Part shown: positions 1-64,000 of the stretch, one piece after another
How the letters are laid out: every line of letters starts with the position of its first letter
Numbering within the stretch: the stretch's first letter is position 1
Assembly: GCA_018241685.1 (NCBI GenBank)
Contig: JAFEDJ010000019.1
Span: 1,265 to 65,264 of the forward strand
Direction of reading: 5' to 3'
From: Pseudomonadota bacterium
GTDB lineage: Bacteria > Pseudomonadota > Gammaproteobacteria > Burkholderiales > Rhodocyclaceae
DNA: 64,000 nucleotides
Made by a program: the position numbers and the translations under genes
Notes under the pieces: model-generated
What the model was told of the DNA's origin: nothing
The model's input: the letters and a program-made list of their open reading frames with translations, nothing else
The model's database searches: none

Positions 1-1
1 T

Positions 2-166
2 AAGAAGCGAAACTTTGTCGCCGAACGCCTCACCGAGACGTTCCAGTTCTATCTGGACTCGCTCGGTGAACTTCTTTTGTTCGGGGGCATAGTCTTCAAA
101 AAAGTAATAGACAAACAACTTCGCTTCGGGCTCGACAGTCCCAAGGTACGTTTGTGTAACCCACAT
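2..166 (-). CDS. Hypothetical cassette protein, 5' part only (MWVTQTYLGTVEPEAKLFVYYFFEDY...), runs off the window
   Basis: ATG at 166 with GGAG 8-11 nt upstream; frame open to base 2; lies directly after the attC-like site at 191-259. Confidence 0.6.
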   Translation of the reverse strand, partial: MWVTQTYLGTVEPEAKLFVYYFFEDYAPEQKKFTERVQIELERLGEAFGDKVSLL

Positions 167-190
167 TATAACACTCCGATATGATATGAC

Positions 191-259
191 GCCCAATGTT
201 TGAATTCACCGGCCTTGCGCGGCTTTATGCGAAAGTTCCGGTGGAATGATGGTGCCTCA
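191..259 (-). mobile_element. Degenerate attC-like site 1
   Basis: Minus strand reads CCATC-ATTCCAC-CGG...TTCGCATAAAGCCGCGCAAG...CCGGT-GAATT-CAAAC-ATTGGGC. It is an imperfect palindrome with an L''/L' extra base; R' is ATTGGGC (GTTRRRY with G>A) and R'' is eroded. Confidence 0.65.
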
Positions 260-269
260 CTGGAAGGGG

Positions 270-1235
270 CTAGGAGTCAGCTTTGGGTGGCTTGGCTAGG
301 AAGTAGTCCAGACGGCCAATAGGCGAGTAAGGCTTCGCGAGCTTTATGACGGCCCACTTGCTGCCTGCATGAAACACACTCATGGCAGGAACTCGATACT
401 GCATCTCCCGAATCACCAAATGTTCTTTGGTGCCTAAGTCGCGAAGAATCCATTGTTCAAGATACTTGCGTGCTCCCACCTCGCCATCCAGCATGAAGTA
501 GATATTATCGAGGACGTCTTGTACGGTTGTGTCGGGGCCTATCTCGATGTGTTTCACACGTGGGGCTTCGGACTTCATATTGAGGTCTATGGCTACGTTG
601 TACCGGGCGTTGGATGCTGAGGGTAACGCGCCGTTGTCCGCCGTAGCGTTCATTACCTGCGCAAAGCGACGATCAAGATACTCTCGAAGCGTGTCCATCG
701 CCTGCGCGAGCGAAGGATTTGGAGGGGATGTAGACACAATCGCGTCATCCGACTTCTCCCGTGTGAGTGCTGCGACGGCTTCCTCTAGAACAGGGCGCGC
801 CATTCCCTCATCAAAAGGAATCTGATGCATGGCTAGGAGCTTCTCGGCGAAGCGCTTGAGTGAGTCGTAGTCTGCAAGTTGGAACGTCTGGTACATCGCG
901 AGAGGAAAGGGAACATCGGCAACGCTATCAATACCAACGCAGACAGGTATGACGGCACAGTTTATTTGTGCTGCTCCGAACCCTGCTTCGAACAACAGCC
1001 AAGGTCGGTTAACGCTCTGTGGAGTAAGCAGTACCACCAGCGCTCTGCTGTCAGCGATTTGACGGCGTATTTCGTCAAGCCAGACTTGACCAGGACGAAG
1101 CCCACCGCTGGGGCCATCATCAGAAGAGTGCCACACAGAAATTTGTCCGAGCGTGAGGCGCTGTACTGCTTGAGCAATGGCCTTTGCTCTCTCGCGATCA
1201 CGCGAGTCGTGACTGAGGAACAGTTTGTGAGGCAT
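270..1235 (-). CDS. TIR-domain protein (TIR_2-like) with a predicted C-terminal beta-grasp/ubiquitin-like domain
   Basis: N-terminal KLFLSH..RD, VW, ALVVLLTPQS..RPWLLFEAG with the catalytic Glu; C-terminal IEIGPDTTVQDVLDNI...WILRD...GSKWAVI resembles the ubiquitin strand-helix pattern. Confidence 0.8.
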   Translation of the reverse strand: MPHKLFLSHDSRDRERAKAIAQAVQRLTLGQISVWHSSDDGPSGGLRPGQVWLDEIRRQIADSRALVVLLTPQSVNRPWLLFEAGFGAAQINCAVIPVCVGIDSVADVPFPLAMYQTFQLADYDSLKRFAEKLLAMHQIPFDEGMARPVLEEAVAALTREKSDDAIVSTSPPNPSLAQAMDTLREYLDRRFAQVMNATADNGALPSASNARYNVAIDLNMKSEAPRVKHIEIGPDTTVQDVLDNIYFMLDGEVGARKYLEQWILRDLGTKEHLVIREMQYRVPAMSVFHAGSKWAVIKLAKPYSPIGRLDYFLAKPPKADS

Positions 1236-1310
1236 CGGTGGTCCAGTATAGAAAGTTCAGTATTTTCAGCTACTGCTTGTGCTGAAGTGCTACATCGATA
1301 TCCGGAAGGT

Positions 1311-1400
1311 GCATAGCGTTTTTGCATGTCCGAATTTCAAGTAATGCAGACAGCGTCGAGTCGGCCGGTTTTTTACTGGATGCAGCGGATGATCGGTCGG
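1311..1400 (-). mobile_element. Possible degenerate long attC-like site 2
   Basis: Minus strand ...ATCCG..CCAGTAA...TTACTTG..TCGGAC...CAAAAAC-GCTATGC; inverted arms AGTAA/TTACT and TCCG/CGGA; R' GCTATGC (GTTRRRY with T>C); lies between two cassette genes. Confidence 0.4.
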
Positions 1401-1577
1401 AGTCCGGGATTTGACCGAGAAACAGTAGAACATCAAGGACTGAGGATCGACTTCGCCGTGCATCGTTGCTGTGCCTGTAGTTCGGGGGATAAAGCTAGGA
1501 GAGGTGAATGGCCTGTTCGTTCACTGGGTACTGTATCAGTCGAGAGATCAATTACATTGTTGTATATAAGCCACGCT

Positions 1578-2135
1578 TCATATGGAATGACTTTCTGGAT
1601 ACCGGCTGTACAAGCGATTCTGCAAACGTGCTAGTTCCTTCATTGTTTTCATGTACTCCCGTTCGAGCTTCTTTGGCAGGGATATATAGCCGTGTTGGTC
1701 GGCCAGGTTGCCCGTGTTCAAGATTTCAAATCTTCTCTTGGCCAAGTAGAGGAAGCGGGTGACGTCGTGATCTTTGACGAGAGGCTGTCGGAGATTATCA
1801 ACCTGCCTTCCGATGTATTTTCTGTTTGGGTCAGGAAGGAAGGTGATGACATCAAACCGGCGCTCCCGAGAAGAAATGTCAATGTACTCGCCAGTTGGAC
1901 TTAACCAGACGGCATGAAACTCAGCCTCGATGAATACACCCGGACGCTCCCAGATGGCCCAGCCAATCACCTGTTCGCCACCAAAGGACGAGACGTGCCC
2001 TGGAAGGATAGAGAAGCACTCGTTCTCTGGTTGGTTTGGGGGTGGTTGGCAGACGACGGTCGCAGGTACTTGCTCGGGTACGATGCCACAACAAAACTCT
2101 CTGACATGCAGAGCATTAGCAGGGGCAGCACGCAT
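1578..2135 (-). CDS. Hypothetical protein with a transglutaminase/papain-like Cys-His-Asp motif set
   Basis: NECF (C40), GWAIW, AEFHAVW (H74), GEYIDI (D86); start moved to ATG 2135 because the track's start lies inside the attC-like site. Confidence 0.6.
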   Translation of the reverse strand: MRAAPANALHVREFCCGIVPEQVPATVVCQPPPNQPENECFSILPGHVSSFGGEQVIGWAIWERPGVFIEAEFHAVWLSPTGEYIDISSRERRFDVITFLPDPNRKYIGRQVDNLRQPLVKDHDVTRFLYLAKRRFEILNTGNLADQHGYISLPKKLEREYMKTMKELARLQNRLYSRYPESHSI

Positions 2136-2146
2136 AGGGAAATGAC

Positions 2147-2215
2147 CTCTATCATTTGACATGAGCGGCATGGTCGGGCTTGCCGGGACATATCCGCTCG
2201 ATGGAAGGTGGCGTC
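2147..2215 (-). mobile_element. Degenerate attC-like site 3
   Basis: Minus strand CCTTC-CATCGAG-CGGATATGTCCCGGCAAGCCCGACCATGCCG-CTCATG-TCAAAT-GATAGAG. It is a classic attC hairpin with the extra base in L''; R' is GATAGAG; it abuts the kwaB stop codon. Confidence 0.7.
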
Positions 2216-3128
2216 ACACTTGGGTTGCGTCTGGTACGTCGTAGATGAAGTCAGTGACTTCGCTTAGCAGTCGATGGTCAAGCAGTACTTGCATGATTGC
2301 TTTTGTCGTCTGGTCGCAAGGGACGAGTTGCCCTGTTTGTGGATCAAAGTTCAGCCCCCAGTTTCGTCGTGTGTTGACAGTTTGAACCGCATTGAGGAAG
2401 CCGGGGCGCCTAAAAAGCGCCCGCTCCTCAATTCGAGCCATGCGCCTTAGTTGAATCGAGTTCGTTCCAACGTGATCAATTAGAGGCTGCATGTTGGTAA
2501 ACAAGTTTGCAAAGTTCTGGTCTTGCTGAAGTCCAACGAAGGCCTGGGCATAAGAAGCCCGGTGCTCCATCGCCGACTCGAAGGCGCGTTTGCTCGCGAT
2601 GAAAAGGCCTTGCTGGTGTGCGTAAAAATCAAAGGTCTTCTCGATCGCAAAGGCGTTATCCTCAGCTGCAGACAACTCGCCATTTCGAAAAACGATGTTG
2701 ATATGTGTCTTCAGATATGAGGTCTTCCAGTTGCTCGCAGTCTTCTTGACGGCGTAGACGACTTGGCCATTGCAAACGAACTTAACAAGGTAGCCGCCCG
2801 CGTTCTTGAGATCCTTGATCGATTGGACTCGGCAGTCAGGCTCTGGGCGGTCGACTCGTGCCTTGAGGTACTCAAAGTCGCTGCCCGCTAATTGGGTGGT
2901 TAGACAGCTGTTTTCATTGTTTTGAGCGAGGTATGAGTAGGCTGCATACTCCGTAATTCGATTCACTTCGCTTCGCACTACACCAAGAAGCAATGCGTTC
3001 AGTGCTTCGTCAGTTTGAACGTAGTGCGCGGAAAATTTATATGCAGTAGAGCTTCGTTTGTAGACCCAAAGATGGATATGACTATTTTCAAAGTCGAATG
3101 CTCTAAGTGAAGCAAATGTTTGCTGCAT
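2214..3128 (-). CDS. kwaB: Kiwa anti-phage protein KwaB (DUF4868-like)
   Basis: 304 aa soluble protein with LW.YK N-terminus, FAIEKTFDF, FE..M..R and LRRMARI motifs; its ATG directly follows the TAG of the kwaA-like gene. Confidence 0.8.
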   Translation of the reverse strand: MQQTFASLRAFDFENSHIHLWVYKRSSTAYKFSAHYVQTDEALNALLLGVVRSEVNRITEYAAYSYLAQNNENSCLTTQLAGSDFEYLKARVDRPEPDCRVQSIKDLKNAGGYLVKFVCNGQVVYAVKKTASNWKTSYLKTHINIVFRNGELSAAEDNAFAIEKTFDFYAHQQGLFIASKRAFESAMEHRASYAQAFVGLQQDQNFANLFTNMQPLIDHVGTNSIQLRRMARIEERALFRRPGFLNAVQTVNTRRNWGLNFDPQTGQLVPCDQTTKAIMQVLLDHRLLSEVTDFIYDVPDATQV

Positions 3129-3713
3129 CTACTTGTCCCTGAGTATGTAGAAGTCTTGGACGGTCTGCCCCATCTGCTCACCGATCTCAAGGTTGCCGTA
3201 CTTAAGAACGCGAACATCCTTTTCTATGCCATTGATAACAATCGTTGCTTCGTACAGTTTCCACCCGAATATCAGAAGGAGCGGATTCATGAGGATTTGT
3301 CCCGACTTCAGTGTTATGGCAAACATCCAGAGTAGAAAGACTCCGAATCCTATGAGTTTCTGTGGATCACCGTAGGCTATTCCCATGAACGAAACAACGT
3401 ATGGGAAGGTATAGTTAATGATCTCGTTTGGTGTCGCCTTCATCCGCTTTACGTCTATCAAGAACGGACATCTAATTCTCAGAAGGGAACTCTTCGCGAG
3501 AAGCGTCGCCGCCGCAGTGACCGCTAGAAATGAGATGGATAAGACCGGGTTATCAAACGGTACGAACAGACATTCACTAGCTTTGAGGCTTGTGGTTGTA
3601 CAAAAAGGACGTGCCCACCACTGTGCCGATATGTCCTGCATCGCAAGAATGATCGCGAGTGGAAAGTAGGAGCCTAAGAAGATTAGGAGCCCTGGTATCA
3701 GGTGAAATTGCAT
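3129..3713 (-). CDS. kwaA: Kiwa anti-phage membrane protein KwaA
   Basis: About 4 TM segments; SYFPL, NYTFPYVVSF and NPLLLIFGWKLYE motifs; coupled to kwaB. Confidence 0.8.
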   Translation of the reverse strand: MQFHLIPGLLIFLGSYFPLAIILAMQDISAQWWARPFCTTTSLKASECLFVPFDNPVLSISFLAVTAAATLLAKSSLLRIRCPFLIDVKRMKATPNEIINYTFPYVVSFMGIAYGDPQKLIGFGVFLLWMFAITLKSGQILMNPLLLIFGWKLYEATIVINGIEKDVRVLKYGNLEIGEQMGQTVQDFYILRDK

Positions 3714-3758
3714 TGCAGGATGTTAATATTCAAGCGTGGTTCAGTGGTTGTTTGTGAT

Positions 3759-3826
3759 GTCCAACGTCTGAGTTTACTGGTCTGCGCGGTTTGTTGCGCA
3801 GGTCCGGTGGCGTGATGAGGTGGGGA
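3759..3826 (-). mobile_element. attC-like site 4 (intact GTT core)
   Basis: Minus strand CCCCAC-CTCATC-ACGCCAC-CGGACCTGCGCAACAAACCGCGCAGACCAGT-AAACT-CAGAC-GTTGGAC; same repeat family as site 1; R' is a perfect GTTRRRY. Confidence 0.7.
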
Positions 3827-3858
3827 TCGGTACGGAAAATTATTAGCCGTATACTTAG

Positions 3859-4341
3859 CTATTCATCAAAGCCATGAATAATTGACTTGGCAATACAGGT
3901 GCAATCGATGGCAACTCCTGGGAGTAGATAACCTGCTTCCGTAAGCAGCCCAAGGTTTGATTCGAATCGCTGACCAGAAAATCGGGCATGCGACGCATTG
4001 GGGTTGTTCTTCCTTAAACCGCAGGTGGTTGCTGTCCAAATGCATTTGGAAATGCCAAGGTCTTGTTTTCGTACTTGTTCTTTTCGCGCGGCGGCGATAT
4101 TGACGAAGTATCTGGATACAGCTGCGGCCTGACTCTTCTCCAGCTTGTAGCGTGCCGTAACTTCCTTTGCGAGCGAATGTAGATCTCGACCACATTCATA
4201 CACCAAAATACCAAATTCGCTTTTTTCGTCAAATTGAAGAAGAGAAAAATAATCCTTGGCTATCTGCACAGATTGCTCCGGCGAAACCTTGAGTCTCTCT
4301 TCAAAGTCTTTGGCAGTGTATGAAGGGTATCCATTTGGCAT
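3859..4341 (-). CDS. Hypothetical protein with a MuF/SPP1-gp7-like (phage minor head protein) C-terminal motif
   Basis: CIW.......H..FSGQRF...G......LPG..IDCTC...II matches the MuF pattern Y.W...H...G..F...PG..INCRC. Confidence 0.55.
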   Translation of the reverse strand: MPNGYPSYTAKDFEERLKVSPEQSVQIAKDYFSLLQFDEKSEFGILVYECGRDLHSLAKEVTARYKLEKSQAAAVSRYFVNIAAARKEQVRKQDLGISKCIWTATTCGLRKNNPNASHARFSGQRFESNLGLLTEAGYLLPGVAIDCTCIAKSIIHGFDE

Positions 4342-4664
4342 TCACAGTGCCTTTGCTTTTCGGAAGAATTTTAAGAACACGCGAACTCCAATATTTCAAG
4401 CCGACCGGGGGCTATCTCCAACGTAAACCTAATTGTCGCCTTCGTCATTCCACATATGTGGAGCTGGATTGATCCGTGGGGCGTTGCTGGCGCTCCGTCT
4501 TCATAAAGGCGTCAGTAACAAGGACTACAACCCGTCATCATCCGCCCGATTCTCACGTCTGCCGATTCTCAGCAGAATGGCATTTATCCTGTCAGTTTCA
4601 CTATGCACTGCGTCACTCGCGTGCTTCTCCACGGACTGCTTTGCTGCCCCATCAATCGTTCTAC

Positions 4665-4694
4665 TTGACGGTCGTCCAGCACTGGTTCGATACT
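4665..4694 (+). promoter_or_regulatory. Putative sigma70 promoter of the c4 operon
   Basis: TTGACG-N18-GATACT just upstream of the a1/b1 target region. Confidence 0.4.
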
Positions 4695-4757
4695 CCACCG
4701 CGTCACCTAAACAATGGTGATCGGGTGTAGGAACCCGGATTGCAAAGGCCGATGAAG

Positions 4758-4780
4758 GCCGCGTTTTGACGCGGCTTTTT
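4758..4780 (+). terminator. Rho-independent terminator between the a1/b1 sites and the c4 RNA
   Basis: GCCGCGT-TTTG-ACGCGGC followed by TTTTT. Confidence 0.7.
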
Positions 4781-4808
4781 CTTGTCGGAGTACGGTTGCG
4801 CCCTTTCA

Positions 4809-4888
4809 ATGGCGGGCCGTGCGGGGCAGCCGTGAGGCTGGCCGGTTCCTTTGCCCGGTATTCCTACCCCCGCACGGTTCCGCCGCCC
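4809..4888 (+). ncRNA. c4 antisense RNA (P1/P7 C4, P4 CI-like)
   Basis: Closing stem GGCGGGCCGTGCGGGG/CCCCGCACGGTTCCGCC; CAGCC-GTGA-GGCTG GNRA hairpin; exposed CCTTTGC (4848-4854) and TTCCTAC (4861-4867) are complementary to GTAGGAA/GCAAAGG upstream (4727, 4742) and downstream (4891, 4922). Confidence 0.8.
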
Positions 4889-4939
4889 CCGTAGGAAGGG
4901 GTGGCGGAGATGCAAATCGCAGCAAAGGAGCAACACCTC

Positions 4940-5050
4940 ATGACCATTCACGCCGAAGGGCGCGCAGACGTGCGCGTGCCGATTGCATCTGTTTCTTTCG
5001 CTTCACATTCAGCTCATTCGTCGCACGTGACGAGGAGGGCCAGGGCATGA
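4940..5050 (+). CDS. 36-aa peptide in the icd-like position after c4
   Basis: AAGGAG RBS overlapped by a c4 target; MTIHAEGRADVRVPIASVSF...; its stop overlaps the next ATG (ATGA). Confidence 0.5.
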   Translation: MTIHAEGRADVRVPIASVSFASHSAHSSHVTRRARA

Positions 5051-5334
5051 GCACGCCGATGCGCTTTCCCGCCCCCGCGAGCCCGATTTATGTTCTTGCC
5101 AGCGCGGCTGACGCGCTCGCCCTCACCGATCAACTCACCGCACGACAGGCTCAACTACAAGCGCTCCTTGCGATGACCCATGGCAACGCGGGGGATGTCT
5201 TCCGGCGCATGGATGTAGATTGCCAGGAGAACTACCTGTGGGCCTGCGCGATGATTGCGGGGGAGTTGCGGGAACTGATGGAAGCGATTCAGACTAGGTG
5301 GCGTGAAGAGAGGGCAGTGCACATCAAGGAGTGA
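5047..5334 (+). CDS. 95-aa helical hypothetical protein (QLQALL...QENYLWAC), c4-controlled
   Basis: ATGA coupling to the upstream peptide and GAGGAG upstream; corresponds to the 3' part of track ORF 4819..5334. Confidence 0.6.
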   Translation: MSTPMRFPAPASPIYVLASAADALALTDQLTARQAQLQALLAMTHGNAGDVFRRMDVDCQENYLWACAMIAGELRELMEAIQTRWREERAVHIKE

Positions 5335-5342
5335 TGGCGGGA

Positions 5343-5757
5343 ATGTTCATGTTGCCGCCCCCTTGATCATCGAGCGCTCGGCAACTTCTTGATAGCAGCC
5401 GGCAACATGCTTCGTTCACCCGGCAGGCAAGCATGTTGCCGGGTGAACATTCGATGTTGGTGCTGCAGCATTGAATACGCGCTTCAGCGCATTGAGTGCT
5501 CAGGTATCAATATTGAACATTCAATACGCTGATGGTTTATGTTCGGCCGTGAACATTGAATGTTAAGACCGCCGTATAGCATGTAGACGTCGCAATGATT
5601 GATGTTGCGACGTCAACTTTTTTCGTGGACAGCGACGCATGACATATGGAGCCGCTTACATCGAAAGCGCGGCCGTCAACATCGATGGAGGCGCCGGCAA
5701 CATTCGATGTTGCGCCCGCAACGATTCAGCCGCGGGTTTCATCGTTGATCAATGTTG
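5343..5757. repeat. Non-coding array of AACAT/ATGTT half-sites and nested inverted repeats
   Basis: 15 AACAT/ATGTT copies counted; GCAACAT-TCG-ATGTTGC at 5697-5713; 14-bp inverted repeat 5399-5412/5429-5442; 10-bp inverted repeat GACGTCGCAA/TTGCGACGTC at 5586-5614. Confidence 0.8.
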
Positions 5758-5819
5758 ATGGAATATACATCCCTTGTCATCATGCGTGCTCTGATTGAGT
5801 GGGCTCGAGGGAGAAGTCG

Positions 5820-8800
5820 ATGTTGCGTCATCTATCGCGTCGCGGTTTCGGGCTGGTGCCCTTGCTGCTGGTGCTTGCCGCGCTCGCTGCGGCGGGTGTG
5901 TTTGTCGCCAAGACGCAGCAATCCGATGAGGCGGAGTCTGTGGACGGGCCGTTCCAGATTGCGGATTTCGCCAATCGTGACTTCGAGGGCTCGCCGGCGC
6001 TGGCGCTGAGCTTCACGCATCCGATGGATGCGCGGCGGGATTACGACGGGGCGATCCAGGTGTTCGAGATGCCGCCCCGCACGGGTGAGGCCAAGCCGCA
6101 CACTCAAGACGACGAGGACGCCGACAATCAGGGCGAGGGCACGCCCGGCAGCGGCAATCCGCAGGTCAGTACGGCCCCGGCGGATGTGGCGATCGACGGC
6201 GGCAAGCTGGTGAAGGGCGCCTGGGTGGTGGGGGACAACCCGCGCATCCTGTATTTCCCGCACATCAAGCCGCAAACCCGTTACGTGGTGCGCGTGGCGG
6301 CGGGGCTGCCGTCGAAGGCCGGCCAGACGTTGGCGGAAGCCAGCAGTTATTCGGTGGTCACCGCCGTCGTCTCGCCGGCCTATTACTTCGCCAGCCGTGG
6401 CATGGTGCTGCCGGCCAAGCAGAACGGCGGGCTGCCGGTGGTCACGGTCAACGTGCCGGAGGTGGATGTCCAGTTCCTTCGCGTCAAGCCGGACCAGTTG
6501 CCACGCTTCCTCGACAAGGTGATCAGCGGGCCGCGTCCGCAGCGGGGCAAGCGCCAGCAGAATAACGACGGCTACGATTACGATGAAGAGTACGACGGCG
6601 ACGAGGACTGGCGCGCGACCGATCTCAAGGGGGCTATCGACAACTGGTCGCTCGACAATTTGCACAGCCTGACGGAGAGCGTGTTCACCGGCCGCTTCCT
6701 GACCGAGCAGAAGCCCAACAAGCGCAACGTCACTTTCCTTCCGGTCGAGGACATCAAGGAGCTTCGCGAGCCCGGCATCTACATCGCGGTGATGAGCCAG
6801 CCGAACCGTTTCCGCTACGACTATCAGGTCACTTATTTCTATGTCAGCGATCTCGGCTTGAGTACCCGGCTGTTCGCCAAGGGGGCCGATGCCTACGTCA
6901 GCTCGCTGACCACCGGCAAGGCGATGGCGGGGGTCGAGGTGGCCTGGATGGATGAGAACGCCAAGGTCCTGGCGCGCGCCGAGACCGACAGCAACGGACG
7001 GGCCCCCTTTGCGGAGCGGCCGGCTGCCGCCAAGCTCATTCTGGCGCGTAACGGCCAGCAGATCTCGTTGATTGCACTGAAGGAGCCGGCGCTGGATCTT
7101 TCGGAATACGACATCGCGGGCCTGCCCGGTCGGCCTGTGCGCTTGTTTGCGTACTCCGGTCGCAACCTGTATCGACCGGGCGAGAGCTTCGATCTGTCCG
7201 TATTGGCGCGGGATGCGGACGGCCGCGCCGTACCGCCACAGCCGATCCAGGCCATCCTCAGGCGGCCGGACGGCAAGAGCCAGTTCACTGCCACCTGGCA
7301 ACCGGACGGCAAGCTGGGGGGCTATTACCAGAACCGCATCGCGCTGCCGGTGGATGCGCCGACAGGCTCATGGACGCTGGAGCTGCGTGCCGACCCGGCC
7401 GACAAGCTGGCCACCACCAGCTTCCGTTTCGGCGTCGAGGAGTTTTTGCCGGAGCGCATGAAGCTCGATCTGGCCAGCAAGCAGGCCACGGTGTCGCCCA
7501 ATGACACGCTGACCATCGCCGTCAAGGGTGCTTATCTCTACGGCGCGCCGGCGGCTGGCAACCAGTTGCTCGGGGTTGCCGTCTTCGAGCGCCAGAAGAA
7601 TCCGCTGGCTCAGAAGCTGCCCGGTTTCGAGTTTGGCGACACCAATGAGGAGAGCCAGCGCCAGCGCGTGGAACTGGACCAGAGCCAGCTCGACGAGAAC
7701 GGTGAGCTGGCGCTCGACGTGGATCTCGCGCCGGCCAAGGACAAGCGGTCGCCCTACACCGTGCGGACCACGCTGAGCCTGCTGGAGAGCGGCGGCCGGC
7801 CGGTGGTGCGCAATTTCGAGCGGGTGATCTGGCCGGCGCCGGTGTTGGTGGGTGTCCGCCCGCTGTTCACCGGCGACTACGCCCGCGAAGGCAGCATCGC
7901 GCAGTTCGAGGTGGTGCGCGCCAACGCCGAGGGCAAGTTGAGCGCAGGCAGCGGGCTGCCGGTGCGCCTGTTCCGCGAGAACCGCGATTACTACTGGCGC
8001 TTCGACGACCAGCGCGGCTGGCATTCGGGTTTCACGGAGACCGACGAACTGGTGAACACCGCGAGCGTCAGCATTCCCGATGGCGGACGCGGCAAGCTCG
8101 GTGTGCCGGTCAAATACGGGCGTTACCGCCTGGAGATCACCGATCCGGCCACGCAGCAGACGACGAAATACCGCTTCTACGCCGGCTGGAGCGCCCGTGG
8201 CGACGAAACCCAGGGCGTCCGTCCCGATCGTGTCGCACTGAAGTTCGACAAGCCGGCCTACCAGGATGGCGAGACCGCCAAGCTGAGCATCACGCCGCCG
8301 CACGCCGGTGAGGCGCTGATCACCGTCGAGGCGGACAAGACCCTGTGGGTCAGGCGCATCCCGGTGGCCCTTGATGGCACGACGGTCGAGATTCCGGTGG
8401 ACAAGGCGTGGAAGCGCCACGACCTGTATGTGTCGGTCAGCGTGCTGCGGCCGGGCAGTGCTGGCGAAAAGGTCACCCCGGCGCGGGCCTTGGGCCTGGC
8501 GCACCTGCCGCTTGAACGGGGCGAGCGCAAGCTGGCGGTGAGTCTCGATGCGCCGAAGAAGATGCTGCCGGACACGCGCCTCAAGGTGAAGGTCAAGGCG
8601 CCCGGCGCTGCCGGCCAGCAGGCGGTGGTCACGCTGTCCGCCGTCGATGTGGGCATCCTCAACATCACGCGCTACACGACGCCCGACCCGCACGGCCACT
8701 TCTTCGGCAAGCTGCGTTACGGCGCCGACCAGTACGACGTGTACGGCCGTCTGATCGAGAAGATGGGCGGCCAGAAGGGCAAGCTCAAGTTCGGTGGCGA

Positions 8801-10964
8801 TGCCGCGCCGAAGGCGACCAAGAGCCTGCCCAAGAAGGTGCGCCTGGTGGATCTGTTCTCCGGGCCGGTGCTGCTCAACGCGCAGGGCGAAGCCGAGATC
8901 GCCCTCGACGTGCCTGATTTCAACGGCACGCTGCGCCTGATGGCGGTGGTCGCGGCACCCGAGAAGTTCGGCAACGCCGAGGCGGAGACGGTTGTTGCCG
9001 CGCCGCTGGTGGCCGAGCTGATGACGCCGCGCTTCCTGACGGTAGGTGACAACGCCACCATCGCCCTCGACCTGCACAACCTGTCCGGTGCGGCGCAGAA
9101 GCTCAAGGTGCGCATCGAGAATGCGGACGGCCTGAAGATCCAGAACGCCGAGCGCGAGCTGGACCTCAAGGATCAGCAGAAGCAGACGCTGCGCTTCCCG
9201 CTCGAAGCGGGCAACGCCTTCGGCCTGACCGATGTGCGGGTCCACGTCAGCAGCGTTGCCGGCCTCAAGCTGGAGCGCAGCTTCGGCCTGCAGGTCCAGG
9301 CGGCGACGCCGCAACAGCAGGTGCTCAAGCTGCTTGCCGTCGGGCCGGGCGAGACGGTGGAGGTGAAGGACGCGGAACTGGGCGGCTTCATCCGGAGCAC
9401 CGTGCAATCGCATCTGGTGCTCTCCAACAAGGCGCCGATCGACGTGCGCAGCGCCATCCAGGGGCTGCTGACCTATCCCTACGGCTGCGCAGAGCAGACG
9501 ACCAGCACGGCCTACCCGCATGTGCTGATCGACGAGGAGGGGGCCCGGCTGTTCGGGCTCAAGGCCTACACCCGCGCGCAGCGGGAAGACATGCTGGAGA
9601 AGGCCATCGCCCGGCTTGGCGCGATGCAGGCGCCGAACGGCGGCTTCAGCCTGTGGGGCAATGTGTCCGAGTACCAGTACTGGCTGTCGGCCTATGTCGG
9701 CAACTTCCTGCTCGATGCCCGCGAACAGGGCTTCCAGGTGCCGGAGGCGATGCAGAAGAAGACCCAGGAATTCCTGCTCAAGTATCTGCAGGAAGGCGTG
9801 GCCGGTCTGCCGACCGGCAAGCTGAGCTACAACGAGAACGGCTGGCAGGATTACCGCTTCGGCGGTTCCGGCCGTTTCGGCGTGCTTGCCTACGGCGCCT
9901 ATGTGCTGGCTCGTGAATCCAAGGCGCCGCTGTCCACGCTGCGCCAGATGTTCGAGGTCCGCAGCCAGGCGCACTCGGGGCTGGCCCTGGTGCAGCTCGG
10001 CCTGGCGCTCAAGCTGATGGGCGATGAAACCCGTGCCCAGACGGCGCTCGCCGAAGGTGTGAAAAAGAGCCGTGACAATGGCTACTGGTGGGGTGACTAC
10101 GGCAGCCCGCTGCGGGATGCGGCGCTGTCCTACGCGCTGCTCGACCGCCACAAGGTGAAGGTCGACGGCCGTGACAATCTGGTTGCCGTTGCTGCCGCCG
10201 AACTGGGCAAGAACCGTTACACCAGCACCCAGGAGAAGCTCGCGCTGTTCCTGCTCGGCCGCAACTTCACCAAGGCCGGCGAAGGCGAGGGCGGGTGGAC
10301 GGCGGAAGTGCTCGGCAAGGACACGCCGGAAGTCATCAACGGTGCTGGCACGCTGATCCGGCCGCTGTCGGCAACGGCCTTGCAGGGCGGCGTTCGTATC
10401 CGGAACACCTACAAGGACAAGCTCTACCTGCAACTCAGCCTGAGCGGCAATCCGGCGAAGATGCCGGCCAACCGCGACGACGCCATCGCATTGAGCCGCG
10501 ACCTGTTCGAAGCCGACGGCACGCCGCTGAAGAGCCGCACGCTGAAGGTTGGTGAATCGGTCATCGTGCGCATCAAGGTCAATCCGCACAGCTGGGTCAA
10601 TACCGGCATGGTGGTGGACCACATCCCGGCCGGCCTGGAGATCGAGAACCTCAATATCGTCCAGGGTGAAGGCATGGGCAGCACGACGATCGAGGGCATC
10701 AACCCGGCCGAGGCGATGCAGGACCCGCGCATCCAGCACGTCGAGTTCCGCGATGACCGCTTCGTGGTGGCCGCCCGGCTGCACGGCAAGCTCAGCCTGT
10801 TCTACCGCGCACGGGTCGTCACCCCCGGCAAGTTCGTCTTCCCACCGCTGTACGCCGAGGACATGTACCGCCCGGATGTCTATGGCCTTAGCACTGGCGA
10901 GGCGACCCTGACGGTGAGCGACGGCAAGGACAAGCCGGCTGCCGCAGCGCCGGCCAAACCGTAA
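5820..10964 (+). CDS. yfhM: Bacterial alpha-2-macroglobulin (YfhM/MG2 family)
   Basis: About 1715 aa; YRPGE MG2 motif, VEEFLPERM, thioester motif YPYGCAEQ, C-terminal MYRP; paired with pbpC. Confidence 0.95.
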   Translation: MLRHLSRRGFGLVPLLLVLAALAAAGVFVAKTQQSDEAESVDGPFQIADFANRDFEGSPALALSFTHPMDARRDYDGAIQVFEMPPRTGEAKPHTQDDEDADNQGEGTPGSGNPQVSTAPADVAIDGGKLVKGAWVVGDNPRILYFPHIKPQTRYVVRVAAGLPSKAGQTLAEASSYSVVTAVVSPAYYFASRGMVLPAKQNGGLPVVTVNVPEVDVQFLRVKPDQLPRFLDKVISGPRPQRGKRQQNNDGYDYDEEYDGDEDWRATDLKGAIDNWSLDNLHSLTESVFTGRFLTEQKPNKRNVTFLPVEDIKELREPGIYIAVMSQPNRFRYDYQVTYFYVSDLGLSTRLFAKGADAYVSSLTTGKAMAGVEVAWMDENAKVLARAETDSNGRAPFAERPAAAKLILARNGQQISLIALKEPALDLSEYDIAGLPGRPVRLFAYSGRNLYRPGESFDLSVLARDADGRAVPPQPIQAILRRPDGKSQFTATWQPDGKLGGYYQNRIALPVDAPTGSWTLELRADPADKLATTSFRFGVEEFLPERMKLDLASKQATVSPNDTLTIAVKGAYLYGAPAAGNQLLGVAVFERQKNPLAQKLPGFEFGDTNEESQRQRVELDQSQLDENGELALDVDLAPAKDKRSPYTVRTTLSLLESGGRPVVRNFERVIWPAPVLVGVRPLFTGDYAREGSIAQFEVVRANAEGKLSAGSGLPVRLFRENRDYYWRFDDQRGWHSGFTETDELVNTASVSIPDGGRGKLGVPVKYGRYRLEITDPATQQTTKYRFYAGWSARGDETQGVRPDRVALKFDKPAYQDGETAKLSITPPHAGEALITVEADKTLWVRRIPVALDGTTVEIPVDKAWKRHDLYVSVSVLRPGSAGEKVTPARALGLAHLPLERGERKLAVSLDAPKKMLPDTRLKVKVKAPGAAGQQAVVTLSAVDVGILNITRYTTPDPHGHFFGKLRYGADQYDVYGRLIEKMGGQKGKLKFGGDAAPKATKSLPKKVRLVDLFSGPVLLNAQGEAEIALDVPDFNGTLRLMAVVAAPEKFGNAEAETVVAAPLVAELMTPRFLTVGDNATIALDLHNLSGAAQKLKVRIENADGLKIQNAERELDLKDQQKQTLRFPLEAGNAFGLTDVRVHVSSVAGLKLERSFGLQVQAATPQQQVLKLLAVGPGETVEVKDAELGGFIRSTVQSHLVLSNKAPIDVRSAIQGLLTYPYGCAEQTTSTAYPHVLIDEEGARLFGLKAYTRAQREDMLEKAIARLGAMQAPNGGFSLWGNVSEYQYWLSAYVGNFLLDAREQGFQVPEAMQKKTQEFLLKYLQEGVAGLPTGKLSYNENGWQDYRFGGSGRFGVLAYGAYVLARESKAPLSTLRQMFEVRSQAHSGLALVQLGLALKLMGDETRAQTALAEGVKKSRDNGYWWGDYGSPLRDAALSYALLDRHKVKVDGRDNLVAVAAAELGKNRYTSTQEKLALFLLGRNFTKAGEGEGGWTAEVLGKDTPEVINGAGTLIRPLSATALQGGVRIRNTYKDKLYLQLSLSGNPAKMPANRDDAIALSRDLFEADGTPLKSRTLKVGESVIVRIKVNPHSWVNTGMVVDHIPAGLEIENLNIVQGEGMGSTTIEGINPAEAMQDPRIQHVEFRDDRFVVAARLHGKLSLFYRARVVTPGKFVFPPLYAEDMYRPDVYGLSTGEATLTVSDGKDKPAAAAPAKP

Positions 10965-10967
10965 GGC

Positions 10968-13313
10968 ATGACGCAACGCGCAGCATGGTGGATTGCCGGG
11001 CGCGGATGGCTGAGACGCCGTCCGCGCTGGCAGTGGGGTGTGTTGCTCGCGCTGCTCGTATTGGCTGGGCTGGACCATGCTTTTCCACCGCCGGTGCCCG
11101 GCCGTGATGCGCCGAACGCGCTGCTCATCGTCGCCCGCGACGGCACACCGCTGCGGGCCTTTCCGGATCGCGACCATGTGTGGCGCCATCCGGTGGCGCT
11201 GGCGGATGTATCGCCGCTCTATCTTGAGGCGCTGGAGCGCTACGAGGACCGCTGGTTCCGCTGGCATCCTGGCGTCAATCCGCTGGCCCTGACGCGGGCG
11301 GCGTGGCAGTGGCTGCGCCATGGGCGCATCGTCTCCGGCGGTTCGACGCTGACCATGCAGGTCGCCCGCATCATCGAGCCGACGCCGCGGACGCTGCTTG
11401 GCAAGGGCCGGCAGATCCTGCGCGCGCTGCAGCTCGAGCTGCACTATTCGAAGGACGAGATCCTCGCCCTCTACGTCAATTACGCGCCGATGGGCGGCGT
11501 GCTCGAAGGGGTCGAGGCGGCCAGCCGGGCTTATCTCGGCAAGCCGGCCAAACGCTTGAGCCACGCGGATGCGGCGCTGCTGACCGTGCTGCCGCAGATG
11601 CCGTCGCGCCTGCGGCCGGATCGTCAGCCGGCCCGGGCGCGGGTGGCGCGCGACAAGGTGGTGCACCGCATGGCCGGTGTGTGGCCGGACAGCGACATCC
11701 GCGATGCGCTGCAGGAGCCGATCATCGCCCAGACGGCGCGCGATCCGCTGCTTGCGCCCTTGCTCGCCGAGCGGCTGCGCAAGGACGCGCGTGGCCGGCA
11801 GCGTATCGACACGACCATCGACGCCCAGACCCAGCAGACCGTCGAGCTGCTGCTCACCAGCCGGCTCGCCGCCTTGCCGCCGCGGGTGTCGATGGCTGCG
11901 CTGGTGGTGGATAACGCAACGCTGGAGGTTCGCGCTTATGCGGGCTCGGCCGATTTCGGCGATACCGACCGCTTCGCCTTCGTGGACATGGTGCGTGCGT
12001 CGCGGTCGCCCGGCTCGACGCTCAAACCCTTCCTGTACGGGCTGGCGCTCGATGAAGGGCTGATCCATTCGGAGTCCCTGCTTGCCGATGTGCCGCAATC
12101 CTTCGGCGGCTATCAGCCGGGCAATTTCCAGCAGTCCTTCCACGGGGCGGTTAGCGTGTCCGAAGCCTTGAGCAAGTCCCTCAACGTGCCGGCCGTCGAG
12201 GTGCTCGACCGGCTGGAGCCGGGCCGTTTCGTCGCCGCCCTGCGGCGGGGTGGCCTGAAGCTGGATTTTCCCAAAGGCGAAGCGCCCAACCTGTCGGTGA
12301 TCCTCGGCGGTGCCGGTACGACGCTCGAGCAACTGGTCGGCGCCTACACGGCCTTTGCCCGCGAGGGGGTTTCCGGTAAGCCGCGTTACCGAACGGATGA
12401 ACCGCTGGTCGAACAGCGCATGCTGTCGCCCGGCGCGGCCTTCATCATCCGCGATGTGCTCGAATCCGGCGGACCGGTGGGCCGCGCGGTCGAGCAGGGG
12501 CCGGGCATCCGCCGCGGCATTGCGTGGAAGACCGGGACCAGCTTCGGCTTCCGCGATGCGTGGTCGATCGGCGTGTCGGACCGCTATACGGTCGGTGTGT
12601 GGATCGGCCGCCCGGACGGCACGCCGAACCCCGGTTTCTTCGGCGCCAACATCGCGGCGCCGCTGTTGGTCGATATCTTCTCGGCAGTGGATGGTCAGCC
12701 GGCTACGACCCGAACGCCGCCGCCTTCCGTGCATCAGGAAAAGATCTGCTGGCCGCTCGGCACGCGTTTTCAGCCGGAGGAAGAGGCCCTCTGCCATCGC
12801 CAGGCTATCGCCTGGGTGCTCAACGACACCGCGCCGCCAACCTTTCCCGACCGGCTGCGCAGCGGCGAGATGCGCTACGCCTACGAGGTCGACGCGGTCA
12901 GCGGCTTGCGCGTCACGGCGGCGTGCAGCACCCGCCCGCGCCGCCAGGTCGAGGCCGTGCATTGGCCGACCGCGCTGGACCCGTGGCTGAGCTCCGATCT
13001 GCGCGCCAAGGCGCAGCCGCCGGCGTGGGATGCCGGTTGTCAGAAGCAGGCCGAGCCGGACGCTGGTCTGAGCATCGTCGGTCTGAGCAGCGGTGAGGTG
13101 ATCAAGCGTCCGCGCCCTGATCAGGCGCCGGTGATCCGCCTCGAACTGCGCGGTCAGCGTGGGCAGGTTTATTGGCTGATCAACGGCCGGCTGGTCGCTC
13201 ACCGGCCCGCCACCCAGCCCTTGATTCAAACTCTGACCGAAACCGGCCGTGTCGACATCACCGCGATGGATGAGCAGGGCCGTTACGACCGGATCAGCGT
13301 CAGCGTGCGCTGA
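10968..13313 (+). CDS. pbpC: Penicillin-binding protein 1C
   Basis: EDRWF and GGSTLTMQVAR transglycosylase motifs, SxxK (GSTLKPF), SLN, KTGTS and a C-terminal PBP1C domain. Confidence 0.95.
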   Translation: MTQRAAWWIAGRGWLRRRPRWQWGVLLALLVLAGLDHAFPPPVPGRDAPNALLIVARDGTPLRAFPDRDHVWRHPVALADVSPLYLEALERYEDRWFRWHPGVNPLALTRAAWQWLRHGRIVSGGSTLTMQVARIIEPTPRTLLGKGRQILRALQLELHYSKDEILALYVNYAPMGGVLEGVEAASRAYLGKPAKRLSHADAALLTVLPQMPSRLRPDRQPARARVARDKVVHRMAGVWPDSDIRDALQEPIIAQTARDPLLAPLLAERLRKDARGRQRIDTTIDAQTQQTVELLLTSRLAALPPRVSMAALVVDNATLEVRAYAGSADFGDTDRFAFVDMVRASRSPGSTLKPFLYGLALDEGLIHSESLLADVPQSFGGYQPGNFQQSFHGAVSVSEALSKSLNVPAVEVLDRLEPGRFVAALRRGGLKLDFPKGEAPNLSVILGGAGTTLEQLVGAYTAFAREGVSGKPRYRTDEPLVEQRMLSPGAAFIIRDVLESGGPVGRAVEQGPGIRRGIAWKTGTSFGFRDAWSIGVSDRYTVGVWIGRPDGTPNPGFFGANIAAPLLVDIFSAVDGQPATTRTPPPSVHQEKICWPLGTRFQPEEEALCHRQAIAWVLNDTAPPTFPDRLRSGEMRYAYEVDAVSGLRVTAACSTRPRRQVEAVHWPTALDPWLSSDLRAKAQPPAWDAGCQKQAEPDAGLSIVGLSSGEVIKRPRPDQAPVIRLELRGQRGQVYWLINGRLVAHRPATQPLIQTLTETGRVDITAMDEQGRYDRISVSVR

Positions 13314-13331
13314 GGGCGCCGCCTCCGCGTG

Positions 13332-14429
13332 TCAGCCCTGTTGTTCAGTCGACAGCGGGTGGGTTTCCTGTTTGGGCGGGAAGATGGCCTTGTGCGCCAG
13401 ATGGTAGGCCAGCAGCAGCGGTGGCATGCGCAGCCAGTGGGCACGGATGTAGAGGCTGCGGCGTGCCAGCGGGGTGAAGCGATCGGCGGTGCTCGGGTGT
13501 TGCGGGCACAGTACGCGGGCGTAGATGCCGTCGAGCATGCGCTGGACGATGCCCGTGTCGGCGAGGCAGCGGCTGCGGGCCGCGATGCGCTCGGGGAGCG
13601 GCGTGCCGAGCAGGCGGTGGCAATAGCGCAGCGCAAGGCGCAGCGGGCCGGATAGCTGAAGTTGTGCGGCCCGTTCGAGGAGCCCGTCCCAGGCGGTGTC
13701 GTCACGGGCCAGGTGGCGCAGCAGCAGATCGAGGTCGGTGAGGTCGCGCAGCAGGTTGTCCGGTTCGCCTTCGTGGAACAGATGCGAGGCGCTGTGCAGG
13801 ATCAGGTCGGGCAGCGACAGGGTGTGCACGCCGGGCAGATCGGGTAGGGCGACGCTGGCTTCGATCAGCAGGCGGGCATCGGGTTTGAGGCGGGCGGTCG
13901 GCGGCAAGATGGTGTGGTGTACGTCGAGCGCGGAGCCGCGGAAGACATGGCGCATCGCAGGCAGTTCGTGCATCCAGCGGCGGTAGTAGCGCTGGTCGTA
14001 GTCGTCGGTGGCGGTGCTGGCCCAGCCCTTGAGCATCAGTGCGGATTCGGCATCGCCGAGGCGCTCCTTCGGCAGCAGGATGTCCACGTCGGAGAACAGC
14101 CGGCCCTGGGCGGCGGGCAGTCCGGCGGCGACGTAGGCGGCGCCCTTCAGCAGGATCACCGTGATGCCGGCCGGTTTGAGCGCCTCGCGGAGGAAGCAGG
14201 CTTCCCGCCGGATCGCGTGGCGCTGTTCGCTCGCCATCACTGCGCCGGACAGCAGGTGGTTGTGAGGCTGCTCCGGAATGTCGGCTTCGACGCCAGCGCT
14301 CTGCAGGCGCAGGAACAGCCGGCCGACCAGGTTGGCATGGCGCGCCTGGCGGACGAGCAGATCCCAGTCGGCGGTGCCGAGACGGCGGATCGATTCGGGG
14401 TGGCGGTAGGTCTCGATGAGGAGGTTCAT
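13332..14429 (-). CDS. Nucleotidyltransferase family protein (NTP_transf_5-like)
   Basis: LLKGAAY, GRLFSDVDILL and LDVH motifs; ATG at 14429 overlaps the kinase stop (ATGA). Confidence 0.85.
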   Translation of the reverse strand: MNLLIETYRHPESIRRLGTADWDLLVRQARHANLVGRLFLRLQSAGVEADIPEQPHNHLLSGAVMASEQRHAIRREACFLREALKPAGITVILLKGAAYVAAGLPAAQGRLFSDVDILLPKERLGDAESALMLKGWASTATDDYDQRYYRRWMHELPAMRHVFRGSALDVHHTILPPTARLKPDARLLIEASVALPDLPGVHTLSLPDLILHSASHLFHEGEPDNLLRDLTDLDLLLRHLARDDTAWDGLLERAAQLQLSGPLRLALRYCHRLLGTPLPERIAARSRCLADTGIVQRMLDGIYARVLCPQHPSTADRFTPLARRSLYIRAHWLRMPPLLLAYHLAHKAIFPPKQETHPLSTEQQG

Positions 14430-15346
14430 TCGGCCATGCCCTCCGCGGCGAGGCGGTCGAACACTGCAATGGCGTCGTCGAGGCGGCTGTATTCGAAGCT
14501 GTAGTTGCGCGTCCGCTCGATGATGTCTCCGACCGCCTTGAAGCCGCGTGCGCCGAGCACGTGGTAGTTCATGGCGTTGTCGGCGAGTTGCATGAAGGCG
14601 GTGCCGCTGCCCATCGGGGTCAGCGTCGCGTCGGCGCCGGCGCGGTAGCGCGGAAGCACCATCCAGGCGGGATCGGCCCATTCGCCGACGGCCTCGACGC
14701 TGGCCTGGGTCGGCGCCATCAGCGCGACGGTGCCCTTGGTGGTGTCGAGTATCGGCCGGGTGAGGAAGGCATCGGGCGCGTAGGTGCGAATGATGTCGAT
14801 GGACGCGTTCTTCAGGTTCACCGGCCGGGCGAGGCCCATGATCTGGCCGGTGTCGAGGCGGATCAGCGTGAGTTCATCGGATAACAGGCGCCAGCCCCGG
14901 TTGACCAGTGCGGCGCACAGGGTGCTCTTGCCCGACCCCGGCGGTGCCGGGAGGATGGCCGCGTGCTTGCCGCGTGCGACCGAGGCTGCGTGGATGACCA
15001 GGATGTGGTGGCAGTAGGCCGTCACGCACCAGTTCAGGCCCCATTCGAGCATCGGCAAGGCCTGGCCGCGCGGTAGCGGCGTGAACGGCTCGACGGCATC
15101 GACGATGAAACGTGCCTGCGGTGCAATCCATCGACGCAGGCCATGGCCGGGCTGGACACCGACATGGAAGTCGATGAAGGGCTTGTCGTCGATCAGCGGA
15201 TGATGGGCGTAGAGCCGGGCGAGTTCATCGGCGAGCTCGGGAATTCCGCTCTGCAGGCGGCAGTTGAACGGTCCGGTGGCCAGTCGGATACCGTCTCCAC
15301 CTAGCCGCGCGCGGAATTCAGCCAGGGAAAGATCACGAATTTTCAA
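14426..15346 (-). CDS. HprK-related kinase A
   Basis: IHAASV, Walker A PGSGKST, GWRLLSDEL and LARPVNLK motifs. Confidence 0.9.
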   Translation of the reverse strand: MKIRDLSLAEFRARLGGDGIRLATGPFNCRLQSGIPELADELARLYAHHPLIDDKPFIDFHVGVQPGHGLRRWIAPQARFIVDAVEPFTPLPRGQALPMLEWGLNWCVTAYCHHILVIHAASVARGKHAAILPAPPGSGKSTLCAALVNRGWRLLSDELTLIRLDTGQIMGLARPVNLKNASIDIIRTYAPDAFLTRPILDTTKGTVALMAPTQASVEAVGEWADPAWMVLPRYRAGADATLTPMGSGTAFMQLADNAMNYHVLGARGFKAVGDIIERTRNYSFEYSRLDDAIAVFDRLAAEGMAE

Positions 15347-15665
15347 GGGAATGGCTCGGAGCGGCCTGAATCAGGCGGGCGCCGATCAGCGCGTCGAGGG
15401 CCGCCACAACGAGTTGCCGGCAATCCTCCGGGGCTGCATCGGGCTCTTCCTGGCAGATGGCGTGGATCAATTCGTCTTCGGAGCGCTGCCGGCCGGGAAC
15501 CGACAGCTGATCAAGCACGAATCGGGTGACCGGGGCGAGCAGAAGGGTTGCACCGGCTTGTGGGTCGTAGCGGACCCACCCTTCATCTACGTCTTTCCAG
15601 AGTACATCCGCCAAGCCTTCGAACAGGGTCTCGCTGGCGGAGTACCGGATGCCGGCCGGGACCAA
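15333..15665 (-). CDS. HPr-rel-A system PqqD-family peptide chaperone (RRE-like)
   Basis: About 110 aa; W.D.DEG.V.YDP..G.T.LL followed by helical L..L...LI; sits immediately upstream of the kinase. Confidence 0.8.
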   Translation of the reverse strand: MVPAGIRYSASETLFEGLADVLWKDVDEGWVRYDPQAGATLLLAPVTRFVLDQLSVPGRQRSEDELIHAICQEEPDAAPEDCRQLVVAALDALIGARLIQAAPSHSLENS

Positions 15666-15680
15666 AAGTCAGCGTCGCTA

Positions 15681-16223
15681 TCAGGGGAGCAGCACGTAGT
15701 CGAGGTAGGTTTCCACCTGAGCTGCATTCCACGTGACGCCCAGCGTAGGCTGGTAGGCATTGGCCACAACACCGGTGTCCCACATCTTCTTGACTTCGTC
15801 CGCGCTGAAGAGCGAGGTGCTGCCGACATTGGCGCTCAGCCAGGCGGCAACGATCTTGCGTTGGATCGACGAGCCGGAGGAGAGAATCTCGCGGAATGAT
15901 TTGGTAACTGTGGAGCTGAAGACTTCGTTGAACAGCTTGTCGAGAGTGGTGTCAGTGGGATTCTGGGTGGCGTAGGTGGTCCAGAAGCTGACGCCGTTCA
16001 CTTTGGTAGAGCAGGGCGTGGTGCCGTTGCGGCTGAGATTGCCGGAAGCAGAGAAGCCCGAAGGCCGCTTGCATTCTGCGGCAAGCGCCGGAACGCTCTT
16101 GAGTGCCATCAGAACAGGAGCGCCGGCCAGACCGGTTTTTATCAGCTTGCGGCGGGACAACAAGGGCGCTGCGGCGCTGCTGCCTTGTTGTGCGACCGAT
16201 TTTTCCGAGTGCTCCAGTTTCAT
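15681..16223 (-). CDS. Tat-like secreted protein with a conserved C..PSGF.SGN.S...C motif (candidate modification substrate)
   Basis: GAGG RBS; SRRKLIK twin-Arg motif, hydrophobic stretch and PALA-A cleavage site, then CKRPSGFSASGNLSRNGTTPC. Confidence 0.75.
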   Translation of the reverse strand: MKLEHSEKSVAQQGSSAAAPLLSRRKLIKTGLAGAPVLMALKSVPALAAECKRPSGFSASGNLSRNGTTPCSTKVNGVSFWTTYATQNPTDTTLDKLFNEVFSSTVTKSFREILSSGSSIQRKIVAAWLSANVGSTSLFSADEVKKMWDTGVVANAYQPTLGVTWNAAQVETYLDYVLLP

Positions 16224-16331
16224 CCTAAACCTCTTCGTTCTGGCACCGTACGTCGGCGCGGTTGAACGTAATATAAGTACACCTGATTTACAGGGGCGTG
16301 ACATTTGCACGCTTATGTTCAAAATAGATTA

Positions 16332-16347
16332 AGCAAATTTTGTTCCG
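16332..16347 (-). promoter_or_regulatory. Putative sigma54 promoter of the kinase/PqqD cluster
   Basis: CGGAACAAAATTTGCT = GG-N10-GC with TTGC; about 110 bp upstream of ATG 16223. Confidence 0.6.
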
Positions 16348-16648
16348 CGAATTTTATAGCATACAGGATGCTGATTCAAAACGAATTTTTATGAGGTGCC
16401 GAAGAGCGTCGGAAAAAAAGGCCGGTTTGTGTAAAAAAAGTCGACGAACTTTGGCGCCAATATCTGCGGGCGTCGGGCCCCTTTGAGTTGATGATCTGCG
16501 CATGCTTCGCATGCTTCCGATGATTCATCCGCCGGTTTGCAACAGACGTCAACGACGTGTGTAGGAGGGAGCGCTCGCGGGTTTTGTTGCTGCCGGCGGG
16601 GTGAAGATGTGTGTTATCCGTCGATGGGGCCGTCGTGCGCGGAGGCGC

Positions 16649-16999
16649 TCACCCTGCCACGGCCGCCGGCGACAGTGCTGTCGCGAGTTGGCCGACCGCA
16701 CTCCAGTCGAGGGCTTGCGGCCCGCCCGGCGTCTCTACCGAAATGCCGTCCGCGCCCACCGGCGCGACGAAGATCGCGTCGCTGGCGATGGGGGACATGA
16801 AGAGTTCGGTCTCGGCGCTCTTGCCGTCCCGCACTGCGACCATCGCGAGGGCGAGGGTGTGGGCCTCGTGGGGCGTGAGGCGCACCGTGAGGGTGCTACC
16901 GACCCTCAGGGTGAGCAGGCGGCCAAGGGCACGATGTGTCGTTTCCGAGACCGAGAACGGGGGTTTGTCGGCTTCCCGACTGCCATGCGTGTCGCTCAT
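16649..16999 (-). CDS. Hypothetical protein, 116 aa
   Basis: ATGA coupling to the upstream gene; GC-rich codon usage. Confidence 0.7.
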   Translation of the reverse strand: MSDTHGSREADKPPFSVSETTHRALGRLLTLRVGSTLTVRLTPHEAHTLALAMVAVRDGKSAETELFMSPIASDAIFVAPVGADGISVETPGGPQALDWSAVGQLATALSPAAVAG

Positions 17000-17487
17000 G
17001 CGCCGTCCCCGTGGGCGAGGAGGGCTGCGATCACCGAGCCGCCGGCACCGTCTTCGGGGTCGAGTTCCTGCAGTTTGGCGAGGGCCTTGGCCGAGGCGTC
17101 CTGGTTGTCGCGGCGCAGCTCGATGAAGGCGACAGCCTTCAGGAACTGCAGCAGGAAGCGGCGCGGTGCGGCCGGGGCGGCGGAGACGTCGGCAAGGCTC
17201 CAGCCGGTCCAGGTGCGCGGCAGGGCGGCTTGGTCGGCAGCCCGGGCGAGGGCCGTGACGGCGGTCTCGAAGGCGGAGTCGAAATCGCGCAGCTTGTTCT
17301 GCAGCTTGAACAGGCAACGGTAGGACGGCAGTACGTCCGGCGCCACCTCGATGGCCGTGCGGAAGAAGGCGCGGGCGCGGGCCGGGTCGCTGGAATGGAT
17401 GGCGACGCCCTGTTGCAGCAGGGCGTTGATGTTGTCGGGTACGTCGCCGAAATCGACGGTGTCCTCGCTGAGGGCGGTAACGCTCAT
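16996..17487 (-). CDS. TPR-like helical hypothetical protein, family recalled from nif-associated loci
   Basis: GGAGAG RBS; TPR-like helices, LKAVAFIELR and DPEDGAGGSVI C-terminus. Confidence 0.65.
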   Translation of the reverse strand: MSVTALSEDTVDFGDVPDNINALLQQGVAIHSSDPARARAFFRTAIEVAPDVLPSYRCLFKLQNKLRDFDSAFETAVTALARAADQAALPRTWTGWSLADVSAAPAAPRRFLLQFLKAVAFIELRRDNQDASAKALAKLQELDPEDGAGGSVIAALLAHGDGA

Positions 17488-17526
17488 TGAACTCTCCGGG
17501 GTTTTCTGTTGTTGTCGGAGAGGTTT

Positions 17527-17542
17527 AGCAATTATGGGGCCA
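17527..17542 (-). promoter_or_regulatory. Putative sigma54 promoter
   Basis: TGGCCCCATAATTGCT = GG-N10-GC with TTGC, 40 bp upstream of ATG 17487. Confidence 0.7.
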
Positions 17543-17562
17543 GCATCGGCGGGCCCCATCCG

Positions 17563-18600
17563 TCAGCGACAGGCGAGGCGGAAGCCGGCCTCGATGGCGG
17601 CGGCGTCGAGGCGCCGGCCGATGATGACGATGGTGGTCTCGCGGGCTTCGCCTGCCTGCCACGGGCGGCCGTAGTCGAAGCCGGTGATGCGGTGGACGCC
17701 CTGAAAGACCAGGCGCCGCTCCTCGCCCCGTACGGCCAGGATGCCCTTGTAGCGCAGCATGTCGTTGCCGCTCTTGAGCAGCAGCTCTTCGACGAAATTG
17801 CCCATCAGGCCCACATCCACGTCGCCGGCGTGATGCAGCACCAGCGAGGCGATATCGTCGTTGTGGCGCACGAAGGGCTGGCGCTCTGCACCACCGCGGC
17901 GTAGGCCGCTGGGCGTGGCGTCGGCGAGGAAGCCCGGGGTGTGCTCCAGCACGTCGGTGAGCACGAAGGCGTCGAGGGTGAACAGCGCGGCGACGGCATC
18001 CGCGTCGGCGGGGACGGTGGTGATCGGCACGCGCAGGTTGATGCGGCGCAGGCGGGCTTCCAGCGCTTCCAGCTCGGCGGGTTCGACGAGTTCGGTCTTG
18101 CTCAGCAGGATGCGGTCGGCGAAGCCGATCTGCGCGGCGGCGACGCGGTTCTCGTCGAGCTGCTTGCCGGCATGGACGGCGTCCACGATGGCGAGGATGC
18201 CGTCCAGCTCGTAACGGTCGCGCACGCCTTCATCGACGAAGAAGGCCTGGGCGACGGGCGCCGGGTCGGCGAGGCCGGTGGTCTCGATGACCAGACGTTC
18301 GAAGTCCAGCTCGCCGCGGTCGCGGCGGTCGGCCAGCGCGGCGAGGGACAGGCTCAGTTCGCCGCGCACGCTGCAGCAGATGCAGCCATTGGCGAGCTCG
18401 ACGACTTCGACGGCCGGCGAACCGGCGATCAGCCCACCGTCGATACCGACGGCGCCGAATTCGTTTTCGAGTACGGCGATCTTCTTGTGGCCGGCCGTGT
18501 TCAGGTAGCGGTTGAGCAGCGTGGTCTTGCCGGCGCCGAGGAAGCCGGTGAGGATGGTGGCGCGGATCGGCGGGCGGGGAATGGCGAGGGGATTGGTCAT
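17563..18600 (-). CDS. yjiA: CobW/COG0523 GTPase (YjiA-like)
   Basis: GFLGAGKTT, ENEFG, GCICC, ETTGLADP and C-terminal RYKG/FQGVH motifs. Confidence 0.92.
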   Translation of the reverse strand: MTNPLAIPRPPIRATILTGFLGAGKTTLLNRYLNTAGHKKIAVLENEFGAVGIDGGLIAGSPAVEVVELANGCICCSVRGELSLSLAALADRRDRGELDFERLVIETTGLADPAPVAQAFFVDEGVRDRYELDGILAIVDAVHAGKQLDENRVAAAQIGFADRILLSKTELVEPAELEALEARLRRINLRVPITTVPADADAVAALFTLDAFVLTDVLEHTPGFLADATPSGLRRGGAERQPFVRHNDDIASLVLHHAGDVDVGLMGNFVEELLLKSGNDMLRYKGILAVRGEERRLVFQGVHRITGFDYGRPWQAGEARETTIVIIGRRLDAAAIEAGFRLACR

Positions 18601-18676
18601 GGTCCGGATTCAATGAAAAATCGGCCGGAAACCCGCCAGAAGCGGGCTTGCCGGCCGAAGAATACGCGTGCCTTGC

Positions 18677-18880
18677 TCAGCAGCAGCGCCCCGGGCGTCC
18701 GTCGGCGCCGCCGTAGCGGGCTTCCTGGCGTTCCCGGAAGAACTCTTCATAGCTCATGATGGGCTTGTCCGGGTGGTTGAGGCGCATGTGCTGCACGTAG
18801 GTATCGTAGTCGGGCATGCCCACCATCAGGCGGGCGGCCTGACCGAGGTACTTGCCTACGCGGGCGAGGTCAGAGAACAC
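18677..18880 (-). CDS. ybdD: CstA-associated YbdD/YjiX (DUF466) protein
   Basis: [14 protein letters not shown]...HPD...[14 protein letters not shown]...RCC; GTG start with AAGGAG. Confidence 0.9.
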
Positions 18881-18890
18881 ACTGTGCTCC

Positions 18891-20948
18891 TTACTTGGCC
18901 GGAAGCGGCTCGAAAGGCGTTTCGAGCGTGGTCGGCTTGTTGGCGTTGAGGGCGCGCAGGCAGGCCGGGATGGCATAGACGACGATCGCGACCACCAGCA
19001 GGATGAAGAGGCCGGACATGGTGGCATCCACATAGTTGTTGGTGATGATCTGGTGCATCTGGTCCATGTTCTTCGCCGGCGCCAGGATCTCGCCCTTGTC
19101 GAGCGCAGCCTGGTACTTGTGGGCGTTGGCGAGGAAGCCGATCTTCGGGTTCTCGTGGAACATCTTCTGCCAGCCGGCGGTCAGCGTGCAGGTCAGCAGC
19201 CAGGCTGTGGGCACGATCGTCACCCACGCGAACTGCTGGCGCTTCATCTTGAACAGCACTACGGTGGCGAGGGTCAGCGCGACGCCAGCCAGCATCTGGT
19301 TGGCGATGCCGAACAGCGGCCACAGGGTGTTGATGCCACCTAGCGGGTCGACCACGCCTTGGTACAGGAAGTAGCCCCAGGCCGCCACGCATAGCGCGGT
19401 GGCGACGAGGCTGGCGAAGATGGAGTCCATCTTGCGCATGGACGGCACGAAGGTGCCCATCAGATCCTGCAGCATGAAGCGGCCCGCACGGGTGCCCGCA
19501 TCGACGGCGGTGAGGATGAACAGGGCCTCGAAGAGGATCGCGAAGTGGTACCAGAAAGCCATCATCGCCTTGCCGCCGAGGGCATTGGAGAGGATGTGGG
19601 CCATGCCGACAGCCAGCGTGGGTGCGCCGCCGGCGCGGGAGATGATGGTCTTTTCGCCGACGTCCTGGGCGGTCTGCAGCAGCATGTCGGGGGTCAGTAC
19701 GAAGCCCCATTGGGAGATTGCCTGGGCGGCGCTTTCGGCCGTCTTGCCGATCACCGCGGCCGGGCTGTTCATCGCGAAGTAGACGCCCGGTTCGATGACC
19801 GAGGCGGCGACCAGCGCCATCATGGCGACGAAGGACTCCATCAACATGCCGCCGTAGCCGATGAAGCGGGCGTTCTTCTCGTTGTCGAGCAGTTTGGGGG
19901 TGGTGCCCGACGAGATCAGTGCGTGGAAGCCGGACACGGCGCCGCAGGCGATGGTGATGAAGAGGAAGGGGAACAGGCTGCCGGACCACACCGGGCCGCT
20001 GCCGTCGATGAACTTGGTTAGGGCCGGCATCTGCAGGTTCGGCGCGACGATGGCGATGCCGATGGCCAGGCCGACGATGGTGCCGATCTTCAGGAAGGTG
20101 GACAGGTAGTCCCGCGGCGCCAGCAGCAGCCATACGGGCAGCACGGAGGCGATGAAGCCGTAGCCGACCAGCAGCCAGGTGAGCTGCTTGCCGTCGAAGG
20201 TGAACAGCGGGCCCCACGTTGGGCTGGCAGCGATGTCACCGCCGAAGACAATCGCGGCCATCAGCAGCACGAAGCCGATCAGGGACATTTCACCGATACG
20301 GCCCGGGCGGATGAAGCGGGTATACACGCCCATCAGCAGCGCGATGGGGATGGTGGCGCCGACGGTGAACATGCCCCACGGGGATTCGGCCAGCGCCTTC
20401 ACGACGATCAGCGCCAGCACCGCGAGGATGATGACCATGATCATGAAGGTGCCGAACAGCGCGATCACGCCGGGCACCGGGCCGAGTTCGGTCTTGACCA
20501 GATCGCCGAGGGAGCGGCCATCGCGGCGTGTGGAGATGAAGAGCACCATGAAATCCTGCACAGCCCCGGCGAAGACCACGCCGGCGAGGATCCACAGCAT
20601 GCCCGGCAGATAGCCCATCTGTGCGGCCAGCACGGGGCCGACCAGTGGGCCGGCGCCGGCGATGGCGGCGAAGTGGTGGCCGAACAGCACGTACTTGTCA
20701 GTGGGGACGTAGTCGAGGCCGTCGTTATGGCGGACAGCCGGGGTCATGCGGTTGGGGTCGAGCTCCATCACCTTCTCGGCGATGAACAGGCTGTAGTAGC
20801 GGTAGGCGATGAGATAGGTACACACCGCGGCGATGACCAACCACAGGGCGTTGATGGTCTCGCCGCGGTGCAGGGCTACGGTGCCGAACGCGGCTGCGCC
20901 GAGCACGGCAACGGCCCCCCAGCCGAGGTGACGCTGTATGGATGACAT
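18891..20948 (-). CDS. cstA: Carbon starvation protein A / peptide-pyruvate transporter
   Basis: [28 protein letters not shown] and GGAPTLA motifs; many TM segments; start at MSSIQRH. Confidence 0.95.
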
Positions 20949-21192
20949 GGTTTTCCTCACTGTCTGTTTCGTGGAGACGCACGAACCTTCGCCCGACCAG
21001 TGAGGAGGAAATGGTGCCGTCCCCGGTTGGGCGTGAGCACCGGATCGACCGTGGGGCCGGGAGAAAGCCCGCCAGCGGCCCATTGTGTGTCTTATAACTT
21101 TAGTTGCAATTCGGGCCGCTTGCCCATTCTTTGCATGCGGCCCGGTATGGTCAATCAGGGTTATCACACATTGCGTCTCCCCTTGACGCAGA

Positions 21193-23922
<2,730 letters not shown>

Positions 23923-23948
23923 TCAGCGGAGTCACCTCGGGTGTCGTC

Positions 23949-24560
23949 ATGAATTACCCCAGTTTTTTCGATGAAATTCCCCCGTTGCGGGTGCGCGACC
24001 CGCTGGCTGAATTCCTGGGCGCCGCCGAGGGTGGCCTGATCGAATACCGCTATCTCGACGCGGTGCGGCTGGCCGGGCACTCCTGTCCGACGGTGGCGAG
24101 CGCCTACCGGCTGACTTGCCTGGCGCTGGCGGCCCTCTATGGCGCGGAATTACCCGAGCGCGGCGGTGTGCACGTGAGCTTCCGCGACAGCCGGACGGCG
24201 GGCGTGACCGGTGTGATCGCCAACGTGGTGTCGCTGCTCACCGGGGTGACGGTGGATACCGGCTTCAAGGGCCTCGCGGGGCGTTTCGACCGCCGCGACC
24301 TGCTGGCCTTCGACGCCGAACAGCCTCTCGATCTGCGTTTCCGCCGCGTGGATACCGGTGCGGCTGTCGACGCGATGAGCACGCTGCGCGAGGTGCCGGC
24401 CAATCCGCGCATGATCCCTTTGATGCAGTTGAGCTTGGCCGGCCAGGCCAGCGACGATGAAGTGCAGGAGTTCCGGCAGCTGTGGCAGGACCGCGTCCGG
24501 CGGGTGTTGCTGGACCATGGCGACGACCCCGCGGTGTTCGTCGTCCGCCAAGCCAATTGA
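23949..24560 (+). CDS. FmdE/FwdE-like protein
   Basis: AVRLAGHSCPTVASAY (HxCP metal motif), P.RG.I, GF.GL.G.F.RR. Confidence 0.7.
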   Translation: MNYPSFFDEIPPLRVRDPLAEFLGAAEGGLIEYRYLDAVRLAGHSCPTVASAYRLTCLALAALYGAELPERGGVHVSFRDSRTAGVTGVIANVVSLLTGVTVDTGFKGLAGRFDRRDLLAFDAEQPLDLRFRRVDTGAAVDAMSTLREVPANPRMIPLMQLSLAGQASDDEVQEFRQLWQDRVRRVLLDHGDDPAVFVVRQAN

Positions 24561-24569
24561 ATCCAGGAG

Positions 24570-25118
24570 ATGGTCATGAGCCGCAAGTCAGGTCGACAAC
24601 CCGCTGCCCCTAGCGACGCGGAGCGAAGCTACAGCTCTCCGCCCTGTTACGCCGGCGACTTCCCCGGCCATTTCGGCGAGGAGGTGCCGAGCGCCGAGGC
24701 GCTGCGCATCGAGCGCCTCAATGCGTTGCTGGAAGCCGAGCGCGCCGGCGCCAAGGTGCTGGCCATCCTGCGCGATGAACTGGATGCCCGTGCGCCCTTG
24801 CGCGGCTTGCTGGAGCGCCTGCAGAAGGACGAAGGCAGCAACGCGGTGGTGCTGTACAAGACCATCCAGCGCCTGGGCGGCACGGCGTCCCACGAGACCG
24901 GCGCCTTCGTGCACAAGACCCTGGCCATCGACGGGCTGGACGCTCGCCTGCGCTTCCTGAACAAGGGGCAGGCCTGGGTGGTGCGCAAGATCGATGAAGT
25001 GCTGACCGACATCGACGATCCCGATGCCCGGCGCATGCTGGAGGAGATGCGCCGCTCCCACGTGGACAACATTGCTGTCTGCGAGGCGGCGCTTGGCGAT
25101 CCGCCGATGTCCCTGTGA
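24570..25118 (+). CDS. Ferritin-like (DUF6306-like) protein
   Basis: LLEAERAGA...KDE....FLNKGQAWV...H..NI four-helix pattern. Confidence 0.6.
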   Translation: MVMSRKSGRQPAAPSDAERSYSSPPCYAGDFPGHFGEEVPSAEALRIERLNALLEAERAGAKVLAILRDELDARAPLRGLLERLQKDEGSNAVVLYKTIQRLGGTASHETGAFVHKTLAIDGLDARLRFLNKGQAWVVRKIDEVLTDIDDPDARRMLEEMRRSHVDNIAVCEAALGDPPMSL

Positions 25119-25124
25119 GATGGA

Positions 25125-26426
25125 TCAGGAACTGGGCTCCGCCTCCCGCAGCGTATTACGGCCCGCGCTCTTGGCTGCATACATTGCGACGTCCGCGCGT
25201 TTGAGTATTCCGTCGATGCCGTCGTCCTTGCCGGAGAACAGTGTCAGGCCGATGCTGGGCGTGCTGGTGTAGGAAAGCTCGCCCAGTCGATAGGGGCCGT
25301 TGAGCGCTTGAAGGATCTTGTTGCCGACGGCGCGGGCATTGACGATGGCTTCGTCGAAAGGACCAGACAAGTTTTCCAGCATCACCACGAATTCGTCGCC
25401 TCCGAGGCGCGCGACAGTGTCCTGCTCCCGCACGCAGCCGCGCAGGCGGCTGGCGACCTCGATCAACAACTCGTCGCCCTTGGCGTGGCCGTGGGTGTCG
25501 TTGAGATGCTTGAAACGGTCCATGTCGAGGAACATCAGCGCGCCGAACTGCTTGTTGCGCTGGTTGCGCAGTACTGCCTGCTGCAGGCGCTCGATCAGCA
25601 GGCGTCGATTGGGGAGTTCGGTGAGCACGTCGAAGTAGGCGAGATGATGGATCTCTGCCTCATGGCGCTTGCGTTCGGTGATATTGGCGATGCTGCCGAC
25701 CATTCGGGTCGGCTCGCCGGAGGCGGCCCGTTCGACGATGCGGCCACGGTCGGCCACCCACACGTAGTGTCCGCAGGTATGGCGCAGGCGGTGTTCGCTG
25801 GCGTAGACGCCGTCGCCGGCCAGGCAGGCGCCGAGCACGCGCTGTACCCTGGCGCGGTCGTCCGGATGGATGAGGTTCATGAAGGTATCCACCGGGTGGG
25901 TCAGGAAGGACATGTCCAGGCCCAGGATCCGGCACCAGGATGCGTTGTGATGGACCACGCCGTCAGGCATGCGCCAGTCCCATACTCCTTCGCCGGTGGC
26001 TTCCATCACGTAGCGCAGGCATTCCTCGCTGGCCTTCAGCTCCTGGGACAGGCTGCTGATGCGCAGGATGTTGCGGATGCGCAGCTTGACCAGCTCCACC
26101 TTGAATGGCTTGATGATGTAGTCGGCGACACCGAGGCTGAGCCCTGAGAGTTCCGATTCCAGGTCCGAGAGGGCGGTCACGAAGATGATGGGCGTCTTTG
26201 CCAACGCAGGTTCGGCCTTGAAGCGACGGCAGGTCTCGAAGCCGTCCATGCCCGGCATCATTACGTCGAGCAGGATCAAGTCGGGCGGAGACTCGCGGGC
26301 CATGACCAGGCCTTCCGGCCCCGAACTGGCGATCTGCAGGTCGAATTCCCCGGCCAGGGCCATGCCCAGGGTGTACAAATTGGTGGGCGTATCGTCGATC
26401 GCCAGGATGCGGGGTTTGCCGTTCAT
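25125..26426 (-). CDS. Response regulator-PAS-GGDEF diguanylate cyclase
   Basis: REC (DD, LLDVMMP, KP), PAS (GVWDW, IHPDD), RxxD I-site and GGDEF. Confidence 0.93.
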   Translation of the reverse strand: MNGKPRILAIDDTPTNLYTLGMALAGEFDLQIASSGPEGLVMARESPPDLILLDVMMPGMDGFETCRRFKAEPALAKTPIIFVTALSDLESELSGLSLGVADYIIKPFKVELVKLRIRNILRISSLSQELKASEECLRYVMEATGEGVWDWRMPDGVVHHNASWCRILGLDMSFLTHPVDTFMNLIHPDDRARVQRVLGACLAGDGVYASEHRLRHTCGHYVWVADRGRIVERAASGEPTRMVGSIANITERKRHEAEIHHLAYFDVLTELPNRRLLIERLQQAVLRNQRNKQFGALMFLDMDRFKHLNDTHGHAKGDELLIEVASRLRGCVREQDTVARLGGDEFVVMLENLSGPFDEAIVNARAVGNKILQALNGPYRLGELSYTSTPSIGLTLFSGKDDGIDGILKRADVAMYAAKSAGRNTLREAEPSS

Positions 26427-29400
26427 GATGCTTGTCGTGCGCTTGTTGAAGCCGCGAGGGTTCGTAGCCGTTCCAGGGCCGGGCCGAAGCGGAAACTGGC
26501 CAGCAAGGTACCGATCTCGCTGATTTCGGCGGCAAGATCGGTGCCGCTGACGAGGGCTTGAAGTTCCTTGAAACGGATCAGGGCGTCGAACTTCTGGCCT
26601 GCCAGCAAGGGTTCCAGTTCGCCGACGAGGGCCAGCAGGAGCCCGTTATCCAACGGTGGTGCTGTCGGGCCGGCGCCAGGGGCGCCTCGCAGCCACTTGG
26701 CCAGAACTGTTCGCAGGGTGTCGATGGGCACCGGTTTGGAGAGGAAATCGTTCATGCCGGCGCGGATGCTGCGCTGCAGGTCTTCATCGAAAGCCGAGGC
26801 AGTGAGGGCGATGATCGGCAGCGGCGGTCGGGCGTTGAGGCGCTCCCACGTGCGGATGCGCTCGGTGGCGGTGTAGCCGTCCACGTCCGGCATCTGGCAG
26901 TCCATCAGCACGAGATCCGGTGGCGTGCCGAGGGTGACGGCGTCCACCGCTTCGCGGCCGTCGCAGGCGAGCGTGGCGCTCAGGCCGAGCTTGCCGAGCA
27001 GGGCGGCGATGACCTTGCGTTCGGTGCCGTTGTCGTCCACCACCAGCACCTTGCCGCTCAGGGCGCAGGTGGTCGCGGGCTCGCCGTCGGCAGCGACCTT
27101 GGCATTTTCGGTTCCCAGGCGCTCCGCGCGGATCCGGAACCAGAAGTGGGAGCCTTGTCCGGGAGTGCTGCTGACCCCGACCGTGCCATCCATCAATTCA
27201 GCCAGGCTGCGCACGATGGACAGACCGAGCCCGGAGCCCCCGTATTCGCGGGTCGTGGAGCTGTCGGCTTGGTTGAAGGGCTGGAAGAGTCGGGGCAACT
27301 TGTCTGCGTGAATGCCGATGCCGGTGTCCGACACGGAGAACTCCAGGGTGGAGTGGTTGCCGCCACGCTCCACCTCATGGGCATCGATGTGGATTTCTCC
27401 GCGTGATGTGAACTTGATGGCGTTGCCGATCAGGTTGGACAGCATTTGGCGCAGTCGGTGGGCGTCGATCCGGAAGCATGCCCCGGCCTTGCCATGCCAG
27501 TGTGTTTCGATGACGAGCCCCTTGCGCCACGCGCTCTCTTCGAACAAGGACTTGAGTTCTTGAAGGCACTGGGCGGGATCGACGGGGGCTGGCTCAATGA
27601 GGAGTTTGCCGGCTTCGATCTTGGACAGGTCCAGCATGTCGTTGAGCAGCGTGAGCAGAGTCTGGCCGGCCTTGATGATGATGTGGGCGTATTCCTGGCG
27701 CTGGGGGTCGGTAATGCCCGGGGACAGGAGGATCTGGGCCATGCCGAGAATGCCGTTCATCGGTGTCCGGATTTCGTGGCTCATCGTGGCCAGGAACTGG
27801 CTCTTGGCGAGGCTGGCTGTTTCCGCCGCCTGTCTGGCCCGCACCAGCTCGGTGATGTCCACGCGGAAGCCGACGGTATATCCATTGGCGGTGCGTCGCT
27901 CACGGATCTTCAGCCAGCGGCCGTCGTCGAGTCGCTGTATGACCTCGGAGTTTCCGTCTTGATGCCAGGCCAGGCGCTCGGCCAGCCACGCCTCCTCGCG
28001 TCCCAGCGCATCCGGATAAATGGCGTGCTGCAGGCCGGCGTGCAGGATCTCCTCGAAGCTGCGGCCCACTTCGATGGGAACGGTGCCCCGGTAGATCTGG
28101 CGGTATTCCTCGTTGAAAAAGGCCAGCCGGTCGTCGGTGTCGTAAATCACGAAACCTTCGCCGATGGTATCGATGGCCGAATGGAGTAGCTGCTCGCTCT
28201 CGATGCGCTTGGCCTCCGCTTCCTTGCGCGCGGCAATGTCCATTTGAGTGCCGTACATCATGAGGGGACGTCCGTCCGGCGAGCGGCTGATGACTCGGCC
28301 GCGATTGAGCATCCAGGCCCAGCGGCCCTCCTTGGTGCGGATGCGGGTTTCGTACTCGTATTGATCGATCTTGCCGGCGAAGTGCTGACGCAGGATGTCT
28401 ATGGAGTGGGCGAGGTCATCCGGATGGATGAGCTGTGTCCAGGTGTCAATGGTGAGCGGCTGCAGTTCGTCGAGCCGATAGCCGAGCATCTCGGCCCAGC
28501 GTTCGTTGAATTGCACTTCGCCGCTCTGGATGTTCCATTCCCAGGTTCCGGCCCCGGTACCGTTGAGTACATTGACGAGGCGCTGGCGTTCGTCGCGCAG
28601 GTCTTGCTCGGCCTGTTTGCGGTCGGTGATGTCGCGGGACATCACGATGAAGCGGCACGGCTGGTTTGGCGGCGCCGGCTTACGGGCGACCGAGAGTTCG
28701 AACCAGCGATTGCCGTCGGCGAGCTGGAGCAGAATGACGCGGCCGTAATCGGCGCCGTGCTTGCAGGCCGCGTGCAGTGCATCGCGCAGGGTTGCCGCGG
28801 CGCCTTCGGGGAGAATGTCGAAGGCGCTGCGCCCGAGCAGTTCATTCCTTGGAGCCGCGAGTAGAGCCTCGCGTCTGGCGCGGACATCCAGGTAGATGCC
28901 TTCTTCATCGAGTTCGAACAGCAGGTCGGGAACCGCTTCGAGGGTCGCGGCCAACTGAGCCTGGCTGCGCCGGAGGCGTTGGTTGACCCGAACGGTGTAC
29001 ACCGTCACCGAGCCGGCACAGGCGGTAATGGCCAGGGTCAGTACGAGATAGCGGAGCAGTTCGTTGTAGGTGGTTTTGCCCTTTTCGGGGTCGTAAAGAA
29101 AGCCGTCCAGGGCGTAGTTCTCGGGAAGCAGGCCGATTTCTGAGTAGCTGTCGGCAATGTGTCGCCAGCGCCCTGGGTTCATGTAGCCGATGGTGACCAT
29201 GTCGGCATGGATCAGGGCCTCGGTGCGCTCCGCTTCGTACTGGATCTGCACGCGGGATTCTTGCGGAGCGTATTTTTCGAGGATCAGGTCGATGGTTTCT
29301 GTCGGATGGGCGAGTGCGTGCTCCCATCCGCGCAGGCTGGCTTCGATGAATGCCTTGACCTGTCCCGGATTGGCCCGGAGTTGTTGTTCGGAGGTGAACA

Positions 29401-30037
29401 GGTTGTCGCCATAGAAGTCGATGCCTGCAGCCCGCGGTGTGTAGATGTGATGGGGGAAGTGGATCTGGTCGAGACGGAAAGCCTGATCGGTGACATGCGC
29501 GCTTGTTGCATCCGTCTTGCCGGAGGTCAGGTCGGTGATATCGAAGCTCTGAGGTTGGCGCTGGATGGCGTCGATGGGCACGCCTTCCCGCTTGAGATAC
29601 ACCAGTAGCTCGTCCGCCATGGGGTCCAGCATGACCCGTTTGCCGAGCAGGTTCTGAATGCTGTCGGTGGCGCTGAAGGTCCCTGTGATAAGCACATAGG
29701 GGGAATGTTGCTGGATGACGGCCAGGGCCACTACCGGCTTGCCGGCTTTGCGGGCCAGCAGCAGACTGCTGGAGCCGACGCCGAATGTGGCACGACCGGA
29801 TACGACTTCCTCTACGCTATCTGTTCCCGGCCCGGCTTCACGGATTTGTACGTCGAGCCCTGCCTCCTCGTAGTAACCGCGTTCCTTGGCGACGTAATAT
29901 CCGGCGAACTCGAAACCGTGCCGCCATTTGAGCTGAACGACGGTGCTCCCGGCCGCATGAGCAAGGGACAGAGGGAGCATCAGCTGCAGTGCGAACAGCG
30001 CAGAGAGCAAGAGCCTAGAGGCAGGAATGTCGATCAT
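26423..30037 (-). CDS. Hybrid sensor kinase: NMT1/THI5-like binding domain, PAS x3, HisKA, HATPase, REC
   Basis: QLKW.H.FEFAGYY, FYGD.LFT, SHEIRTPMNG, NAIKFT, GGSGLGL, DCQMP. Confidence 0.93.
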   Translation of the reverse strand: MIDIPASRLLLSALFALQLMLPLSLAHAAGSTVVQLKWRHGFEFAGYYVAKERGYYEEAGLDVQIREAGPGTDSVEEVVSGRATFGVGSSSLLLARKAGKPVVALAVIQQHSPYVLITGTFSATDSIQNLLGKRVMLDPMADELLVYLKREGVPIDAIQRQPQSFDITDLTSGKTDATSAHVTDQAFRLDQIHFPHHIYTPRAAGIDFYGDNLFTSEQQLRANPGQVKAFIEASLRGWEHALAHPTETIDLILEKYAPQESRVQIQYEAERTEALIHADMVTIGYMNPGRWRHIADSYSEIGLLPENYALDGFLYDPEKGKTTYNELLRYLVLTLAITACAGSVTVYTVRVNQRLRRSQAQLAATLEAVPDLLFELDEEGIYLDVRARREALLAAPRNELLGRSAFDILPEGAAATLRDALHAACKHGADYGRVILLQLADGNRWFELSVARKPAPPNQPCRFIVMSRDITDRKQAEQDLRDERQRLVNVLNGTGAGTWEWNIQSGEVQFNERWAEMLGYRLDELQPLTIDTWTQLIHPDDLAHSIDILRQHFAGKIDQYEYETRIRTKEGRWAWMLNRGRVISRSPDGRPLMMYGTQMDIAARKEAEAKRIESEQLLHSAIDTIGEGFVIYDTDDRLAFFNEEYRQIYRGTVPIEVGRSFEEILHAGLQHAIYPDALGREEAWLAERLAWHQDGNSEVIQRLDDGRWLKIRERRTANGYTVGFRVDITELVRARQAAETASLAKSQFLATMSHEIRTPMNGILGMAQILLSPGITDPQRQEYAHIIIKAGQTLLTLLNDMLDLSKIEAGKLLIEPAPVDPAQCLQELKSLFEESAWRKGLVIETHWHGKAGACFRIDAHRLRQMLSNLIGNAIKFTSRGEIHIDAHEVERGGNHSTLEFSVSDTGIGIHADKLPRLFQPFNQADSSTTREYGGSGLGLSIVRSLAELMDGTVGVSSTPGQGSHFWFRIRAERLGTENAKVAADGEPATTCALSGKVLVVDDNGTERKVIAALLGKLGLSATLACDGREAVDAVTLGTPPDLVLMDCQMPDVDGYTATERIRTWERLNARPPLPIIALTASAFDEDLQRSIRAGMNDFLSKPVPIDTLRTVLAKWLRGAPGAGPTAPPLDNGLLLALVGELEPLLAGQKFDALIRFKELQALVSGTDLAAEISEIGTLLASFRFGPALERLRTLAASTSARQAS

Positions 30038-30234
30038 AACAAATTGATAATTTTGTCAAAAATATCAATTTGTTTTGCATTTGTAAATCGATTTTTATGA
30101 ATTTATTGTTTTGTGCAGTATGTCTGCCGTATGTGTGAACCAGCGCACAAATCAGAGGCTTTGAATATCGCCGGCGCCTCCCGCGGGGGCTGATGGTTTC
30201 AGGGACAGGGTTCGGCCAGTCCTGACCGGTTGAG

Positions 30235-32473
30235 TCAATGCCTGCCGCGTTCAAGCCAGTGAAGCAGGCAGGCATGGAGCCGGGCCGGGTCCACCGGTTT
30301 GGAGAGAAAGTCGTCCATGCCCGCTGCGAGGCAGCGTTCCCGGTCTTCGCGGAAGGCATTGGCGGTGAGCGCGACGATCGGCGTGTTGCTGTTTCGGGCA
30401 GCTTGCGGATCTCATGGCAGGCGGCGAGTCCATCCATCACCGGCATTTGCATGTCGAGCAGGATCAGTGCGTAGGGTGTCTGCTTGGCGAAGGCCAGCGC
30501 CTCGGCGCCGTTGTTTGCGGTGTCCACGGCCAGGCCGGCATCGGTGAGCATCTCGCTGGCGACGAGCTGATTGATCTGTTCGTCCTCCGCCAGGAGGATT
30601 CTTGCGCCGGCGTGGCAGGTGCGCAGGGCGTCGAGGGCGTCCACATCGTTGGCCTTGTCTGCCGTCCGAAGGGGGGCATCGCTGATTCCCAAGCGGACGG
30701 TGAACCAGAAGGTGCTGCCGGCGCCAGCGGTGCTCGATACGCCGGTCTCGCCACCCATCAGCCGGGCCAGGTGGCGATTGATGGCGAGCCCGAGGCCGGT
30801 GCCGCCGTACTTGCGTGTCGTCGAACCGTCAGCCTGTTCGAAGGCGTTGAACAGGCGGGCCTGCTGTGCGGGCGTCAGTCCGATGCCGGTGTCGCTGACC
30901 GAGAAGCGGAGCAGCACCTGGCCGTCCCGCTCTTCCTCGCGCCGGACGGTGAGGCGCACATGGCCGCGCTCGGTGAACTTGATGGCGTTGCTGAGGTAGT
31001 TGAGCAGCATCTGGGTGAGCCGCGTCATGTCCCCATGCAGGGTTTCGGGCAGCGGGTCGATATCGACGCCGTAGTCGAGGTCCTTGGTGCGCGCCTTCTC
31101 GCCGATCTGGCTGGATACCGAGGCCAGGAGGTTGTCCAGGCGGAAGCCCACCTGCTCGATGACGAGCTTGCCGGCTTCGACTTTCGACAGGTCGAGGATG
31201 TCGTTGATGATCTCCAGCAGGTGGGCTGCAGCGTGGCCGATGCGGTCCAGCAACTCGTGCTGGCGCGGGCTGGCGGGTTCCTTCCGGAGGATGTGGGTGA
31301 GTCCGACGATCGCGTTCATCGGAGTGCGGATCTCGTGGCTCATCGTCGCCAGGAAAGTGCTCTTGGCCTGGTTGGCAGCCTCCGCCTGGGCGCTGCGGCG
31401 TTCGAGTTGGCGGTTGAGTTCCTCGACCTGGCTGGTCCGTGCCTCTACCAGTTCCTGCAGATGATGGCGATGGCGGTCCAGTTCGGTGGCGAGGCGTTTG
31501 TGCTCGTTGATGTCGGTGTGGGTGCCGGACATGATCAGCGGCTGGCCTGTCGGGGCGCGTTCGACCACTTTTCCGCGGGACAGTATCCAGTGCCATTCGC
31601 CATTCTTTGTGAGGCAGCGCAGCTCAGCCTCGTGGAGTGGGCGAAGCCCTTGCAGGTGCGCTTCGATCGAGCGCGCATTGGCGGCCAGATCGTCGGGGTG
31701 GACGTAGCGGGGCCAGTTCTTCTCGCTGAGATCGCGCTCGCCCGGCGTGTAGCCAAGCATGGTCTCGAACCGGTCGCTGACGTCGAACGCATGGGTCTGG
31801 AGGTTCCAGTCCCAGAAGCCTTGATCGGAGCCTTCGATCACCCGCTCGTAGCGGGCGCGGGCGGCTGCTTCCAGTTGTTCGGCCTGGTGCCGGGCGCGCA
31901 TCGACAGATAGGCCAGGCTGATGATGCCGGTGATGAAGAGCAGGGCGGCAGCACTGGCCAGCTGGAAGTTGCGCTCGAAGCGTGCAGCGAGCAGGCGTCC
32001 GCGCTCGCGTATCACGCCGTCCGCGCGGGCGGCCTGGCGTTCGAGTCGTGGTAGGCGATCAGCAGGCCGACTTCGCGCTGGGGCTCGCGGCTGCCCCGAT
32101 GGCGCCAGTCGGCGAGCAGGGCCTCGAAATGCCGGACCTTGCGCTGCAATTCATCGGCGGGCGTCGGTGTTCGGGTCTCCAGGTCCGATACCGTCGCGGC
32201 CAGCGAGCCGGCGGCCTGACGCAGCAACGCGAGGCCCTGTTCGCTGCGGAAAGGGGAGCCGTCTGCGTCGCCCAGGCTGGCGTAGAGAAAACCTTTGGCC
32301 AGCTCGGTTCGGGCCAGCCGGACGGTTTCCAGGCGCCGGTTCACGTCGGTAAGATCCCGTTGCTGCTCGGCGTACAGCCAGACGAGGGCGGTGGCGATCA
32401 GTACCGCCAGGGCCATGGTGATGGCCAGCAGCAGGTGGGGGCGGCGGGTGAGGCGGGGGCGCAGGGTACTCAC
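30235..32473 (-). pseudogene. Hybrid sensor kinase (periplasmic domain-PAS-HisKA-HATPase-REC) broken by two 1-bp frameshifts
   Basis: Adding 1 nt at about 32045 joins AYHD-LERQAARADGVIRE; adding 1 nt at about 30394 restores [33 protein letters not shown] through to TGA at 30235. Confidence 0.85.
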
Positions 32474-33345
32474 CGGGCGAGTACCTCCCGGGTCCGGACG
32501 GTGCCGGGCAGCTCCCCATCATCGAAACCAAAGGCCGAGACCAGCGTCCGGTGTTCGAGGCTACCGACGTAGCCAGCTTGTGCGGCGTTCCAGGCGGCTT
32601 GCAGGTGGGTGTCGTCCTTGCGGAAGGCGAAAGCCCCGTAGCCAATCCGCCCTTGCGGTATGTCCGGCTGGGTGAACGGCGCGGCGATCTCAGTGTGGCC
32701 AAGTTCGTGCAGCAAGGCCAGCCAGCGCAGGGAGGGGAGGGACAGGGCGAACCCCTGGACTGCGCCGGTTTCGACGGCGATCCGGCCGGTGCGGGCATCC
32801 GGTACGTGTGTGAGCTGTGCCGGGTCACGGACCAGTGCGGCGAGCTGGGCCTCTTCGATGGAGCCGGAGAGTACAGCGATCTTCACCAGCCTGTTGTGGA
32901 CGGCGTCGGCATACGAGTGCAGTGCATGGGGATTGCCGGGATTGACCAGCAGCCCTTCGCGAACGTGGAAGGTGGGTTCCGAGAAGGCGACGCGGTGGGC
33001 GCGTTCAGGCGTGATGAACATGCCCGCGGCGATCACGTCGATGCGGCCGTCCTCGAGATCGGAGATCAGTTCGGAGAACTCGGCGAGGCGCCATTCGATA
33101 TGTGGAATGCCGAGCCGGGCGACGATACGGCGGGCGACCTCGGGGGATTCGCCGGTTACGTCGCCATTGGCCCGCAGATAGGCGTAGGGGGCTTCGATGG
33201 CGTAGCCGATGCGGATCACGCCGGGTTCGCGCAGCCCGAGGGGCGAGTCCGGATGTTCCGTGCGGGGCCACACGGCGACGGCAAGGCCGAGTACGAGCGC
33301 AGCCGCCAGCAGTAGCCCAACAAAGGAAGCCCGGTTCATCGGCAC
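32470..33345 (-). CDS. EhuB-like (ectoine/polar amino acid) substrate-binding protein, orphan
   Basis: IRIG.A.EAPYAY...GDVTGESPEVAR, LI..L..GRIDVIAAGMFITPER; coupled (GTGA) to the kinase; no permease nearby. Confidence 0.8.
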   Translation of the reverse strand: MPMNRASFVGLLLAAALVLGLAVAVWPRTEHPDSPLGLREPGVIRIGYAIEAPYAYLRANGDVTGESPEVARRIVARLGIPHIEWRLAEFSELISDLEDGRIDVIAAGMFITPERAHRVAFSEPTFHVREGLLVNPGNPHALHSYADAVHNRLVKIAVLSGSIEEAQLAALVRDPAQLTHVPDARTGRIAVETGAVQGFALSLPSLRWLALLHELGHTEIAAPFTQPDIPQGRIGYGAFAFRKDDTHLQAAWNAAQAGYVGSLEHRTLVSAFGFDDGELPGTVRTREVLAR

Positions 33346-33370
33346 GGATTCAGGGAGTCGCGATCTGCGG

Positions 33371-33871
33371 CTAATTTAGCCCATATCTACGTGGGGCTTG
33401 TGGTTCAACCGTGAGCTGGTCGTGATCTCTGTCCTTGCTGTCGTCTTCGGCCTTGCAGCGGGCGATGGCGGCCAGTGCGGCTCCGACCCGTAGCAGCACG
33501 CCCTGGCGGCGCAGGTAGGCGTTCTGGACCCGGTAGGCGAGTGCCTCGTGGCGCAGGGTGTCCTCGCAACGGGCGAAGAGGTCGGGGCCGTAGCGCCGGA
33601 ATTGCAGGACATGGACGAATTCGTGCAGCAGGTAGGAATGGTCGGCAGGCTGGCTCAGGTCCAGGCGCGCGTCGATCAGGATGCGGTAGCGGGGGATATC
33701 GAAGTAGGCGGCGATGCCGACGCATTCGGCCGGCCGTTCGGGGCAGACCTGCTGGCGCAGATCGGCCGGGGTCAGCCGGACGATCGGCGGCAGGTCTTCC
33801 GGTGCCTGGGCCGGCAGGCCGCTGACAGATGAGGCGAAGGCCAGCAGCCAGGCGATGAGTTCCGTGTCCAT
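33371..33871 (-). CDS. HExxH metallopeptidase-like protein (DUF6647-like)
   Basis: C.....C, LLHEFVHVLQ and C...E..AY..Q motifs; real start is ATG 33871 inside the longer track ORF. Confidence 0.65.
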   Translation of the reverse strand: MDTELIAWLLAFASSVSGLPAQAPEDLPPIVRLTPADLRQQVCPERPAECVGIAAYFDIPRYRILIDARLDLSQPADHSYLLHEFVHVLQFRRYGPDLFARCEDTLRHEALAYRVQNAYLRRQGVLLRVGAALAAIARCKAEDDSKDRDHDQLTVEPQAPRRYGLN

Positions 33872-33969
33872 GACGTCGCTCCCAGAGGGCGGGGCCCTTC
33901 GGGAGGTGGACTGCGGCGGCACGGATCGGTTTCGCCGGGATGATCGCCGGCCCGGCGGGGGGCTTTCCG

Positions 33970-34359
33970 CTACGCGGCGTCGGGCCACATCAGCGTGCGT
34001 AGCTCGGCGCCGATGCGCTCGCCGCGTCCCCAGGCTGTGGTGGCTTCGATGAACAGGCGGGCATCTGCCGGGTCGTTGACCAGCACGTCGTATTCGGCGA
34101 AGAAACTGCCGTCCGCGTTGATGATCAGGCTGCCCTTGCGTCCGGCCCCGTCGGCCGGCCAGGTGCCGATCAGCGCGGCTTCCCCGGTGTAGGGGTCGTC
34201 GCGCAGGCTGTAATCGGCCCGCGCCGGATCGATGTCCGGCGCGGGAAGGCCGTGGCGCTCCACCTCCTGGGCGAGACGGGCGCAGATCCGTTCGAGCAGC
34301 GGGCGCTCCTGCGCCAGCCGCCCGTCCGTGCTGCCGCTCACGGCCTGTCCGGTGCTCAC
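33970..34359 (-). CDS. Conserved nif-operon hypothetical protein
   Basis: DPY....L.G.W, G.L.IN.DGSFFAEYDV, F.EA.TAWG; coupled to fdxB. Confidence 0.7.
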   Translation of the reverse strand: MSTGQAVSGSTDGRLAQERPLLERICARLAQEVERHGLPAPDIDPARADYSLRDDPYTGEAALIGTWPADGAGRKGSLIINADGSFFAEYDVLVNDPADARLFIEATTAWGRGERIGAELRTLMWPDAA

Positions 34360-34637
34360 AGCGAGGCCGGCGAGTGGGTGTGACAGTCCTTCGGACAGAC
34401 CCGGCCACAGGAACCGCAGCCGATGCAGTCCATCGCGTCGGCGATGGCCATCACCATCGTGTTGTCGTCGTCGCCTTCGTCATCATCGTCGAATTCGCGT
34501 TCGACGAGTTCGAAGACGTTGCGCGGACAAACCTTGTAGCAGCGGCCGCAGCCGATGCAGGTTTCCTGGTTGAGGTCGGTGACGAAGGTCGGGGTGTAGG
34601 CTTTGCCGCCCCGGGTCAAGCCGGTAATCGTTTCCAT
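34356..34637 (-). CDS. fdxB: Ferredoxin III, nif-specific
   Basis: CIGCGRCYKVCP and CIGCGSCGRVCP; TGLTRGG N-terminus. Confidence 0.92.
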   Translation of the reverse strand: METITGLTRGGKAYTPTFVTDLNQETCIGCGRCYKVCPRNVFELVEREFDDDDEGDDDNTMVMAIADAMDCIGCGSCGRVCPKDCHTHSPASL

Positions 34638-34664
34638 GATCGTGCCTTGATTGCGTGGTGCTGC

Positions 34665-34883
34665 TTACTGACCGCCGGCGGCGGCCAGCTTGCGGTTGGC
34701 CTCGGCCCATGCCTGGCAGGCCTCGTAGGTGGATTTGGCGATGCCGGGAATCTCCTCGTAGGCGGCCGGCAGGCGGTCTTCCACCAGGTCGTGCATCTGC
34801 GATGCCCATTCGGAGGCGATGCGCTTGAGCTTGCGCACCTCCTTGTCGAGGGCCTTGATTTCCTCTTCGGTCATGGCGCTCAC
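34665..34883 (-). CDS. CCE_0567/DUF683 Rop-like nif protein
   Basis: KEVRKLK..ASE.A..MHDL.EDRLP motif. Confidence 0.85.
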   Translation of the reverse strand: MSAMTEEEIKALDKEVRKLKRIASEWASQMHDLVEDRLPAAYEEIPGIAKSTYEACQAWAEANRKLAAAGGQ

Positions 34884-34884
34884 C

Positions 34885-35355
34885 TTACAGACCGGCGACT
34901 TCCGGGTACTTGCCGACGATCGCCAGGGCGACGGACAGCAGCTTGTCGGCCTCGTCCTTCATCTTGCCGATGCTGTCGAAGCCGAAGCGATGGACGTCGC
35001 GCAGGGTGCGGTCGAGGACGATCAGTTTGCCCACCGAGATCAGCGCGCGGCCAAAGCCTTCGTGGGTGATGTTGATGATCGAGCTGGCCATCAGGCCGCT
35101 TTCCTTTTCGATCAGCACCGCCAGGCCGTTGTAGAAGGCCTTCACGCGGGACAGGATGACTTCGTCCGGATCGCCGATCACCGGGATCTCGCGGCGCTGG
35201 TCCTTGGTGACGATGAAGGGGGCCAGCACCCGTTCGTTGGGCCAGCCGTCGTAGGTGCCATAGGAGTCAAGCGCGCGCATCTGCTTGACCATCTCTTTGA
35301 CGTAATCGGAACTCCACAGGCCTTCGTCAGCGGTGGCGGTAGTCATTGTTGTCAC
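34885..35355 (-). CDS. NifX-associated protein (DUF269)
   Basis: RALDSYG, REIPVIGDPD, HEGFGR and RDVHRFGF motifs. Confidence 0.92.
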   Translation of the reverse strand: MTTMTTATADEGLWSSDYVKEMVKQMRALDSYGTYDGWPNERVLAPFIVTKDQRREIPVIGDPDEVILSRVKAFYNGLAVLIEKESGLMASSIINITHEGFGRALISVGKLIVLDRTLRDVHRFGFDSIGKMKDEADKLLSVALAIVGKYPEVAGL

Positions 35356-35825
35356 TCCTTGGATAAAGCGGCTTGAAAATAGATCGGCAGGGCGGAGCCC
35401 GATGCCGGCGCGGTATTTGCGATGGCGAGGATGCGCACCCCGCTCGGGATGCGGGCGGCGGCGAGGCGGGCACCGACGAAGCCGGACAGCGCGCCGAGCA
35501 GCGCGCCGAGGGCTTCGCCGCTGCTGCCGAACAGGCCGTGCGCCAGCGCCATGCCGGCGATCAGCCCGACGGTCGGCAGCCCGTAGGCGACGCCGACGGC
35601 GGTGGTCATGGATTCGGAGCTGACGGAGAGGTCGACGATGTCGCCCGCCTTGGCGCCCACCGTGTTGGCGAGGCGCAGCACCATGCGTCCGTGCAGCCCG
35701 ACCTTGCCCTCCTTGGGCACGCCGCAGGCGCTGGCAGTGCCGCAGCTGGAGCAGTCGCTGCCGCCGGCTTCGACTTCAGCCCATGCGGCGTCTGCCGCGA
35801 TGACGCGGCCTTGTTCGATCATCAT
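35352..35825 (-). CDS. rseC: RseC/MucC-family membrane protein
   Basis: G.V.......V......CSSCG....CG, N..GA.AGD.V, AYGLP and two TM segments. Confidence 0.85.
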   Translation of the reverse strand: MMIEQGRVIAADAAWAEVEAGGSDCSSCGTASACGVPKEGKVGLHGRMVLRLANTVGAKAGDIVDLSVSSESMTTAVGVAYGLPTVGLIAGMALAHGLFGSSGEALGALLGALSGFVGARLAAARIPSGVRILAIANTAPASGSALPIYFQAALSKE

Positions 35826-36247
35826 TCGCTCCACCCTTCCTCTTCCATGTCCGCAAAACGCTCGGCGGCCTTGGGCGTGCCACGGTTGACCGCCTTGGCC
35901 AGCCAGCCGGTGGGGCCTTCCTTGAGTTCGCCCTGCAGCATCGCGATGACGGAATCGATGGTGGTGCCGTTCTCGACCTTGACCGGTTGCACACCCTTGG
36001 AGAGCAGGCGCTGGATCGCCGAGGCGCCGACCGCTTCGCTGAACACCGCGGCGCAGCCGTCGAGGAGGGCGATCTTGGCGTCCAGCTTGCCCTCGTGGCC
36101 GTCCATCGCGGTTTCGATGAACTGGGCGACCTCGATGAGGCGCGAGCTCTCGGGGCCGATCTCGTGGATGGCGAAGGCGCTGGCGGCACCGAAGTGCTGA
36201 TCGATGATCACTCGGTCACTGCTGGCAAAGGCAACAAGTAGCTGCAT
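35822..36247 (-). CDS. nifX: FeMo-cofactor carrier NifX
   Basis: VAFASSD...DQHFG, GHEGKL..KI.LL.GC.A, GVQPVK and WL.KA motifs. Confidence 0.95.
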   Translation of the reverse strand: MQLLVAFASSDRVIIDQHFGAASAFAIHEIGPESSRLIEVAQFIETAMDGHEGKLDAKIALLDGCAAVFSEAVGASAIQRLLSKGVQPVKVENGTTIDSVIAMLQGELKEGPTGWLAKAVNRGTPKAAERFADMEEEGWSE

Positions 36248-36257
36248 GGCGGATTCC

Positions 36258-37676
36258 TCAGTGGAGTGGGAGACCACCAGCCGTAGGCGCCGTGGCGGCC
36301 GTGCCGAGCTCGGCGAAGGCTTCTGCGGGCCGGAAGATGGACCGGTACGGGGCGATGAGGTGGTGTTCTTCATGATGTTCGAGCAGCAGGTTGGCGAGGT
36401 CGAACAAGGCTTGCCGGCTACCGCGGTAGCCGATCCAGGTGCGGGTGTAGCCACCCACGAGGTCGTACTGGGGGAAACCGATGCGCAGGATCGGCACGCC
36501 GAGGCGCTCGGCGCTGGAAACCGCGTGGGAGTTACCGATGACGAGCTGGCACTGGCCCTCACGCCCGGCGATCTCCAGGTCTTCCAGGTCGCCGATGTGT
36601 ACCTTGTCGGCGGGCACGTCGTCGAGAGACGGCGCGCGGACCGGTGCGATGGCGGCGACGATTTCCGAGCCGACGGACTTGAGGAACTGGCTCATGCCGA
36701 GCAGTAGGTCGGGGTCCGCGGCAATTGCAACGCGCGCCATGCCGAGCATGAAGTGGCAATCGACGAGAGCGTCCTGGTACTGGGCGCGCTGGCGTTCGAT
36801 ACGCTCCGGCACCGGATGGCCGGACACTTCTGCCAGCACGCCGATCAAGCGGTCGTTGGCGTCCAGGCCCATCAGGTGGTCGAAGCGATGGTCGGGCACG
36901 CCGGTGCGCTCGGCCAGCACGTCGGCAGCGGCGTCCAGCGAACGGCCGATGACGATCGTCGCGGCGGCTTCGCCAAGGGTGGCGAATTCGCTGACCGGCG
37001 TGCCGCCGAGGGTCAGCGGCGTGTAGTCCTCGGGCATCAGGTGACCGTCGAGGGAGTCGCCCACGTCGGGCACCATCACCGGGCGCAGGCCGAAGGCTTC
37101 GATGAGTTCCTTCAGCGCCTCGGTGTCGCCGGGCGTCAGGGAGGCGTGGGGAACTACGTTGATCTGGCGCGGGCGCAGGCCGACGCGGGTACGATCTTCC
37201 GGCACCAGCGCTTCGAACATGCCTTTGACGGCCAGCGCGTAGCCGGTTTCCAGGCAGCCGGTGAAGTCCGGCGTATTGACCGGGATCACCGCCACGTGGG
37301 CGTATTCCGGGTACTGGCGGTAGAAGTCCTTGACCAGCCGGGTGATGTCGGTGCCCTGGGTTTCCGACAGGCCGGTGGTCGGCAGGCCGATCATCGCTGG
37401 CTTCTGCTTGGCGCAGATGGTGGCGAGGCCCTGGATCACGTTGTCGTCGGCGCCCATCACGCTGCTGGCCTGGTCCATCGCGGTGGTCTGCAGCGGAATC
37501 GGCTCGCGGAAGTGGCGTACGAAATAAACCTTGGCGAAGGCCGTGCAGCCCTGGCTGCCGTGCAGCATCGGAATGGCGTGGTGGATGCCCAGAAAGGCCA
37601 GGGCGGCGCCGGTCGGCGAGCTGGCCTTGAGGGGGCTCACCGACATGGCCTTGCTGCGCTTGATGATCTCGCTCAT
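36258..37676 (-). CDS. nifN: FeMo-cofactor scaffold NifN
   Basis: [33 protein letters not shown]. Confidence 0.97.
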
Positions 37677-37687
37677 GGCTGGGCTCC

Positions 37688-39184
37688 TCAGGCGGCGGCG
37701 TGGTGGTGGTCGTGCACGTCGTCCATGTCGAAGCCATCATCGAGAGGCATCGGCAGGTCGTCGGCATCCAGCGGCAGTTCGGGTGCGGCAGGGCGCAGCG
37801 CGGCCCACGGTGCGGCGCTGCGGGCCTGCGTCCACACGGGGGATTCGAGGGTCAGGGCGAGTTGCTTGACCAGTTCGAGCATGCCGGTGTAGCCGGCGTA
37901 GCCGAATTCCCGTTCCTGGTTGATGTCGAGGAAGGGCAGGCGGGCCTTGAGGGCGGTGTAAAGGTTGCGGCCGCCGGCGATAAGGATGTCGGCGCGCAGT
38001 TCCTTCACCATGTTGAGCAGCGCGCGCGGCGAGCCATCCTCGACCATCTTGGCTTCCGGGCCCATCAGCTCGCGGATGCGCGCCTTGTCTTCCTCGGTGG
38101 ATTTCTTGGTGGCGGTGGCGACGACCACCAGGCCGAGATCCTGCAGCGCGGAGACGATGGACCAGCTCTTCACGCCGCCGGTGTTGAGCAGCACCCGCTT
38201 GCCTTCGAGGCGCGCGCGCCAGGGCTTGAGGGCGGCGAAGATCTTGGCTTCTTCGCGGGCGATGAGGGCTTCGGTGCGCTCGGTGAGGTCCGGATCGCCG
38301 ATCAGGCGGGCGAAGTCGCGCAGGGCCTGGGTGGTGTCGGTGATGCCGTAGAAGCTGCCCTCGAACCACGGTGTGCCGAAGCGGTCTTCGAGCTTGCGGG
38401 CGACGTTGAGCATCGCCTTGGAGCACACCATCATGTTCACTTCGGCCCGGTGCATGGACTGCACCTCGTGGAAGCGGCCGTCGCCGGACAGGGTGCAGAT
38501 CACGCGGATGCCCAACTCGTCGAGCAGCGGCGCGATGAACCAGAACTCGCCGGCGATGTTGTATTCGCCGATGAGGTTCACATTGTGGATCTTGATGCCG
38601 CGCTTCTCCGCGTATTCGATGGCTGCGGCTGGCGGCGGCAGGGGCTCGGCAGTACCGGCCACGTACTTGACCATCGCCTCGCCGGCAATCCGGTTACCGA
38701 GGTTCTTGGTGCCGTAGAAACCGGCGGAATCGACCGGGACCACCGGCGTGCCCCAGCGTTCGGTGGCGGCCTTGCAGACGGCGTCGATGTCGTCGCCGAC
38801 CAGGGCTGGGACACAGGTGTTGTAGACGAAAACGGCCTTCGGGTTGTGGGTCTCGATGGCCTGCTTGATTGAGTGGAACAGCCGCTTTTCGCTGCGACCC
38901 ATGATCACGTCCTGCTCGGTGAGGTCGGTGGTCATGCCGATGCGGTACAGCGTGGGACCGGTGGAGCGGGTGCCCCGGTTGTCCCAGGAGCTGCCGGCGC
39001 AGGCGATCGGACCGTGGACGATGTGGGCTACGTCGGCGATCGGCAGCAGCGCGATCTGGGCGCCGTCGAAGGCGCAACCACCGGCGGAGGCACCCGGCGT
39101 CGGCTTGGAGCAGCCGGATTTCGCCTTCTTGTTGTGGGTGCAGGCGGGTTCGTCGAGAAGGACTGCTACTTCAGATGGTTTCAC
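37688..39184 (-). CDS. nifE: FeMo-cofactor scaffold NifE
   Basis: [39 protein letters not shown]. Confidence 0.97.
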
Positions 39185-39218
39185 CGCGAATCTCCCGGTT
39201 GGTCTCGGGTATCGATCC

Positions 39219-39233
39219 GCAAGCTCCGTGCCA
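39219..39233 (-). promoter_or_regulatory. sigma54 promoter of nifENX
   Basis: TGGCACGGAGCTTGC, canonical -24/-12. Confidence 0.92.
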
Positions 39234-39297
39234 TCTGGCGGAAGATGCTAAGGCATTGAAATTACAGCAGTGTGGCGAAATGTGGTGGATGTGGGCT

Positions 39298-39344
39298 TGT
39301 GATGAACCCTACAAGCACCGCGGTCCATTGTCAGGGGCTCCACA
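39298..39344. promoter_or_regulatory. Two NifA upstream activator sites
   Basis: TGT-N10-ACA at 39298-39313 and 39329-39344, both with palindromic flanks, 65-110 bp upstream of -24. Confidence 0.88.
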
Positions 39345-39490
39345 ATGGCCGTGCGTCATGCCGAAGGAATGCGGTAATACGCCTTGCCTTTTAAGTACAA
39401 AAACATTCGACGTCCGCGGAATGCCTTGCTATTGTGTGAGGGCGGACTGTCTCTCGTGGCCGCCATTCTTTTCGAAATGGAGCGCGTCAA

Positions 39491-39871
39491 TTGGGTACTA
39501 AGCTTTACGTGGGCAATCTGGCCTACACAGTGGATAAGAGTCGTCTGGAAGAGATTTTTCACGAGTTCGGCACCGTGGCTTCGGCCCAGGTGATCATGGA
39601 TCGTGAAACCGGCCGCTCCAAGGGGTTTGGCTTTGTCGAGATGGGTTCGGATGACGAGGCCCAGGCAGCGATCGCAGGCGCCAATGGTAAAAATTACGAT
39701 GGCCGCAACCTCACGGTGAATGAGGCACGCCCGCAGGAGCCGCGTAGCGGTTTCGGCGGACCCCGTCGGGGTCCGGGGGGCGGAGGCGGTGGTGGCGGTT
39801 TCGGAGGCGGCGGTGGCCGACGAGGTCCGGGCGGTGGCTCTGGCTTCGGCGGTGGCGGCGGACGTTACTGA
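39491..39871 (+). CDS. RRM (RNP-1) RNA-binding protein with Gly-rich tail
   Basis: KLYVGNL (RNP-2), SKGFGFVEM (RNP-1), GR.LTVNEAR; TTG start after GGAG. Confidence 0.92.
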   Translation: MGTKLYVGNLAYTVDKSRLEEIFHEFGTVASAQVIMDRETGRSKGFGFVEMGSDDEAQAAIAGANGKNYDGRNLTVNEARPQEPRSGFGGPRRGPGGGGGGGGFGGGGGRRGPGGGSGFGGGGGRY

Positions 39872-39904
39872 ACCGTATCCCGAGAAGGCATTTCTTCATG
39901 CCGG

Positions 39905-39943
39905 GTTTCCCGCCCGAGCGTCATAAGGCGGGCGGGAAACTTT
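39905..39943 (+). terminator. Intrinsic terminator-like hairpin
   Basis: GTTTCCCGCCCG...CGGGCGGGAAAC followed by TTT; lies between convergent genes. Confidence 0.65.
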
Positions 39944-40035
39944 CACGAAGCGCGTAGTACACGTATGGTGCTGTACGCGTTTGGTCTGTGCTGAGAGTCC
40001 CCCGATAATGCATTTTCTTCTGTCGGAGGCATCCT

Positions 40036-41727
40036 TCAGGCGGCTTCGAAATGTTCCAGCATCAGCTGGATGTTCGCGGCACCGTTGTATTCATTGACTG
40101 CCAGCCGGAAGGCCGCGTGAATCTGCGGTCCCGCCGAGGTGGTGCAGTTGAACTGGATGGCATCGATCCGCGTGTTGCCCTTGCGCAGCTGGAGCTTGAG
40201 GTGCTTGTCTTTTAGGATGCGCTGGTTCTCGACGCGGAAGGTATCGTCGAAGATCGGGGCAGCAAAGCCTTGGCCCCAGATTTCCCGTTCCAGTAGCCTC
40301 GCCGTTTCCAGGTTGTAGAGGCTGTCTTCCAGTGCGCCGTCGGTTTCCAGGCTGCGGGTCAGGTCGGCCGGGTCGATCAGCGACTGCACAACGGCTTCGA
40401 ACAGACTTTCAAAACGTGCCAGATCGCTCTCACGGATGGTGAGGCCTGCGGCCATCGCGTGTCCGCCGAACTTCAGGACCAGATCCGGTGCCTGCTTGGT
40501 CACCAGATCGAGCGCGTCGCGCAAGTGGAGGCCGGGAATCGAACGCCCAGAGCCTTTCAGCTGTCCTTCGTCGCCACGGGCAAAGGCCACCGTGGGGCGG
40601 TGGAACTTCTCCTTGATGCGTCCGGCCAGGATGCCGATTACGCCCTGGTGCCACTCGGGCTGGAACAAGGTCAGCGTGGCCCGGCTGCCCGGGTCGATTC
40701 CGTCCAGTTCGAGCATCGCGCCTTCCTGCATCTCCGCTTCTATGCTGCGCCGTTCCCGGTTGAGGCGGTCGAGTTCCTGGGCGATGTTGAGGGCGCGGCC
40801 CATGTCATCGGTGATCAGGCATTCGATGCCGAGGGACATGTCGGCCAGGCGGCCGGCGGCGTTGAGGCGCGGGCCCAGCGCAAAACCCATGTCGAAGGTG
40901 GTGGCGCGGGTCGCATCGCGTCCGGCTGCTGCAAAAAGCGCCCGGATGCCCGGTTGCATGCGGTCGGCCCGCATGCGCTGCAGGCCCTGGGACACCAGGA
41001 TGCGGTTGTTGTGGTCGAGCTTTACCACGTCAGCGACGGTGCCGAGCGCCACCAGGTCGAGCAGTTCGGCCAGATTCGGCTCTGCACGCCCTTGGAAGAG
41101 GCCACGGTCGCGCAGTTCGGCACGCAGGGCCAGCATCGTGTAGAACATGACGCCGACGCCGGCCAATGCCTTGCTCGGGAATAGGCAGCCGGGCTGGTTG
41201 GGGTTCACGATCACATCGGCTTCGGGCAGCGTGTCGCCCGGCAGGTGGTGGTCGGTGATCACCGTGGCAATACCGTGCTCCCGGGCTGCCGCGACGCCTT
41301 CGACGCTGGCGATGCCGTTGTCTACTGTGATCAGCAGGTCGGGCTCCATCTTGGCTGCCAGCTCGACGATGGCGGGCGTCAGCCCGTAGCCGTATTCGAA
41401 GCGGTTGGGCACCAGGTAGCCGACTTCGGCGCCAAAGGCGCGTAGCGCACGAATACCGACCGCGCAGGCGGTGGCGCCGTCGCAGTCGTAGTCGGCGACG
41501 ATAAGCATGCGGGCGCCGGCTTCTATGGCGTCGGCGAGGATCTGCGCCGCATCCTGAACACCTTTCAGCTGCTGGGGCGGAATCAGGGCCTTGAGGCTGT
41601 AGTCGAGCTCTTCCCGGTTCTCGATGCCGCGGGCTGCGTAGATGCGGGCCAGCAGCGGATGAGTGCCGGCCTCCAGCAGGTGGGTGATCGCGCGGGTGGG
41701 AACAGGGCGGGGGAGAATACGGGTCAT
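40036..41727 (-). CDS. recJ: ssDNA exonuclease RecJ
   Basis: DYDCDG, PNRF..GYG, TVDNG, TDHH, LVALGTVADVV, PRLNAAGR, GGHAMAAG. Confidence 0.96.
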   Translation of the reverse strand: MTRILPRPVPTRAITHLLEAGTHPLLARIYAARGIENREELDYSLKALIPPQQLKGVQDAAQILADAIEAGARMLIVADYDCDGATACAVGIRALRAFGAEVGYLVPNRFEYGYGLTPAIVELAAKMEPDLLITVDNGIASVEGVAAAREHGIATVITDHHLPGDTLPEADVIVNPNQPGCLFPSKALAGVGVMFYTMLALRAELRDRGLFQGRAEPNLAELLDLVALGTVADVVKLDHNNRILVSQGLQRMRADRMQPGIRALFAAAGRDATRATTFDMGFALGPRLNAAGRLADMSLGIECLITDDMGRALNIAQELDRLNRERRSIEAEMQEGAMLELDGIDPGSRATLTLFQPEWHQGVIGILAGRIKEKFHRPTVAFARGDEGQLKGSGRSIPGLHLRDALDLVTKQAPDLVLKFGGHAMAAGLTIRESDLARFESLFEAVVQSLIDPADLTRSLETDGALEDSLYNLETARLLEREIWGQGFAAPIFDDTFRVENQRILKDKHLKLQLRKGNTRIDAIQFNCTTSAGPQIHAAFRLAVNEYNGAANIQLMLEHFEAA

Positions 41728-42755
41728 GGCGTTTGGGCGGCGGGTTGAGGGGCTGCGGCGAGCACGCTGCCAAGCGTGCGTGGCTTGCGCCAGAACTTCC
41801 AGAGTCCGCTCGAGCCGACGTCGAGTTGCAAGGTGTGGCGGTCGTTGGGCACGCTGATGCGGATCGCTTCCAGCTTGCGCGTCTTGAGGTCTGACAGCAA
41901 CGGGGCGAACCAGTTGGTTTCCAGGGCCTGCAGCGCCCGGCACCAGCCTTCCCGGTCCATATGGAGAAGGGGGCGCTGGAGGTCGTCGATCAGCGCGAGG
42001 CCGTTGCCGTCCGGACGGTGGTAATGGTCAGTCGCCGCAGGGCTCAGGCCCGCGTGGCTGGCGAGGCCGCGGGCGAAGGGCTGGTCGGCCTGCAGAGCGG
42101 CGAACGGCCGAGAGCCGGAGGCGGCTGCCGTGCCATTGCCCCACAGCCAGACGCCATTGATGGTGCGCTGGCCCCGTTCCTCCCGCGCCGCATTGACTGG
42201 GTGGCTGAACAACCAGACTTCAATCTCGTTGGAAAGGCGCGCCCAGCGCGGGACGTCTTCACCTTCGGGGAGGAAGAGTTGCACCGGGCGGCCATTGACG
42301 TCGGCAAGGGGATGGAACTCCGGCTGCGGCTCGGCAGCCAGACGGACGTACCAGCGGTCTGGAGCCGGTGCTTCGAAGTGCCCGATGTCCGCGAAAGTCT
42401 CGTTCAGCCCATCCATCAGCGCATGGGCTTCCTCGCGTGTGATGTCGAGCCCGCCAGCGTCGTTGAGCAGCAGCGTGTCGCGGGAGAAGTGCAGGTGGAC
42501 CGGGTCGCAGCACAGCCAGTGACCGTCGGTCGGGGCTGGTGTGCGTTCCCCGAAGCGCCGGAAGCGCGCGTGGGGCAGGCGATCCGTGAGTCCGAAACGT
42601 TCAGCCAGTAAGGTTTCCGGCGTGCTGCGCGGCGTCCAGATTGCCTCGGAGAAGCCAAGCAGCTTGGACAGGGTGGGCAGTGCCAGATCGTCGGCGGGAT
42701 GATGGCCGGGCCCGGTGGGCCAGTCCAGTCCGGGCAGGATCAACTCGAAGTGCAT
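41724..42755 (-). CDS. Phosphoglycerate-mutase-like protein usually found upstream of recJ
   Basis: WLCCDPVH, NEIE.WLF.HPVN.AR..RG...INGVWLWG. Confidence 0.8.
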   Translation of the reverse strand: MHFELILPGLDWPTGPGHHPADDLALPTLSKLLGFSEAIWTPRSTPETLLAERFGLTDRLPHARFRRFGERTPAPTDGHWLCCDPVHLHFSRDTLLLNDAGGLDITREEAHALMDGLNETFADIGHFEAPAPDRWYVRLAAEPQPEFHPLADVNGRPVQLFLPEGEDVPRWARLSNEIEVWLFSHPVNAAREERGQRTINGVWLWGNGTAAASGSRPFAALQADQPFARGLASHAGLSPAATDHYHRPDGNGLALIDDLQRPLLHMDREGWCRALQALETNWFAPLLSDLKTRKLEAIRISVPNDRHTLQLDVGSSGLWKFWRKPRTLGSVLAAAPQPAAQTP

Positions 42756-42895
42756 CGGAACATTCGCTGAAAGCTTACCAGCAGCAGGATGCTGCCGCAG
42801 GTTTTGCCGCAAGCCGTGGAGGACCGGCATCACGACGGGAGTCCAAAAGTACAAAGCCGGGCGCGAGGCCCGGCTCTCTGGACGCGAAGAGTGCC

Positions 42896-43783
42896 TTATT
42901 TCTTCTTCTTCGTCGACTTGGACTTGGTCGTCGTTGCGTCGTTGCTGCCACCCGTGCTGCCGCCCTGTACGCCGAGCTGGCCGCCGGTGCCGAGGCCGCC
43001 CTTCACTTCCTGGGCCTTGTAGTTCTTCACGGCCTTGACCACGTTGTTGTAGGCGTCGGTGAACGCGGCAACGATGACCTTGCCTTCCGCGGTGTTGGTG
43101 TAGCCGCCGAGGCCACCACCGAGGCCGCCGCCAAACAGCGCGCCCATGCCGCCGAAGTCCATGTTGCGGGCGCTGCCTTCGGCCGCCACGAGTTGGACGC
43201 TGGAGCGGTTGTCGACCATCGTCAGCATGGTGCTGGCTTCCTTGACGTTGATGCTGCCAACGACCGCACCGAGCACGCCGCCACCGATGCCGCCCAGGCC
43301 CCCGGTCATGCCGCCCGCGTTGTTGTTGCTGAAGGTGATCGACGGGCTCATGGAGTAGTCGGCGGAGGCCATCTGGCCCTTGCCGAAATTGGAGTTGGAG
43401 CGCAGTTCGCCCGACTGCTGCAGGGCGCGTTCCTGCATCATGTTGTTCATCGCGCGGCCGCGCTCGACCACCACGAAACAGTTGGACTGCTGGATCAGCA
43501 GCTTGAGCACGGGGACGGTCGAGCCGAGCTTCATCTGCCCGGTGAGCACGCCATACCAGGGGGCTCCGGTGTCTTCCACCACGGCGATCGTGCCGAGGGG
43601 GGCTGTGCACTTCTCTAGGGTGGAGTTGGCGTTCTGGGAATTGGCGCCGCCGGCCGAACCGGTGGCGGTAGTCTTGGCTTCCTGTGAGCCCATTTGCATG
43701 TTTGCACAGCCAGACAAGGCTAGCAGCCCGGCGAGAAGGGCGATTTTGTGACGGTATCCTGCCGAGGTTGAAAGGGCTTTCAT
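42896..43783 (-). CDS. CsgG/HfaB-family lipoprotein
   Basis: Lipobox LSGC; LLIQQSNCF.VVERG, GELR..SNFG.GQM..AD. Confidence 0.85.
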   Translation of the reverse strand: MKALSTSAGYRHKIALLAGLLALSGCANMQMGSQEAKTTATGSAGGANSQNANSTLEKCTAPLGTIAVVEDTGAPWYGVLTGQMKLGSTVPVLKLLIQQSNCFVVVERGRAMNNMMQERALQQSGELRSNSNFGKGQMASADYSMSPSITFSNNNAGGMTGGLGGIGGGVLGAVVGSINVKEASTMLTMVDNRSSVQLVAAEGSARNMDFGGMGALFGGGLGGGLGGYTNTAEGKVIVAAFTDAYNNVVKAVKNYKAQEVKGGLGTGGQLGVQGGSTGGSNDATTTKSKSTKKKK

Positions 43784-43879
43784 GATTTCCCCTGGAGTTT
43801 GATGGGTTGAGAACGGATGCTGAACGTTTTTGTCGTTTCTGCCGAGTATTTTAGCGACTGTGCATGGGCTTATCGAGAA

Positions 43880-45475
43880 TCATTTTGAATGCGCGGCACC
43901 AAGCATGGCTGCGCCAAAACGGCTTGAGCAGGCGAGAGCCTGACTCGGACCGAGGTTGCGCGTTTCACTGAATAGACAAGTGCGGCTGCCATCTCCGGAC
44001 AGGAACTCCTGGGTGAGTTCGTGAATGCCAACTGCATCGGTTCGCAGCAGCGCGGACGGGCCGTCCGAGACAAAGCCCGCGCGCGCCGGTCTACGGATGG
44101 CGTCAGCGACAATGACAAGCCATTCGCCATCCTTTTCTGCTGCCAGCGGGATTTCGATGTCGGCGCTGCGTTGAATCGGAGCTTGCTGACTGTTCCCTGC
44201 GGGGTAGAGCAGGCGGACGTCGCTGCGGCCGGCCGACAGCACATACACGTAACCCGCTTCGCTGCTGCTCACGCGCAGGCGGGTCGAGCCTGTTGCCGCG
44301 GACAGTCGGGTCACGTCGACGCGCCGTCGTTGATCGCGCTGGGCGTGGATGATGCGTAGAAACTGGCGGGCGTCGCGGCTTGGTTGGTCGGAGGGCTGCA
44401 GCGCGAGGACGAGATCGCCATTGCCTGCCAAGCCGGGATGCTGAGTGCCAGGGCTGGCGGCGATGCGTTGTCGACTGCAAGAGATCAAGGCATCGCCAGT
44501 GAGCAGGCCCGATGGGCTGTCGAAGGCGGGCTCACCGGACAGGCAGGCATGGAGGGCCTGGCTGAAGAGGCCACCAGCCGGTGTGCCACCCGCGTTCTCG
44601 TTCGGGCGGCTGGCTGTCAGGATGGCCACGTTGGCTGGGAGGCGGCTGAACTCGCTGCTGGATGGCGTTGCCTTGCAGCCTGGATCAGACAAGGCTCGGG
44701 CAAAGCGGGTCGAGATTGTGGTTGCGTTGGGACCGTCACCGCGGCCAGCATCGAGGATCAGGAAGATCTTGTCGGCTTTGCTGGCGAGCAGTTGCAGATG
44801 GTGAGCCAGCTCCTCGAAGGAAAAGGCGCTGCCGTCATGGGTCAGGATCGCCTCGCCGCATCGTCCGGATACCTGGCGATGAATGCCGAAGGCAGAAAGG
44901 TAGATGAAGGCGCGGTCGCCGTTGCCCATGTGGGCGTCGAGTTCTGCAAAGGCCTGGTGCAATCCGTCCCGGTCGAGTTCGCTATCGGTGCGATAGCGGA
45001 TGTTGGCGTCGGGCACTCCGCTGAGGCGCGCCATCCCTGCGCCGAGACGGGCGTCGGCTGCACTGCCATCGAGCACGGTGGACGGAGTTCCGGGAGGCTG
45101 GCCTATCGTGAGGATCAGCGCATGCTGGCTGGCGCGGGGGAGCGGACGCCATGCGTTGCCACCGGCGCCCGAGGTGGCGAATGTCTGGCTGCGGCCTGGT
45201 TCCGCCGCGGCGGTGCGGCTGCGGTCCAGGCTGGTATCCCGGAGCCAACCCGTCCGTCCGCCGGCTGCTTCGACGCGCGTCCAGCCGTTTTGGGCTTCGA
45301 GTACCTGAACTTCGGTGCGGCGCGTGACGTCCATAATGCTGTGCGCCGAGATGGAAGGCTGCGTACGCAGGGGCTCGGAGCGGATCAGCTGCGCGCTTTC
45401 CGCGTGCCCGGCAAGCGGATGAAGGACGAGGGCTGCGGCGGCCAGCAGGGCAGCAAGGTTGGAAGGTGGCATCAC
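43880..45475 (-). CDS. Secreted SH3b + inactive caspase-like (C14) + DUF4384-like protein
   Basis: Signal peptide; SH3 (GWTRVE..GGRTGW); ALILTIG, FIYLSAFG and FLILDAGR; C-terminal LRVSSSEAGYVYVL. Confidence 0.7.
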   Translation of the reverse strand: MMPPSNLAALLAAAALVLHPLAGHAESAQLIRSEPLRTQPSISAHSIMDVTRRTEVQVLEAQNGWTRVEAAGGRTGWLRDTSLDRSRTAAAEPGRSQTFATSGAGGNAWRPLPRASQHALILTIGQPPGTPSTVLDGSAADARLGAGMARLSGVPDANIRYRTDSELDRDGLHQAFAELDAHMGNGDRAFIYLSAFGIHRQVSGRCGEAILTHDGSAFSFEELAHHLQLLASKADKIFLILDAGRGDGPNATTISTRFARALSDPGCKATPSSSEFSRLPANVAILTASRPNENAGGTPAGGLFSQALHACLSGEPAFDSPSGLLTGDALISCSRQRIAASPGTQHPGLAGNGDLVLALQPSDQPSRDARQFLRIIHAQRDQRRRVDVTRLSAATGSTRLRVSSSEAGYVYVLSAGRSDVRLLYPAGNSQQAPIQRSADIEIPLAAEKDGEWLVIVADAIRRPARAGFVSDGPSALLRTDAVGIHELTQEFLSGDGSRTCLFSETRNLGPSQALACSSRFGAAMLGAAHSK

Positions 45476-45633
45476 GCGGTGACGGTCGAAGCTCGGGTTG
45501 CCGGATTATCGGGGCGAGACGATGACAAATGTAAGGAGATAATTCTCACGCCACGCGCGGGATACCCAGCATCGGCCAACTCCGGCACAATGCGCCCCTG
45601 ATCCGCTATCCGGTTATCCGGTTGCCCATCCCG

Positions 45634-46887
45634 ATGTCTTACGAATTCCTCGTCGGCCTGCGTTACACCCGCTCCAAACGGCGTGCGCAGGGCCGCAATC
45701 GTTTCATTTCCTTCATTTCGCTCGTTTCCATGCTGGGCATCGCCCTCGGCGTGGCGGCGCTCATCGTCGTGCTGTCGGTGATGAACGGCTTCCAGCGTGA
45801 ACTGCGTACGCGCATCCTGGGGGTTGCGTCCCATGTGCAGGTGACGGGTTTCGACGGCGAGCTGGCCAGTTGGCAGCGGGTTGCCGACGAGGCCACCAAG
45901 CATCCGCGGGTCAAGGCGGCGGCGCCCTTCGTGCAGGCCCAGGGCATGCTGTCCTTCGACCAGACCGTGCAGGGCACGCTGGTCCGCGGGGTGTTACCGG
46001 ATGCCGAGGACAAGGTGGCCGATTTCGCGCAGCACATGCGCGCCGGGCGGCTCGACGACCTGCAGCCCGGCGGCTTCGGCATCGTGCTCGGTGCCGATCT
46101 GGCGCGGGCGCTGCGGGTGTCGGTCGGCGACAAGGTCACGCTGATCGCGCCGCAGGGGCTGGTCACGCCGGCGGCGATCCTGCCGCGCCTGAAGCAATTC
46201 CGGGTGGTGGGGATTTTCGAGGTCGGCATGTACGAGTACGACTCCAGTCTGGCTTTGATTCACCTGCAGGACGCCCAGACCTTGTATCGCATGGACGACA
46301 GGGTGTCGGGCGTGCGCTTGAAGGTCGATGATCTCTTCGAGGCACCGCGGGTGGCACGTGAATTGGTCAAGTATGTGGATGCGGACCTGCTGGTGTCCGA
46401 CTGGACCCGCAGCCACGCCAATTTCTTCCGTGCGGTGCAGATCGAGAAGAACGTGATGTTCATCATCCTGTTGCTGATCGTCGCGGTGGCGGCTTTCAAT
46501 ATCGTGTCCACGCTGGTGATGGCGGTGCAGGACAAGCAGGCCGACATTGCCATTCTGCGCACGCTGGGGGCGAGCCCGGGCTCGATCATGAGCATCTTCG
46601 TGATCCAGGGGGCGTTGATCGGCTTCATCGGGCTGGCCATCGGTGTGATCGGTGGGGTCACCCTGGCGCTCAACATTGATGTGGTTGTACCGGCCATCGA
46701 ACGGACCTTCGGTATCCAGTTCCTTGCGAAAGACGTGTATTACATTTCCGACCTGCCGTCCGAGCTACTGTGGTCGGACGTGATCGCCATCACCGTGGTG
46801 TCCTTCGTGCTGACGCTGGTGGCGACGCTCTACCCGAGCTGGCGTGCATCGCGCCTCAACCCTGCGGAGGCCCTGCGCTATGAATGA
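45634..46887 (+). CDS. lolC: Lipoprotein-releasing ABC permease LolC/E
   Basis: [42 protein letters not shown]. Confidence 0.93.
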
Positions 46888-47578
46888 CGTGACCAAGCCG
46901 CGCACGGTGCTGGAGTGCAAGGGGCTGTCCAAGTCCTTCCGAGAAGGCGCCGATGCGCTGGAGGTGCTGCGGGACGTGAGCCTGTCGGTGGAGCGCAGCG
47001 AGCGCTTGGCCATCGTCGGCTCCTCGGGCTCGGGCAAGAGCACACTGCTGCACCTGCTGGGGGGGTTGGATGTGCCGTCGGCTGGCGAAGTGCGCTTGCT
47101 CGGCAGGAATTTCTCGACCATTTCCGATGCGGAGCGGGGGCGCCTGCGCAACCAATCCCTTGGTTTCGTGTATCAGTTTCACCACCTGCTGGCGGAGTTC
47201 TCTGCGGTGGAGAACGTTGCCATGCCCTTGTTCGTGCGGCGCATGGACAAGGAAGAAGCTATGGCACAGGCGATGGAAACCCTCAAGGCGGTGGGCCTTG
47301 GGCATCGCCTTGACCACACGCCCGGCGAACTGTCGGGCGGCGAGCGCCAGCGCGCCGCTATTGCCCGGGCGCTGGTGACGCGGCCGGCCTGCGTGCTGGC
47401 CGACGAGCCGACCGGTAATCTCGACCGCCAGACTGCAGAGAAGGTCTTCGGCCTGATGCTCGAACTGGCCGAGGAGCAGGGAACCAGCTTCGTCATCGTC
47501 ACGCATGACACACAGCTGGCTGCCAGGGCCAGCCGCGTCCTGCAACTGCGCGACGGGATTCTCGGCGCCTCCGACTGA
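46880..47578 (+). CDS. lolD: Lipoprotein-releasing ABC ATPase LolD
   Basis: [37 protein letters not shown]. Confidence 0.95.
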
Positions 47579-47703
47579 GCGCTGTTGGATTGCCCGCAGG
47601 GCCGATCGCAGCCGGGTTGCCTCTCGCAGCCCGGATATCGCTTCAATCTGTTCAAGTCTTTTCTAGACTGAATAACCCATTGCGTTATCTGTAGTCCCGT
47701 AAT

Positions 47704-47731
47704 TCAAGGGCTGCAGGGTTCTGGCCGATAA
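47704..47731 (+). promoter_or_regulatory. Putative sigma28 (FliA) promoter
   Basis: TCAAG...GCCGATAA (perfect -10 at 47724-47731) 54 bp upstream of an MCP gene. Confidence 0.7.
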
Positions 47732-47784
47732 AAGGGGCGTGGCAGGCGGCGCTCCGGCTGCCAACCAGATTTCCAGGAGTCAGC

Positions 47785-49806
47785 ATGAAAGCTTTTTTTT
47801 CACCAGCCGTGAGCATGCTCAACCGCATGCGCTATCCGGCCAAGTTCACGCTGTTGGGCCTGATCGCCTTTCTGGTGGTCGGTTTCCTGCTGGCTCAGTT
47901 GACCGTTTCCCTGCGTGCCGACATCGTCTTCACGGAAAAGGAACTGGGTTCGATGGACGGGGTGCCGCGGGTGCTCAAGCTCATCGAGCTGGTGCAGCAA
48001 CATCGCGGCCTGTCTTCCGGCGTGCTGAATGGCAACGAGGAGTTACGGCCGCGTCTGCAGAAGAAGACGGAGGAGGTCGTGGCGGCAGTCGTGGCGGCAG
48101 AGAGCGTGCTTGCCGCTGATGCGGCGCCGTCGGCCAGCAAGCGCTGGACGGAGGTCAAGACGGCCTGGGAGGTGATCCGTGGCGGCGGCCTGCAGATGCC
48201 CCCGCGGGAGAACCTGCAGGCCCATACCGCGATGATCCGCAAGATCGTGCTGACGCTGCATGACCTGGGTGATGACGGCAACCTGGCCCTTGATCCGTCC
48301 CCGGACACCTACTACCTGATCGATAACATGCTGCGGCGGGTGCCGGATGTTTCCGAGCGTCTCGGCCGGTTGCGTGCACTGGGTACTGGCGCGCTGGCGG
48401 CGAAGAGCGTGGATGAACAGCGGCGTTTCGACATCAGCTCCCAGTTGGGCGAGCTGAACATGGCGGTGACCGACCTGAACGAGAACTTCGACCGTTCGGG
48501 CATTGCTAATCGTCATATCCAGGGCGCGCTGGATGCGTTGCGCAAGGAACTCAACGCGGGGACTGCCAACGTGATCGACCAACTTCAGAACCATCTTCTG
48601 AAAGGGGATTACGAGATGGCCGCGCCGGCCTATTTCGACATGGTCACCAAGAGCATCGACATCGTGTTTGCCAAGACCTACCAGGACCTGATTCCCGAGG
48701 CGAGGGGCTTGCTGGTCGCTCGCTTGGCTGCGTCGGAGAAGAAATTCATGCTGGCGGCGGTCCTGTCGTGCACATCGCTGCTGGTCTTGCTCTATTTGTC
48801 GATGGCCTTCTGCCTGTCGGTGATGCAGTCGGTGAGCGAGTTGCGGGCCGGCGCCAAGGAATTGGCTGCGGGTAACCTGCGTGAGCGCATCACGCTGTCG
48901 GCTCGGGATGAACTGCACCTGGTGGCGGACCAGTTCAACGAGATGGCCCAGGCCTTCTCGGACGTGATCACCAAGGTCCAGCGCGGCGCCAACGATGTGG
49001 CTGCGTCCGCGGTATCGTTGGCCAGTTCTGCATCCCAGGTATCGAACGGCTCGGATCAGCAGAGCGCGGCCGCCTCAAATATGGCGGCGGCGGTCGAGGA
49101 GATGACCGTCGGCATCGAGGAGATCGCCAGCAGTGCATCGTCGGCGGAGGGTATTTCTGCGGAGTCCGGGCGCCTGTCTGCGGAAGGGGGCGCCGTCGTG
49201 GCCAGGACAGTGGCCGAGATGGAGCGGATTTCCGTGTCGGTGCGTGAGTCCGCCGACGTGATCCAGGATCTCGGTGATCAGTCCGCGAAGATTTCCGCCA
49301 TCGTCAATTCCATCAAGGAGATTGCCGATCAGACCAATCTGCTGGCCCTCAATGCGGCGATCGAGGCGGCGCGTGCCGGCGAGACCGGCCGGGGCTTCGC
49401 GGTGGTGGCCGATGAGGTGCGGAAGCTGGCTGAGCGGACGGCCAAGGCCACCGATGAGATTACCGGCATGGTCGCGGCCATTCAGCAGGGCACCAGCCGT
49501 GCAGTGGACACCATGCAGGGCGGTGTCGTGCGGGTGCAGGAGGGGGTGGAGCTGGCGGGCCAGGCCGGAGCGTCGATGGACCAGATCCGCGCCGGTGCTA
49601 ATCAGGTGGTGGCCGCGGTGACGGATATTTCGTCGGCCTTGCGGGAGCAGGGTGCGGCAAGTACCGACATCGCCCGCAACGTGGAACAGATCGCCCAGAT
49701 GGCCGAGCAGAATTCGGCTGCGGTGCGGGAAACGGCCAATACGGCGCGTCGTCTTGAAAACCTGGCCCAGCAGCTACGGGCCGAGGTCTCCCACTTCCAT
49801 ATCTGA
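47785..49806 (+). CDS. Methyl-accepting chemotaxis protein
   Basis: Two TM segments, [40 protein letters not shown]. Confidence 0.96.
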
Positions 49807-49859
49807 AACCTGCTGCAGCGGCAGGGTGTGTGCGCCGCTGCAGCCGTCCTTGAGGGTTC

Positions 49860-50966
49860 TTACTCCGGCAGCAGCGCGCCCTCCAGTTCTTGTCGTCCGA
49901 GAGGGGAGGCCATCGCGATCACGTATTGCCCCGGTTCGAGCATGAATTCCTTCGGTGGATTGAAGACGAAATCGCTGCCGCGGCGAACGGCAAGCATTAC
50001 GTAGTTGGGGCTGCGCAGGCGTAGGGTCTCCAGCGCACGGGGTTCGAACCGCTCCGGCACCTCGACCTCCTCGAGGCGCAGCTTGTGCTCGGAGCGCAGC
50101 ATTTCGTCCAGAAACGACACCACGTGCGGGCGGATCATGCTGGACGCGATCCGCATGCCGCCCGTGAAGTCCGGCGAGATCACGCTGTCTGCACCTGCCT
50201 TGCGCAGTTTTTCGGCATTGCGCACCTCGTGGCAGCGCGCCACGATCCGGATACCCGGATTGAGCTGCTTGGCGGTGAACACGATCATCAGGTTGCGGCT
50301 GTCGTCGCCGGTGACGGCGAACAGACCGCGGGCATCCTGGATGCCCGCTGCCAGCAGTAGGTCGTCGTCGGAGGCGTCGCCTCCCAGGTAGATCAGGCCA
50401 GGCAGGCGTTCCCGCTGGGCTTCCAGGGCGGCTTCGTCGGCGTCGATGGCGACGTAGTGCCGGTGGGTTGTGGTCAGCTCGTTGGCCACGTTGCGCCCCA
50501 CGCGACCGAAGCCGCAGATGATGAAATGCTGATGCAGTTTGTGGACCTGCTTTTCCATGCGTCGTCTCCGCAGGGTGTAGTCGAGATCGCTCTCGAGGAA
50601 AAAGACGGTGAGGCTGGTGAACAGGAAGGTCACAGCGCCAAAGCCGGCCAGGGCGATGAGGCCGGCAAAGAGCCGCGCGGCAAAGCCGTCGATCGGTACA
50701 ACCTCGCCATAGCCGACAGTCGTGACCGTAATCAGCGTCATGTAGATGGCGTCGGACAAGTTCGCCTTGTCGCCGCCGGCCCAGTAGAAGCCCACGGTGC
50801 CGAGGAGGATCAGCCCGATCAGCACACCTGCCGCGTAGTAGATGCGCAGCAGGATGCGCGGCAACTGGCTGGTTCGGCTGGACGGTTTCTTGGGATGGTG
50901 TCGTCGCCGCAGATGGAGGTGCTGGCGCAATCGCCGCAGCAGCGCGAGAACGATGGACATCTTCAT
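49860..50966 (-). CDS. Potassium channel with RCK/TrkA domains
   Basis: TTVGYG filter, IICGFGRVG, GDAS, TrkA-C. Confidence 0.92.
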   Translation of the reverse strand: MKMSIVLALLRRLRQHLHLRRRHHPKKPSSRTSQLPRILLRIYYAAGVLIGLILLGTVGFYWAGGDKANLSDAIYMTLITVTTVGYGEVVPIDGFAARLFAGLIALAGFGAVTFLFTSLTVFFLESDLDYTLRRRRMEKQVHKLHQHFIICGFGRVGRNVANELTTTHRHYVAIDADEAALEAQRERLPGLIYLGGDASDDDLLLAAGIQDARGLFAVTGDDSRNLMIVFTAKQLNPGIRIVARCHEVRNAEKLRKAGADSVISPDFTGGMRIASSMIRPHVVSFLDEMLRSEHKLRLEEVEVPERFEPRALETLRLRSPNYVMLAVRRGSDFVFNPPKEFMLEPGQYVIAMASPLGRQELEGALLPE

Positions 50967-51502
50967 GGCCGGTGTGCCCGCCGCTTGTGCCACTGGTGGA
51001 TCAGGTAGGTCCGCCAGGCAAGACGAGTCAGCAGGTAGCCCGAAAAGGCCAGCACGAAGGCCAGTACGATGAGTCCGATCGCCAGCGGACGGCCAAGGCC
51101 GATGAGCCAGTGGGTCAGATCGATCATCCAGGCGATCAGGCCGGCTGAGCCCCATTCTGGCGGCTGGGTGAATTGGCCCACTCCAGGGCCAAGAACCCAT
51201 TCACCGATCGAGAACGCGGCAATGTAGATCGGGACGATGGTGAAGGGGTTGGTGTACAGCGTGGTGAACAGGGCAAGGGGCAGGTTGACCCTGAACAGCA
51301 GGCAGCAGATCGCTGCGCCGAGCATCTGGAACGGCCCCGGGATCAGGCCGCAGAACAGCCCGACGGCAATTGCGCCGGCCGCCGAGTGACGGTTGAGGTG
51401 CCACAAGCGTGGGTGGAACAGGGTCGAGCCAAAGGGGGCAAGCCAGCGGTTGGCGGCCAGCGACGCGTGGTCCGGCAGATGGCGCTTCAGCAGTCGTCGC
51501 AT
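50963..51502 (-). CDS. DUF2062 membrane protein
   Basis: LWHLNR.S.AG..A.GLF....P.P.QM, VNLP, NPFT. Confidence 0.88.
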   Translation of the reverse strand: MRRLLKRHLPDHASLAANRWLAPFGSTLFHPRLWHLNRHSAAGAIAVGLFCGLIPGPFQMLGAAICCLLFRVNLPLALFTTLYTNPFTIVPIYIAAFSIGEWVLGPGVGQFTQPPEWGSAGLIAWMIDLTHWLIGLGRPLAIGLIVLAFVLAFSGYLLTRLAWRTYLIHQWHKRRAHRP

Positions 51503-51605
51503 TTTCTTGTTATTCGTCTCGGGCCGGGCCCTTCTCCTCAGGACTGAATTCTAGCTGACGTCAGCCCCCTTGGTGTTTGCTCCGCTTCTCGCTAAATTGC
51601 GGCTC

Positions 51606-53948
51606 ATGCGGATTATGTCTATTGGATTTTTTGCGGGAATTCTCGGTTGCCAGATGGCAGCCGTGCTGCCGTCGTCGGAGGGTGTCCAGGGGCTTCTCCT
51701 CGGTGCGGCCGCCGGTTTTCTCCTCGCTGCGGTCGTCGCGTGGTTGCGAATGCCGGCGGTCGCCAAAGCGCTACTGTTGCTGGCGACCGTTCTGGCCGGA
51801 TGGGGCTTTGCGGCCTGGCGTGCAGAACTGCGCCTGGCCGACTCCCTGCCGATGGCGCTCGAAGGGCAGGACGTGACGGTGACGGGGGTGGTCGCCGGCC
51901 TGCCGCAGGACTTCGAGCGGGGGCTGCGCTTCACGTTTCGTGTCGAGAGTGGCGTGGAGGGTGTGCCGGAAATGCTGTCGCTGGCCTGGTACAAGGGCTT
52001 TCGTGACGACGAATGGCACACGCTGCCGGCCCTTCACGCCGGCGAGCGATGGCGGCTGACCGTCCGTCTCAAGCGCCCCCACGGCAACGTCAACCCCCAC
52101 GGTTTCGATTACGAAGGCTGGTTGCTGGAGCAGGGGATCCGGGCCACCGGCTATGTGCGCCCGGATAGGGCGAATCTACGTTTGGATGCCTTCGTGCCGG
52201 GGATCATGAACCTCGTCGAGCGCTCTCGGGAGCACATCCGGGCGCGTTTCCAGGAGGCCTTGCCCGACGCTGAGTACAGGGGCGTGCTGCTCGCGCTGGC
52301 GATCGGTGATCAGCGGGCGATCAGTCAGGAGCAATGGCAGATCTTTGCCCGCACGGGGATAGCGCACCTGGTGGCCATCAGCGGTGCCCACGTCACGATG
52401 CTGGCGGCCTTGGTGGCCGGGGCATTGGGGTGGGCCTGGCGGCGCTGCCCGTGGCTGGCATTGCGCTGGCCGGCCCAGCAGGCCGCGGTGCTGGCCGGTT
52501 TTTTGGCGGCCTTTGGGTATTGTCTGCTGGCCGGTTGGGGCGTACCGGCCCAGCGTACGCTGTACATGCTCGGCTGCGTTGCGCTGGCCCTGTTGCTGCG
52601 TCGGGAGACCGAGCCGAGCCGAGTGCTGGCTTTCGCGTTGCTGGTCGTCCTGCTCATCGATCCCTGGGCGATTCTGGCGGCGGGCTTCTGGCTGTCCTTC
52701 GGCGCGGTGGCCCTGCTGTTGCTGGTCGGCAGCGGGCGTCTGCGTACCGCCGGTTGGCTGCACGAGGGGCTGCGCGCCCAGTGGGCGGTGACGCTGGGGT
52801 TGGTCCCGGCTTTGCTGGTGTTGTTCCAGCAGTTCTCGTTGGTATCACCGCTGGCGAACGGCATTGCCATTCCGCTGATCAGTTTCATCGTCACACCGCT
52901 GGCCATTGCCTATGCACTTGTGCCGCTGCAGATGTTCGCTGACTTGGCGCACATGGCGCTGGCGGCGACGATGGTGCCGATCGAGTGGCTGGCGGAATTT
53001 CCGATGGCCCGGTGGCAACAGGCAGCTCCACCCCCGGAGTTGGCCGTTCTCGCCACTCTGGGTTGCCTGTGGGCGCTGCTGCCGCGAGGAACGCCCGTGC
53101 GTTGGCTGGGTCTGGCGATGTTGGTGCCCATGGTGATGTGGACACCACCGCGGCCACCGCCGGGCGAGGCCTGGGTTGCCGTGCTGGACGTGGGGCAGGG
53201 CCTGGCGGTGCATGTGCAGACGGCCAACAGCGACCTGATCTATGACACCGGCCCGGCTTTTTCCGCAGATGCGAACAGCGGGGAGCGGATCCTGTTGCCC
53301 TATCTGCGCGCAATGGGCGTGCGCCGGCTCGATACGTTGGTGGTGACGCATCAGGACAACGACCATGCCGGCGGCGCGGAGGCCGTGCTGGCGGGTATCC
53401 CGGTCGGAGCGGTGCTGTTCTCCCTACCGGAGAATCACCCCGTACGCCTGATCGCCGACCACAGGGGCCGCGCCTGCGCGGCGGGGCAGGGATGGGAGCA
53501 GGATGGCGTGCGCTTCTCGGTGCTGCATCCCGTTGGCGGTAGTGTCCCGCGGAAGAGCAATGACGCGTCCTGCGTGCTGCAGGTGGAGGCGGGGGGACGC
53601 CGAGTGCTGCTGAGCTCCGACATCGAGGCAGTCTCCGAAGCTGGGTTGCTCGGACGCAACCCAGCCGCGCTGGCCAGCGATGTGGTGGTGGCGCCCCATC
53701 ATGGAAGCCGGACTTCCTCCACGCCGGCCTTCATCGCAGCCACTTCCCCGCATTGGGTGATCTTCCCGGTGGGCTATCGCAACCGCTTCCGCCATCCGAA
53801 TCCCGAAGTCTGGGCGCGCTGGGCAGCCAGCGGCGCCCGCCTGTTGCGGACGGATGCCAGCGGCGCCGTCCGGATCCGGCTGGGGGCCGGAGAGGTGCAG
53901 GTGGACGCGGCCCGTGAGGCCTTTCCACGCTATTGGCACGGGCGATGA
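51606..53948 (+). CDS. comEC: Competence protein ComEC/Rec2
   Basis: PHG..NP.GFDYE, G..HL.AISG.H, LSF.AV, LDVGQG, TH.DNDH.GG, PHHGS. Confidence 0.95.
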   Translation: MRIMSIGFFAGILGCQMAAVLPSSEGVQGLLLGAAAGFLLAAVVAWLRMPAVAKALLLLATVLAGWGFAAWRAELRLADSLPMALEGQDVTVTGVVAGLPQDFERGLRFTFRVESGVEGVPEMLSLAWYKGFRDDEWHTLPALHAGERWRLTVRLKRPHGNVNPHGFDYEGWLLEQGIRATGYVRPDRANLRLDAFVPGIMNLVERSREHIRARFQEALPDAEYRGVLLALAIGDQRAISQEQWQIFARTGIAHLVAISGAHVTMLAALVAGALGWAWRRCPWLALRWPAQQAAVLAGFLAAFGYCLLAGWGVPAQRTLYMLGCVALALLLRRETEPSRVLAFALLVVLLIDPWAILAAGFWLSFGAVALLLLVGSGRLRTAGWLHEGLRAQWAVTLGLVPALLVLFQQFSLVSPLANGIAIPLISFIVTPLAIAYALVPLQMFADLAHMALAATMVPIEWLAEFPMARWQQAAPPPELAVLATLGCLWALLPRGTPVRWLGLAMLVPMVMWTPPRPPPGEAWVAVLDVGQGLAVHVQTANSDLIYDTGPAFSADANSGERILLPYLRAMGVRRLDTLVVTHQDNDHAGGAEAVLAGIPVGAVLFSLPENHPVRLIADHRGRACAAGQGWEQDGVRFSVLHPVGGSVPRKSNDASCVLQVEAGGRRVLLSSDIEAVSEAGLLGRNPAALASDVVVAPHHGSRTSSTPAFIAATSPHWVIFPVGYRNRFRHPNPEVWARWAASGARLLRTDASGAVRIRLGAGEVQVDAAREAFPRYWHGR

Positions 53949-54013
53949 GGGTCGATGGCCGATGGTGAATGTTATCCTTGGGCCATCAGTCAGTGAGCGA
54001 AGCGGGTTTTACC

Positions 54014-54943
54014 ATGAGCATTTTCGAGCCTTATCGCCGCCTGCTTGCCCCCTTGCAGGTCGTACCTTCCGATTCCGCCACCACGCTCTCCCTCGAGCCC
54101 CGGCTCCGCAGCGTGCAGTGCGCCTCGCCCCATGGGCTGCACCGGATGGCCTATACCGAATGGGGCGATCCGGACAATCCCCGTGTGGTGTTGTGCGTGC
54201 ATGGCCTGACCCGTAATGGACGCGATTTCGATGATCTGGCCCGTGCATTGGCCGCCCACTATCGGGTAGTGTGTCCGGACGTGGTCGGGCGCGGGCAGAG
54301 CAGTTGGTTGCCGGTGAAGGCCGATTACCAGTTGCCGACCTATGTGGCGGACATGGTGACGCTGGTCGCCCGCCTCGACGTCGAGACCGTGCATTGGGTC
54401 GGGACGTCCATGGGGGGGCTGATTGGCATGGTGCTGGCCAGTCTGCCGGATAATCCGATCCGACGCTTGGTGCTGAATGATGTGGGGCCGGTTCTGCCCG
54501 CGGAGTCCCTGCTCCGCATCGGGCAATATGTGGGGCAGGCACCGGTCTTCCCCAGCTACGAGACAGCCGAGGCCTACGTGCGGGCGGTCAGTGCGCCCTT
54601 CGGACACCTCAGCGACGCTCAGTGGCGTCATCTGACCGAACCGTCCGTCAAACAGGTGGATGGGGGCTGGGCGATGCGTTACGACCCGGCGATCGGAGAT
54701 GCTTTCCGCGACCCGCAGATGGCGGATGTGAATCTGTGGCCGATCTATGAAGCCATCGGCTGCCCCACGCTGGTCCTGCGCGGGGCGGATTCCGACCTGT
54801 TGTTGCCGGATACTGCACGCCAGATGGGCGTACGGGGCCCGCGGGCGCGGGTTGTCGAGATTCCGGATGTGGGCCATGCGCCGACCCTGATGGATCCGGC
54901 CCAGATCGCGCCGATCCGTGACTTCCTGCTGGAGGCGTGTTGA
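54014..54943 (+). CDS. Alpha/beta hydrolase
   Basis: CVHGLTRN.RDFD, GTSMGG nucleophile elbow, GHAP. Confidence 0.92.
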   Translation: MSIFEPYRRLLAPLQVVPSDSATTLSLEPRLRSVQCASPHGLHRMAYTEWGDPDNPRVVLCVHGLTRNGRDFDDLARALAAHYRVVCPDVVGRGQSSWLPVKADYQLPTYVADMVTLVARLDVETVHWVGTSMGGLIGMVLASLPDNPIRRLVLNDVGPVLPAESLLRIGQYVGQAPVFPSYETAEAYVRAVSAPFGHLSDAQWRHLTEPSVKQVDGGWAMRYDPAIGDAFRDPQMADVNLWPIYEAIGCPTLVLRGADSDLLLPDTARQMGVRGPRARVVEIPDVGHAPTLMDPAQIAPIRDFLLEAC

Positions 54944-55629
54944 TGCAGGGCGCGTGGTTGACGGCCTTCAGCGTCGTGGATTGGATCGCGGTGAGCTGGT
55001 TCATCTTCTGCTGGACCGGTTACGGCTGGCTCGTCGAGCACGGCCCTGGCGGCACGATGCGCGGCCTGATGGGGGCCAGCCACGCCTTCCGTCTGGAATG
55101 GGGCCGGCAGATGTTGCGCCGCGAGGTGCGTGTGGCGGACTCCGGGCTGGTCGGCAACCTGATGCAGAACGTGTCCTTCTACGCCAACACCACGATCTAC
55201 GTGATCGCCGGATTGCTGGCGCTGCTCGGCACGATGGACAAGCTGATCGATGCTGCGTCCGACCTGCCGTTTGCCCGGCATGTGTCGCGGGAGGTGTGGG
55301 AGGTCAAGCTATTGCTGCTGCTGATGGTCTTCGTGGTGGCCTACTTCAAGTTCACCTGGTCGCTGCGGCAGTTCAACATGCTGTCCATCCTGATCGGTGC
55401 GGCGCCGCCGCCGGGGGAGGGCACGGAAGAGGACGTGCAGCGCTTCGCCAAGGTGAACTCCCTGGCGGGGGATGAGTTCAACCGCGGCATCCGGGCCTAT
55501 TACTTCGGCCTGGCCGCGGTGTTCTGGTTCGTACACCCATGGCTGTTCTTCGCGGTGACGAGCTTCATCGTGCTGGTCTTGTACCGGCGCGATTTCCTGT
55601 CCCACACCTACTCGGCGATGCGTGCCTGA
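54943..55629 (+). CDS. DUF599 membrane protein
   Basis: R..W...M..R..R..D, F.WSLRQFN, FN.G.RAYYF. Confidence 0.9.
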   Translation: MQGAWLTAFSVVDWIAVSWFIFCWTGYGWLVEHGPGGTMRGLMGASHAFRLEWGRQMLRREVRVADSGLVGNLMQNVSFYANTTIYVIAGLLALLGTMDKLIDAASDLPFARHVSREVWEVKLLLLLMVFVVAYFKFTWSLRQFNMLSILIGAAPPPGEGTEEDVQRFAKVNSLAGDEFNRGIRAYYFGLAAVFWFVHPWLFFAVTSFIVLVLYRRDFLSHTYSAMRA

Positions 55630-56028
55630 TCAGCTGTCCTGCTCGAGCTTTACCGAGACGGAGTTGATGCAGTAGCGCAGCCCGGTGGGGGCCGGGCCAT
55701 CTTCGAATACATGCCCGAGGTGCGCCCCGCAGTTGTGGCACAACACTTCGGTGCGCAGCATGAAGTGGCTGCGGTCCTCGGCCTCTTCGACGTTCTCCGG
55801 GGCTGCCGCGGTATGGAAGCTCGGCCAGCCGCAGCCGGAGTCGTACTTGTGCTCGGACGAGAACAGGTCGGCGCCGCAGCAGGTGCACACGTACTTGCCC
55901 TGTTCGTGGCAGTCCCAGTAACGGCCTGTAAAGGCGCGCTCGGTGCCCTTCTGGCGAGTGACGACGTATTCCTCGGGGGACAACTGGGCGCGCCATTCGG
56001 CGTCGGTCTTTTCGATCTTGTGGCTCAT
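55630..56028 (-). CDS. msrB: Peptide-methionine (R)-S-oxide reductase
   Basis: [30 protein letters not shown]. Confidence 0.96.
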
Positions 56029-56100
56029 GGATGTCTCCGGTGGGGGATGCCGGATGGAGCGTCCGACGAGCGGGAAGGTTCCCACCCGTCGGGTGGGCGG

Positions 56101-57270
56101 TCAGTGCAGGTGCTTGGGCATCTGCTCGGCCTGCTCCTCTGGCAGTTCGGCATGTACGGCTTCGCCTTCGGGCGAGGGGTACATGGGGGCGCCGCAGTCG
56201 TCGCAGTATTCCATCGGGAACTCGTTGTCGAGGGTCAGGATGTCGGTGATGCCGCAGGCACGCAGTGTGGCCTCGATCTGGCCCAGGGTTTCGACGCTCT
56301 CGTCCTCGGCGCCGAGAAGTGGCCACACCACGCCGTGCACCACGTCGTTTTGCCCGCGCAGGGTGAAGCCGATGCGGAACTCCTCCACCTGGCGCTCGAA
56401 GAAGGGCGCTACGACAGCACGCAGACTGGCGGCCGGCGCGTCCATCGTAGTGCTGAGAAAGGCGACCGAAGCCTGGATGGAGTAGGGGCGGGACATCTTG
56501 TCCGCCTCGCGGCTGGCGGCGAAGTAGGCGTCCGGCAGGACGACTTCGAAGGCGCAGCCGGTGAGCAGCGGGGTGATGCAGGCGCCGCCCTGGGCGCGCC
56601 ACTGTTCCAGGGCCTGGTCGCGGGTGCAGTCCTCTTCCTGCCAGCGGAAGATCGGGGCGCCCTTCGGGACGATGACCGCGCCGAGTATGTAGCGATTGTC
56701 GGACAGGAACTGGGCGGTTTCCGGCAGGTTGTCGGTCTTGATGTGCAGGTCGCTGTCGTTCTCAGCGGCCCGGCCGATATGGGTGGCCAGATCGGCGGTG
56801 GCGCAGTAGCCCTGCGGCAGCTGGTCGGGGCTGAACAGGAAGTCGGCGAGGGCCAGCTTGACGCCGTTGGCCAGCACGTGGGCCTTGAGCTGTACGCGCA
56901 GGTTGGCCATCACGGCGGCTGCGATCGGCGCTGCCGGAATACGGTAGCGGGACCAGGCCATCACCGGCACGGCGATCAGCAGCACGTCCTGCTGGTCGTC
57001 GGACTTGAGGGCGCCTTCGGCCCGCGACTCGATCATGTCGGCGAGTTCGTCGTAGGCATGGACGCTGGCCGTGCTGAGGTGGTCGAGGGCCGTCGTCAGG
57101 GTGTCCTCGTCTTCGGCGCTCAAAAAATGATCCACCGCGGCGGCCAGGCGCAGGTCCCAGAAGTGGTCTTCGGCGCGGCTGCTCGAATCGGCAAGACCGT
57201 TGGCGAGCCACAGCAATTGTTCGGCGTCCCGCGGCAGTCCGCCGCGACGCCCGAGTCGATTACGTTTCAT
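56101..57270 (-). CDS. DUF2863 family protein
   Basis: SSSR.ED.FW, LP.AY..A.R, HGVVWPL, C.DCGAP.YP. Confidence 0.85.
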   Translation of the reverse strand: MKRNRLGRRGGLPRDAEQLLWLANGLADSSSRAEDHFWDLRLAAAVDHFLSAEDEDTLTTALDHLSTASVHAYDELADMIESRAEGALKSDDQQDVLLIAVPVMAWSRYRIPAAPIAAAVMANLRVQLKAHVLANGVKLALADFLFSPDQLPQGYCATADLATHIGRAAENDSDLHIKTDNLPETAQFLSDNRYILGAVIVPKGAPIFRWQEEDCTRDQALEQWRAQGGACITPLLTGCAFEVVLPDAYFAASREADKMSRPYSIQASVAFLSTTMDAPAASLRAVVAPFFERQVEEFRIGFTLRGQNDVVHGVVWPLLGAEDESVETLGQIEATLRACGITDILTLDNEFPMEYCDDCGAPMYPSPEGEAVHAELPEEQAEQMPKHLH

Positions 57271-57329
57271 CGGGGGCTCTCCGTGTAGTTATGGATTGGA
57301 CAGTGGACGTCCGTTGGGGATTCCCGGTC

Positions 57330-58154
57330 TCAATAGGTGAGGGGATCGATGCGCACTTCCTGCAGGATGATGGTGGAGATTTCTTCGATGGACTTGGTGG
57401 TCGAGTCGAGCCACTTGATGCCTTCGCGCTTCATCATGCGCTGGGCTGCTTCGATTTCCGCCAGACAGTTGTCGATCGATGCGTAGCGGCTGTTGGGGCG
57501 GCGCTCCTGGCGGATCTGGGACAGGCGATCCGGGCCGATGGTGAGGCCGAACAGCTTGTGGCGGAAGCGGGAAAGCTCGCCGGGCAGCTTGTTGCGTTCG
57601 AAATCTTCGGGAATCAGCGGATAGTTGGCCGCCTTGATGCCGAACTGCATCGCGAGGTAAAGGCTGGTCGGCGTCTTGCCGGAGCGGGAGACGCCAACGA
57701 GGATCACATCGGCCTCGGCGAGGTCCGTATTGGAGACGCCGTCGTCGTGGGCCAGCGTGAAGTTGATGGCCTCGATGCGTTTCTTGTAGTCCTGGCTGTC
57801 GGCAATGCCATGGAAGCGCCCGGCCGCGTGGGTGGAGCGCTGTCCGAGTTCGTTCTCGAGAGGCTCGATGAACTTCTCGAACAGGTCGAGGAACAGCGCG
57901 TCGGCTTCGCGCAGCGCGGCAACGGCTTCCGGATCCACCAGCGTGTTGAAGACAATGGGCCGCAGGCCGCTCTCGATGGCCGCATCCCGAATCTTGAGTG
58001 CGCAGTCGCGGGCCTTCTCCGGGGAGTCGATGAAGGGCATGCGGTGATTACGGAAACGGGATTCCGGAAACTGCGCGAGAAGACTGTGGCCAAGGGTCTC
58101 GGCCGTGATGCCTGTTCCGTCGGAAATGAAGAATACGGGGCGGGTCTGAGTCAT
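57330..58154 (-). CDS. ppsR: PEP synthase regulatory kinase/pyrophosphorylase
   Basis: [28 protein letters not shown]; divergent from ppsA. Confidence 0.95.
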
Positions 58155-58421
58155 GAACGTGCCAACAGGGAAAAGGACATGTTTGTCGGCCGGGAGGCCG
58201 AGGGCAGGTCTGCATCTTATCCCATTCTGACCGTTGGGCTCCGTTTGAGCCCCGGATGCGCCGGCGCCCCCCGATTGCCCTGATATGCATTCCGCCTGAA
58301 GTGGGCATGGTTAGGATAAACCCTGCATGCGGCAGGGCAACAAAACGACTTACAATACGGCCTGACGACGTGAGTCGCCCAGATTTACTTTCTTCATTAC
58401 CTCCCCAGGATGAGTCCTTTT

Positions 58422-60788
58422 ATGGCCCGTAACGTCATTCCTTTCCAAGAGCTGCGCATGTCCGATGTCGAGCAGGTCGGCGGCAAGAACGCCTCCCTCG
58501 GCGAAATGATCAGCCAGCTGCCGTCCAGCGTACGCGTTCCCGGTGGCTTTGCCACCACGGCAGCCGCCTACCGCGAGTTCCTGTCCCATCAGGGCCTGGC
58601 GGAGCGCATCAGCGGCGCACTCGAAAGCCTGGACGTGGATGACGTGGTTGCTCTGGCAAAGACCGGCGCCCAGATCCGCGAGTGGATCGTCGATACCCCG
58701 TTCCCGCCGGCCCTCGAGGCCGAGATCAAGGCCGCCTACGAGCAGCTCACCGCTGAAGGCGACGGCAGCTTCGCTGTGCGTTCCTCCGCGACCGCCGAAG
58801 ATTTGCCCGATGCGTCTTTCGCCGGCCAGCAGGAATCCTTCCTGAACATCCACGGCTACGAAAACATCCTGCACGCCATCAAGGAAGTGTTCGCGTCGCT
58901 CTATAACGACCGCGCCATCGCCTACCGCGTGCACAAGGGCTTCACCCACGCTGAAGTCGCGCTGTCTGCTGGCGTGCAGCGTATGGTGCGCTCCGACATC
59001 GGTGCTTCCGGCGTGATGTTCACGATGGATACCGAGTCCGGCTTCGACGGCGTGGTGTTCATCACCGCCTCCTACGGCCTCGGCGAAACCGTCGTGCAAG
59101 GTGCCGTGAATCCGGACGAGTTCTACGTTCACAAGGCCACCCTGGCTGAAGGCAAGCCGGCGATCATCCGCCGCAACCTGGGCTCCAAGCTGATCAAGAT
59201 GGTCTTCGCCGACAAGAAGGAAGCCGGCAAGTCCACCCGCACCATCGACGTTGCCGAAGCCGAGCGCAATGTTTACTCGCTGACCGACGAAGACGTGCTG
59301 GAACTTGGCCGCTACGCGTCCATCATCGAAAAGCACTACGGTCGTCCGATGGACATCGAGTGGGGCAAGAGCGGTGACGACGGCAAGCTGTACATCCTGC
59401 AGGCTCGTCCGGAAACCGTTAAGAGCCAGCAGTCCGGCCACGTGATGGAAAAGTATCGCCTCAAGCAATACAGCAAGTCCATCACCCATGGTCGCGCCAT
59501 CGGCCAAAAGATCGGTGCCGGCCACGTCCGCATCGTCAAGGACGCCTCCGAGATGGATCGTGTGAAGGCTGGCGACATCCTCGTCACCGACATGACCGAT
59601 CCGAACTGGGAGCCGGTGATGAAGCGCGCTTCCGCCATCGTGACCAACCGCGGCGGCCGTACCTGTCACGCGGCGATCATCGCCCGTGAGCTGGGCATCC
59701 CGGCCATCGTTGGTTGCGGCAACGCCACCGAAGTGCTGGAAGAGAACGACGAAGTCACCGTGTCCTGCGCCGAAGGCGATACTGGCTATGTGTACCGCGG
59801 CAAGCTGGACTTCGAAGTGGTCACCACCGACATGGGCAACCTGCCCGACATCCCGGTAAAGATCATGATGAACGTCGGCAACCCGGAGCTGGCCTTCGAG
59901 TTCGCGCAGATCCCGAACGGCGGTGTCGGCCTGGCCCGTCTCGAGTTCGTGATCAACAACATGATCGGCATCCACCCGAAGGCGATCCTCGAGATCAACC
60001 AGGTGCCGGCCAGTCTGCGTGCCGAAATCACCCGTCGCTCCCGCGGCTATGCCACGCCGAAGCAGTTCTTCATCGAGAAGCTGGTGGAAGGCGTCGCCAC
60101 CATCGCCGCGGCCTTCTATCCGAAGCCCGTGATCGTCCGCCTGTCCGACTTCAAGTCGAACGAGTACCGCAAGCTGCTGGGCGGCGAGATCTACGAGCCG
60201 GAAGAAGAAAACCCCATGCTGGGCTTCCGTGGCGCGTCCCGCTACATCGCCCACAGCTTCCGTGACTGCTTCGAGCTCGAGTGCGCAGCGATGAAGAAGG
60301 TGCGCAACGAGCTGGGCCTGACCAACGTTCAGCTGATGGTGCCCTTCGTGCGCAATCTGGACGAAGCCAGGGGCGTCGTCGAGCTGCTGGCCGAACACGG
60401 CCTGAAGCAGGGCGAGAACGATCTCAAGCTGATCATGATGTGTGAGATCCCGTCCAACGCGCTGCTGGCTGACCAGTTCCTGGAGATCTTCGATGGTTTT
60501 TCCATCGGCTCCAACGACCTGACCCAGCTGACTCTCGGTCTGGACCGCGACTCCGGTCTGGTGGCGCACTCCTTCGACGAGCGCGATCCTGCGGTCAAGC
60601 AACTGCTCTCGATGGCCATCCAGAGCGCTAACAAGCTCGGCAAGTATGTCGGCATCTGCGGTCAGGGCCCGTCCGACCACGCCGACTTTGCGGAATGGCT
60701 GATGGACGAAGGTATCCAGACCATCTCTCTCAACCCGGATACGGTTGTGGATACGTGGCTGAAACTGGCTGCCCACCAGAAGGGCTGA
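58422..60788 (+). CDS. ppsA: Phosphoenolpyruvate synthase
   Basis: [46 protein letters not shown]. Confidence 0.97.
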
Positions 60789-60809
60789 CGTTTCGCCGTC
60801 AATGGATGG

Positions 60810-60841
60810 GCAAAAAAGCCGGGGAAACCCGGCTTTTTTGC
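60810..60841 (+). terminator. Rho-independent terminator (bidirectional type)
   Basis: GCAAAAAAGCCGGG-GAAA-CCCGGCTTTTTTGC. Confidence 0.9.
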
Positions 60842-60934
60842 GTTCGCAGCCTGCATCGTGTGGAAAGGAATGCCGAGGCTCTGATAGTGTCTTGATACGT
60901 CCGTCATCGATGGCCGGCAACGCGAGGAGGTGGC

Positions 60935-61378
60935 ATGGAATTCGAGTGGTGGCACTGGATCGTGCTGGGCATTGCATTGGTCATTGCTGAACTGGTTGTG
61001 CCGGCCTTCTTCGTCATCTGGTTCGGCCTTGGAGCGTTGCTGGTTGGGCTATCGTTGGTTCTGTGGCCCGGCCTCGGTGTAACGGTGCAGGTGTTGCTTT
61101 GGATACTGGCCTCGCTGGCGATGGTGGTGCTGTGGTTCAGGGTATTCAATCGGAGTGATTACAAAACCCGGATTGGGCAGTCGGATGGCAATGCGATTGG
61201 TGAGATTGGTCTGGTCTCCAAAGCGGCAGTTCCATTCGAGCGCGGCAGGGTTCGTTTTCAAAAGCCCTTGCTCGGTTCCGAGGAGTGGGAGTGTGTGGTC
61301 GAGGAATCCGTGGCCGTCGGGGAGCGCGTGCAGGTTGTGGCCGTGGAGGGTAGTTTCCTGAGGGTGGAGAAGCGCTGA
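60935..61378 (+). CDS. NfeD-family protein
   Basis: W.W...G..L...E, FF..WFG.GA, OB-fold tail GRV...GSEEW. Confidence 0.9.
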   Translation: MEFEWWHWIVLGIALVIAELVVPAFFVIWFGLGALLVGLSLVLWPGLGVTVQVLLWILASLAMVVLWFRVFNRSDYKTRIGQSDGNAIGEIGLVSKAAVPFERGRVRFQKPLLGSEEWECVVEESVAVGERVQVVAVEGSFLRVEKR

Positions 61379-61394
61379 GAAACGTAAGGAGGGG

Positions 61395-62258
61395 GTGATG
61401 AGCGCTGGGTTTATCGTGGTGCTGGCAATTCTGGTCTTTGTCGTGGTGACCATTGCCAAAGGGGTGCGTATCGTGCCTCAGGGCGAGGAGTGGATCGTCG
61501 AGCGCTTGGGCAGGTACTTCGGGACCTTGAAGCCGGGTCTCAACATCATCATCCCGTATCTCGATCAGGTAGCCTACAAGCTTGTGACCAAGGACATCAT
61601 TCTCGATGTCCAGGAGCAGGAGGTTATTACCCGGGACAATGCAGTAATCCTTACGAATGCGATTGCCTTCCTGAAAGTGACCGACCCGGTTAAGGCAGTC
61701 TATGGCGTTACGGATTTCTCGGAAGCCATCCGTAACATGATCATGACCACCTTGCGGTCCATCATTGGTGAGATGGAGCTTGACGAGGCGCTTTCCAGCC
61801 GCGACAAGATCAAAGCTCGCCTGCGGGAGAGCATTGCGGATGAGGCCATCGATTGGGGGTTGACGGTCAAGTCAGTTGAGATCCAGGACATCAAGCCGTC
61901 TCCGTCTATGCAGAAGGCCATGGAACAACAGGCCTCCGCCGAGCGGGAGCGCAAGGCGCTGGTCACTCGGGCCGAAGGAGCGAAGCAGGCGGCCATCCTG
62001 GAGGCAGAGGCGCGTCTAGAAGCATCCAAGCGGGATGCCAGTGCGCAGGTGATGCTTGCCGAAGCGTCGGCCGAAGCCATCCGGCGTGTAAGTGCAGCGG
62101 TTGGAACCGAGAGCGCGCCGATGCTGTTCCTGCTTGGGGAGAAATATATCGCATCGCTTGAGCGCCTGGGGGCGTCCGAGAGCGCCCGGGTCGTGGTGTT
62201 GCCTGCCGATCTGCAGGAGGCGGTACGGGGACTGATCGGTGGCGTCGCCAAGCGCTGA
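61395..62258 (+). CDS. SPFH/stomatin-like (QmcA) protein
   Basis: IVPQG..W.VERLG, Q..IT.DN, WG..V..VEI.DI. Confidence 0.93.
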   Translation: MMSAGFIVVLAILVFVVVTIAKGVRIVPQGEEWIVERLGRYFGTLKPGLNIIIPYLDQVAYKLVTKDIILDVQEQEVITRDNAVILTNAIAFLKVTDPVKAVYGVTDFSEAIRNMIMTTLRSIIGEMELDEALSSRDKIKARLRESIADEAIDWGLTVKSVEIQDIKPSPSMQKAMEQQASAERERKALVTRAEGAKQAAILEAEARLEASKRDASAQVMLAEASAEAIRRVSAAVGTESAPMLFLLGEKYIASLERLGASESARVVVLPADLQEAVRGLIGGVAKR

Positions 62259-62331
62259 AGTTCAGCTTGCCGGAGTGAGGTGCGGAATGGAGTTTCTCCG
62301 CGGGCTCTCGCCCATGTAGGATAGCCCGCCT

Positions 62332-63309
62332 ATGCTCGCCTATATCGTTCGTCGGCTGCTTTATGCACCGCTCATCCTTCTTGGTGTAAATCTACTCACT
62401 TTTGCCCTGTTTTTCGTGGTGAACACCCCGGATGACATGGCGCGCATGCAGTTGGGTGGCAAGCGCGTGACACCAGAGGCCATTGAGAGATGGAAGGTTG
62501 AGCGCGGCTACGACAAACCGCTGCTGTTCAATGTAGAAGCCCATGGTGTGGGGAGGGTGACGCAAACTGTCTTCTTTGAGAAATCCTTGAGGATGTTTGT
62601 CTTCGATTTTGGTCGGGCGGATGACGGACGGGATATCGCAACCGAGATCCGCGATCGGATGGGACCCTCGCTGGCCATTGCGTTGCCGACTTTCGTGTTG
62701 GGCTTGTTTGTGACCGTCGCCTTTGCGTTGCTGCTCGTTTTTTTTCGAGCGTCGTACCTTGATTTTTGGGGCGGGGTGCTGTGCATCGGAATGATGTCCA
62801 TTTCGGGGCTTTTTTACATCATTGGTGGGCAGTGGCTTGTTTCTAAAGTCTGGCATCTCGTTCCTATTTCTGGCTACGGTCAGGGGGCTGACGTCTCACG
62901 CTTTCTCCTGCTGCCAGTTCTGATTGGTGTCGTGGGAGGGATCGGGGCGAGTTCCCGCTGGTATAGAACGATCTTTCTCGAGGAGGTAGGAAAGGACTAC
63001 GTGAGGACGGCCAGGGCGAAGGGCTTGTCCGAACTGCAGGCCTTGTCCCGGCATGTATTGAAAAACGGAATGATCCCCATCCTGACGGGTGTGGTGGTGG
63101 TCATTCCATCCTTGTTCATGGGTAGCCTGTTGACGGAGTCCTTTTTTGGCATACCTGGGCTGGGGAGTTACACAATCGACGCAATCAATGCACAGGAGTT
63201 TCTGGTCGTGCGGGCGATGGTCTTCATCGGAGCGCTACTGTACATAGTGGGGCTGCTATTGACGGATTTATCGTACACATTGGTGGATCCGCGGGTGAGG
63301 TTGGAATGA
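62332..63309 (+). CDS. Peptide/nickel ABC permease (OppB/DppB-like)
   Basis: Y..RRLL, DFG.A.DG, DYVRTARAKGL EAA motif, E.FF.IPGLG. Confidence 0.92.
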   Translation: MLAYIVRRLLYAPLILLGVNLLTFALFFVVNTPDDMARMQLGGKRVTPEAIERWKVERGYDKPLLFNVEAHGVGRVTQTVFFEKSLRMFVFDFGRADDGRDIATEIRDRMGPSLAIALPTFVLGLFVTVAFALLLVFFRASYLDFWGGVLCIGMMSISGLFYIIGGQWLVSKVWHLVPISGYGQGADVSRFLLLPVLIGVVGGIGASSRWYRTIFLEEVGKDYVRTARAKGLSELQALSRHVLKNGMIPILTGVVVVIPSLFMGSLLTESFFGIPGLGSYTIDAINAQEFLVVRAMVFIGALLYIVGLLLTDLSYTLVDPRVRLE

Positions 63310-64000
63310 TGGCCTTTCAGCCCGTCGTGCTGTGGACCGACATGTTGCTGTTCGGGCTGCTTGCCTGTATTGCCCTGGCAATCAGCCGAGCCCGGAAGAG
63401 TGAGCCTTTGCAGGCGGCTTGGCGTCGTGTTGGTGAGAGTAGCGTTGGGATGGCTTCTCTCACCATTTTGCTGCTATTTCTGCTGGTAGGGGTGGTCGAT
63501 AGCTTGCATTACCGCTCGCGTCTGGGGGCAGAAACTGGATCCAAAGAGCAATTGTCGATCGAGGTCCGTAGCCTTTTTGATGCGCTTGCCGAGCCTCTGC
63601 GATCCAGGGTGGAAAAGACCTACTCGGCACCACTTGCCTATCGCCTTTTTGCAAGAGAGACCATCGAGGGGGCGGATGGCGTGCAGCGACGAGAGTTTCC
63701 GAGATTGAGGTTCGGTGGTAGTGGGTTGCAGTATCCGGGAGACGATCACGCAGGGGATGTGCTCGGACGTGTTGGTATTGGGTTGGCAGTAGCGGCAAGC
63801 TCATGGGGCGTGCTGGCGCTTGTCCTGGTGAAGTGGGTTGCTCTGTCTCGCAGCGTACCTCTCGGTGCGGCCTGGAGGGCAATCTGGAGAGGGCGAGGGG
63901 GCCTGGCTTGGCGTGCTGTGCTCGCAACCGCCGGTGTCGTCTGTGTTTTTGCTGGGCCGCTAATCGCCCTGGCGGGCGAATATCATGTGTTTGGCACGGA
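63306..64000 (+). CDS. ABC permease (OppC-like), 3' truncated by the window edge
   Basis: ATGA coupling to the upstream permease; MAFQPVVLWTD, EKTYSAP, ends at H.FGT. Confidence 0.8.
   Translation, partial: MMAFQPVVLWTDMLLFGLLACIALAISRARKSEPLQAAWRRVGESSVGMASLTILLLFLLVGVVDSLHYRSRLGAETGSKEQLSIEVRSLFDALAEPLRSRVEKTYSAPLAYRLFARETIEGADGVQRREFPRLRFGGSGLQYPGDDHAGDVLGRVGIGLAVAASSWGVLALVLVKWVALSRSVPLGAAWRAIWRGRGGLAWRAVLATAGVVCVFAGPLIALAGEYHVFGT

What the first reader, a model, noticed from the sequence alone, without database searches (positions are those of the whole stretch)
191..4341. Integrase-less attC cassette array loaded with defence-like cargo
Seen: four imperfect palindromes (191, 1311, 2147, 3759) separate co-oriented, lower-GC genes. 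Each has the attC layout on the gene strand, and sites 1 and 4 belong to one repeat family. No intI lies at the 5' end, where a c4 module sits instead. Known: Kiwa and TIR proteins are anti-phage. Inference: this is a CALIN-type defence bank, which makes the unannotated cassettes strong candidates for new defence systems.
Basis: partly seen in the sequence, partly recalled or inferred. Interest (0 to 1): 0.78.

Follow-up and report, generated by a model that had tools for sequence, protein, structure and literature searches.

The report
Eroded integron cassette array carrying defence genes
This stretch of a Zoogloea-like sludge bacterium is the remains of an integron gene-cassette array with no integrase, carrying a Kiwa anti-phage system, a TIR protein and two unknown genes; its recombination sites are damaged, so it looks like a frozen relic and not a working cassette bank.

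Summary
The core observation holds. Window 1-4500 is a low-GC, co-oriented (minus strand) gene array punctuated by attC-derived sites. Two covariance models built here from real integron attC sites find exactly three significant hits in all 64 kb, at 191-255, 2147-2213 and 3759-3825. All three lie on the gene strand, just 3' of a gene.

These sites belong to a large betaproteobacterial attC family (xxxxAAC-CCATC-ATTCCACCGG...CCGGTGAAT-TCAAAC-GTTxxxx). Within the 8-kb slices fetched, at least 20 of these loci also carry an IntI1-like integrase.

The 160-aa and 185-aa genes occur elsewhere as canonical cassettes with the same G|TT boundaries. No intI or intI fragment is found in the window.

- Site 2 (1311) is not an attC. 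It lies in the remnant of an IS5-family element.
- All three real sites have lost the near-invariant AAC/GTT pairing of the R box.
- A 94%-identical relative keeps the same gene order.

The array is therefore an eroded integrase-less attC cluster (CALIN), probably no longer recombining. KwaA, KwaB, the 185-aa gene and the TIR gene remain under purifying selection. Defence systems in integron cassettes, Kiwa included, are already published. This is a new member of a known kind, of modest interest.

The parts
2..166 (-). 5' part of the next cassette ORF (MWVTQTYLGTVEPEAKL...), cut by the window start
   Evidence: Translation. ATG at 166, 24 nt after the R' of S1. No Pfam or PADLOC hit.
191..255 (-). 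S1: attC of the TIR cassette. Family member with L boxes and central spacer intact, but R'' deleted and R' changed from GTT to ATT (ATTGGGC).
   Evidence: R1 60.1 bits, E 6.7e-16. R2 38.6 bits. nhmmer 7e-16. The bottom strand folds only the inner stem, -10.9 kcal/mol.
270..1235 (-). TIR-domain protein, 321 aa: N-terminal TIR_2 plus a roughly 190-aa C-terminal region with no family match
   Evidence: Pfam TIR_2 6e-13. Only weak PADLOC TIR-TM and ThsB hits. 80 full-length homologues. dN/dS 0.13 against L137.
1335..1538 (-). Remnant of an IS5-family insertion sequence (left end plus the first ~27 codons of the transposase). The lower limit is approximate.
   Evidence: blastn to L089. Local alignment and tblastn to the L089 DUF772+DDE_Tnp_1 transposase. 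Extra-depth contigs over 1378-1538 in sludge metagenomes. The small ORF here is not conserved in frame with L137.
1539..1546 (-). Remnant of the R'' box (CTCTCGAC; CTCTAAC in relatives) of the 185-aa cassette's own attC. The rest of that site is lost at the IS junction.
   Evidence: Alignment with the canonical attC that follows the orthologous genes in L015 and L014.
1578..2135 (-). 185-aa protein of unknown function (phrog_37148 family)
   Evidence: 82 homologues. Found as a canonical cassette in L015 and L014, in prophages and a defence island. AlphaFold pLDDT 94 with no PDB fold match. dN/dS 0.20.
2147..2213 (-). S3: attC of the Kiwa cassette, with R' changed from GTT to GAT (GATAGAG) and R'' damaged
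   Evidence: R1 21.8 bits, E 3.3e-4. R2 22.8 bits, E 8e-4. The same lesion is present in L137. L014 and L015 have GTTAGAG at the same cassette boundary.
2214..3713 (-). Kiwa anti-phage system: KwaA (3129-3713) and KwaB (2214-3128), two genes in one cassette
   Evidence: PADLOC KwaA 2.1e-71 and KwaB 6.7e-123. Pfam KwaB 1e-38. dN/dS 0.11 and 0.21.
3759..3825 (-). S4: attC of the 160-aa cassette. R' is intact (GTTGGAC), R'' is changed from AAC to ACC, and the L-box pairing is eroded.
   Evidence: R1 27.8 bits, E 4.8e-6. R2 17.4 bits, E 0.023. Orthologous sites in L002 (68.4 bits) and L137 (33.8 bits, AAC intact).
3859..4341 (-). 160-aa protein, a MuF-like (phage head-morphogenesis) domain. The ancestral GTG start 39 nt upstream is cut off by an in-frame TGA.
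   Evidence: Homologues of 173 aa at 65-86% identity. phrog_324 at 2.3e-8. Alignments. Pseudogene in L137.
4416..4435 (-). S5: 3' half-site only (CAATTAGG-TTTAC-GTTGGAG), marking the 5' boundary of the 160-aa cassette
   Evidence: Aligned with the 3' half of the attC upstream of the orthologue in L002. Not detected by R1 or R2. Supported by synteny only.
4702..4890 (+). isrK-like element (4702-4781) and C4 antisense RNA (4805-4890), where attI and intI would be expected
   Evidence: Rfam C4 69.9 bits, above the gathering score. isrK 42 bits, below its gathering score of 50.

Best explanation
Window 1-~4440 is the 5' end of an integron cassette array that has lost its integrase and attI, a CALIN in IntegronFinder terms. 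It sits in a low-GC island of a Zoogloea-like Rhodocyclaceae chromosome, next to core genes (alpha-2-macroglobulin and pbpC).

It was assembled cassette by cassette by an integron integrase acting on attC sites of the common betaproteobacterial family. The cassettes, in order, are:
- a 160-aa MuF-like gene,
- KwaA-KwaB (Kiwa),
- a 185-aa gene,
- a TIR gene,
- at least one further cassette.

Since then the recombination machinery has decayed. Every recognisable attC has a lesion in the AAC/GTT core of the R box. One attC was destroyed by an IS5-family insertion that was later mostly deleted. The upstream end is truncated to a half-site that abuts an isrK/C4 module.

The genes now behave as an ordinary, vertically inherited and homologously recombining defence islet. 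Kiwa, the 185-aa gene and the TIR gene are kept by purifying selection. The 160-aa gene is decaying.

Shown: attC family membership, the cassette boundaries, absence of intI in the window, the lesions, the conserved order in one relative, and dN/dS.

Inferred: that the lesions abolish IntI recombination, and that the cargo acts against phages.
For: 1. Family identity. Nearly all are Betaproteobacteria, with arrays of 8-11 sites per 8 kb in Methylotenera. IntI1-like integrases (45-64% identity) lie in at least 20 of these 8-kb loci, and 13 of the 16 I extracted are intact ORFs.

2. Model hits. Models R1 and R2, built from 41 and 142 of these sites, hit only 191-255, 2147-2213 and 3759-3825 in the 64-kb window. 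All are on the gene strand. Real but divergent attCs in true arrays score 16-31 bits with R1, so S3 and S4 fall within that range.

3. Cassette modularity.
- The 160-aa gene sits in a canonical attC array in L002. Homology starts at G|TT of the upstream site and ends at its own attC.
- The 185-aa gene is a canonical cassette in L015 and L014, with the same 5' boundary G|TTAGAGGTCATT.
- The Kiwa homology with L135 spans window 3759-2211, exactly the interval between the R' of S4 and the start of S3.

4. Erosion.
- The AAC/GTT pairs are intact in 136-138 of 138 real sites but damaged in all three window sites.
- Bottom strands fold at -10 to -11 kcal/mol without an R helix. Canonical sites fold at -20 and -23 kcal/mol with one.
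- There is an IS5-family remnant at ~1335-1538.
- S4 keeps AAC in L137 but not in the window.

5. Stability. L137 is 93.8% identical over window 4761-279 and has the same gene order. The S3 lesion is shared by both.

6. Selection. dN/dS is 0.11-0.21 for KwaA, KwaB, the 185-aa gene and TIR. The 160-aa gene is a pseudogene in L137.

7. No integrase. No intI at E<=10 in 64 kb.
Against: - I could not run IntegronFinder's own attC model. My models are biased towards this attC family, so the formal CALIN call is untested.
- The array runs off the window start. The source contig is 66,136 nt, so up to about 2.1 kb is unseen.
- An intI elsewhere in the genome cannot be excluded, and IntI tolerates much sequence variation.
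- S4 keeps a perfect R' (GTTGGAC), and S1 keeps perfect L boxes and central spacer, so residual activity is possible.
- Some real family sites also fail to close the R helix in the minimum-energy fold (L002 and L015).
- Only one close relative (L137) was available for the order comparison.
- Anti-phage activity of any gene here is inferred from homology only.
Confidence: 0.8

Rival explanations
1. An active CALIN 'defence bank'. The sites are still recombinogenic, and cassettes are mobilised in trans by an integron integrase encoded elsewhere in the genome.
For: - Three covariance-model-supported attC sites lie within 4 kb on one strand.
- Related Rhodocyclales carry complete integrons with the same attC family (L078 Propionivibrio, L089 and L042 Rhodocyclaceae).
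- The literature says CALINs can be mobilised in trans.
- The window and L137 diverge exactly at S1, downstream of the TIR gene.
Against: - All three sites carry a lesion in the AAC/GTT core. [quoted passage not shown]
- The gene order is identical in L137.
- The L137 breakpoint lies inside S1, after ...CATTC, and not at the G|TT crossover.
- The divergence jump between the two relatives lies inside the TIR gene at about 1080, which points to homologous recombination and not cassette exchange.
- An IS destroyed one site.
Confidence: 0.15
2. Not integron-related. This would be an ordinary defence island in a prophage or integrative conjugative element (ICE) remnant marked by the C4 module, and the intergenic palindromes would be REP-like elements or terminators.
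For: - The C4/isrK module is phage-like and multicopy.
- The 185-aa and TIR families also occur in prophages and defence islands without attC sites.
- The sites fold weakly as hairpins.
Against: - The sites match the integron attC family at E from 7e-16 to 3e-4, and that family lies next to IntI in many genomes.
- The orthologous 160-aa and 185-aa genes sit in canonical cassettes with identical G|TT boundaries.
- None of the sites is followed by a T-run.
Confidence: 0.03

Closest known systems
[quoted passage not shown] 2016, PMC4889954)
   Same: At least two attC sites less than 4 kb apart on one strand. Co-oriented cassettes that mostly hold unknown genes. No intI or intI pseudogene nearby. 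Chromosomal location.
   Different: The attC sites here are visibly eroded (R-box core lost). One was destroyed by an IS, and the 5' end is a half-site. IntegronFinder's own model was not run.
Sedentary chromosomal integrons of Betaproteobacteria (for example the Methylotenera arrays in L017, L055 and L083)
   Same: The same attC family: xxxxAAC-CCATC-ATTC(C)ACCGG...CCGGTGAAT-TCAAAC-GTTxxxx, 58-70 nt, with a bulged base in L''. The same cassette architecture.
   Different: Those loci have intI next to the array, many homogeneous sites and an intact AAC/GTT core. The window has none of these.
Integron cassettes encoding anti-phage defence (bioRxiv 10.1101/2024.07.02.601686; Kiwa in Xanthomonas cassettes, 10.1101/2025.06.18.660453)
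   Same: Known defence systems carried as single cassettes, including a compact two-gene Kiwa system.
   Different: The host is an uncultured Zoogloea-like sludge bacterium. The array is degenerate, and nothing here has been tested against phage.
Inactivated Xanthomonas integrons and CALINs with stable arrays (10.1101/2025.06.18.660453)
   Same: Loss of integrase activity followed by frozen cassette order in related strains.
   Different: In Xanthomonas the inactivation is described at intI. Here the decay is documented in the attC sites themselves, and intI is wholly absent from the window.

Membership tests
attC recombination site | R'' (RYYYAAC) pairs with R' (GTTRRRY), with the AAC/GTT triplet conserved | tested here: not met
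   S1: R'' is deleted and R' is ATTGGGC. S3: R' is GATAGAG. S4: R'' is CCCCACC. In 138 real sites the three triplet pairs are intact in 136-138.
attC recombination site | L''/L' stem with an extrahelical base, and an unpaired central spacer between the R and L boxes | tested here: inconclusive
   S1: all 9 L pairs, the bulged C and the CCATC/TCAAAC spacers are present. S3: 8 of 9 pairs. S4: 4 of 9 pairs.
attC recombination site | Detected by an attC covariance model | tested here: met
   My own models R1 and R2, built from real integron arrays, give E values from 6.7e-16 to 0.023 for three sites. Nothing else in 64 kb scores below E 0.69. IntegronFinder's attC_4 model was not available.
attC recombination site | Lies at the 3' end of a cassette ORF on the coding strand, with cassette boundaries at G|TT | tested here: met
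   S1 aligns from 14 nt, S3 from 0 nt and S4 from 33 nt after the stop codon. The boundaries are shared with orthologous cassettes in L002, L014 and L015.
attC recombination site | Recombined by an integron integrase | not testable with these tools
   Needs an IntI recombination assay.
CALIN | At least 2 attC sites within 4 kb and no integron integrase nearby | tested here: met
   The three sites are spaced 1.5-2 kb apart. No intI is found at E<=10 in the 64-kb window. At most about 2.1 kb of the contig is unseen.
Complete integron (sedentary or mobile) | intI, attI and the Pc promoter upstream of the first cassette | tested here: not met
   Upstream of the first cassette lie a half-site, the isrK/C4 module, a palindrome cluster and then core genes.
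Kiwa defence system | Adjacent kwaA (multi-pass membrane protein) and kwaB (DUF4868) | tested here: met
   PADLOC KwaA 2.1e-71 and KwaB 6.7e-123, both full length and abutting at 3128/3129. The NCBIfam equivalog cut-offs are not reached, so this is a divergent subtype.
Thoeris | A TIR protein (ThsB) together with a ThsA effector | tested here: not met
   Only weak ThsB hits (7e-4) and no ThsA-like neighbour. The TIR protein is not filed as Thoeris.

The most novel reading that the evidence does not exclude
The 185-aa protein may be a new single-gene phage-defence or counter-defence factor. It belongs to the phrog_37148 family and has a confident predicted fold with no PDB match. Its invariant residues include E-A-E-F-H, several W, and N/R/D. 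The family travels as an integron cassette, as a prophage moron and within defence islands. Here it is held under purifying selection between Kiwa and a TIR protein. The TIR protein, with its uncharacterised 190-aa C-terminal domain, may be a second new stand-alone TIR system.
Probability: 0.3. Interest if true: 0.5.

Novelty: new member of a known kind. Interest (0 to 1): 0.35.

Why it matters
- It is a worked example of how an integron array dies. The integrase and attI are gone, the R-box cores have mutated, an IS hit one site, and one cassette is turning into a pseudogene. The useful cargo (Kiwa, TIR, the 185-aa gene) is kept by selection.
- It shows that attC-like repeats alone do not make a working cassette bank.
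- It flags one widespread, structurally unmatched protein family (185 aa) as worth a phage-challenge test.
- It documents a very large betaproteobacterial attC family that can be used to harvest cassettes from sludge and freshwater metagenomes.

Tried and rejected
- The ungapped inverted-repeat finder did not report the sites, because their stems are bulged.
- Rfam has no attC family. The relaxed scan added only a sub-threshold isrK hit and weak chance-level matches.
- The IntegronFinder paper has no held supplement containing the model.
- A naive regex scan for AAC...GTT plus folding energy gave hundreds of chance hits and was abandoned.
- I first read 'CCGATCATCC...GAAATTCGGACATG' at 1311-1390 as a decayed family site. 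I rejected this once it aligned to an IS5-family transposase N-terminus (ADHPL motif) and no model detected it.
- The 57-aa ORF at 1290-1463 was rejected as a gene, because its frame is not conserved in L137.
- tblastn of the window proteins against about 1 Mb of fetched integron arrays found no Kiwa or TIR cassette.
- The Kiwa relative L135 and the TIR relatives L136 and L138-141 have no detectable attC.
- Fold searches gave no PDB match for either unknown protein. There was one weak viral match for the 185-aa protein: a protein containing a GIY-YIG_COG3680 domain, TM 0.41.
- The plasmid collection has no match to 1236-1577.
- Contig-level read laying showed no cassette-excision joints in 1-4700. 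Contigs cannot show rare variants, so this says little.
Full report
**What is there.** The first ~5.7 kb of the window has 47-52% GC, against 60-70% for the rest. From 5799 onward the genes are core chromosome: a bacterial alpha-2-macroglobulin, PBP1C, CobW, CstA and a GyrB-like protein. Clusters at 90% identity around the CobW and PBP1C proteins carry the names Zoogloea sp. and Rhodocyclaceae, and the source contig is 66,136 nt long. The sequence is found at 100% in activated-sludge metagenomes.

Every gene in 1-4341 is on the minus strand:
- a partial ORF at 2-166;
- a TIR_2 protein at 270-1235;
- a 185-aa ORF at 1578-2135;
- KwaB at 2214-3128, abutting KwaA at 3129-3713 (PADLOC 6.7e-123 and 2.1e-71);
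- a 160-aa ORF at 3859-4341.

On the plus strand lie an isrK-like element (4702-4781) and a C4 antisense RNA (4805-4890, 69.9 bits). A 95-aa ORF follows at 5047-5334. There are no tRNA genes in the window.

**Checking the palindromes.** As bare hairpins the four sites are unimpressive. DNA folding z-scores are -0.9 to -2.5, and the ungapped repeat finder missed them. Sites 1 and 4 are nevertheless about 75% identical over about 65 nt. On the gene strand they end in TCAAAC-ATTGGGC and TCAGAC-GTTGGAC, which looks like the L'-spacer-R' part of an attC.

The decisive evidence came from relatives. The 160-aa protein has 65-86% identical, 173-aa homologues in Methylobacter, Gallionellaceae and Desulfurivibrionaceae MAGs. 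In the Gallionellaceae contig L002 the gene sits in a row of small co-oriented ORFs separated by textbook attC sites, such as GCCCAAC...GTTGGGC. The site after the orthologue reads CCCCAAC-CCATC-ATTCGAG...CTCAATT-CAAAC-GTTATGC, which is clearly the intact counterpart of S4 and S1.

The 185-aa protein, at 83% and 76% identity, is likewise a canonical cassette in L015 and L014. Its 5' boundary G|TTAGAGGTCATT is also present in the window, where the GTT has become GAT.

**The attC family.** I scanned one genome per species for AACCCATCATTC-N25-55-TCARACGTT. Almost all are Betaproteobacteria: Methylotenera with 8-11 sites per 8 kb, Glaciimonas, Undibacterium, Thiobacillus, Rhodocyclaceae, Propionivibrio and Parazoarcus. 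A few are Gammaproteobacteria.

Thirteen of the 16 I extracted are intact ORFs.

**Covariance models.**
- Model R1 was built from 41 non-redundant family sites, with the R and L helices specified by hand.
- R1 recovered 163 sites in 36 loci. These included divergent canonical attCs scoring 16-31 bits.
- Model R2 was built from 142 of those recovered sites.
- On that alignment the structure shows covariation. There are 197 double-sided changes against 72 +/- 6 in shuffles, and 83% of cells are paired against 17-51% when the partners are slid. This alignment was fitted to the model, so it leans towards the structure.
- The AAC/GTT triplet pairs are intact in 136-138 of 138 distinct sites.

**Result for the window.** With filters off, on both strands and over all 64 kb, each model finds exactly three hits below E=0.03:

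| Site | Coordinates | R1 bits | R2 bits |
|---|---|---|---|
| S1 | 191-255 | 60.1 | 38.6 |
| S3 | 2147-2213 | 21.8 | 22.8 |
| S4 | 3759-3825 | 27.8 | 17.4 |

All three are on the gene strand and begin 0-33 nt after a stop codon. The next best hit has E=0.69 with R1 and E=3.6 with R2. A sequence-only profile agrees.

**Site 2 is not an attC.** No model reports 1311-1380, even at E<=50. Laying sludge-metagenome contigs on the region showed extra, higher-depth contigs over 1378-1538. blastn then linked this stretch to L089. There it is the left end and the first codons of an IS5-family transposase (DUF772 + DDE_Tnp_1) inserted just after an attC. The window keeps MF-YCFSVKSRTPTDHPLHPVK, against MFHYFFSPESRVPADHPLRGVK in L089.

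The IS remnant starts directly after CTCTCGAC (1539-1546). That octamer is the mutated R'' (CTCTAAC in L015 and L014) of the 185-aa cassette's own attC, and the rest of that site is gone. The small ORF in this spacer is not conserved in frame with L137.

It marks the 5' boundary of the 160-aa cassette. It is supported only by alignment with L002, L003 and L006.

**State of the sites.** Each of the three genuine sites has a lesion in the R-box core:
- S1 has lost R''. Where relatives read GGCTAAC-CCATC, it reads GGCA-CCATC, and its R' is ATTGGGC.
- S3 has R' GATAGAG.
- S4 has R'' CCCCACC, and five of its nine L pairs are broken.

The bottom strands fold only the inner stem, at -9.8 to -11.1 kcal/mol with z-scores of -1.2 to -1.6. 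Canonical family members L019 and L034 close the R helix at -19.7 and -23.3 kcal/mol, with z-scores of -4.8 and -6.4. Two other real sites do not close it in the minimum-energy fold either, so this test is supportive and not decisive.

**Relatives of the locus.** L137, a sludge-type Logan contig, aligns to window 4761-279 at 93.8% identity. It has the same order: (160-aa)-KwaA-KwaB-185-TIR.
- It shares the S3 lesion, so that lesion predates the split.
- Its S4 still reads TCCCAAC-CCATC (33.8 bits), so the S4 lesion arose on the window's lineage.
- In L137 the 160-aa gene carries in-frame stops. In the window it has lost its first 13 codons to a TGA that is followed by a new ATG.
- dN/dS between the two is 0.11 for KwaA, 0.21 for KwaB, 0.20 for the 185-aa gene and 0.13 for TIR.
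- Divergence jumps from about 1.5% to about 14% inside the TIR gene near 1080. That is the signature of homologous recombination, not cassette exchange.
- The two sequences part company inside S1, not at G|TT.

At greater distances the units occur separately. Kiwa occurs alone in L135, with homology covering exactly window 3759-2211. TIR occurs alone in L136 and L138-141. None of these loci has a detectable attC.

**The cargo.**
- Kiwa is complete by PADLOC but falls below the NCBIfam equivalog cut-offs, so it is a divergent subtype.
- The TIR protein has a 190-aa C-terminal region with no family match, and no ThsA partner is present. About 80 full-length relatives exist, mostly on short environmental contigs.
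- The 185-aa family (phrog_37148, 1.5e-34) occurs in a Polaromonas prophage, at the end of Klebsiella prophages, in a defence island next to TIR, restriction-modification, BrxR and caspase genes, and as integron cassettes. Its model is confident (pLDDT 94) but has no PDB match with E<0.1. It has one weak viral match.
- The 160/173-aa family matches the phage head-morphogenesis family phrog_324 at 2.3e-8. I read this as a MuF-like domain from recall of the motif W..TTCG...SH...PG..CxC. Its model is mediocre (pLDDT 73) and has no fold match.

**Interpretation.** However, it is an eroded one. The R-box cores are lost, one site was destroyed by an IS, and the 5' end is truncated against a multicopy C4 module. 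Gene order is stable in the one close relative, and one cassette is decaying. The useful genes persist under selection and now evolve by ordinary homologous recombination. I put about 0.8 on 'attC-derived CALIN' and about 0.65 on 'no longer recombinogenic'.

**Comparison with what is known.** CALINs are common (PMC4889954). Defence systems in integron and CALIN cassettes were described in 2024: 783 complete systems in RefSeq cassettes (10.1101/2024.07.02.601686). Kiwa has been reported in Xanthomonas cassettes, where integrase loss also leaves stable arrays (10.1101/2025.06.18.660453). The finding is therefore a new member of a known kind. The main residual novelty is the 185-aa family and the TIR C-terminal domain.

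**Limits.**
- IntegronFinder's own model could not be run.
- The left flank of the array and the rest of the genome are unseen.
- Only one close relative was available.
- No function was tested.

Noticed in passing
window 5340-5770: A cluster of at least six copies of a 13-bp palindrome (AACATTCGATGTT, AACATTGAATGTT, CAACATCGATG) lies between the C4-module ORF and the core A2M gene. It also holds a GGCAACATGCTT hairpin and a terminator-like hairpin at 5586-5614. It looks like an operator or iteron array.
   Followed up: partly
window 4702-5334: The isrK/C4 module and its 95-aa ORF are multicopy. Contig depth rises 2-5 fold here, and many alternative joints appear in sludge metagenomes. The exact 95-aa protein clusters with two proteins on a single Zoogloea sp. 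LCSB751 contig. Both Logan contigs, L001 and L137, break inside it.
   Followed up: partly
window 1335-1538: An IS5-family (DUF772/DDE_Tnp_1) left-end remnant sits inside the array. The same IS type sits directly after an attC in the Rhodocyclaceae integron locus L089 (6780-7949).
   Followed up: yes
window 279-1080 versus L137: Divergence between the window and L137 jumps from about 1.5% to about 14% inside the TIR gene, near codon 52. This indicates a mosaic allele produced by homologous recombination.
   Followed up: partly
window 4342-4380: The ancestral GTG start of the 160-aa gene (173 aa in relatives) is separated from the body of the gene by an in-frame TGA immediately before ATG 4341. 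In L137 the same gene has internal stop codons.
   Followed up: yes
L003 1-7000 and L004: A homologue of the 160-aa gene lies in a small-gene, HicB-rich array next to TniQ and a GAAD/GASH/DO-GTPase conflict system. This points to Tn7-like cargo adjacent to cassette-like genes.
   Followed up: no
L011-L013 (Klebsiella) 8817-10552: The 185-aa family member sits at a prophage end, after the tail-fibre genes. It follows a resolvase/invertase and a 184-aa partner of similar size, which may be a paralogous pair.
   Followed up: no
L002 9300-14100: The Gallionellaceae contig carries its own integrase-less array of at least five canonical attC sites, between rng and ice-binding/PEP-CTERM genes. This is another CALIN, this time with intact sites.
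   Followed up: partly

What the first reader, a model, noticed from the sequence alone, without database searches (positions are those of the whole stretch)
270..1235. TIR domain fused to a predicted ubiquitin-like (beta-grasp) domain
Seen: an intact TIR with its catalytic Glu (WLLFE) and a short helical linker (LREYLDRRF). The ~90-aa C-terminus has IEIGPDTTVQDVLDNI, which parallels ubiquitin's LEVEPSDTIENVKAKI, and ends in a terminal strand (GSKWAVI). There is no C-terminal GG and no E1/E2 gene nearby. Known: TIR NADases are abortive-infection effectors or signal makers activated by oligomerisation. Inference: a single-gene defence in which the Ubl senses or polymerises on a phage factor. 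I do not recognise this architecture as a named system.
Basis: partly seen in the sequence, partly recalled or inferred. Interest (0 to 1): 0.8.

Follow-up and report, generated by a model that had tools for sequence, protein, structure and literature searches.

The report
TIR enzyme with ubiquitin-fold tail
This gene encodes a stand-alone NAD-destroying (TIR) enzyme joined to a small ubiquitin-shaped tail domain, which is most likely an unnamed single-gene anti-phage suicide switch; the same tail is also found on three other kinds of related enzymes, which suggests it is the trigger-sensing part.

Summary
The ORF at 270..1235 on the minus strand encodes 321 aa. It has an N-terminal TIR domain (Pfam TIR_2, E 6e-13) whose WxxxE glutamate (E83) is at least 90% conserved. 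A flexible linker and one long helix follow, then a roughly 90-aa C-terminal domain.

AlphaFold2 models that domain confidently (pLDDT 91) as beta-beta-alpha-beta-beta-3/10-beta. All 50 top Foldseek PDB hits are ubiquitin-superfold proteins. There is no GG tail and no E1/E2 gene nearby, so it is not a conjugatable Ubl.

The family is real but rare, at 13 loci among 185,579 species genomes, and it is spread patchily across three phyla. It has no conserved neighbour in 17 loci. In the window it lies in a low-GC island next to a Kiwa system.

New here: a profile of the tail domain finds it C-terminal to several TIR subfamilies, to DUF4062, to NDT/DNPH1-like N-glycosidases, to AbiH, and behind EAD7 adaptors.

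My best reading (confidence about 0.6) is a single-gene abortive-infection NADase whose beta-grasp tail docks on a phage-made multimer and clusters the TIR domains, as in SpbK and Swarozyc. It matches no PADLOC 2023 model at full length, and no paper in the searchable library describes it. I rate it a new variant of a known kind. Function is untested.

The parts
270..1235 (-). Complete gene for the 321-aa TIR plus beta-grasp protein (stop codon at 270-272)
   Evidence: The ORF is listed. There are 78 homologues with the same length and start motif MPHxLFLSHD. It is likely monocistronic, with a 342-bp gap to the upstream ORF and a 103-bp gap to the next ORF.
756..1235 (-). TIR domain, residues 1-160
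   Evidence: Pfam TIR_2, E 6e-13. In the AF2 model this domain's 10-residue blocks average pLDDT 87-98. Foldseek hits solved TIR NADases: SPARTA, SpbK, SARM1 and AbTir.
987..989 (-). Codon of Glu83, the predicted catalytic glutamate in the W79-L-L-F-E83 motif
   Evidence: The plus-strand bases are ttc, which read GAA on the minus strand. E83 is at least 90% conserved in alignments A1 and A5. It aligns to the WxxxE Glu of AbTir and TIR-STING.
603..755 (-). Linker region, residues 161-211: a disordered stretch, an amphipathic helix 176-199 (bases 639-710) carrying the conserved D188 and R190, then a second disordered stretch
   Evidence: AF2 gives pLDDT below 50 at residues 164-172 and 199-208, and a helix at 176-199. 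D188 and R190 are nearly invariant. A pTM of 0.53 alongside high per-domain pLDDT suggests the two domains are not held in a fixed orientation.
327..602 (-). Ubiquitin-like beta-grasp domain, residues 212-303, with Y258, W262, A284 and W294 invariant in A1 (W294 at least 90% conserved in A4) and the conserved PY (302-303)
   Evidence: The AF2 model of the domain alone has pLDDT 91.2 and pTM 0.83. The Foldseek PDB and BFVD top hits are ubiquitin-fold proteins. A profile of the domain finds 192 representatives.
273..326 (-). Variable C-terminal tail, residues 304-321, with no Gly-Gly
   Evidence: In the alignment the tail varies in length and sequence, and its pLDDT is 42-58.
1..4500 (.). Context only: a low-GC island (44-54% GC against 62-71% from base 6000 on). 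It holds the TIR gene, an ORF matching phrog_37148 (1578-2171, minus strand), KwaB (2214-3128, minus strand), KwaA (3129-3713, minus strand) and a phage head-morphogenesis-like fragment (3859-4341, minus strand).
   Evidence: Composition profile, PADLOC KwaA 2e-71 and KwaB 7e-123, PHROGs hits.

Best explanation
The gene encodes a self-contained anti-phage abortive-infection protein. The N-terminal TIR domain is the effector. It would be an NAD+ glycohydrolase that uses Glu83 and becomes active only when several TIR domains pack together. The C-terminal helix plus ubiquitin-fold beta-grasp domain is the auxiliary module that decides when this happens.

The most likely mechanism is that the beta-grasp docks on a multimeric, phage-made structure such as a portal, capsid or tail assembly. 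Many copies are then brought side by side, the flexible linkers let the TIR domains assemble, NAD+ is destroyed, and the infected cell dies before phage are released.

Shown by computation: the domain architecture, the conserved catalytic Glu, the beta-grasp fold, the absence of any conserved partner gene, the island context, and the exchange of the tail module between different N-glycosidase-type effectors.

Inferred: NADase activity, defence, and what the tail binds.
For: Architecture and fold:
- TIR_2 at E 6e-13.
- AF2 full-length model with pLDDT 86.6 and two well-folded domains joined by disordered linkers.
- TIR Foldseek hits to activated NADase assemblies: SPARTA, the SpbK filament, SARM1 and AbTir.
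- Tail domain model with pLDDT 91 and pTM 0.83, with only ubiquitin-fold hits.
- The catalytic Glu is conserved and aligned to AbTir.

Single-gene status:
- An all-against-all comparison of ORFs within 4 kb of the gene in 17 loci found no shared neighbour outside two near-identical Aquimarina genomes.
- None of the window's neighbours recur in any fetched locus.

Defence context:
- Kiwa lies about 1 kb away in a 50%-GC island within a roughly 66%-GC genome.
- In Haliscomenobacter, PDC-M41A starts 2 bases after the homologue's stop codon.
- PD-T4-10, PDC-S15, PDC-M30B, PDC-M72A and a ThsB-like gene are among the 140 neighbours scanned.
- RT-Cas1 and toxin-antitoxin genes, or a DUF4062 giant protein and transposases, lie near other members.
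- The phyletic spread is patchy across Burkholderiales, Acidobacteriota and Bacteroidota.

Modularity:
- A tail-domain profile finds 192 representatives.
- Of 85 full-length representatives, 75 carry TIR_2, 2 carry EAD7 plus TIR, 1 carries DUF4062 (2e-27) and 1 carries AbiH (1.2e-20).
- A further group has an N-terminal domain that matches solved NDT-superfamily N-glycosidases: MilB at 9.7e-5 and DNPH1 at 1e-4.
- In reverse, the same TIR clade occurs with unrelated helical tails in P0079 and P0080.

Mechanistic precedent from papers:
- SpbK is a 4-helix sensor, a linker and a TIR domain. It is activated when its sensor docks on the dodecameric portal YonE and clusters the TIR domains (PMC12847820).
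- Swarozyc KpSwz is DUF4062, a helical stalk and a C-terminal AUX. It is activated by portal binding and depletes NAD+ (bioRxiv 10.64898/2026.05.01.722283).
- Evangelion is DUF4062 plus an essential AUX (bioRxiv 10.64898/2026.06.25.731849).
Against: - No member of this family has been tested, so NADase activity and phage protection are assumed from homology.
- Defence-gene neighbours occur at only a minority of loci. Several homologues sit among ordinary metabolic genes.
- I computed no background rate for the defence association.
- No full-length homologue was found in the phage or plasmid collections.
- The fold match is generic (TM 0.5-0.65, identity 8-18%) and points to no particular ligand.
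- Many of the invariant aromatic residues may simply form the hydrophobic core.
- All partner effectors cleave N-glycosidic bonds of NAD+ or nucleotides. The tail could therefore bind a nucleotide-derived small molecule rather than a phage protein.
Confidence: 0.6

Rival explanations
1. The beta-grasp tail does not sense phage proteins. Instead it is an autoinhibitory or oligomerisation module, or it binds a small molecule such as an NAD-derived or other nucleotide signal. The trigger would then be metabolic or would come from another system.
For: Every N-terminal partner of the tail is an enzyme of NAD+ or nucleotide N-glycosidic chemistry: TIR, DUF4062, NDT/DNPH1-like and the SIR2-like AbiH (PMC13064643). 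This narrow range is unusual for a generic phage sensor. Beta-grasp domains that bind soluble ligands are well known from general knowledge of the fold. The AF2 model places the tail with no fixed contact to the TIR domain (pTM 0.53), which neither supports nor excludes intramolecular inhibition.
Against: No cyclase, CD-NTase or other signal-making gene is conserved next to the family. The tail shows no sequence match to any ligand-binding family. The best-studied proteins with the same layout, SpbK and KpSwz, sense a phage protein directly.
Confidence: 0.17
2. The TIR domain makes a signalling nucleotide, like Thoeris ThsB, and the executing effector is encoded elsewhere in the genome.
For: There are weak PADLOC and Pfam similarities to ThsB (E 7e-4 and 0.006). 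SpbK also produces cADPR alongside ADPR. A ThsB-like gene occurs near one family member.
Against: No ThsA-like gene (SIR2/SLOG, Macro or caspase) or any other gene is conserved beside the family in 17 loci. Horizontal transfer of a lone signal-maker would be useless. The tail module also joins AbiH and NDT-like domains, which are not known signal-makers.
Confidence: 0.1
3. The protein is not a phage-defence protein. It could be an NADase toxin used against other cells, a remnant of a mobile element, or a protein with a housekeeping role.
For: Several homologues lie among metabolic genes with no recognisable defence neighbour. The window copy is flanked by phage-like remnants. A lone tail fragment and a split gene exist, which shows that copies decay.
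Against: I saw no obvious signal peptide, secretion-associated domain or adjacent immunity gene, although I ran no dedicated predictor. The family shows strong purifying conservation across three phyla. It is fused in some members to EAD7 conflict-system adaptors and its tail is shared with AbiH. It sits beside Kiwa or PDC-M41.
Confidence: 0.08
4. The ubiquitin-like domain is a substrate for conjugation, as in Bil systems or Cap2-primed CBASS. The TIR enzyme would then be covalently attached to a target.
For: The only support is that the domain has the ubiquitin fold and sits at the C-terminus.
Against: There is no Gly-Gly or conserved terminal residue. The tail after the last strand varies from 0 to more than 20 residues. 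No E1, E2 or JAB gene is present in the window or in any related locus. One member carries a further 190 aa after the domain (P0177).
Confidence: 0.02

Closest known systems
SpbK of Bacillus subtilis ICEBs1 (single-gene TIR abortive-infection protein; PMC12847820, PMC8880864)
   Same: Both are a single polypeptide with a small non-enzymatic domain, a flexible linker and a TIR NADase, with no partner gene. The SpbK TIR filament (9phb) is Foldseek hit number 5 of the full model. The likely logic is the same: the sensor docks on a multimeric phage protein and the TIR domains cluster.
   Different: The domain order is reversed, since the SpbK sensor is N-terminal. The SpbK sensor is a 4-helix bundle, not a beta-grasp. 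There is no detectable sequence relationship outside the TIR fold. The trigger for the present family is unknown.
Swarozyc (KpSwz) and Evangelion (Eva01): DUF4062/TIR-like NADase plus C-terminal AUX (bioRxiv 10.64898/2026.05.01.722283 and 10.64898/2026.06.25.731849)
   Same: Both have the layout N-terminal NADase-type domain, helical stalk, then a C-terminal auxiliary domain that is essential for defence. Both are single-gene systems spread by horizontal transfer. One protein (P0163) joins a DUF4062 core to the very tail domain found here.
   Different: The core here is a canonical TIR_2 domain, not DUF4062. The KpSwz AUX is a winged helix-turn-helix. The S. aureus plasmid DUF4062 protein, which I presume to be Eva01, and a Salmonella prophage DUF4062 protein do not match the tail profile.
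Thoeris ThsB (TIR sensor and signal maker)
   Same: Both are bacterial TIR proteins thought to recognise infection. There is weak profile similarity.
   Different: Thoeris needs an adjacent ThsA effector, and none is conserved here. ThsB models score far below their usual level.
Ubiquitin-like beta-grasp proteins (ubiquitin, SUMO, UBX, YukD, TmoB, Ras-binding domains) and bacterial Ubl defence systems (Bil, Cap2-CBASS)
   Same: The fold and topology are the same.
   Different: There is no significant sequence similarity, no GG and no conjugation enzymes. The domain is a fused module rather than a free modifier.
AbiH (lactococcal abortive infection protein, SIR2-like by structure prediction; PMC13064643)
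   Same: One AbiH-family protein (P0159) carries the same tail domain at E 2.7e-18. This ties the tail to a named Abi family.
   Different: Ordinary AbiH proteins are 265-290 aa and lack the tail. The window protein has no AbiH domain.

Membership tests
TIR domain (Pfam TIR_2, STIR clan) NADase | Profile match above the curated threshold | tested here: met
   TIR_2 scores 49.8 bits against a cut-off of 28. PF01582 TIR scores 22.9 against 21.3.
TIR domain (Pfam TIR_2, STIR clan) NADase | Flavodoxin-like five-strand fold that superposes on solved TIR domains | tested here: met
   The AF2 model has alternating strand-helix units over residues 3-136. Foldseek gives 55 PDB hits at E<=1e-3; the 50 listed are TIR domains apart from one nucleoside 2-deoxyribosyltransferase.
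TIR domain (Pfam TIR_2, STIR clan) NADase | Catalytic glutamate in the WxxxE motif | tested here: met
   W79 and E83 are present. E83 is at least 90% conserved and aligns to the equivalent Glu of AbTir and TIR-STING. Those alignments have weak E-values of 0.07-0.4.
TIR domain (Pfam TIR_2, STIR clan) NADase | NAD+ cleavage that depends on self-association | not testable with these tools
   This needs an enzyme assay.
Ubiquitin-like beta-grasp fold | beta-beta-alpha-beta-beta-(3/10)-beta topology with a mixed sheet grasping one helix | tested here: met
   DSSP on two AF2 models gives this order of elements. The top 50 PDB hits are all of this fold, with probability 0.97-1.00 and TMq up to 0.65.
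Ubiquitin-like beta-grasp fold | Sequence-profile membership of a known ubiquitin-clan family | tested here: not met
   No Pfam family matched. There were only scattered sub-threshold hits to SNX-FERM F1 and Rad60-SLD. No PDB sequence matched. hhalign against ubiquitin gave probability 2.7%.
Conjugatable ubiquitin-like modifier (Bil, Cap2-CBASS, eukaryotic Ub/Ubl) | Exposed C-terminal Gly or Gly-Gly, plus an E1/E2 (and usually a JAB or DUB) gene in the locus | tested here: not met
   The tail is variable and has no GG. No such genes are present in the window or in related loci.
Thoeris | ThsB TIR gene adjacent to a ThsA-type effector gene | tested here: not met
   There is no conserved neighbour in 17 loci. 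The ThsB models reach only E 7e-4 and 0.017.
Swarozyc / Evangelion | DUF4062 core domain | tested here: not met
   The window protein has no DUF4062 hit.
Swarozyc / Evangelion | N-terminal NADase-type core followed by an essential C-terminal auxiliary region, as a single gene | tested here: met
   Whether the tail is essential was not tested.
Swarozyc / Evangelion | AUX region homologous to that of KpSwz or Eva01 | tested here: not met
   The tail profile fails to match the S. aureus pMW2-type DUF4062 protein and a Salmonella DUF4062 protein. The paper describes the KpSwz AUX as a winged HTH.
Kiwa | KwaA membrane protein plus KwaB (DUF4868) as the complete system | tested here: not met
   KwaA and KwaB are both present at 2214-3713 and form a complete pair on their own. 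The TIR gene is separated from them by another ORF. Its homologues occur without Kiwa in all 17 other loci. It is a neighbour, not a component.
PADLOC-DB 2.0.0 named or candidate systems | Full-length match to any model | tested here: not met
   There are only partial TIR-region hits: TIR-TM at 3.4e-6 over residues 49-124, ThsB, SAVED-TIR and PDC-S66. DefenseFinder and later PADLOC releases were not available.

The most novel reading that the evidence does not exclude
The ubiquitin-fold tail is a bait that mimics a Ubl. It would detect phage proteins that bind or cleave bacterial ubiquitin-like modifiers, for example counter-defences against Bil-type Ubl conjugation. This would be a guard or decoy circuit that couples interference with the Ubl pathway to NAD+ depletion. 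Because the tail is portable, the same bait would arm TIR, DUF4062, NDT-like and AbiH effectors.
Probability: 0.07. Interest if true: 0.85.

Novelty: new variant of a known kind. Interest (0 to 1): 0.6.

Why it matters
Single-gene NADase defences built from an effector and a small sensor (SpbK, Swarozyc, Evangelion) are only now being worked out. In those systems the sensor regions have been described as lacking recognisable domains.

This finding defines a new, compact and confidently modelled sensor-type module with a ubiquitin fold. It also shows that evolution has moved the module between at least four classes of N-glycosidase effector.

That gives a clean experimental handle. One can swap the tail between effectors, select phage escapers, and learn what a bacterial ubiquitin-fold domain recognises. 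It would also add a TIR-based candidate system to defence-prediction databases. More broadly, it extends the list of eukaryote-like immune folds, here TIR plus ubiquitin-like in one chain, that are used by bacteria.

Tried and rejected
1. **Conserved partner gene.** The upstream genes of about 200 aa in several loci looked similar in size but are unrelated. All-against-all BLAST of neighbours found nothing shared. None of the window's own neighbours, including the ORF cut off at bases 2-166, recurs elsewhere.

2. **Sequence-level identification of the tail.** Pfam, the PDB profile search and hhalign against ubiquitin gave nothing significant.

3. **Homology of the tail to the Evangelion or Swarozyc AUX regions.** I rejected this. 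The tblastn overlap of P0163 with the S. aureus protein comes from the DUF4062 core and the linker.

4. **The tail as a normal part of AbiH.** I rejected this. The 119 other listed AbiH homologues cover only about 54-73% of P0159, and most are about 265-290 aa long.

5. **Carriage on sequenced phages or plasmids.** There were no full-length hits, only TIR-region similarity.

6. **Second word-indexed search with the mixed tail alignment.** It returned only 11 short fragments and added no new architecture.

7. **Transcription evidence.** Only DNA metagenome runs hold the sequence.

8. **Promoter and terminator scan.** The counts did not exceed the shuffled expectation.

9. **Membership of Kiwa, of Thoeris, or of a Ubl-conjugation system.** I considered each and rejected it (see the membership tests).
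Full report
**The observation.** The window holds an ORF at 270..1235 on the minus strand that encodes 321 aa. The start is secure, because homologues from many sources begin with the same MPHxLFLSHD motif. The gene is separated by 342 bp from the upstream ORF (1578-2171) and by 103 bp from a downstream ORF that runs off the window edge. It is therefore probably transcribed alone.

**TIR domain.** Pfam TIR_2 matches residues 6-124 at E 6e-13, with 49.8 bits against a cut-off of 28.
- An AlphaFold2 model built on 56 homologues has mean pLDDT 86.6.
- Its N-terminal 160 residues hit solved TIR domains of SPARTA TIR-APAZ, the SpbK filament, SARM1 and AbTir at E 2.6e-7 to 1e-4.
- Glu83 lies in W79-L-L-F-E83 and is at least 90% conserved.
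- It aligns with the WxxxE glutamate of AbTir and of a metazoan TIR-STING protein.
- From the published work on AbTir and SARM1, which I cite from knowledge, that glutamate is the NADase catalytic residue.
- The long loop between strand B and helix B carries invariant W35, S38, G44, G45 and G49. In TIR enzymes this BB loop controls assembly-dependent activation.

**Linker and tail.** After the TIR domain the model shows the following elements:
- a disordered stretch at 164-172;
- one long helix at 176-199, carrying nearly invariant D188 and R190;
- a second disordered stretch at 199-208;
- a compact domain at 212-298.

The overall pTM of 0.53, together with high per-domain confidence, suggests that the two domains are not held in one fixed orientation.

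I modelled the tail alone from a 51-sequence alignment. It reached pLDDT 91.2 and pTM 0.83. Its order of elements is strand, strand, helix, strand, strand, short helix, strand, which is the ubiquitin topology. All 50 best Foldseek matches in the PDB are ubiquitin-superfold proteins: Caldiarchaeum ubiquitin, UBX domains, SUMO, YukD, TmoB, kindlin and PI3K Ras-binding domains. Their TM-scores are 0.42-0.65. The viral structure library gives the same answer.

At sequence level nothing is significant. There was no Pfam hit, no PDB hit, and hhalign against ubiquitin gave probability 2.7%.

There is no Gly-Gly. The residues after the last strand keep only a P-Y pair and then vary freely. The domain is a ubiquitin-like fold but not a conjugatable modifier.

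**Family and distribution.** A search of 5.8 billion proteins returned 78 near-full-length or fragmentary relatives at 34-87% identity, almost all from metagenomes. A scan of one genome per species (185,579 species) found only 13 loci. They are in Ideonella (Burkholderiales), several Acidobacteriota, and many Bacteroidota: Aquimarina, Dyadobacter, Haliscomenobacter, Sphingobacteriaceae, Cytophagales and Flammeovirgaceae. The exact window sequence occurs in activated-sludge metagenomes. A rare gene with patchy spread across phyla is the usual signature of horizontal transfer.

**Context.** In the window the gene lies in a stretch of 44-54% GC (bases 1-4500) that abuts DNA of 62-71% GC. The same island carries:
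- a complete Kiwa pair, KwaA at 3129-3713 (2e-71) and KwaB at 2214-3128 (7e-123);
- an ORF that matches a phage protein family of unknown function (phrog_37148, 1.7e-34);
- a fragment resembling a phage head-morphogenesis protein.

Across 17 other non-redundant loci, an all-against-all comparison of every ORF within 4 kb found no shared neighbour, apart from two nearly identical Aquimarina genomes. The window's neighbours also do not recur. The gene therefore travels alone.

Some copies sit next to defence genes:
- In Haliscomenobacter a PADLOC candidate gene, PDC-M41A, starts 2 bases after the homologue's stop codon.
- Hits to PD-T4-10 A and B, PDC-M41B, PDC-S15, PDC-M30B, PDC-M72A and a ThsB-like TIR appear among the 140 neighbours scanned.
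- One copy is near RT-Cas1 and an antitoxin. Another is near a large DUF4062 protein and transposases.

Other copies lie among ordinary metabolic genes. The association with defence islands is real but partial, and I did not compute a background rate.

**The tail is a portable module.** This is the main new result. A profile of the tail alone, run against 1.84 billion cluster representatives, found 192 proteins at E<=1e-3 and 146 at E<=1e-10. In all but one of the full-length hits the domain is at the C-terminal end. I scanned 85 full-length representatives against Pfam:
- 75 carry TIR_2, from more than one TIR subfamily (for example P0125, P0141, P0127 and P0212).
- 2 add an N-terminal EAD7 effector-associated adaptor (3.8e-20).
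- 1 has a DUF4062 core (P0163, 2e-27).
- 1 has an AbiH domain (P0159, 1.2e-20).

A further group (P0130, P0147, P0148, P0168 and P0201) has an N-terminal domain that reaches only sub-threshold Pfam similarity to nucleoside 2-deoxyribosyltransferase. As a profile, however, it matches solved NDT-superfamily N-glycosidases, MilB at 9.7e-5 and DNPH1/Rcl at 1e-4, with the catalytic Glu aligned.

The aligned tails from all these architectures share invariant Y258, W262 and A284, and nearly invariant L242, P283, F288 and W294.

Ordinary AbiH proteins are 265-290 aa and lack the tail. The AbiH fusion is encoded between LRR-caspase genes and a YoeB toxin pair.

In the other direction, the same TIR clade occurs with unrelated helical C-termini (P0079 and P0080). 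Shuffling in both directions is the pattern expected of an effector joined to a separate specificity module.

**Comparison with papers.**
- DUF4062 was shown in 2026 to be a TIR-like NADase. In Swarozyc (KpSwz) a DUF4062 core, a helical stalk and a C-terminal auxiliary domain form a single-gene abortive-infection system. The auxiliary domain binds the phage portal ring and switches on NAD+ hydrolysis (bioRxiv 10.64898/2026.05.01.722283).
- Evangelion is a second DUF4062-plus-AUX family in which truncation of the AUX abolishes defence (bioRxiv 10.64898/2026.06.25.731849).
- SpbK is a 4-helix sensor, a flexible linker and a TIR domain. Docking of the sensor on the dodecameric portal YonE clusters the TIR domains and activates them (PMC12847820).
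- AbiH is predicted to be SIR2-like and to act through NAD+ (PMC13064643).

The present protein has the same layout and the same kind of flexible tether, but a different auxiliary fold. The KpSwz AUX is a winged helix-turn-helix. The tail profile does not match the S. aureus pMW2-type DUF4062 protein or a Salmonella prophage DUF4062 protein.

**Mechanism proposed.** In uninfected cells the protein is dispersed and its TIR domain is inactive. A phage-made multimer offers many binding sites for the beta-grasp tail. Bound copies are concentrated, the linkers allow the TIR domains to form the composite active sites, NAD+ is hydrolysed using Glu83, and the infected cell dies.
- Shown by computation: the architecture, the fold, the catalytic residue, the single-gene status, the island context and the module exchange.
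- Inferred: the enzymatic activity, the protective effect, activation by clustering, and the nature of the trigger.

I put about 0.6 on this reading as a whole. That breaks down to about 0.95 on the architecture, about 0.7 on a defence role, and about 0.45 on the tail being the direct sensor of a phage protein.

**Rivals.**
- The tail could be an autoinhibitory, oligomerising or small-molecule-binding module (0.17). The narrow range of partners, all N-glycosidic-bond enzymes, is the best argument for this.
- The TIR domain could make a signal for an unlinked effector (0.10). The lack of any conserved partner argues against it.
- The protein could have a role outside phage defence (0.08).
- The Ubl could be conjugated (0.02). 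This is effectively excluded by the missing GG and the missing enzymes.

**Novelty and score.** No PADLOC-DB 2.0.0 model covers the protein beyond weak TIR-region hits. Full-text searches for TIR with beta-grasp or ubiquitin-like domains in phage defence found no description of this architecture.

The kind of system, a single-gene NADase with a sensor module, is known. The ubiquitin-fold module and its exchange between four effector classes are not. I rate it a new variant of a known kind, with interest 0.6. It is a well-defined and testable candidate with a new domain family, but it is rare, untested, and mechanistically anticipated by SpbK and Swarozyc.

Noticed in passing
window 2214-3713 (minus strand): There is a complete Kiwa defence system: KwaA at 3129-3713 (PADLOC 2e-71) directly followed by KwaB at 2214-3128 (7e-123; Pfam KwaB 1e-38). 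The two genes abut with no gap.
   Followed up: partly
window 1578-2171 (minus strand): A 197-aa ORF lies between Kiwa and the TIR gene. It has no Pfam, NCBIfam or PADLOC hit but matches phage protein family phrog_37148 (unknown function) at 1.7e-34. It could be another cargo gene of the island. It does not recur next to TIR-Ubl homologues.
   Followed up: partly
window 3859-4341 (minus strand): A 160-aa ORF matches only an internal part (profile positions 217-322 of 624) of phrog_324, a head-morphogenesis family, at 5e-9. It looks like a phage remnant or a captured domain at the inner edge of the island.
   Followed up: no
window 1-6000: GC content shifts sharply, from 44-54% over bases 1-4500 to 62-71% from about base 6000 on. 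The foreign island runs off the left end of the window, so its full extent and integration site are unseen. No tRNA gene lies in bases 1-12000.
   Followed up: partly
window 5799-10964 (plus strand): A 1721-aa bacterial alpha-2-macroglobulin is encoded here, with bMG1-10, bait-region and TED domains and a GCAEQT thioester motif. This is the first ordinary high-GC host gene after the island. The long antisense ORFs listed over it (for example 7368-13229) are probably high-GC artefacts.
   Followed up: partly
window 2-166 (minus strand): A gene start (MWVTQTYLGTVEPEAKLFVYYFFEDY...) lies 103 bp downstream of the TIR gene and is cut by the window edge. It has no relative in any fetched locus.
   Followed up: partly
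L027 673-1605 and L028 815-1747: The architecture appears as two adjacent genes, a 118-aa TIR_2 protein and then a 172-aa helix-plus-beta-grasp protein after a 57-bp gap. The 172-aa protein is on record on five contigs. This is either a true two-gene variant or a shared frameshift.
   Followed up: no
L026 6001-6327: A lone 108-aa copy of the tail domain (69% identical to the window's) has no TIR gene upstream and sits among metabolic genes. It is probably a decayed remnant.
   Followed up: no
P0088 and P0118 (metagenomic proteins of 407 and 421 aa): These are EAD7-TIR-beta-grasp proteins. An effector-associated adaptor domain (Pfam EAD7, best E-value 3.8e-20 among the two members) precedes the same architecture. 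This hints that some members are recruited into larger conflict systems.
   Followed up: no
L031 2646-3806 and flanks: The AbiH plus beta-grasp fusion (P0159) lies between two LRR-caspase (Peptidase_C14) genes and a YoeB toxin-antitoxin pair. A 289-aa gene of unknown function ends 4 bases before it.
   Followed up: no
L030 3992-5335 (Salmonella plasmid/prophage NZ_CP051374.1): A 447-aa DUF4062 protein is inserted between the virion-morphogenesis and baseplate genes of a P2-like prophage. It has a different, unidentified C-terminal region.
   Followed up: no
L013 5925-8984 and L020 7656-8981: In two high-GC loci the open frame extends far upstream of the TIR start, giving 1019 and 441 codons. 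This is probably just a lack of stop codons rather than real N-terminal fusions. I did not resolve it.
   Followed up: no

Follow-up and report, generated by a model that had tools for sequence, protein, structure and literature searches.

The window, by which we mean the whole 64-kb stretch of DNA that was analysed and to whose positions all coordinates refer, contains a real phage-type c4 antisense-RNA switch, confirmed here by comparison of its sequence, through which translation of a small leader ORF, and with it of a 95-aa protein, would be repressed. Most probably, the locus is a self-contained, self-repressing RNA switch of the c4/IsrK type that sits on a Zoogloea chromosome as a phage- or satellite-derived module. 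The same layout recurs in 22 further copies in Zoogloea genomes, giving 23 with the window copy (labels such as L001–L039 denote the paralogous loci). While this kind of RNA switch is known, its multicopy defence-island setting is new. The C4 family is textbook material, and chromosomes with several C4 RNAs were described earlier without targets; here, the joint variation of two loops and four targets across 23 copies amounts to a comparative proof of c4 pairing. The parts of the window locus are as follows.

4665–4694, + strand: sigma-70-type promoter from a consensus scan (−35 TTGACG 4665–4670, 18-nt spacer, −10 GATACT 4689–4694)
4702–4721, + strand: leader hairpin 1 (GTCACC...GGTGA), from the Rfam isrK alignment
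4722–4737, + strand: leader hairpin 2 (CGGG/CCCG), displaying a1 in its loop
4727–4733, + strand: target a1, GTAGGAA, complementary to a' UUCCUAC (4861–4867)
4742–4748, + strand: target b1, GCAAAGG, complementary to the b' loop CCUUUGC (4848–4854)
4757–4783, + strand: intrinsic terminator 3' of the a1b1 leader (stem 4758–4763/4770–4775, U-run 4776–4783)
4805–4890, + strand: C4 antisense RNA (Rfam RF01695), with a long closing stem, two inner hairpins, the b' loop UUCCUUUGC at 4846–4854 and single-stranded a' UUCCUAC at 4861–4867
4891–4897, + strand: target a2, GTAGGAA, directly 3' of C4
4922–4929, + strand: target b2, GCAAAGGA, overlapping the ORF1 Shine-Dalgarno (SD) AAGGAG (4925–4930)
4940–5050, + strand: ORF1, 36 codons, its stop TGA (5048–5050) overlapping the ORF2 start
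5032–5039, + strand: ORF2 SD GAGGAGGG, inside ORF1
5047–5334, + strand: ORF2, the 95-aa payload, with an ATGA overlap with ORF1 at 5047–5050
5336–5359, + strand: possible 3' stem-loop GGCGG...CCGCC just past the ORF2 stop, tentative and read from the sequence

The C4 RNA and its pairing sites

The initial annotation had described an intact c4-type antisense switch, and the elements it listed (promoter, target pairs, terminator, C4 and both ORFs) are all present where it had placed them; the RNA family match, the complementary loops and the order a1b1, c4, a2b2, leader ORF and payload are all there. Against RF01695 the C4 RNA scores 69.9 bits (gathering threshold 45; E = 1.5e-11 for the whole window) and aligns over model positions 1–87, i.e. 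at full length, placing the C4 above threshold in the Rfam comparison that the annotation had named. The companion check of the leader was borne out in part: the c4-a1b1 model (RF03163) aligns to the window copy, but its 19.4 bits fall below the threshold of 46.7, and isrK (RF01394) is likewise sub-threshold at 42.0 versus 50 bits. Both models exceed threshold among the paralogs, isrK in L008, L012, L014, L018 and L039 (51–58 bits) and c4-a1b1 in L003 (twice) and L014. Because alignment and layout agree, we regard the window leader as a divergent isrK/c4-a1b1 member.

The promoter is invariant, with CTTGAC[GC] and [GC]ATACT in 23/23 copies, and conservation stops upstream of the −35 element. 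Leader hairpin 1 has compensatory changes among paralogs (GTCACC/GGTGA versus GTCGCTG/CAGCGA). The terminator reads GCCGCG-TTTTGA-CGCGGC at 4758–4775, followed by TTTTTCTT; its hairpin is also aligned by the Rfam isrK and Leu_leader models and is not listed by a simple terminator scan. Hairpin and T-run are kept in the aligned copies, being weakest in L003a and L004, and termination here would yield a short IsrK-like RNA of roughly 80 nt. No direct repeats or target-site duplications of ≥9 nt were found flanking the unit. G+C-rich hairpins lie downstream of the ORF2 stop in many paralogs.

Loops and targets match exactly, a' and b' being complementary over 7–8 nt to the sites at 4727, 4742, 4891 and 4922. 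The pattern GTAGGAA-N5-30-GCAAAGG occurs three times in the 64 kb, namely as both target pairs and as the complement of the C4 loops, and was found in 0/100 shuffles (chance expectation 0.00). The last target lies on the ribosome-binding site of the 36-codon ORF, as originally proposed. RNAalifold on 19 copies gave 18 pairs in the C4 stems, and 7 of these pairs show compensatory changes. When the read-through RNA is folded to minimum energy, a1 and b1 pair with a' and b' in cis, which we count against the explanation preferred here. Metatranscriptome contigs of 90–95% identity have a depth peak over C4, a weak signal that collapsed paralogs or DNA carry-over could explain. The 5' stem of the window C4 begins with GGC, like two Acinetobacter baumannii copies (PMC5320573).

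The pairing scheme holds across the whole set. The repeated unit extends from the −35 element to the ORF2 stop. At least 9 copies of it occur in the cultured Zoogloea sp. LCSB751 and 12 in MAG SZAS-76, and in 23/23 copies a1, b1, a2 and b2 match the copy's own loops over 7–9 nt at fixed distances, two imperfect sites resolving as G-U pairs. With G-U pairs counted, b1 co-varies with b' throughout (23/23); a2 always begins at +1 or +2 from the C4 end, and b2 always overlaps the AGGAG-type SD of the following ORF (23/23 each). Every copy ranks first against its own flanks (mean summed match 30.0 for self versus 19.0 for non-self), with ties confined to copies that have a pair in common across genomes. 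There are 19 distinct loop-target pairs and none is repeated within one genome; the tandem copy L001a, for example, has UUCUCAC as its a'. With a different pair in each copy of a genome, cross-talk between copies is not expected, and the family would provide, ready made, about 19 orthogonal repressors of translation built on a single scaffold.

Leader ORF, payload and proposed mechanism

The two ORFs are under very different selection. ORF2 has a dN/dS of 0.05–0.22, indicating strong purifying selection in every copy, whereas ORF1 is not constrained in sequence (dN/dS 0.36–1.05) and retains 53% identity where ORF2 retains 91%. What is kept of ORF1 in 20/23 copies is its position, its length (36–42 codons) and its overlap with the ORF2 start. 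It is missing from the remaining three (L003a, L003b and L004), in which b2 falls directly on the ORF2 ribosome-binding site. ORF1 is not hydrophobic; Pfam gave no match to it and PHROG none of significance (best E = 0.077). The locus had been described as controlling two tiny genes; given the lack of constraint on ORF1 and its absence from three copies, one gene is the better description, and ORF1 appears to be a coupling device only, rather than a source of a gene product. Translational coupling of the two ORFs, in turn, agrees with the ATGA overlap at 5047–5050. The ORF2 ribosome-binding site does not lie in a notably stable hairpin (z = +0.8), so coupling is argued from the geometry of the overlap and from precedent.

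ORF2 is, judging from its conservation, the payload of the module. One search listed 18 close ORF2 homologs, and C4 precedes each of the 19 close homologs whose surroundings were compared, as it does a Z. ramigera paralog of 48% identity. Profile searching recovered 599 clusters at 50% identity (E ≤ 1e-3), an unannotated family of about 600 clusters linked to mobile-element regulatory regions, with the conserved motif DQLxARxxQLxALLxMTxGxxGxxFR...YLWAC. AlphaFold2 (mean pLDDT 74) predicts a helical hairpin with a long C-terminal helix, and the protein is predicted to be soluble. Sequence searches of Pfam, PHROG, NCBIfam and PDB profiles gave nothing significant, and Foldseek against PDB and BFVD gave only generic helical hairpins (best E 0.39). 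No tblastn match was found in 50,697 phage records, and none in plasmids or viral contigs. The 112-aa ORF that follows C4 in a P2-like phage of Ralstonia was considered as a relative and proved unrelated (hhalign probability 0.9%). An in-frame extension starting at GTG (4819–5334, 171 aa) was also rejected, as the homologs all begin at the Met of MSTP/MNTP after a GGAGG-type SD.

These elements suggest the following mechanism, for which the c4 mechanism summarised in PMC5320573 and the IsrK-STnc1160-orf45-anrP locus, with its terminator read-through, trans activation by a short RNA and translational coupling (PMC4825925), serve as precedents. Transcription from the sigma-70 promoter at 4665–4694 would produce a leader exposing the decoys a1 and b1, and stopping at the intrinsic terminator would release it as a short IsrK-like RNA. 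C4 (4805–4890) would be made in read-through transcripts and, by analogy with P1/P7, excised from them. Its a' and b' would then pair with a2 and b2, the latter on the ORF1 SD, and block translation of ORF1 and hence synthesis of the 95-aa payload; the block would extend to ORF2 because the ORF1 stop overlaps the ORF2 start and the ORF2 SD lies inside ORF1. Decay of C4 would raise expression, and so would its titration, whether by excess a1b1 leader RNA or by foreign RNA with the same sites.

As to origin, Pseudomonas phages carry isrK and C4 in front of an anti-repressor (Ant) as payload, and Ralstonia phages also carry related RNAs. Distant ORF2 relatives adjoin the integrase in small int-alpA-primase satellites, which have an int-alpA RNA motif and not C4. 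The phage-type RNA part and the satellite relatives of the payload favour reading the Zoogloea units as regulatory modules that came from phages or satellites and have since persisted alone at the edges of variable low-GC defence islands.

Genomic setting and alternative readings

In the window the module neighbours Kiwa and TIR. Defence systems adjoin most of the copies examined, and those beside other copies include PARIS, Lamassu, an OLD-like ATPase, Septu, a Hachiman-like helicase, type I R-M, AAA_13 and an RT-12 RNA; several of these contexts come from metagenome-assembled genomes, in which a repeat of roughly 700 nt could produce chimeric joins. Low-GC DNA lies directly behind the promoter in 17/23 copies. 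The module is a repeated marker of variable defence islands in a wastewater bacterium. The sole public contig with the window TIR gene covers roughly window positions 200–4840 and ends within C4. One paralog, L017, sits directly behind a truncated class-1-like intI (NF011946, 191 bits, first 96 residues) and an attI motif (61.4 bits).

A location outside any prophage, as the initial annotation had it, is plausible but stops short of proof. Similarity searches of the window and of 10 kb on either side of each copy found no P4-type integrase, and tblastn with two satellite integrases hit distant satellite loci only. The window and the 10-kb flanks of the paralogs showed no integrase, alpA/primase or capsid/terminase genes; no P4-type primase or sid/psu was seen near the Zoogloea copies, and no phage genes in their annotated contexts. 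Since the low-GC island runs past position 1, the left edge of the window, absence of a prophage cannot be proven here.

A possible extension of the proposed switch, which does not contradict it and which we hold only tentatively, is that the module acts in addiction or abortive infection, with ORF2 as a growth inhibitor and the C4 RNA as its antidote. ORF2 would be freed by loss of the locus, by phage-induced transcription shut-off or by a phage RNA soaking up C4, with the effect of keeping the adjacent defence island in place or of killing infected cells; diverse loops would keep one phage decoy RNA from neutralising every copy. Such a role fits the defence neighbours of most examined copies, the low-GC DNA behind the promoter and the orthogonal specificities of the many copies, the last of which multicopy type I toxin-antitoxin families likewise have. 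The P1 gene occupying the corresponding position, icd, inhibits cell division. The predicted protein, on the other hand, is soluble, helical and 95 aa long, unlike type I toxins, and the module has neither the small (<60 aa) hydrophobic toxin nor the antisense or divergent RNA that define a type I system. The P1 c4 RNA is a stable species, a poor fit to post-segregational killing, and the tie of ORF2 to defence runs only through its neighbours, as called by PADLOC. Were ORF2 to turn out as a toxin or anti-repressor, the conflicts among phages, satellites and hosts would gain a new RNA-gated participant in this module. A distinctly speculative form of this idea, to which we give a small but real chance, is a diversified family of RNA-locked effectors (at least 19 orthogonal pairs on one C4 scaffold) serving as RNA-antidote addiction or abortive-infection devices. 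They would travel with interchangeable defence cargo, stabilising it or triggering alongside it, their loops diversifying under phage and satellite decoy RNAs, and would form the sole conserved backbone of unrecognised, integrase-less defence islets.

It is unlikely that C4 has instead been selected as an immunity decoy, acting in trans on incoming phages or satellites with matching a and b sites while ORF2 is a passenger. Immunity specificity is set by c4 in P1/P7, a role suggested for chromosomal C4 RNAs in A. baumannii as well (PMC5320573); many differing specificities per genome, and related RNAs in Ralstonia and Pseudomonas phages, would suit such a role. A pure decoy, however, has no need of four own targets that co-vary with its loops, ORF2 is strongly purified in every copy, and it is on no phage or viral contig.

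Neither integrase nor structural genes lie nearby, the RNA part is of phage type and payload relatives occur in satellites, all of which would suit a functionless, decaying remnant of the immunity region of a prophage or satellite. We consider such a remnant improbable in view of 23 intact copies with an invariant promoter, maintained RNA structure, four-way co-variation and the low dN/dS of ORF2; among L001–L019, no frameshifted copy was seen.

Regulation chiefly of unlinked host mRNAs, as proposed for the multicopy Group 1 sRNAs of A. baumannii (PMC5320573), is very improbable here, as perfect cognate targets flank each copy and the 64-kb window holds no other a-b site pair.

The suggestion that the module lies where intI would be expected, heading a cassette array, is largely refuted for the window, and we give it hardly any credence. 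Searches returned no intI remnant (tblastn with the IntI N-terminus from L017, 4300–4700, E ≤ 10), no AAC_AAD_leader/attI match (4300–5700, E ≤ 10) and, in a simple pattern-plus-fold screen of window 1–5900 and nine paralogous loci, no attC-like RYYYAAC...GTTRRRY hairpin. The genes at 270–4341 do all face away from the module, and the L017 module is directly downstream of its intI and attI remnant, but kwaA and kwaB form an ordinary two-gene operon and L017 is the only one of the 23 copies beside an integron remnant.

Comparison with known systems

The immI features of P1/P7 used for comparison reportedly go back to the c4 work of Citron and Schuster in 1990 and 1992. In P1/P7, RNase P cuts the c4 precursor to a stable RNA of about 77 nt. 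The resemblance to c4-icd-ant drawn in the initial annotation stands: element order, flanking complementary sites, b2 on the ribosome-binding site and coupling all agree. Both belong to the Rfam C4 family and run from a1b1 through c4 and a2b2 to a small first ORF and a coupled payload, with the b site over the ribosome-binding site and specificity in a few loop nucleotides (for the mechanism see PMC5320573). P1 and P7, however, have icd and the anti-repressor ant, whereas ORF1 and ORF2 match no phage record or PHROG; their switch lies in a prophage immunity region, whereas the Zoogloea module is read as outside a prophage. Also unlike P1/P7, Zoogloea has about 10 orthogonal copies per genome and an intrinsic terminator between a1b1 and c4.

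The IsrK-STnc1160-orf45-anrP locus of Salmonella Gifsy-1 is similar in that the Zoogloea leader aligns to Rfam isrK. In Gifsy-1, terminator read-through accounts for a long mRNA beside the short RNA, and a processed stable RNA lies downstream, an arrangement we infer for Zoogloea; translation of the payload is coupled to a small ORF ahead of it (PMC4825925). The Gifsy-1 payload is an anti-repressor that turns on a toxic antiterminator in a prophage, whereas the Zoogloea payload is an unrelated 95-aa protein with no prophage.

P4 immunity (CI RNA, seqA, seqC) is alike in that a processed RNA from the same transcript pairs up- and downstream and shuts off the downstream operon. P4 CI differs from the Zoogloea switch in working mainly through transcription termination. 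Payload relatives suggest a satellite ancestry of the module, but the P4 integrase, primase and sid/psu have no counterpart near the Zoogloea copies. The resemblance of the P4 CI system to IsrK has been pointed out before (PMC4825925).

Likeness to Ibs/Sib, Ldr/Rdl and type III ToxIN is one of analogy, not homology. In these systems a small RNA silences a linked protein, with several copies per genome, cognate-only recognition and an association with defence. The Zoogloea C4 lies on the same strand as its target and upstream of it, whereas type I RNA antitoxins are antisense to theirs, and its payload is neither a small hydrophobic peptide (type I) nor an endoribonuclease (ToxIN).

Lastly, the A. 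baumannii Group 1 sRNAs are C4-family RNAs present many times in one chromosome; they vary in the recognition region and seem to arise by processing of longer transcripts (PMC5320573). That study named no targets for them, whereas in Zoogloea every copy is flanked by targets of its own and accompanied by a conserved protein payload.

Elements of the unit and its copies

The initial annotation had placed a C4-type antisense switch in front of a small coding region, and the unit resolves into the following elements.

Elements of the window unit
4665-4694, +, promoter-like site TTGACG-18 nt-GATACT (sequence, consensus scan)
4702-4721, +, first leader hairpin (isrK alignment)
4727-4733, +, target site a1 GTAGGAA, displayed by the loop of a second hairpin
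4742-4748, +, target site b1 GCAAAGG
4757-4783, +, G+C-rich hairpin followed by TTTTTCTT, the putative leader terminator
4805-4890, +, 86-nt structured RNA, C4 (Rfam)
4891-4897, +, target site a2 GTAGGAA, repeating the a1 sequence
4922-4929, +, target site b2 GCAAAGGA, overlapping the Shine-Dalgarno (SD) AAGGAG at 4925-4930
4940-5050, +, ORF1, 36 codons
5047-5334, +, ORF2, 95 codons, its ATG overlapping the ORF1 stop as ATGA

Across the 64-kb window, Rfam gives a single above-threshold match: C4 antisense RNA at 4805-4890, scoring 69.9 bits (gathering score 45). With the Rfam cut-offs relaxed, the leader before C4 gives an end-to-end alignment to isrK at 42.0 bits (threshold 50) and matches c4-a1b1, a member of the same clan as C4, at 19.4 bits (threshold 46.7); of the two matches anticipated, C4 was thus obtained and the c4-a1b1 leader stayed below threshold. 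The window has three occurrences of the pattern GTAGGAA-N5-30-GCAAAGG, namely the two target pairs and the complement of the C4 loops, and the pattern is absent from 100 of 100 shuffles of the window. Because this composite pattern lies at the expected places and never arises on shuffling, the switch elements are confirmed where they had been annotated.

The spacer between ORF2 and a 1721-aa ORF (5799-10964) is unusually structured (5335-5798, -185 kcal/mol over 464 nt). It is rich in AACAT-N3-ATGTT-type palindromes (5443-5458, 5549-5564 and 5696-5711) and carries both an inverted repeat of 17 nt (5396-5412 and 5429-5445) and, at 5586-5614, a strong hairpin that resembles a terminator and is followed by a T-run. 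These elements may serve as operators or belong to a small RNA not yet recognised.

The ORF2 protein has 18 close homologs, exclusively from Zoogloea, Rhodocyclaceae or sludge metagenomes, and C4 lies upstream at 19/19 close-homolog loci, each at 62.7 bits or more (Rfam). A genome scan with the protein gave 25 loci (L-numbers below), at least 9 of them in the isolate Zoogloea sp. LCSB751; the metagenome-assembled genome (MAG) SZAS-76 holds 12 modules. Since L001, L003 and L005 hold two modules each, 22 further C4 copies were available, 23 with the window. Several paralogous loci exceed the Rfam thresholds for isrK and c4-a1b1, and a Z. ramigera paralog, 48% identical, likewise has isrK and C4 in front. 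The window is collinear with L001 of LCSB751 over 4534-13314 at 94% identity, and therefore comes from a close relative of that strain. In L001 (3154-10290), two tandem units 6.2 kb apart have the same C4 recognition stretch b' and different a' stretches. Between them are small minus-strand genes for lipoproteins, an M48-like 620-aa protein, a KTSC-like 90-aa protein and a transposase-fragment fusion; the tandem unit shares just 5335-5418 of the spacer. Positions 4432-4534 of the window resemble the upstream region of the distal L001 copy, not of the syntenic one, a match pattern that hints at recombination between units.

Loop-target co-variation and the leader ORF

In each of the 23 copies, b' was taken as the loop of the second inner hairpin and a' as the single-stranded stretch after it, and their reverse complements were sought in the flanks. 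Site a1 lies 70-85 nt before C4 and a2 1-2 nt after it in 23/23 copies. Site b1 lies 58-72 nt before C4, with L012 and L017 missed by the exact-match search and read with one G-U pair; b2 lies 27-34 nt after it, L019 being the exception read with one G-U pair. The recognition sequences themselves vary, giving 9 a-types, 13 b-types and 19 combinations. For each C4 its own flanks rank first, with ties solely between copies having the same pair in different genomes, and self matches sum to 30.0 nt on average versus 19.0 nt for non-self. Compensatory changes occur at seven pairs of the C4 closing stem and in the leader hairpins, the -35 and -10 hexamers are invariant, and the terminator hairpin and T-run are kept. 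Because loops and targets co-vary and stems, hexamers and terminator are kept, loop-target pairing is under selection, a comparative proof drawn from the alignments. No pair repeats within LCSB751 (9 copies) or SZAS-76 (12 copies); with a distinct pair per copy, about ten such switches can, judging by their sequences, work in parallel without cross-talk.

ORF1 occupies a fixed place in 20/23 copies, starting 45-52 nt after C4, spanning 36-42 codons and with its stop overlapping the ORF2 start. Its sequence is free to drift: between the window and L002, ORF1 is 53% and ORF2 91% identical, and dN/dS is 0.36-1.05 for ORF1 and 0.05-0.22 for ORF2. Both copies of L003, together with L004, are without ORF1, and b2 there lies directly on the ORF2 ribosome-binding site. 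The two tiny genes of the initial annotation thus reduce to one, ORF2, as ORF1 is unconstrained and missing in 3/23 copies. Because ORF1 contains the SD of ORF2 (GAGGAGGG, 5032-5039), it would serve as a leader, its translation bringing ribosomes to ORF2, the counterpart of orf45 before anrP in Gifsy-1 (PMC4825925). A stable hairpin masking the ORF2 ribosome-binding site was sought in the window unit and none was found, so the proposed coupling rests on geometry and precedent.

Payload family and genomic surroundings

AlphaFold2 with the family alignment predicts ORF2 to be a helical hairpin (helices 23-42, 48-54 and 57-94, mean pLDDT 74), for which Foldseek returned just generic helical matches (best E 0.39). 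Sequence searches against Pfam, PHROG, NCBIfam and PDB gave no match, even across 49 family members. A profile search of 1.84 billion representatives gave 599 clusters at E <= 1e-3, mostly of 80-110 aa; the family is large and without annotation. Three distant members were placed in genomic context.

Gene order around three distant ORF2 homologs
L028: tmRNA, integrase, homolog, int-alpA RNA, AlpA, PriCT_2/DUF3987 primase
L029: integrase, homolog, int-alpA RNA, HTH_17, farther on a ClpP/capsid fusion; element of about 9 kb
L030: integrase fragment, HTH_17, DUF3987, capsid, small terminase, homolog, tRNA

L021-L024 likewise adjoin tRNA genes or the int-alpA motif, and C4 was found at none of L021-L024 and L028-L030. 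Because of these contexts, the family is assigned to the integrase/att end of small phage satellites. In int-alpA-primase satellites (L028 8001-8774; L029 8001-8736; L024 10001-11824), the homolog has the integrase on one side and the Rfam int-alpA RNA on the other; such arrangements suggest that structured regulatory RNAs are partners of the family in elements of more than one kind.

G+C content is 47-52% in the first 5.5 kb of the window, versus about 65% elsewhere. This part contains a low-GC defence array (1-4341) with all genes on the minus strand, extending past the left window edge.

Genes of the low-GC array
270-1235, -, TIR-domain protein
1578-2171, -, 197-aa protein, phrog_37148 match
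2214-3128, -, KwaB (Kiwa)
3129-3713, -, KwaA (Kiwa), one Kiwa system with KwaB
3859-4341, -, 160-aa protein, weak head-morphogenesis PHROG match

A further ORF begins near 165 and runs out of the window at position 1. No sequence to the left of 4534 is shared with the closest relatives, L001 and L002, both of which miss the defence array. The only public contig with its TIR and Kiwa genes, Logan contig L031, ends at about 200 and about 4840; the latter end falls inside C4, as expected of a multicopy repeat, and the former could reflect a further repeat immediately outside the left edge. The DNA directly behind the promoter has at most 57% G+C in 17/23 units.

Neighbours of other units
L014: PARIS AriA/AriB
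L016: Lamassu LmuA/LmuB
L015: OLD/AriA-like ATPase
L012: CHAT protein
L005/L032: Septu PtuA/PtuB and DUF1016 nuclease
L013/L033: Hachiman-like PDC-M23B helicase and Schlafen-like ATPase
L034 (the L013/L033 unit in another strain): type I R-M and AAA_13
L007/L026: AAA_13 protein
L006, 10732-10848: RT-12 RNA (Rfam RF03016, 72 bits), about 435 nt downstream of the unit in low-GC DNA, probably part of a reverse-transcriptase-based system

Units that have a loop-target pair in common (84-94% identity) adjoin unlike defence cargo from one genome or strain to another: an OLD-like ATPase versus Lamassu (L015, L016), PARIS versus an unknown 489-aa protein (L014, L008), and the Hachiman-like helicase versus type I R-M (L033, L034). 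Because such units in the two genomes often have only the -35-to-ORF2-stop stretch in common, with unrelated flanks, the comparison suggests either movement of the unit or rapid turnover of the DNA around it; a repeat of about 700 nt can also produce chimeric MAG contigs, a possible artefact here. No flanking direct repeats were found around the unit, no tRNA was reported in L001-L019 (Rfam), and no P4-type integrase lies within 10 kb on either side of any unit or in the window.

The unit had also been said to sit where intI would be expected; the window yielded no intI remnant, attI match or attC-like hairpin. At L017, directly upstream of the unit and on its strand, a class-1-like integron integrase is represented by its first 96 codons and has an in-frame stop (NF011946, 191 bits, profile positions 1-96), and an attI-type motif (Rfam AAC_AAD_leader, 61.4 bits, minus strand) and small low-GC ORFs face the opposite way. 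We read this remnant, at 1/23 copies, as another kind of mobile DNA beside the unit and not as a sign that the units are parts of integrons. It spans L017 9018-9473 (LCSB751, NZ_MWUM01000020), with a 43-nt repeat of the attI region at 7545-7587.

Proposed operation and relation to known C4 systems

The pairing scheme and coupling geometry are demonstrated at the level of sequence; C4 processing, repression and trigger we infer. Transcription from the conserved promoter would end at the leader terminator, giving a short a1b1 RNA analogous to IsrK, or read through, giving C4 and the mRNA. Pairing of a'/b' with a2/b2 would then occlude the ORF1 SD and keep ORF2 off, and the a1b1 sites could act as competitors for C4. 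When the read-through RNA is folded, the minimum-energy structure pairs a1b1 in cis with a'/b'. In P1, C4 pairing additionally brings about Rho-dependent termination. Contigs 90-95% identical to the unit occur in four sludge and biofilm metatranscriptomes; their word depth is highest over C4 (127-157 in three runs, 64 in the other) versus about 15-25 in the flanks, and short high-depth contigs stop at the C4 3' end. The peak is consistent with an abundant processed RNA, and could also come from collapsed paralogs or carried-over DNA.

Against phage records (blastn), 4660-5050 matches temperate Ralstonia (P2-like), Pseudomonas and Stx-converting phages over the RNA part only. In Pseudomonas phage YMC11/07/P54, isrK (61.5 bits) and C4 (59.9 bits) lie just upstream of the annotated anti-repressor Ant, the canonical use. 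In the Zoogloea units, this phage-type lock is joined to a satellite-type payload. In Gifsy-1, surplus short IsrK raises translation more than 100-fold (PMC4825925). Specificity without cross-talk, as the distinct pairs would allow, is exactly what heteroimmune elements need. Only four nucleotides of a' differ between P1 and P7 (PMC5320573). The C4-type lock is already known: a 2010 catalogue includes C4 RNAs outside phages (PMC2864571), and a multicopy set in A. baumannii, its targets unknown there, was described in 2016 (PMC5320573). Full-text searches found no literature tying C4 RNAs to satellites, defence islands or the ORF2 family. Given these reports and searches, what is new is the payload, an orthogonal set of copies with cognate targets identified, and the defence-island setting.

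Follow-up and report, generated by a model that had tools for sequence, protein, structure and literature searches.

A degenerate 21-bp minisatellite of palindromic units between a C4-RNA module and an alpha-2-macroglobulin operon in Zoogloea-clade bacteria

Introduction

Why would a few hundred non-coding nucleotides at the edge of a genomic island carry the same short palindrome over and over? The 64,000-nt stretch of Rhodocyclaceae DNA analysed here (hereafter, the window) raises this question at positions 5343–5757, where a sequence-only reading had counted 15 AACAT/ATGTT pentamers against about one expected by chance. That reading placed the field at an island/core boundary and considered an operator or iteron array, a replication origin or centromere-like site of a decayed element, or a structured RNA.

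The surroundings agree with the proposed boundary. To the left lies a low-GC island (45–50% GC, extending to about position 4700), whose cargo at this locus comprises a TIR-domain gene (270–1235, − strand; Pfam/PADLOC scans) and a complete Kiwa system (KwaB, 2214–3128; KwaA, 3129–3713). Between this cargo and the field sits a multicopy module of ~1 kb (4455–5446, + strand) with 81–92% identical copies in five other loci (L005, L006, L008, L016, and L071). It contains a C4 antisense RNA (RF01695; 4805–4890, + strand; 69.9 bits vs. a gathering score of 45) and, downstream of it, an ORF of 95 aa (5047–5334, + strand). To the right follow genes for a bacterial alpha-2-macroglobulin of 1714 aa (5820–10964, + strand, ATG at 5820; Pfam bMG1-10, A2M, TED) and for PbpC (10968–13313, + strand; Pfam Transgly/Transpeptidase/BiPBP_C), which together form a conserved periplasmic defence operon.

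Results

A palindrome-rich field without coding capacity

The claimed excess was borne out: six AACAT and nine ATGTT make up 15 pentamers within 5343–5757, compared with a window mean of 0.53 per 415 bp and with three in the runner-up 415-bp stretch of the 64 kb. The paired form AACAT-N3-ATGTT occurs only three times in the 64-kb window, at the three field positions previously noted (5446, 5552, and 5699), and all six matches to the extended motif SAACATYSRAT likewise fall within the field (64 kb scanned; 0.36 expected). The first palindrome (5446–5458; AACATTCGATGTT) marks the right end of the multicopy C4 module; its left half is invariant in five orthologues (as part of block 5438–5455), and its right half, ATGTT, is window-specific, arising through a C to G change at 5456 that perfects the palindrome. 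The second (5552–5564; AACATTGAATGTT) can pair through its right half with 5516–5525, and the third lies at 5699–5711.

The field has a GC content of 51.6% (window, 63.5%), and its GC profile shows no AT-rich block. As the earlier reading stated, no ORF of at least 60 aa lies inside it, the longest spanning 47–50 aa. BLAST searches of the field against phage and plasmid sequences gave no match, and a literature search with the palindrome strings returned glucocorticoid-response-element papers only. An invariant 18-mer (GCCGGGTGAACATTCGAT) hit 14 loci in a metagenome scan, all of them single chance matches without homology to the field, and a 14-mer (AACATTCGATGTTG) yielded only single chance matches in viral contigs.

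A 21-bp tandem array underlies the pentamers

A 21-bp lattice beneath the pentamers had been missed by the earlier reading. Self-identity of the field reached 0.398 at lag 21, above the maximum of 0.346 seen at any lag from 1 to 63 in 500 dinucleotide shuffles; it was 0.25–0.27 at lags 18–20 and 22–24, and 0.36 at lags 42 and 63. The corresponding z-scores were 7.1 (lag 21), 5.2 (42), 4.75 (63), 4.05 (105), and 4.1 (126). Tiling by dynamic programming placed 21 consecutive units over 5314–5755 with one 1-bp shift (consensus GCCGGCAACATTGAATGTTGA, with low information per position). Together, autocorrelation and tiling delineate, at 5335–5757, a degenerate tandem array in which a 21-bp unit recurs ~20 times, with the consensus GCCGGC-AACAT-TSR-ATGTT-GN—that is, a GC-rich hexamer followed by the 13-bp dyad AACAT-N3-ATGTT. 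When the field is laid out as rows of 21, the pentamers fall into columns, and their centres follow 7- and 10.5-bp lattices (p = 0.005 for the latter). Since the 13-bp dyad is the core of the unit, the AACAT/ATGTT excess is the footprint of the repeated unit.

The units resemble one another at only ~40%, and Tandem Repeats Finder (minimum score 30) reported no repeat in the field because they are too diverged. The two best-preserved ones are adjacent (GCCGTCAACATCGATGGAGGC and GCCGGCAACATTCGATGTTGC; 5672–5713; top unit scores of 14.4 and 19.1) and lie ~110–150 nt before the macroglobulin ATG; the third palindrome is inside the second of them, and the best unit reads as a palindrome of 17 bp (GCAACATTCGATGTTGC). 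Also among the best-kept parts are the same-orientation repeats G[GT][GC]AACAT at 5401, 5443, 5549, 5675, and 5696. As a wide-scale detector, raw lag-21 identity is confounded by codon periodicity and is high in coding DNA too; we therefore contrasted lags 21 and 42 with neighbouring multiples of three (15, 18, 24, 27, 39, and 45). On this contrast, the field ranks first of the 64-kb window for 21-specific periodicity (z = 5.5), and the 21-bp periodicity is also present in five of five orthologous arrays tested.

With the constant period and unit-sized length variation of tandem repeats, the field is a minisatellite, old and degenerate, in which ~20 copies of 21 bp follow one another head to tail. 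Like bacterial VNTR minisatellites, it has a tandem unit of ~20 bp, indels between strains, and no coding capacity; unlike typical VNTRs, its units are far more diverged and each is internally palindromic.

The earlier reading had named a decayed repetitive coding sequence as an alternative to its own proposals. Twenty-one nucleotides would equal seven codons and thus 7-aa repeats, the field has a weak lag-3 signal (z = 3.6), and frames of 94–220 aa are open on the − strand across the field in L016 and L071. However, in these two loci every − strand frame is open simultaneously, which suggests a composition effect. Moreover, variable columns of the field are spread evenly over codon positions (43/41/43, p = 0.98), as opposed to 17/8/5 for the substitutions at the 3′ end of the neighbouring, real 95-aa ORF; no Pfam match was found at E ≤ 1; and the repeated unit is a palindrome at the DNA level. 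We consider a coding origin extremely improbable.

The array as a tail of the C4 module

In every scanned locus with an intact copy of the 95-aa ORF, a C4 RNA precedes it, and in the window this RNA is the deepest-covered stretch among the RNA runs (assembled contigs). The ORF family comprises 18 protein clusters, confined to Zoogloea and other Rhodocyclaceae. AlphaFold2 predicts an all-helical protein of three helices, with no Pfam match and no fold match (best Foldseek E-value, 1.3); BLAST found no phage match, and viral contigs held no relative. We also considered this protein as the DNA binder of the array and set it aside, as the predicted three-helix bundle matched no DNA-binding or HTH/RHH fold. 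Each genome contains several modules, with unrelated cargo between them, and within the Zoogloea clade the modules flank variable cargo islands. BLAST matches of the module to plasmids and megaplasmids covered the C4 RNA part only. The one Ralstonia match inspected carried no annotation. A literature search on C4 RNA returned nothing on downstream repeats.

In phages P1 and P7, the immI region consists of the c4 antisense RNA, icd, and ant. The upstream neighbour of our field is similar in that a bona fide C4 RNA is followed by a small ORF. It differs from immI in that this ORF is without a match in phage records and is followed by a repeat array, with no ant, kilA, or repL gene.

Several observations connect the array to the module. 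At a different locus, beside a TsiV gene, the module copies of L005 and L006 are homologous to the window up to 5445–5452, a stretch that spans the first five units and the hairpins described below. Contigs of DNA run X6 branch at 5439–5456, and their summed depth is ~2–3× as high over 5332–5575 as over the macroglobulin gene. L071 has a second module copy, intact and 3 kb further upstream, which is followed by the equivalent of 5335–5455 plus about 5514/5527–5645; four cargo genes come next, and after them a truncated module, the complete array, and finally the macroglobulin gene. Of the 95-aa ORF, L009 has retained no more than the final ~30 nt alongside the array, for which reason it is best read as a deletion derivative; a hybrid histidine kinase gene adjoins the array there. 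That kinase was dismissed as a conserved neighbour, being absent beside the macroglobulin gene in all other fetched loci. Most module copies lack the array, including the more distant ones. Near another module copy, in L004, there is a second phased array of ~21 bp with a different palindrome (CTCGCGAG). From these sequence comparisons we conclude that a single sub-lineage of C4 modules has the array as its 3′ tail, and that the array reached the macroglobulin promoter together with that module. The notion of a decayed element thus holds, insofar as the field is part of an element that moves horizontally, and is itself decaying.

An attachment-site arm for a site-specific recombinase that moves the island would fit the boundary position, the low GC content, and the many short repeats, as well as L071, in which cargo begins right after an array piece. 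Yet ten module-bearing loci contained no integrase, L009 has an array without any island, and the left module end carries no repeat matching the field, which makes this option very unlikely. Terminal inverted repeats between the two module ends were not found either.

The array abuts the macroglobulin core promoter

On its right side, the last ATGTT pentamer sits at the upstream edge of the core-promoter region of the alpha-2-macroglobulin operon (5752–5782, + strand; invariant blocks 5752–5765 and 5769–5780). Where the window has ATGTTGATGGAATAT (5752–5766), other genera carry the extended −10 element TGTCATAAT, and homology to these genera begins at this −10 region and runs onward into the operon. 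As other genera share sequence with Zoogloea only from the −10 onward, the array ends exactly at the core promoter. A scan of 4700–6000 for the sigma-70 consensus gave no match.

The array directly precedes this conserved −10, its best-preserved units are close to the ATG, and its position is kept in six Zoogloea-clade genomes. All of this would suit an operator or upstream-activating array specific to the macroglobulin/pbpC operon. However, the same operon runs without an array in other genera (Azonexus, Dechloromonas, Undibacterium, and others sampled), no linked regulator gene was found, and most units are unconstrained. Above all, parts of the array travel with C4-module copies away from the macroglobulin gene, for which reason we hold an operon-specific operator to be unlikely.

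Sequence drift and the persistence of inverted repeats

Upstream of the macroglobulin gene, orthologous fields are present in the close relatives L007, L008 (Zoogloea sp. LCSB751), L016, L009, and L071, and they contain 7–11 pentamers. Across five orthologues, invariant columns make up a fraction of 0.53 in the field, compared with 0.68 for 4-fold sites in the gene next to it. Motif positions have no clear advantage over non-motif positions (0.60 and 0.51 invariant), and conservation does not depend on the position within the 21-bp unit. Apart from the two promoter blocks, invariant blocks of at least 9 nt are found at 5438–5455 and 5674–5682, and a further one at 5377–5385, among the weakly repeated first units. 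Judging from these alignments, the field changes no more slowly than 4-fold degenerate sites, a drift that is about neutral. The earlier reading had asked whether motif and spacing are conserved in homologues: the 21-bp spacing register is, the individual motif copies are not.

Length changes accompany the substitutions. L016 and L071 share an insertion of exactly 21 nt, copy 1 of L071 has a ~70-nt deletion between TGAACATTC repeats, and metatranscriptome contigs include strain variants in which 123 and 110 nt of the array are skipped.

For the ancestor of the window, L007, and L008, we reconstructed 12 pentamers, relative to which the counts of 7–11 in the orthologues are consistent with neutral decay. 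The window lineage gained four pentamers and lost one in 26 substitutions (P about 0.001–0.002 for the gains, with the direction of change secure for two of the four), and the gains restore inverted repeats. Relative to L007, the changes at 5518 (T to C) and 5562 (A to G) compensate each other and keep the 10-bp inverted repeat 5516–5525/5555–5564 (AATATTCAAT/ATTGAATATT in L007), changes at 5341 and 5345 jointly create GAATGTTCA, the exact complement of 5444–5452, and the change at 5456 perfects the first palindrome. Folding z-scores range from −3.3 to −8.4 across five orthologues tested. The inverted-repeat character is thus maintained amid sequence drift, and either selection for hairpins or template switching between quasi-palindromes would produce this pattern.

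Hairpins and transcripts

Two overlapping hairpins occupy the tail of the C4 module (5396–5449, + strand). One has the stem GTTCACCCGGCA/TGCCGGGTGAAC (5414–5425/5437–5448), the other pairs 5399–5412 with 5429–5442 and can be extended to 5396–5412/5429–5445 (17 nt, 94%). Because bases 5437–5442 are common to both stems, the two folds are mutually exclusive, just as the sequence-only reading had described. The former stem is kept in seven of seven sequences, including copies at another locus, and one-sided changes in it lead to G·U pairs on the + strand. In L016 and L071, the alternative stem carries two compensatory double changes, and the extra 21-nt unit fuses both stems into arms of 29 nt with 93% complementarity. 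This hairpin pair is the only part of the field whose sequence variation supports conservation of an RNA type.

Further downstream, a terminator-like hairpin (GACGTCGCAA...TTGCGACGTC; stem 5586–5614) is followed by TTTTTT (5586–5622, + strand). Its stem is kept in L007 and L009 and broken in L008, L016, and L071; the T-run exists in the window lineage only, through changes at 5620 and 5621. In assembled contigs—the form in which transcripts were analysed, rather than reads—upstream-derived RNA runs from the ORF into the array, ending at 5527–5555 and fading by 5575, and RNA runs X4 and X19 have zero coverage over 5576–5636. Macroglobulin contigs start at 5746 (X4) and, directly after adapter sequence, at 5700 (X22). 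In two sludge metatranscriptomes, contigs span the whole field into the macroglobulin gene; termination is therefore at best partial.

Such spanning contigs, the conserved hairpin pair, and the strong folding of the + strand (z about −5.6) could all indicate a discrete structured RNA, which might be a riboswitch, a small RNA, or an extended leader at the 5′ end of the macroglobulin mRNA. However, the − strand folds equally well (z = −5.2), as DNA palindromes would, and Rfam returned no family for the field (best E = 0.58, noise at a permissive E-value). RNAalifold detected no net covariation over 5440–5650 (covariation term +0.93, unfavourable), and the sequence turns over fast. Hence, of the earlier suggestion of a structured RNA, the pair at 5396–5449 stands and the main field does not, and we regard a discrete RNA as quite improbable.

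Resemblance to iterons, centromeres, and REP elements

Lambda ori contains four dyad-symmetric iterons of ~19 bp, and the iterons of P1, F, R6K, and pSC101 measure 19–22 bp. Our field is like these origins in having many tandem units of ~21 bp, in phase every two helical turns (iterons being at least three direct repeats of 17–22 bp in helical phase), and like the lambda iterons in that each unit contains a dyad. It is unlike them in that its units are only ~40% alike and drift neutrally, and in its chromosomal location beside a core gene. It also lacks an initiator gene, DnaA boxes, and an AT-rich unwinding element: there was no Rep-like domain among the flanking genes scanned within ~5 kb, and no TTATCCACA-like DnaA box (up to one mismatch) between 3370 and 11905.

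Partition centromeres are the second obvious relatives, exemplified by sopC of F (12 × 43 bp with inverted repeats) and the tandem repeats of pSK41 and of R1 parC. The field shares with them tandemly clustered dyads, arrays of which could nucleate a protein filament. In contrast to these systems, no parA/parB/parR or ribbon-helix-helix gene lies near it, and most module copies do without the array. Pfam/PADLOC scans of ORFs of at least ~160 aa flanking the field (1–13313) revealed neither parA/parB nor parM/parR, and no par gene was among the larger ORFs scanned in 13332–32015. With initiator and partition genes, DnaA boxes, and an unwinding element all missing from these scans, the idea of a replication origin or centromere-like site finds no support. 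The proposed operator or iteron array fares better in part, given the iteron-like anatomy of ~20 in-phase 21-bp dyad units, its weak side being the near-neutral turnover of motif copies.

Still, a helically phased array for a dimeric DNA-binding protein—iteron-, centromere-, or operator-like, and possibly weakly functional or a relic—deserves consideration. Dimers would occupy the 13-bp dyads, which are spaced two helical turns apart, and would polymerise along a single side of the helix. An exact 21-bp register that extends over ~420 bp in all five tested orthologous arrays, the 5-3-5 bp dyad core that culminates in the 17-bp palindrome, the 10.5-bp lattice of pentamer centres, the well-kept G[GT][GC]AACAT repeats, the sites gained in the window lineage, and the second phased array in L004 all speak for such an arrangement. 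On the other hand, we found no candidate binding protein, the 95-aa ORF being predicted to encode a plain helical bundle, nor Rep, ParA/B, or ParR within ~5 kb, nor DnaA boxes. Motif positions are no better conserved than the rest, divergence of the field as a whole equals or exceeds that of synonymous sites, pentamer counts match neutral decay, most module copies have no array, and similarity to plasmid or phage sequences is lacking. On balance, we view a binding array, the leading alternative, as a real if minor possibility.

REP elements and BIMEs offer a third comparison. Like them, the field is intergenic, transcribed from the upstream gene, and made of imperfect palindromes in both orientations, and it is a plausible mRNA 3′ stabiliser, partial terminator, and rearrangement-prone site. 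It differs in its strict 21-bp tandem register and in a motif that is not dispersed but, within the 64 kb, restricted to the field. The scanned genes included no REP-associated transposase.

Discussion

We give about an even chance to the explanation that the field is a hairpin-rich minisatellite serving as 3′ UTR, terminator, and insulator of the C4 module. The array would have grown from the hairpin arms at the end of the module, duplicated by strand slippage. Unit-sized and other indels as well as quasi-palindrome (template-switch) corrections would then have remodelled it, keeping inverted repeats abundant while the primary sequence drifts about neutrally. On the + strand, it may function as a 3′ untranslated region rich in hairpins that would stabilise and end the C4-ORF transcript and would shield the alpha-2-macroglobulin promoter from read-through, and its repeats may act as a fragile junction for deletions and cargo exchange. 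These functions (3′ UTR, terminator, and insulator, plus fragile junction) are inferred, and we see them as a finely balanced proposition.

Several observations sit uneasily with hairpins as the whole account. Compensatory-looking changes can arise by template switching without selection. The strict 21-bp, two-turn register and the dyad core resemble a protein-binding array, and hairpins need neither. Blocks 5438–5455 and 5674–5682 are more conserved than hairpins alone predict, the combination of stem and T-run terminator forms in the window lineage only, and past 5460 there is no covariation that supports RNA structure.

A more far-reaching idea, to which we assign little probability, is that the array is a cis-acting site (for recombination, segregation, or silencing) of a new cassette system, in which C4-RNA/small-ORF modules with repeat tails serve as portable cargo junctions. 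The palindromes would then differ between module lineages (AACATTCGATGTT in the window, CTCGCGAG in L004) and be recognised by putative cognate proteins. If this were true, Zoogloea-clade bacteria would stack and exchange cargo, such as the anti-phage system Kiwa, at module junctions. Likewise, should there be a protein that binds it specifically, the array would represent a natural scaffold of phased dyads of unusual size.

The novelty of the array itself is low to moderate. Its striking motif excess is explained without an origin, a centromere, or a riboswitch, and illustrates how the remains of a tandem unit that has decayed beyond the reach of Tandem Repeats Finder can show up as a 20- to 30-fold k-mer excess. 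For the macroglobulin/pbpC operon, the array supplies all sequence upstream of the −10 and therefore may have rewired operon control in the clade. It also shows precisely where a multicopy C4-RNA module ends on its 3′ side, thereby providing a handle for finding variable and defence islands in Zoogloea. Taken alone, the array—lineage-restricted and drifting—matters little; the more interesting lead is the module together with its variable defence cargo.

Form and boundaries of the array

The hairpin at window positions 5586-5614 (+ strand), inside the degenerate array of 21-bp repeats, is followed by a T-run (5615-5622) that makes it a canonical intrinsic terminator in form. Two substitutions specific to the window, at 5620 and 5621, created this T-run; the orthologous arrays carry TTGCTT in its place. 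At its left edge, the periodic array seems to start at ~5314, that is, within the 3′ end of the 95-aa ORF (5047-5334), of which the final ~13 codons (5290-5334) vary among copies of the C4 module.

Periodicities of about 21 nt were also found at two other loci. In the SZAS-76 genome (L004), positions 5059-5420 hold another array, phased at roughly 21 bp but built on a different palindrome, (A)CTCGCGAG, and located ~800 bp downstream from a further copy of the C4 module. In an Azoarcus metagenome-assembled genome, the macroglobulin gene opens with a very strong 21-nt periodicity (identity 0.59; L027, 3998-4312), probably reflecting a 7-aa coding repeat of the N-terminal linker.

The C4 module and its cargo

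The ~1-kb module (window 4455-5446) combines a C4 antisense RNA with the conserved, helical 95-aa ORF. Zoogloea-clade genomes carry it in multiple copies, as many as two of them inside 3 kb. Upstream of C4, some copies also possess the Rfam c4-a1b1 target motif, which lies at 3754-3806 and 1269-1321 in L001 and at 6241-6293 and 3756-3808 in L002; in the window's copy, the motif scored below the Rfam gathering score.

The metagenome-assembled genome at L071 harbors two forms of the module. The copy adjacent to the macroglobulin gene is truncated: its C4 RNA is gone, as is the ORF's 5′ half, and its remnant is a 140-aa fusion ORF (4361-4783; protein P0016). A second, fresh module similar to the window's copy lies upstream of four cargo genes of unknown kind. 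Together, the truncated and the fresh copy suggest that the module was replaced in this genome.

At every module locus (the window, L001-L006, L008, L016, L070, and L071), the module adjoins variable cargo, including AAA_13/15/21 ATPases, YhcG-like nucleases, and Kiwa, as well as metabolic genes. In the window, PADLOC detected a complete Kiwa anti-phage system, consisting of KwaB (2214-3128, − strand; E = 6.7e-123) and KwaA (3129-3713, − strand; E = 2.1e-71), adjoined by a gene for a TIR-domain protein (270-1235, − strand); the island holding these genes has a GC content of 45-50%. No integrase was seen near the module at the examined loci that carry it. The C4 module resembles a portable junction, or an addiction module, for islands.
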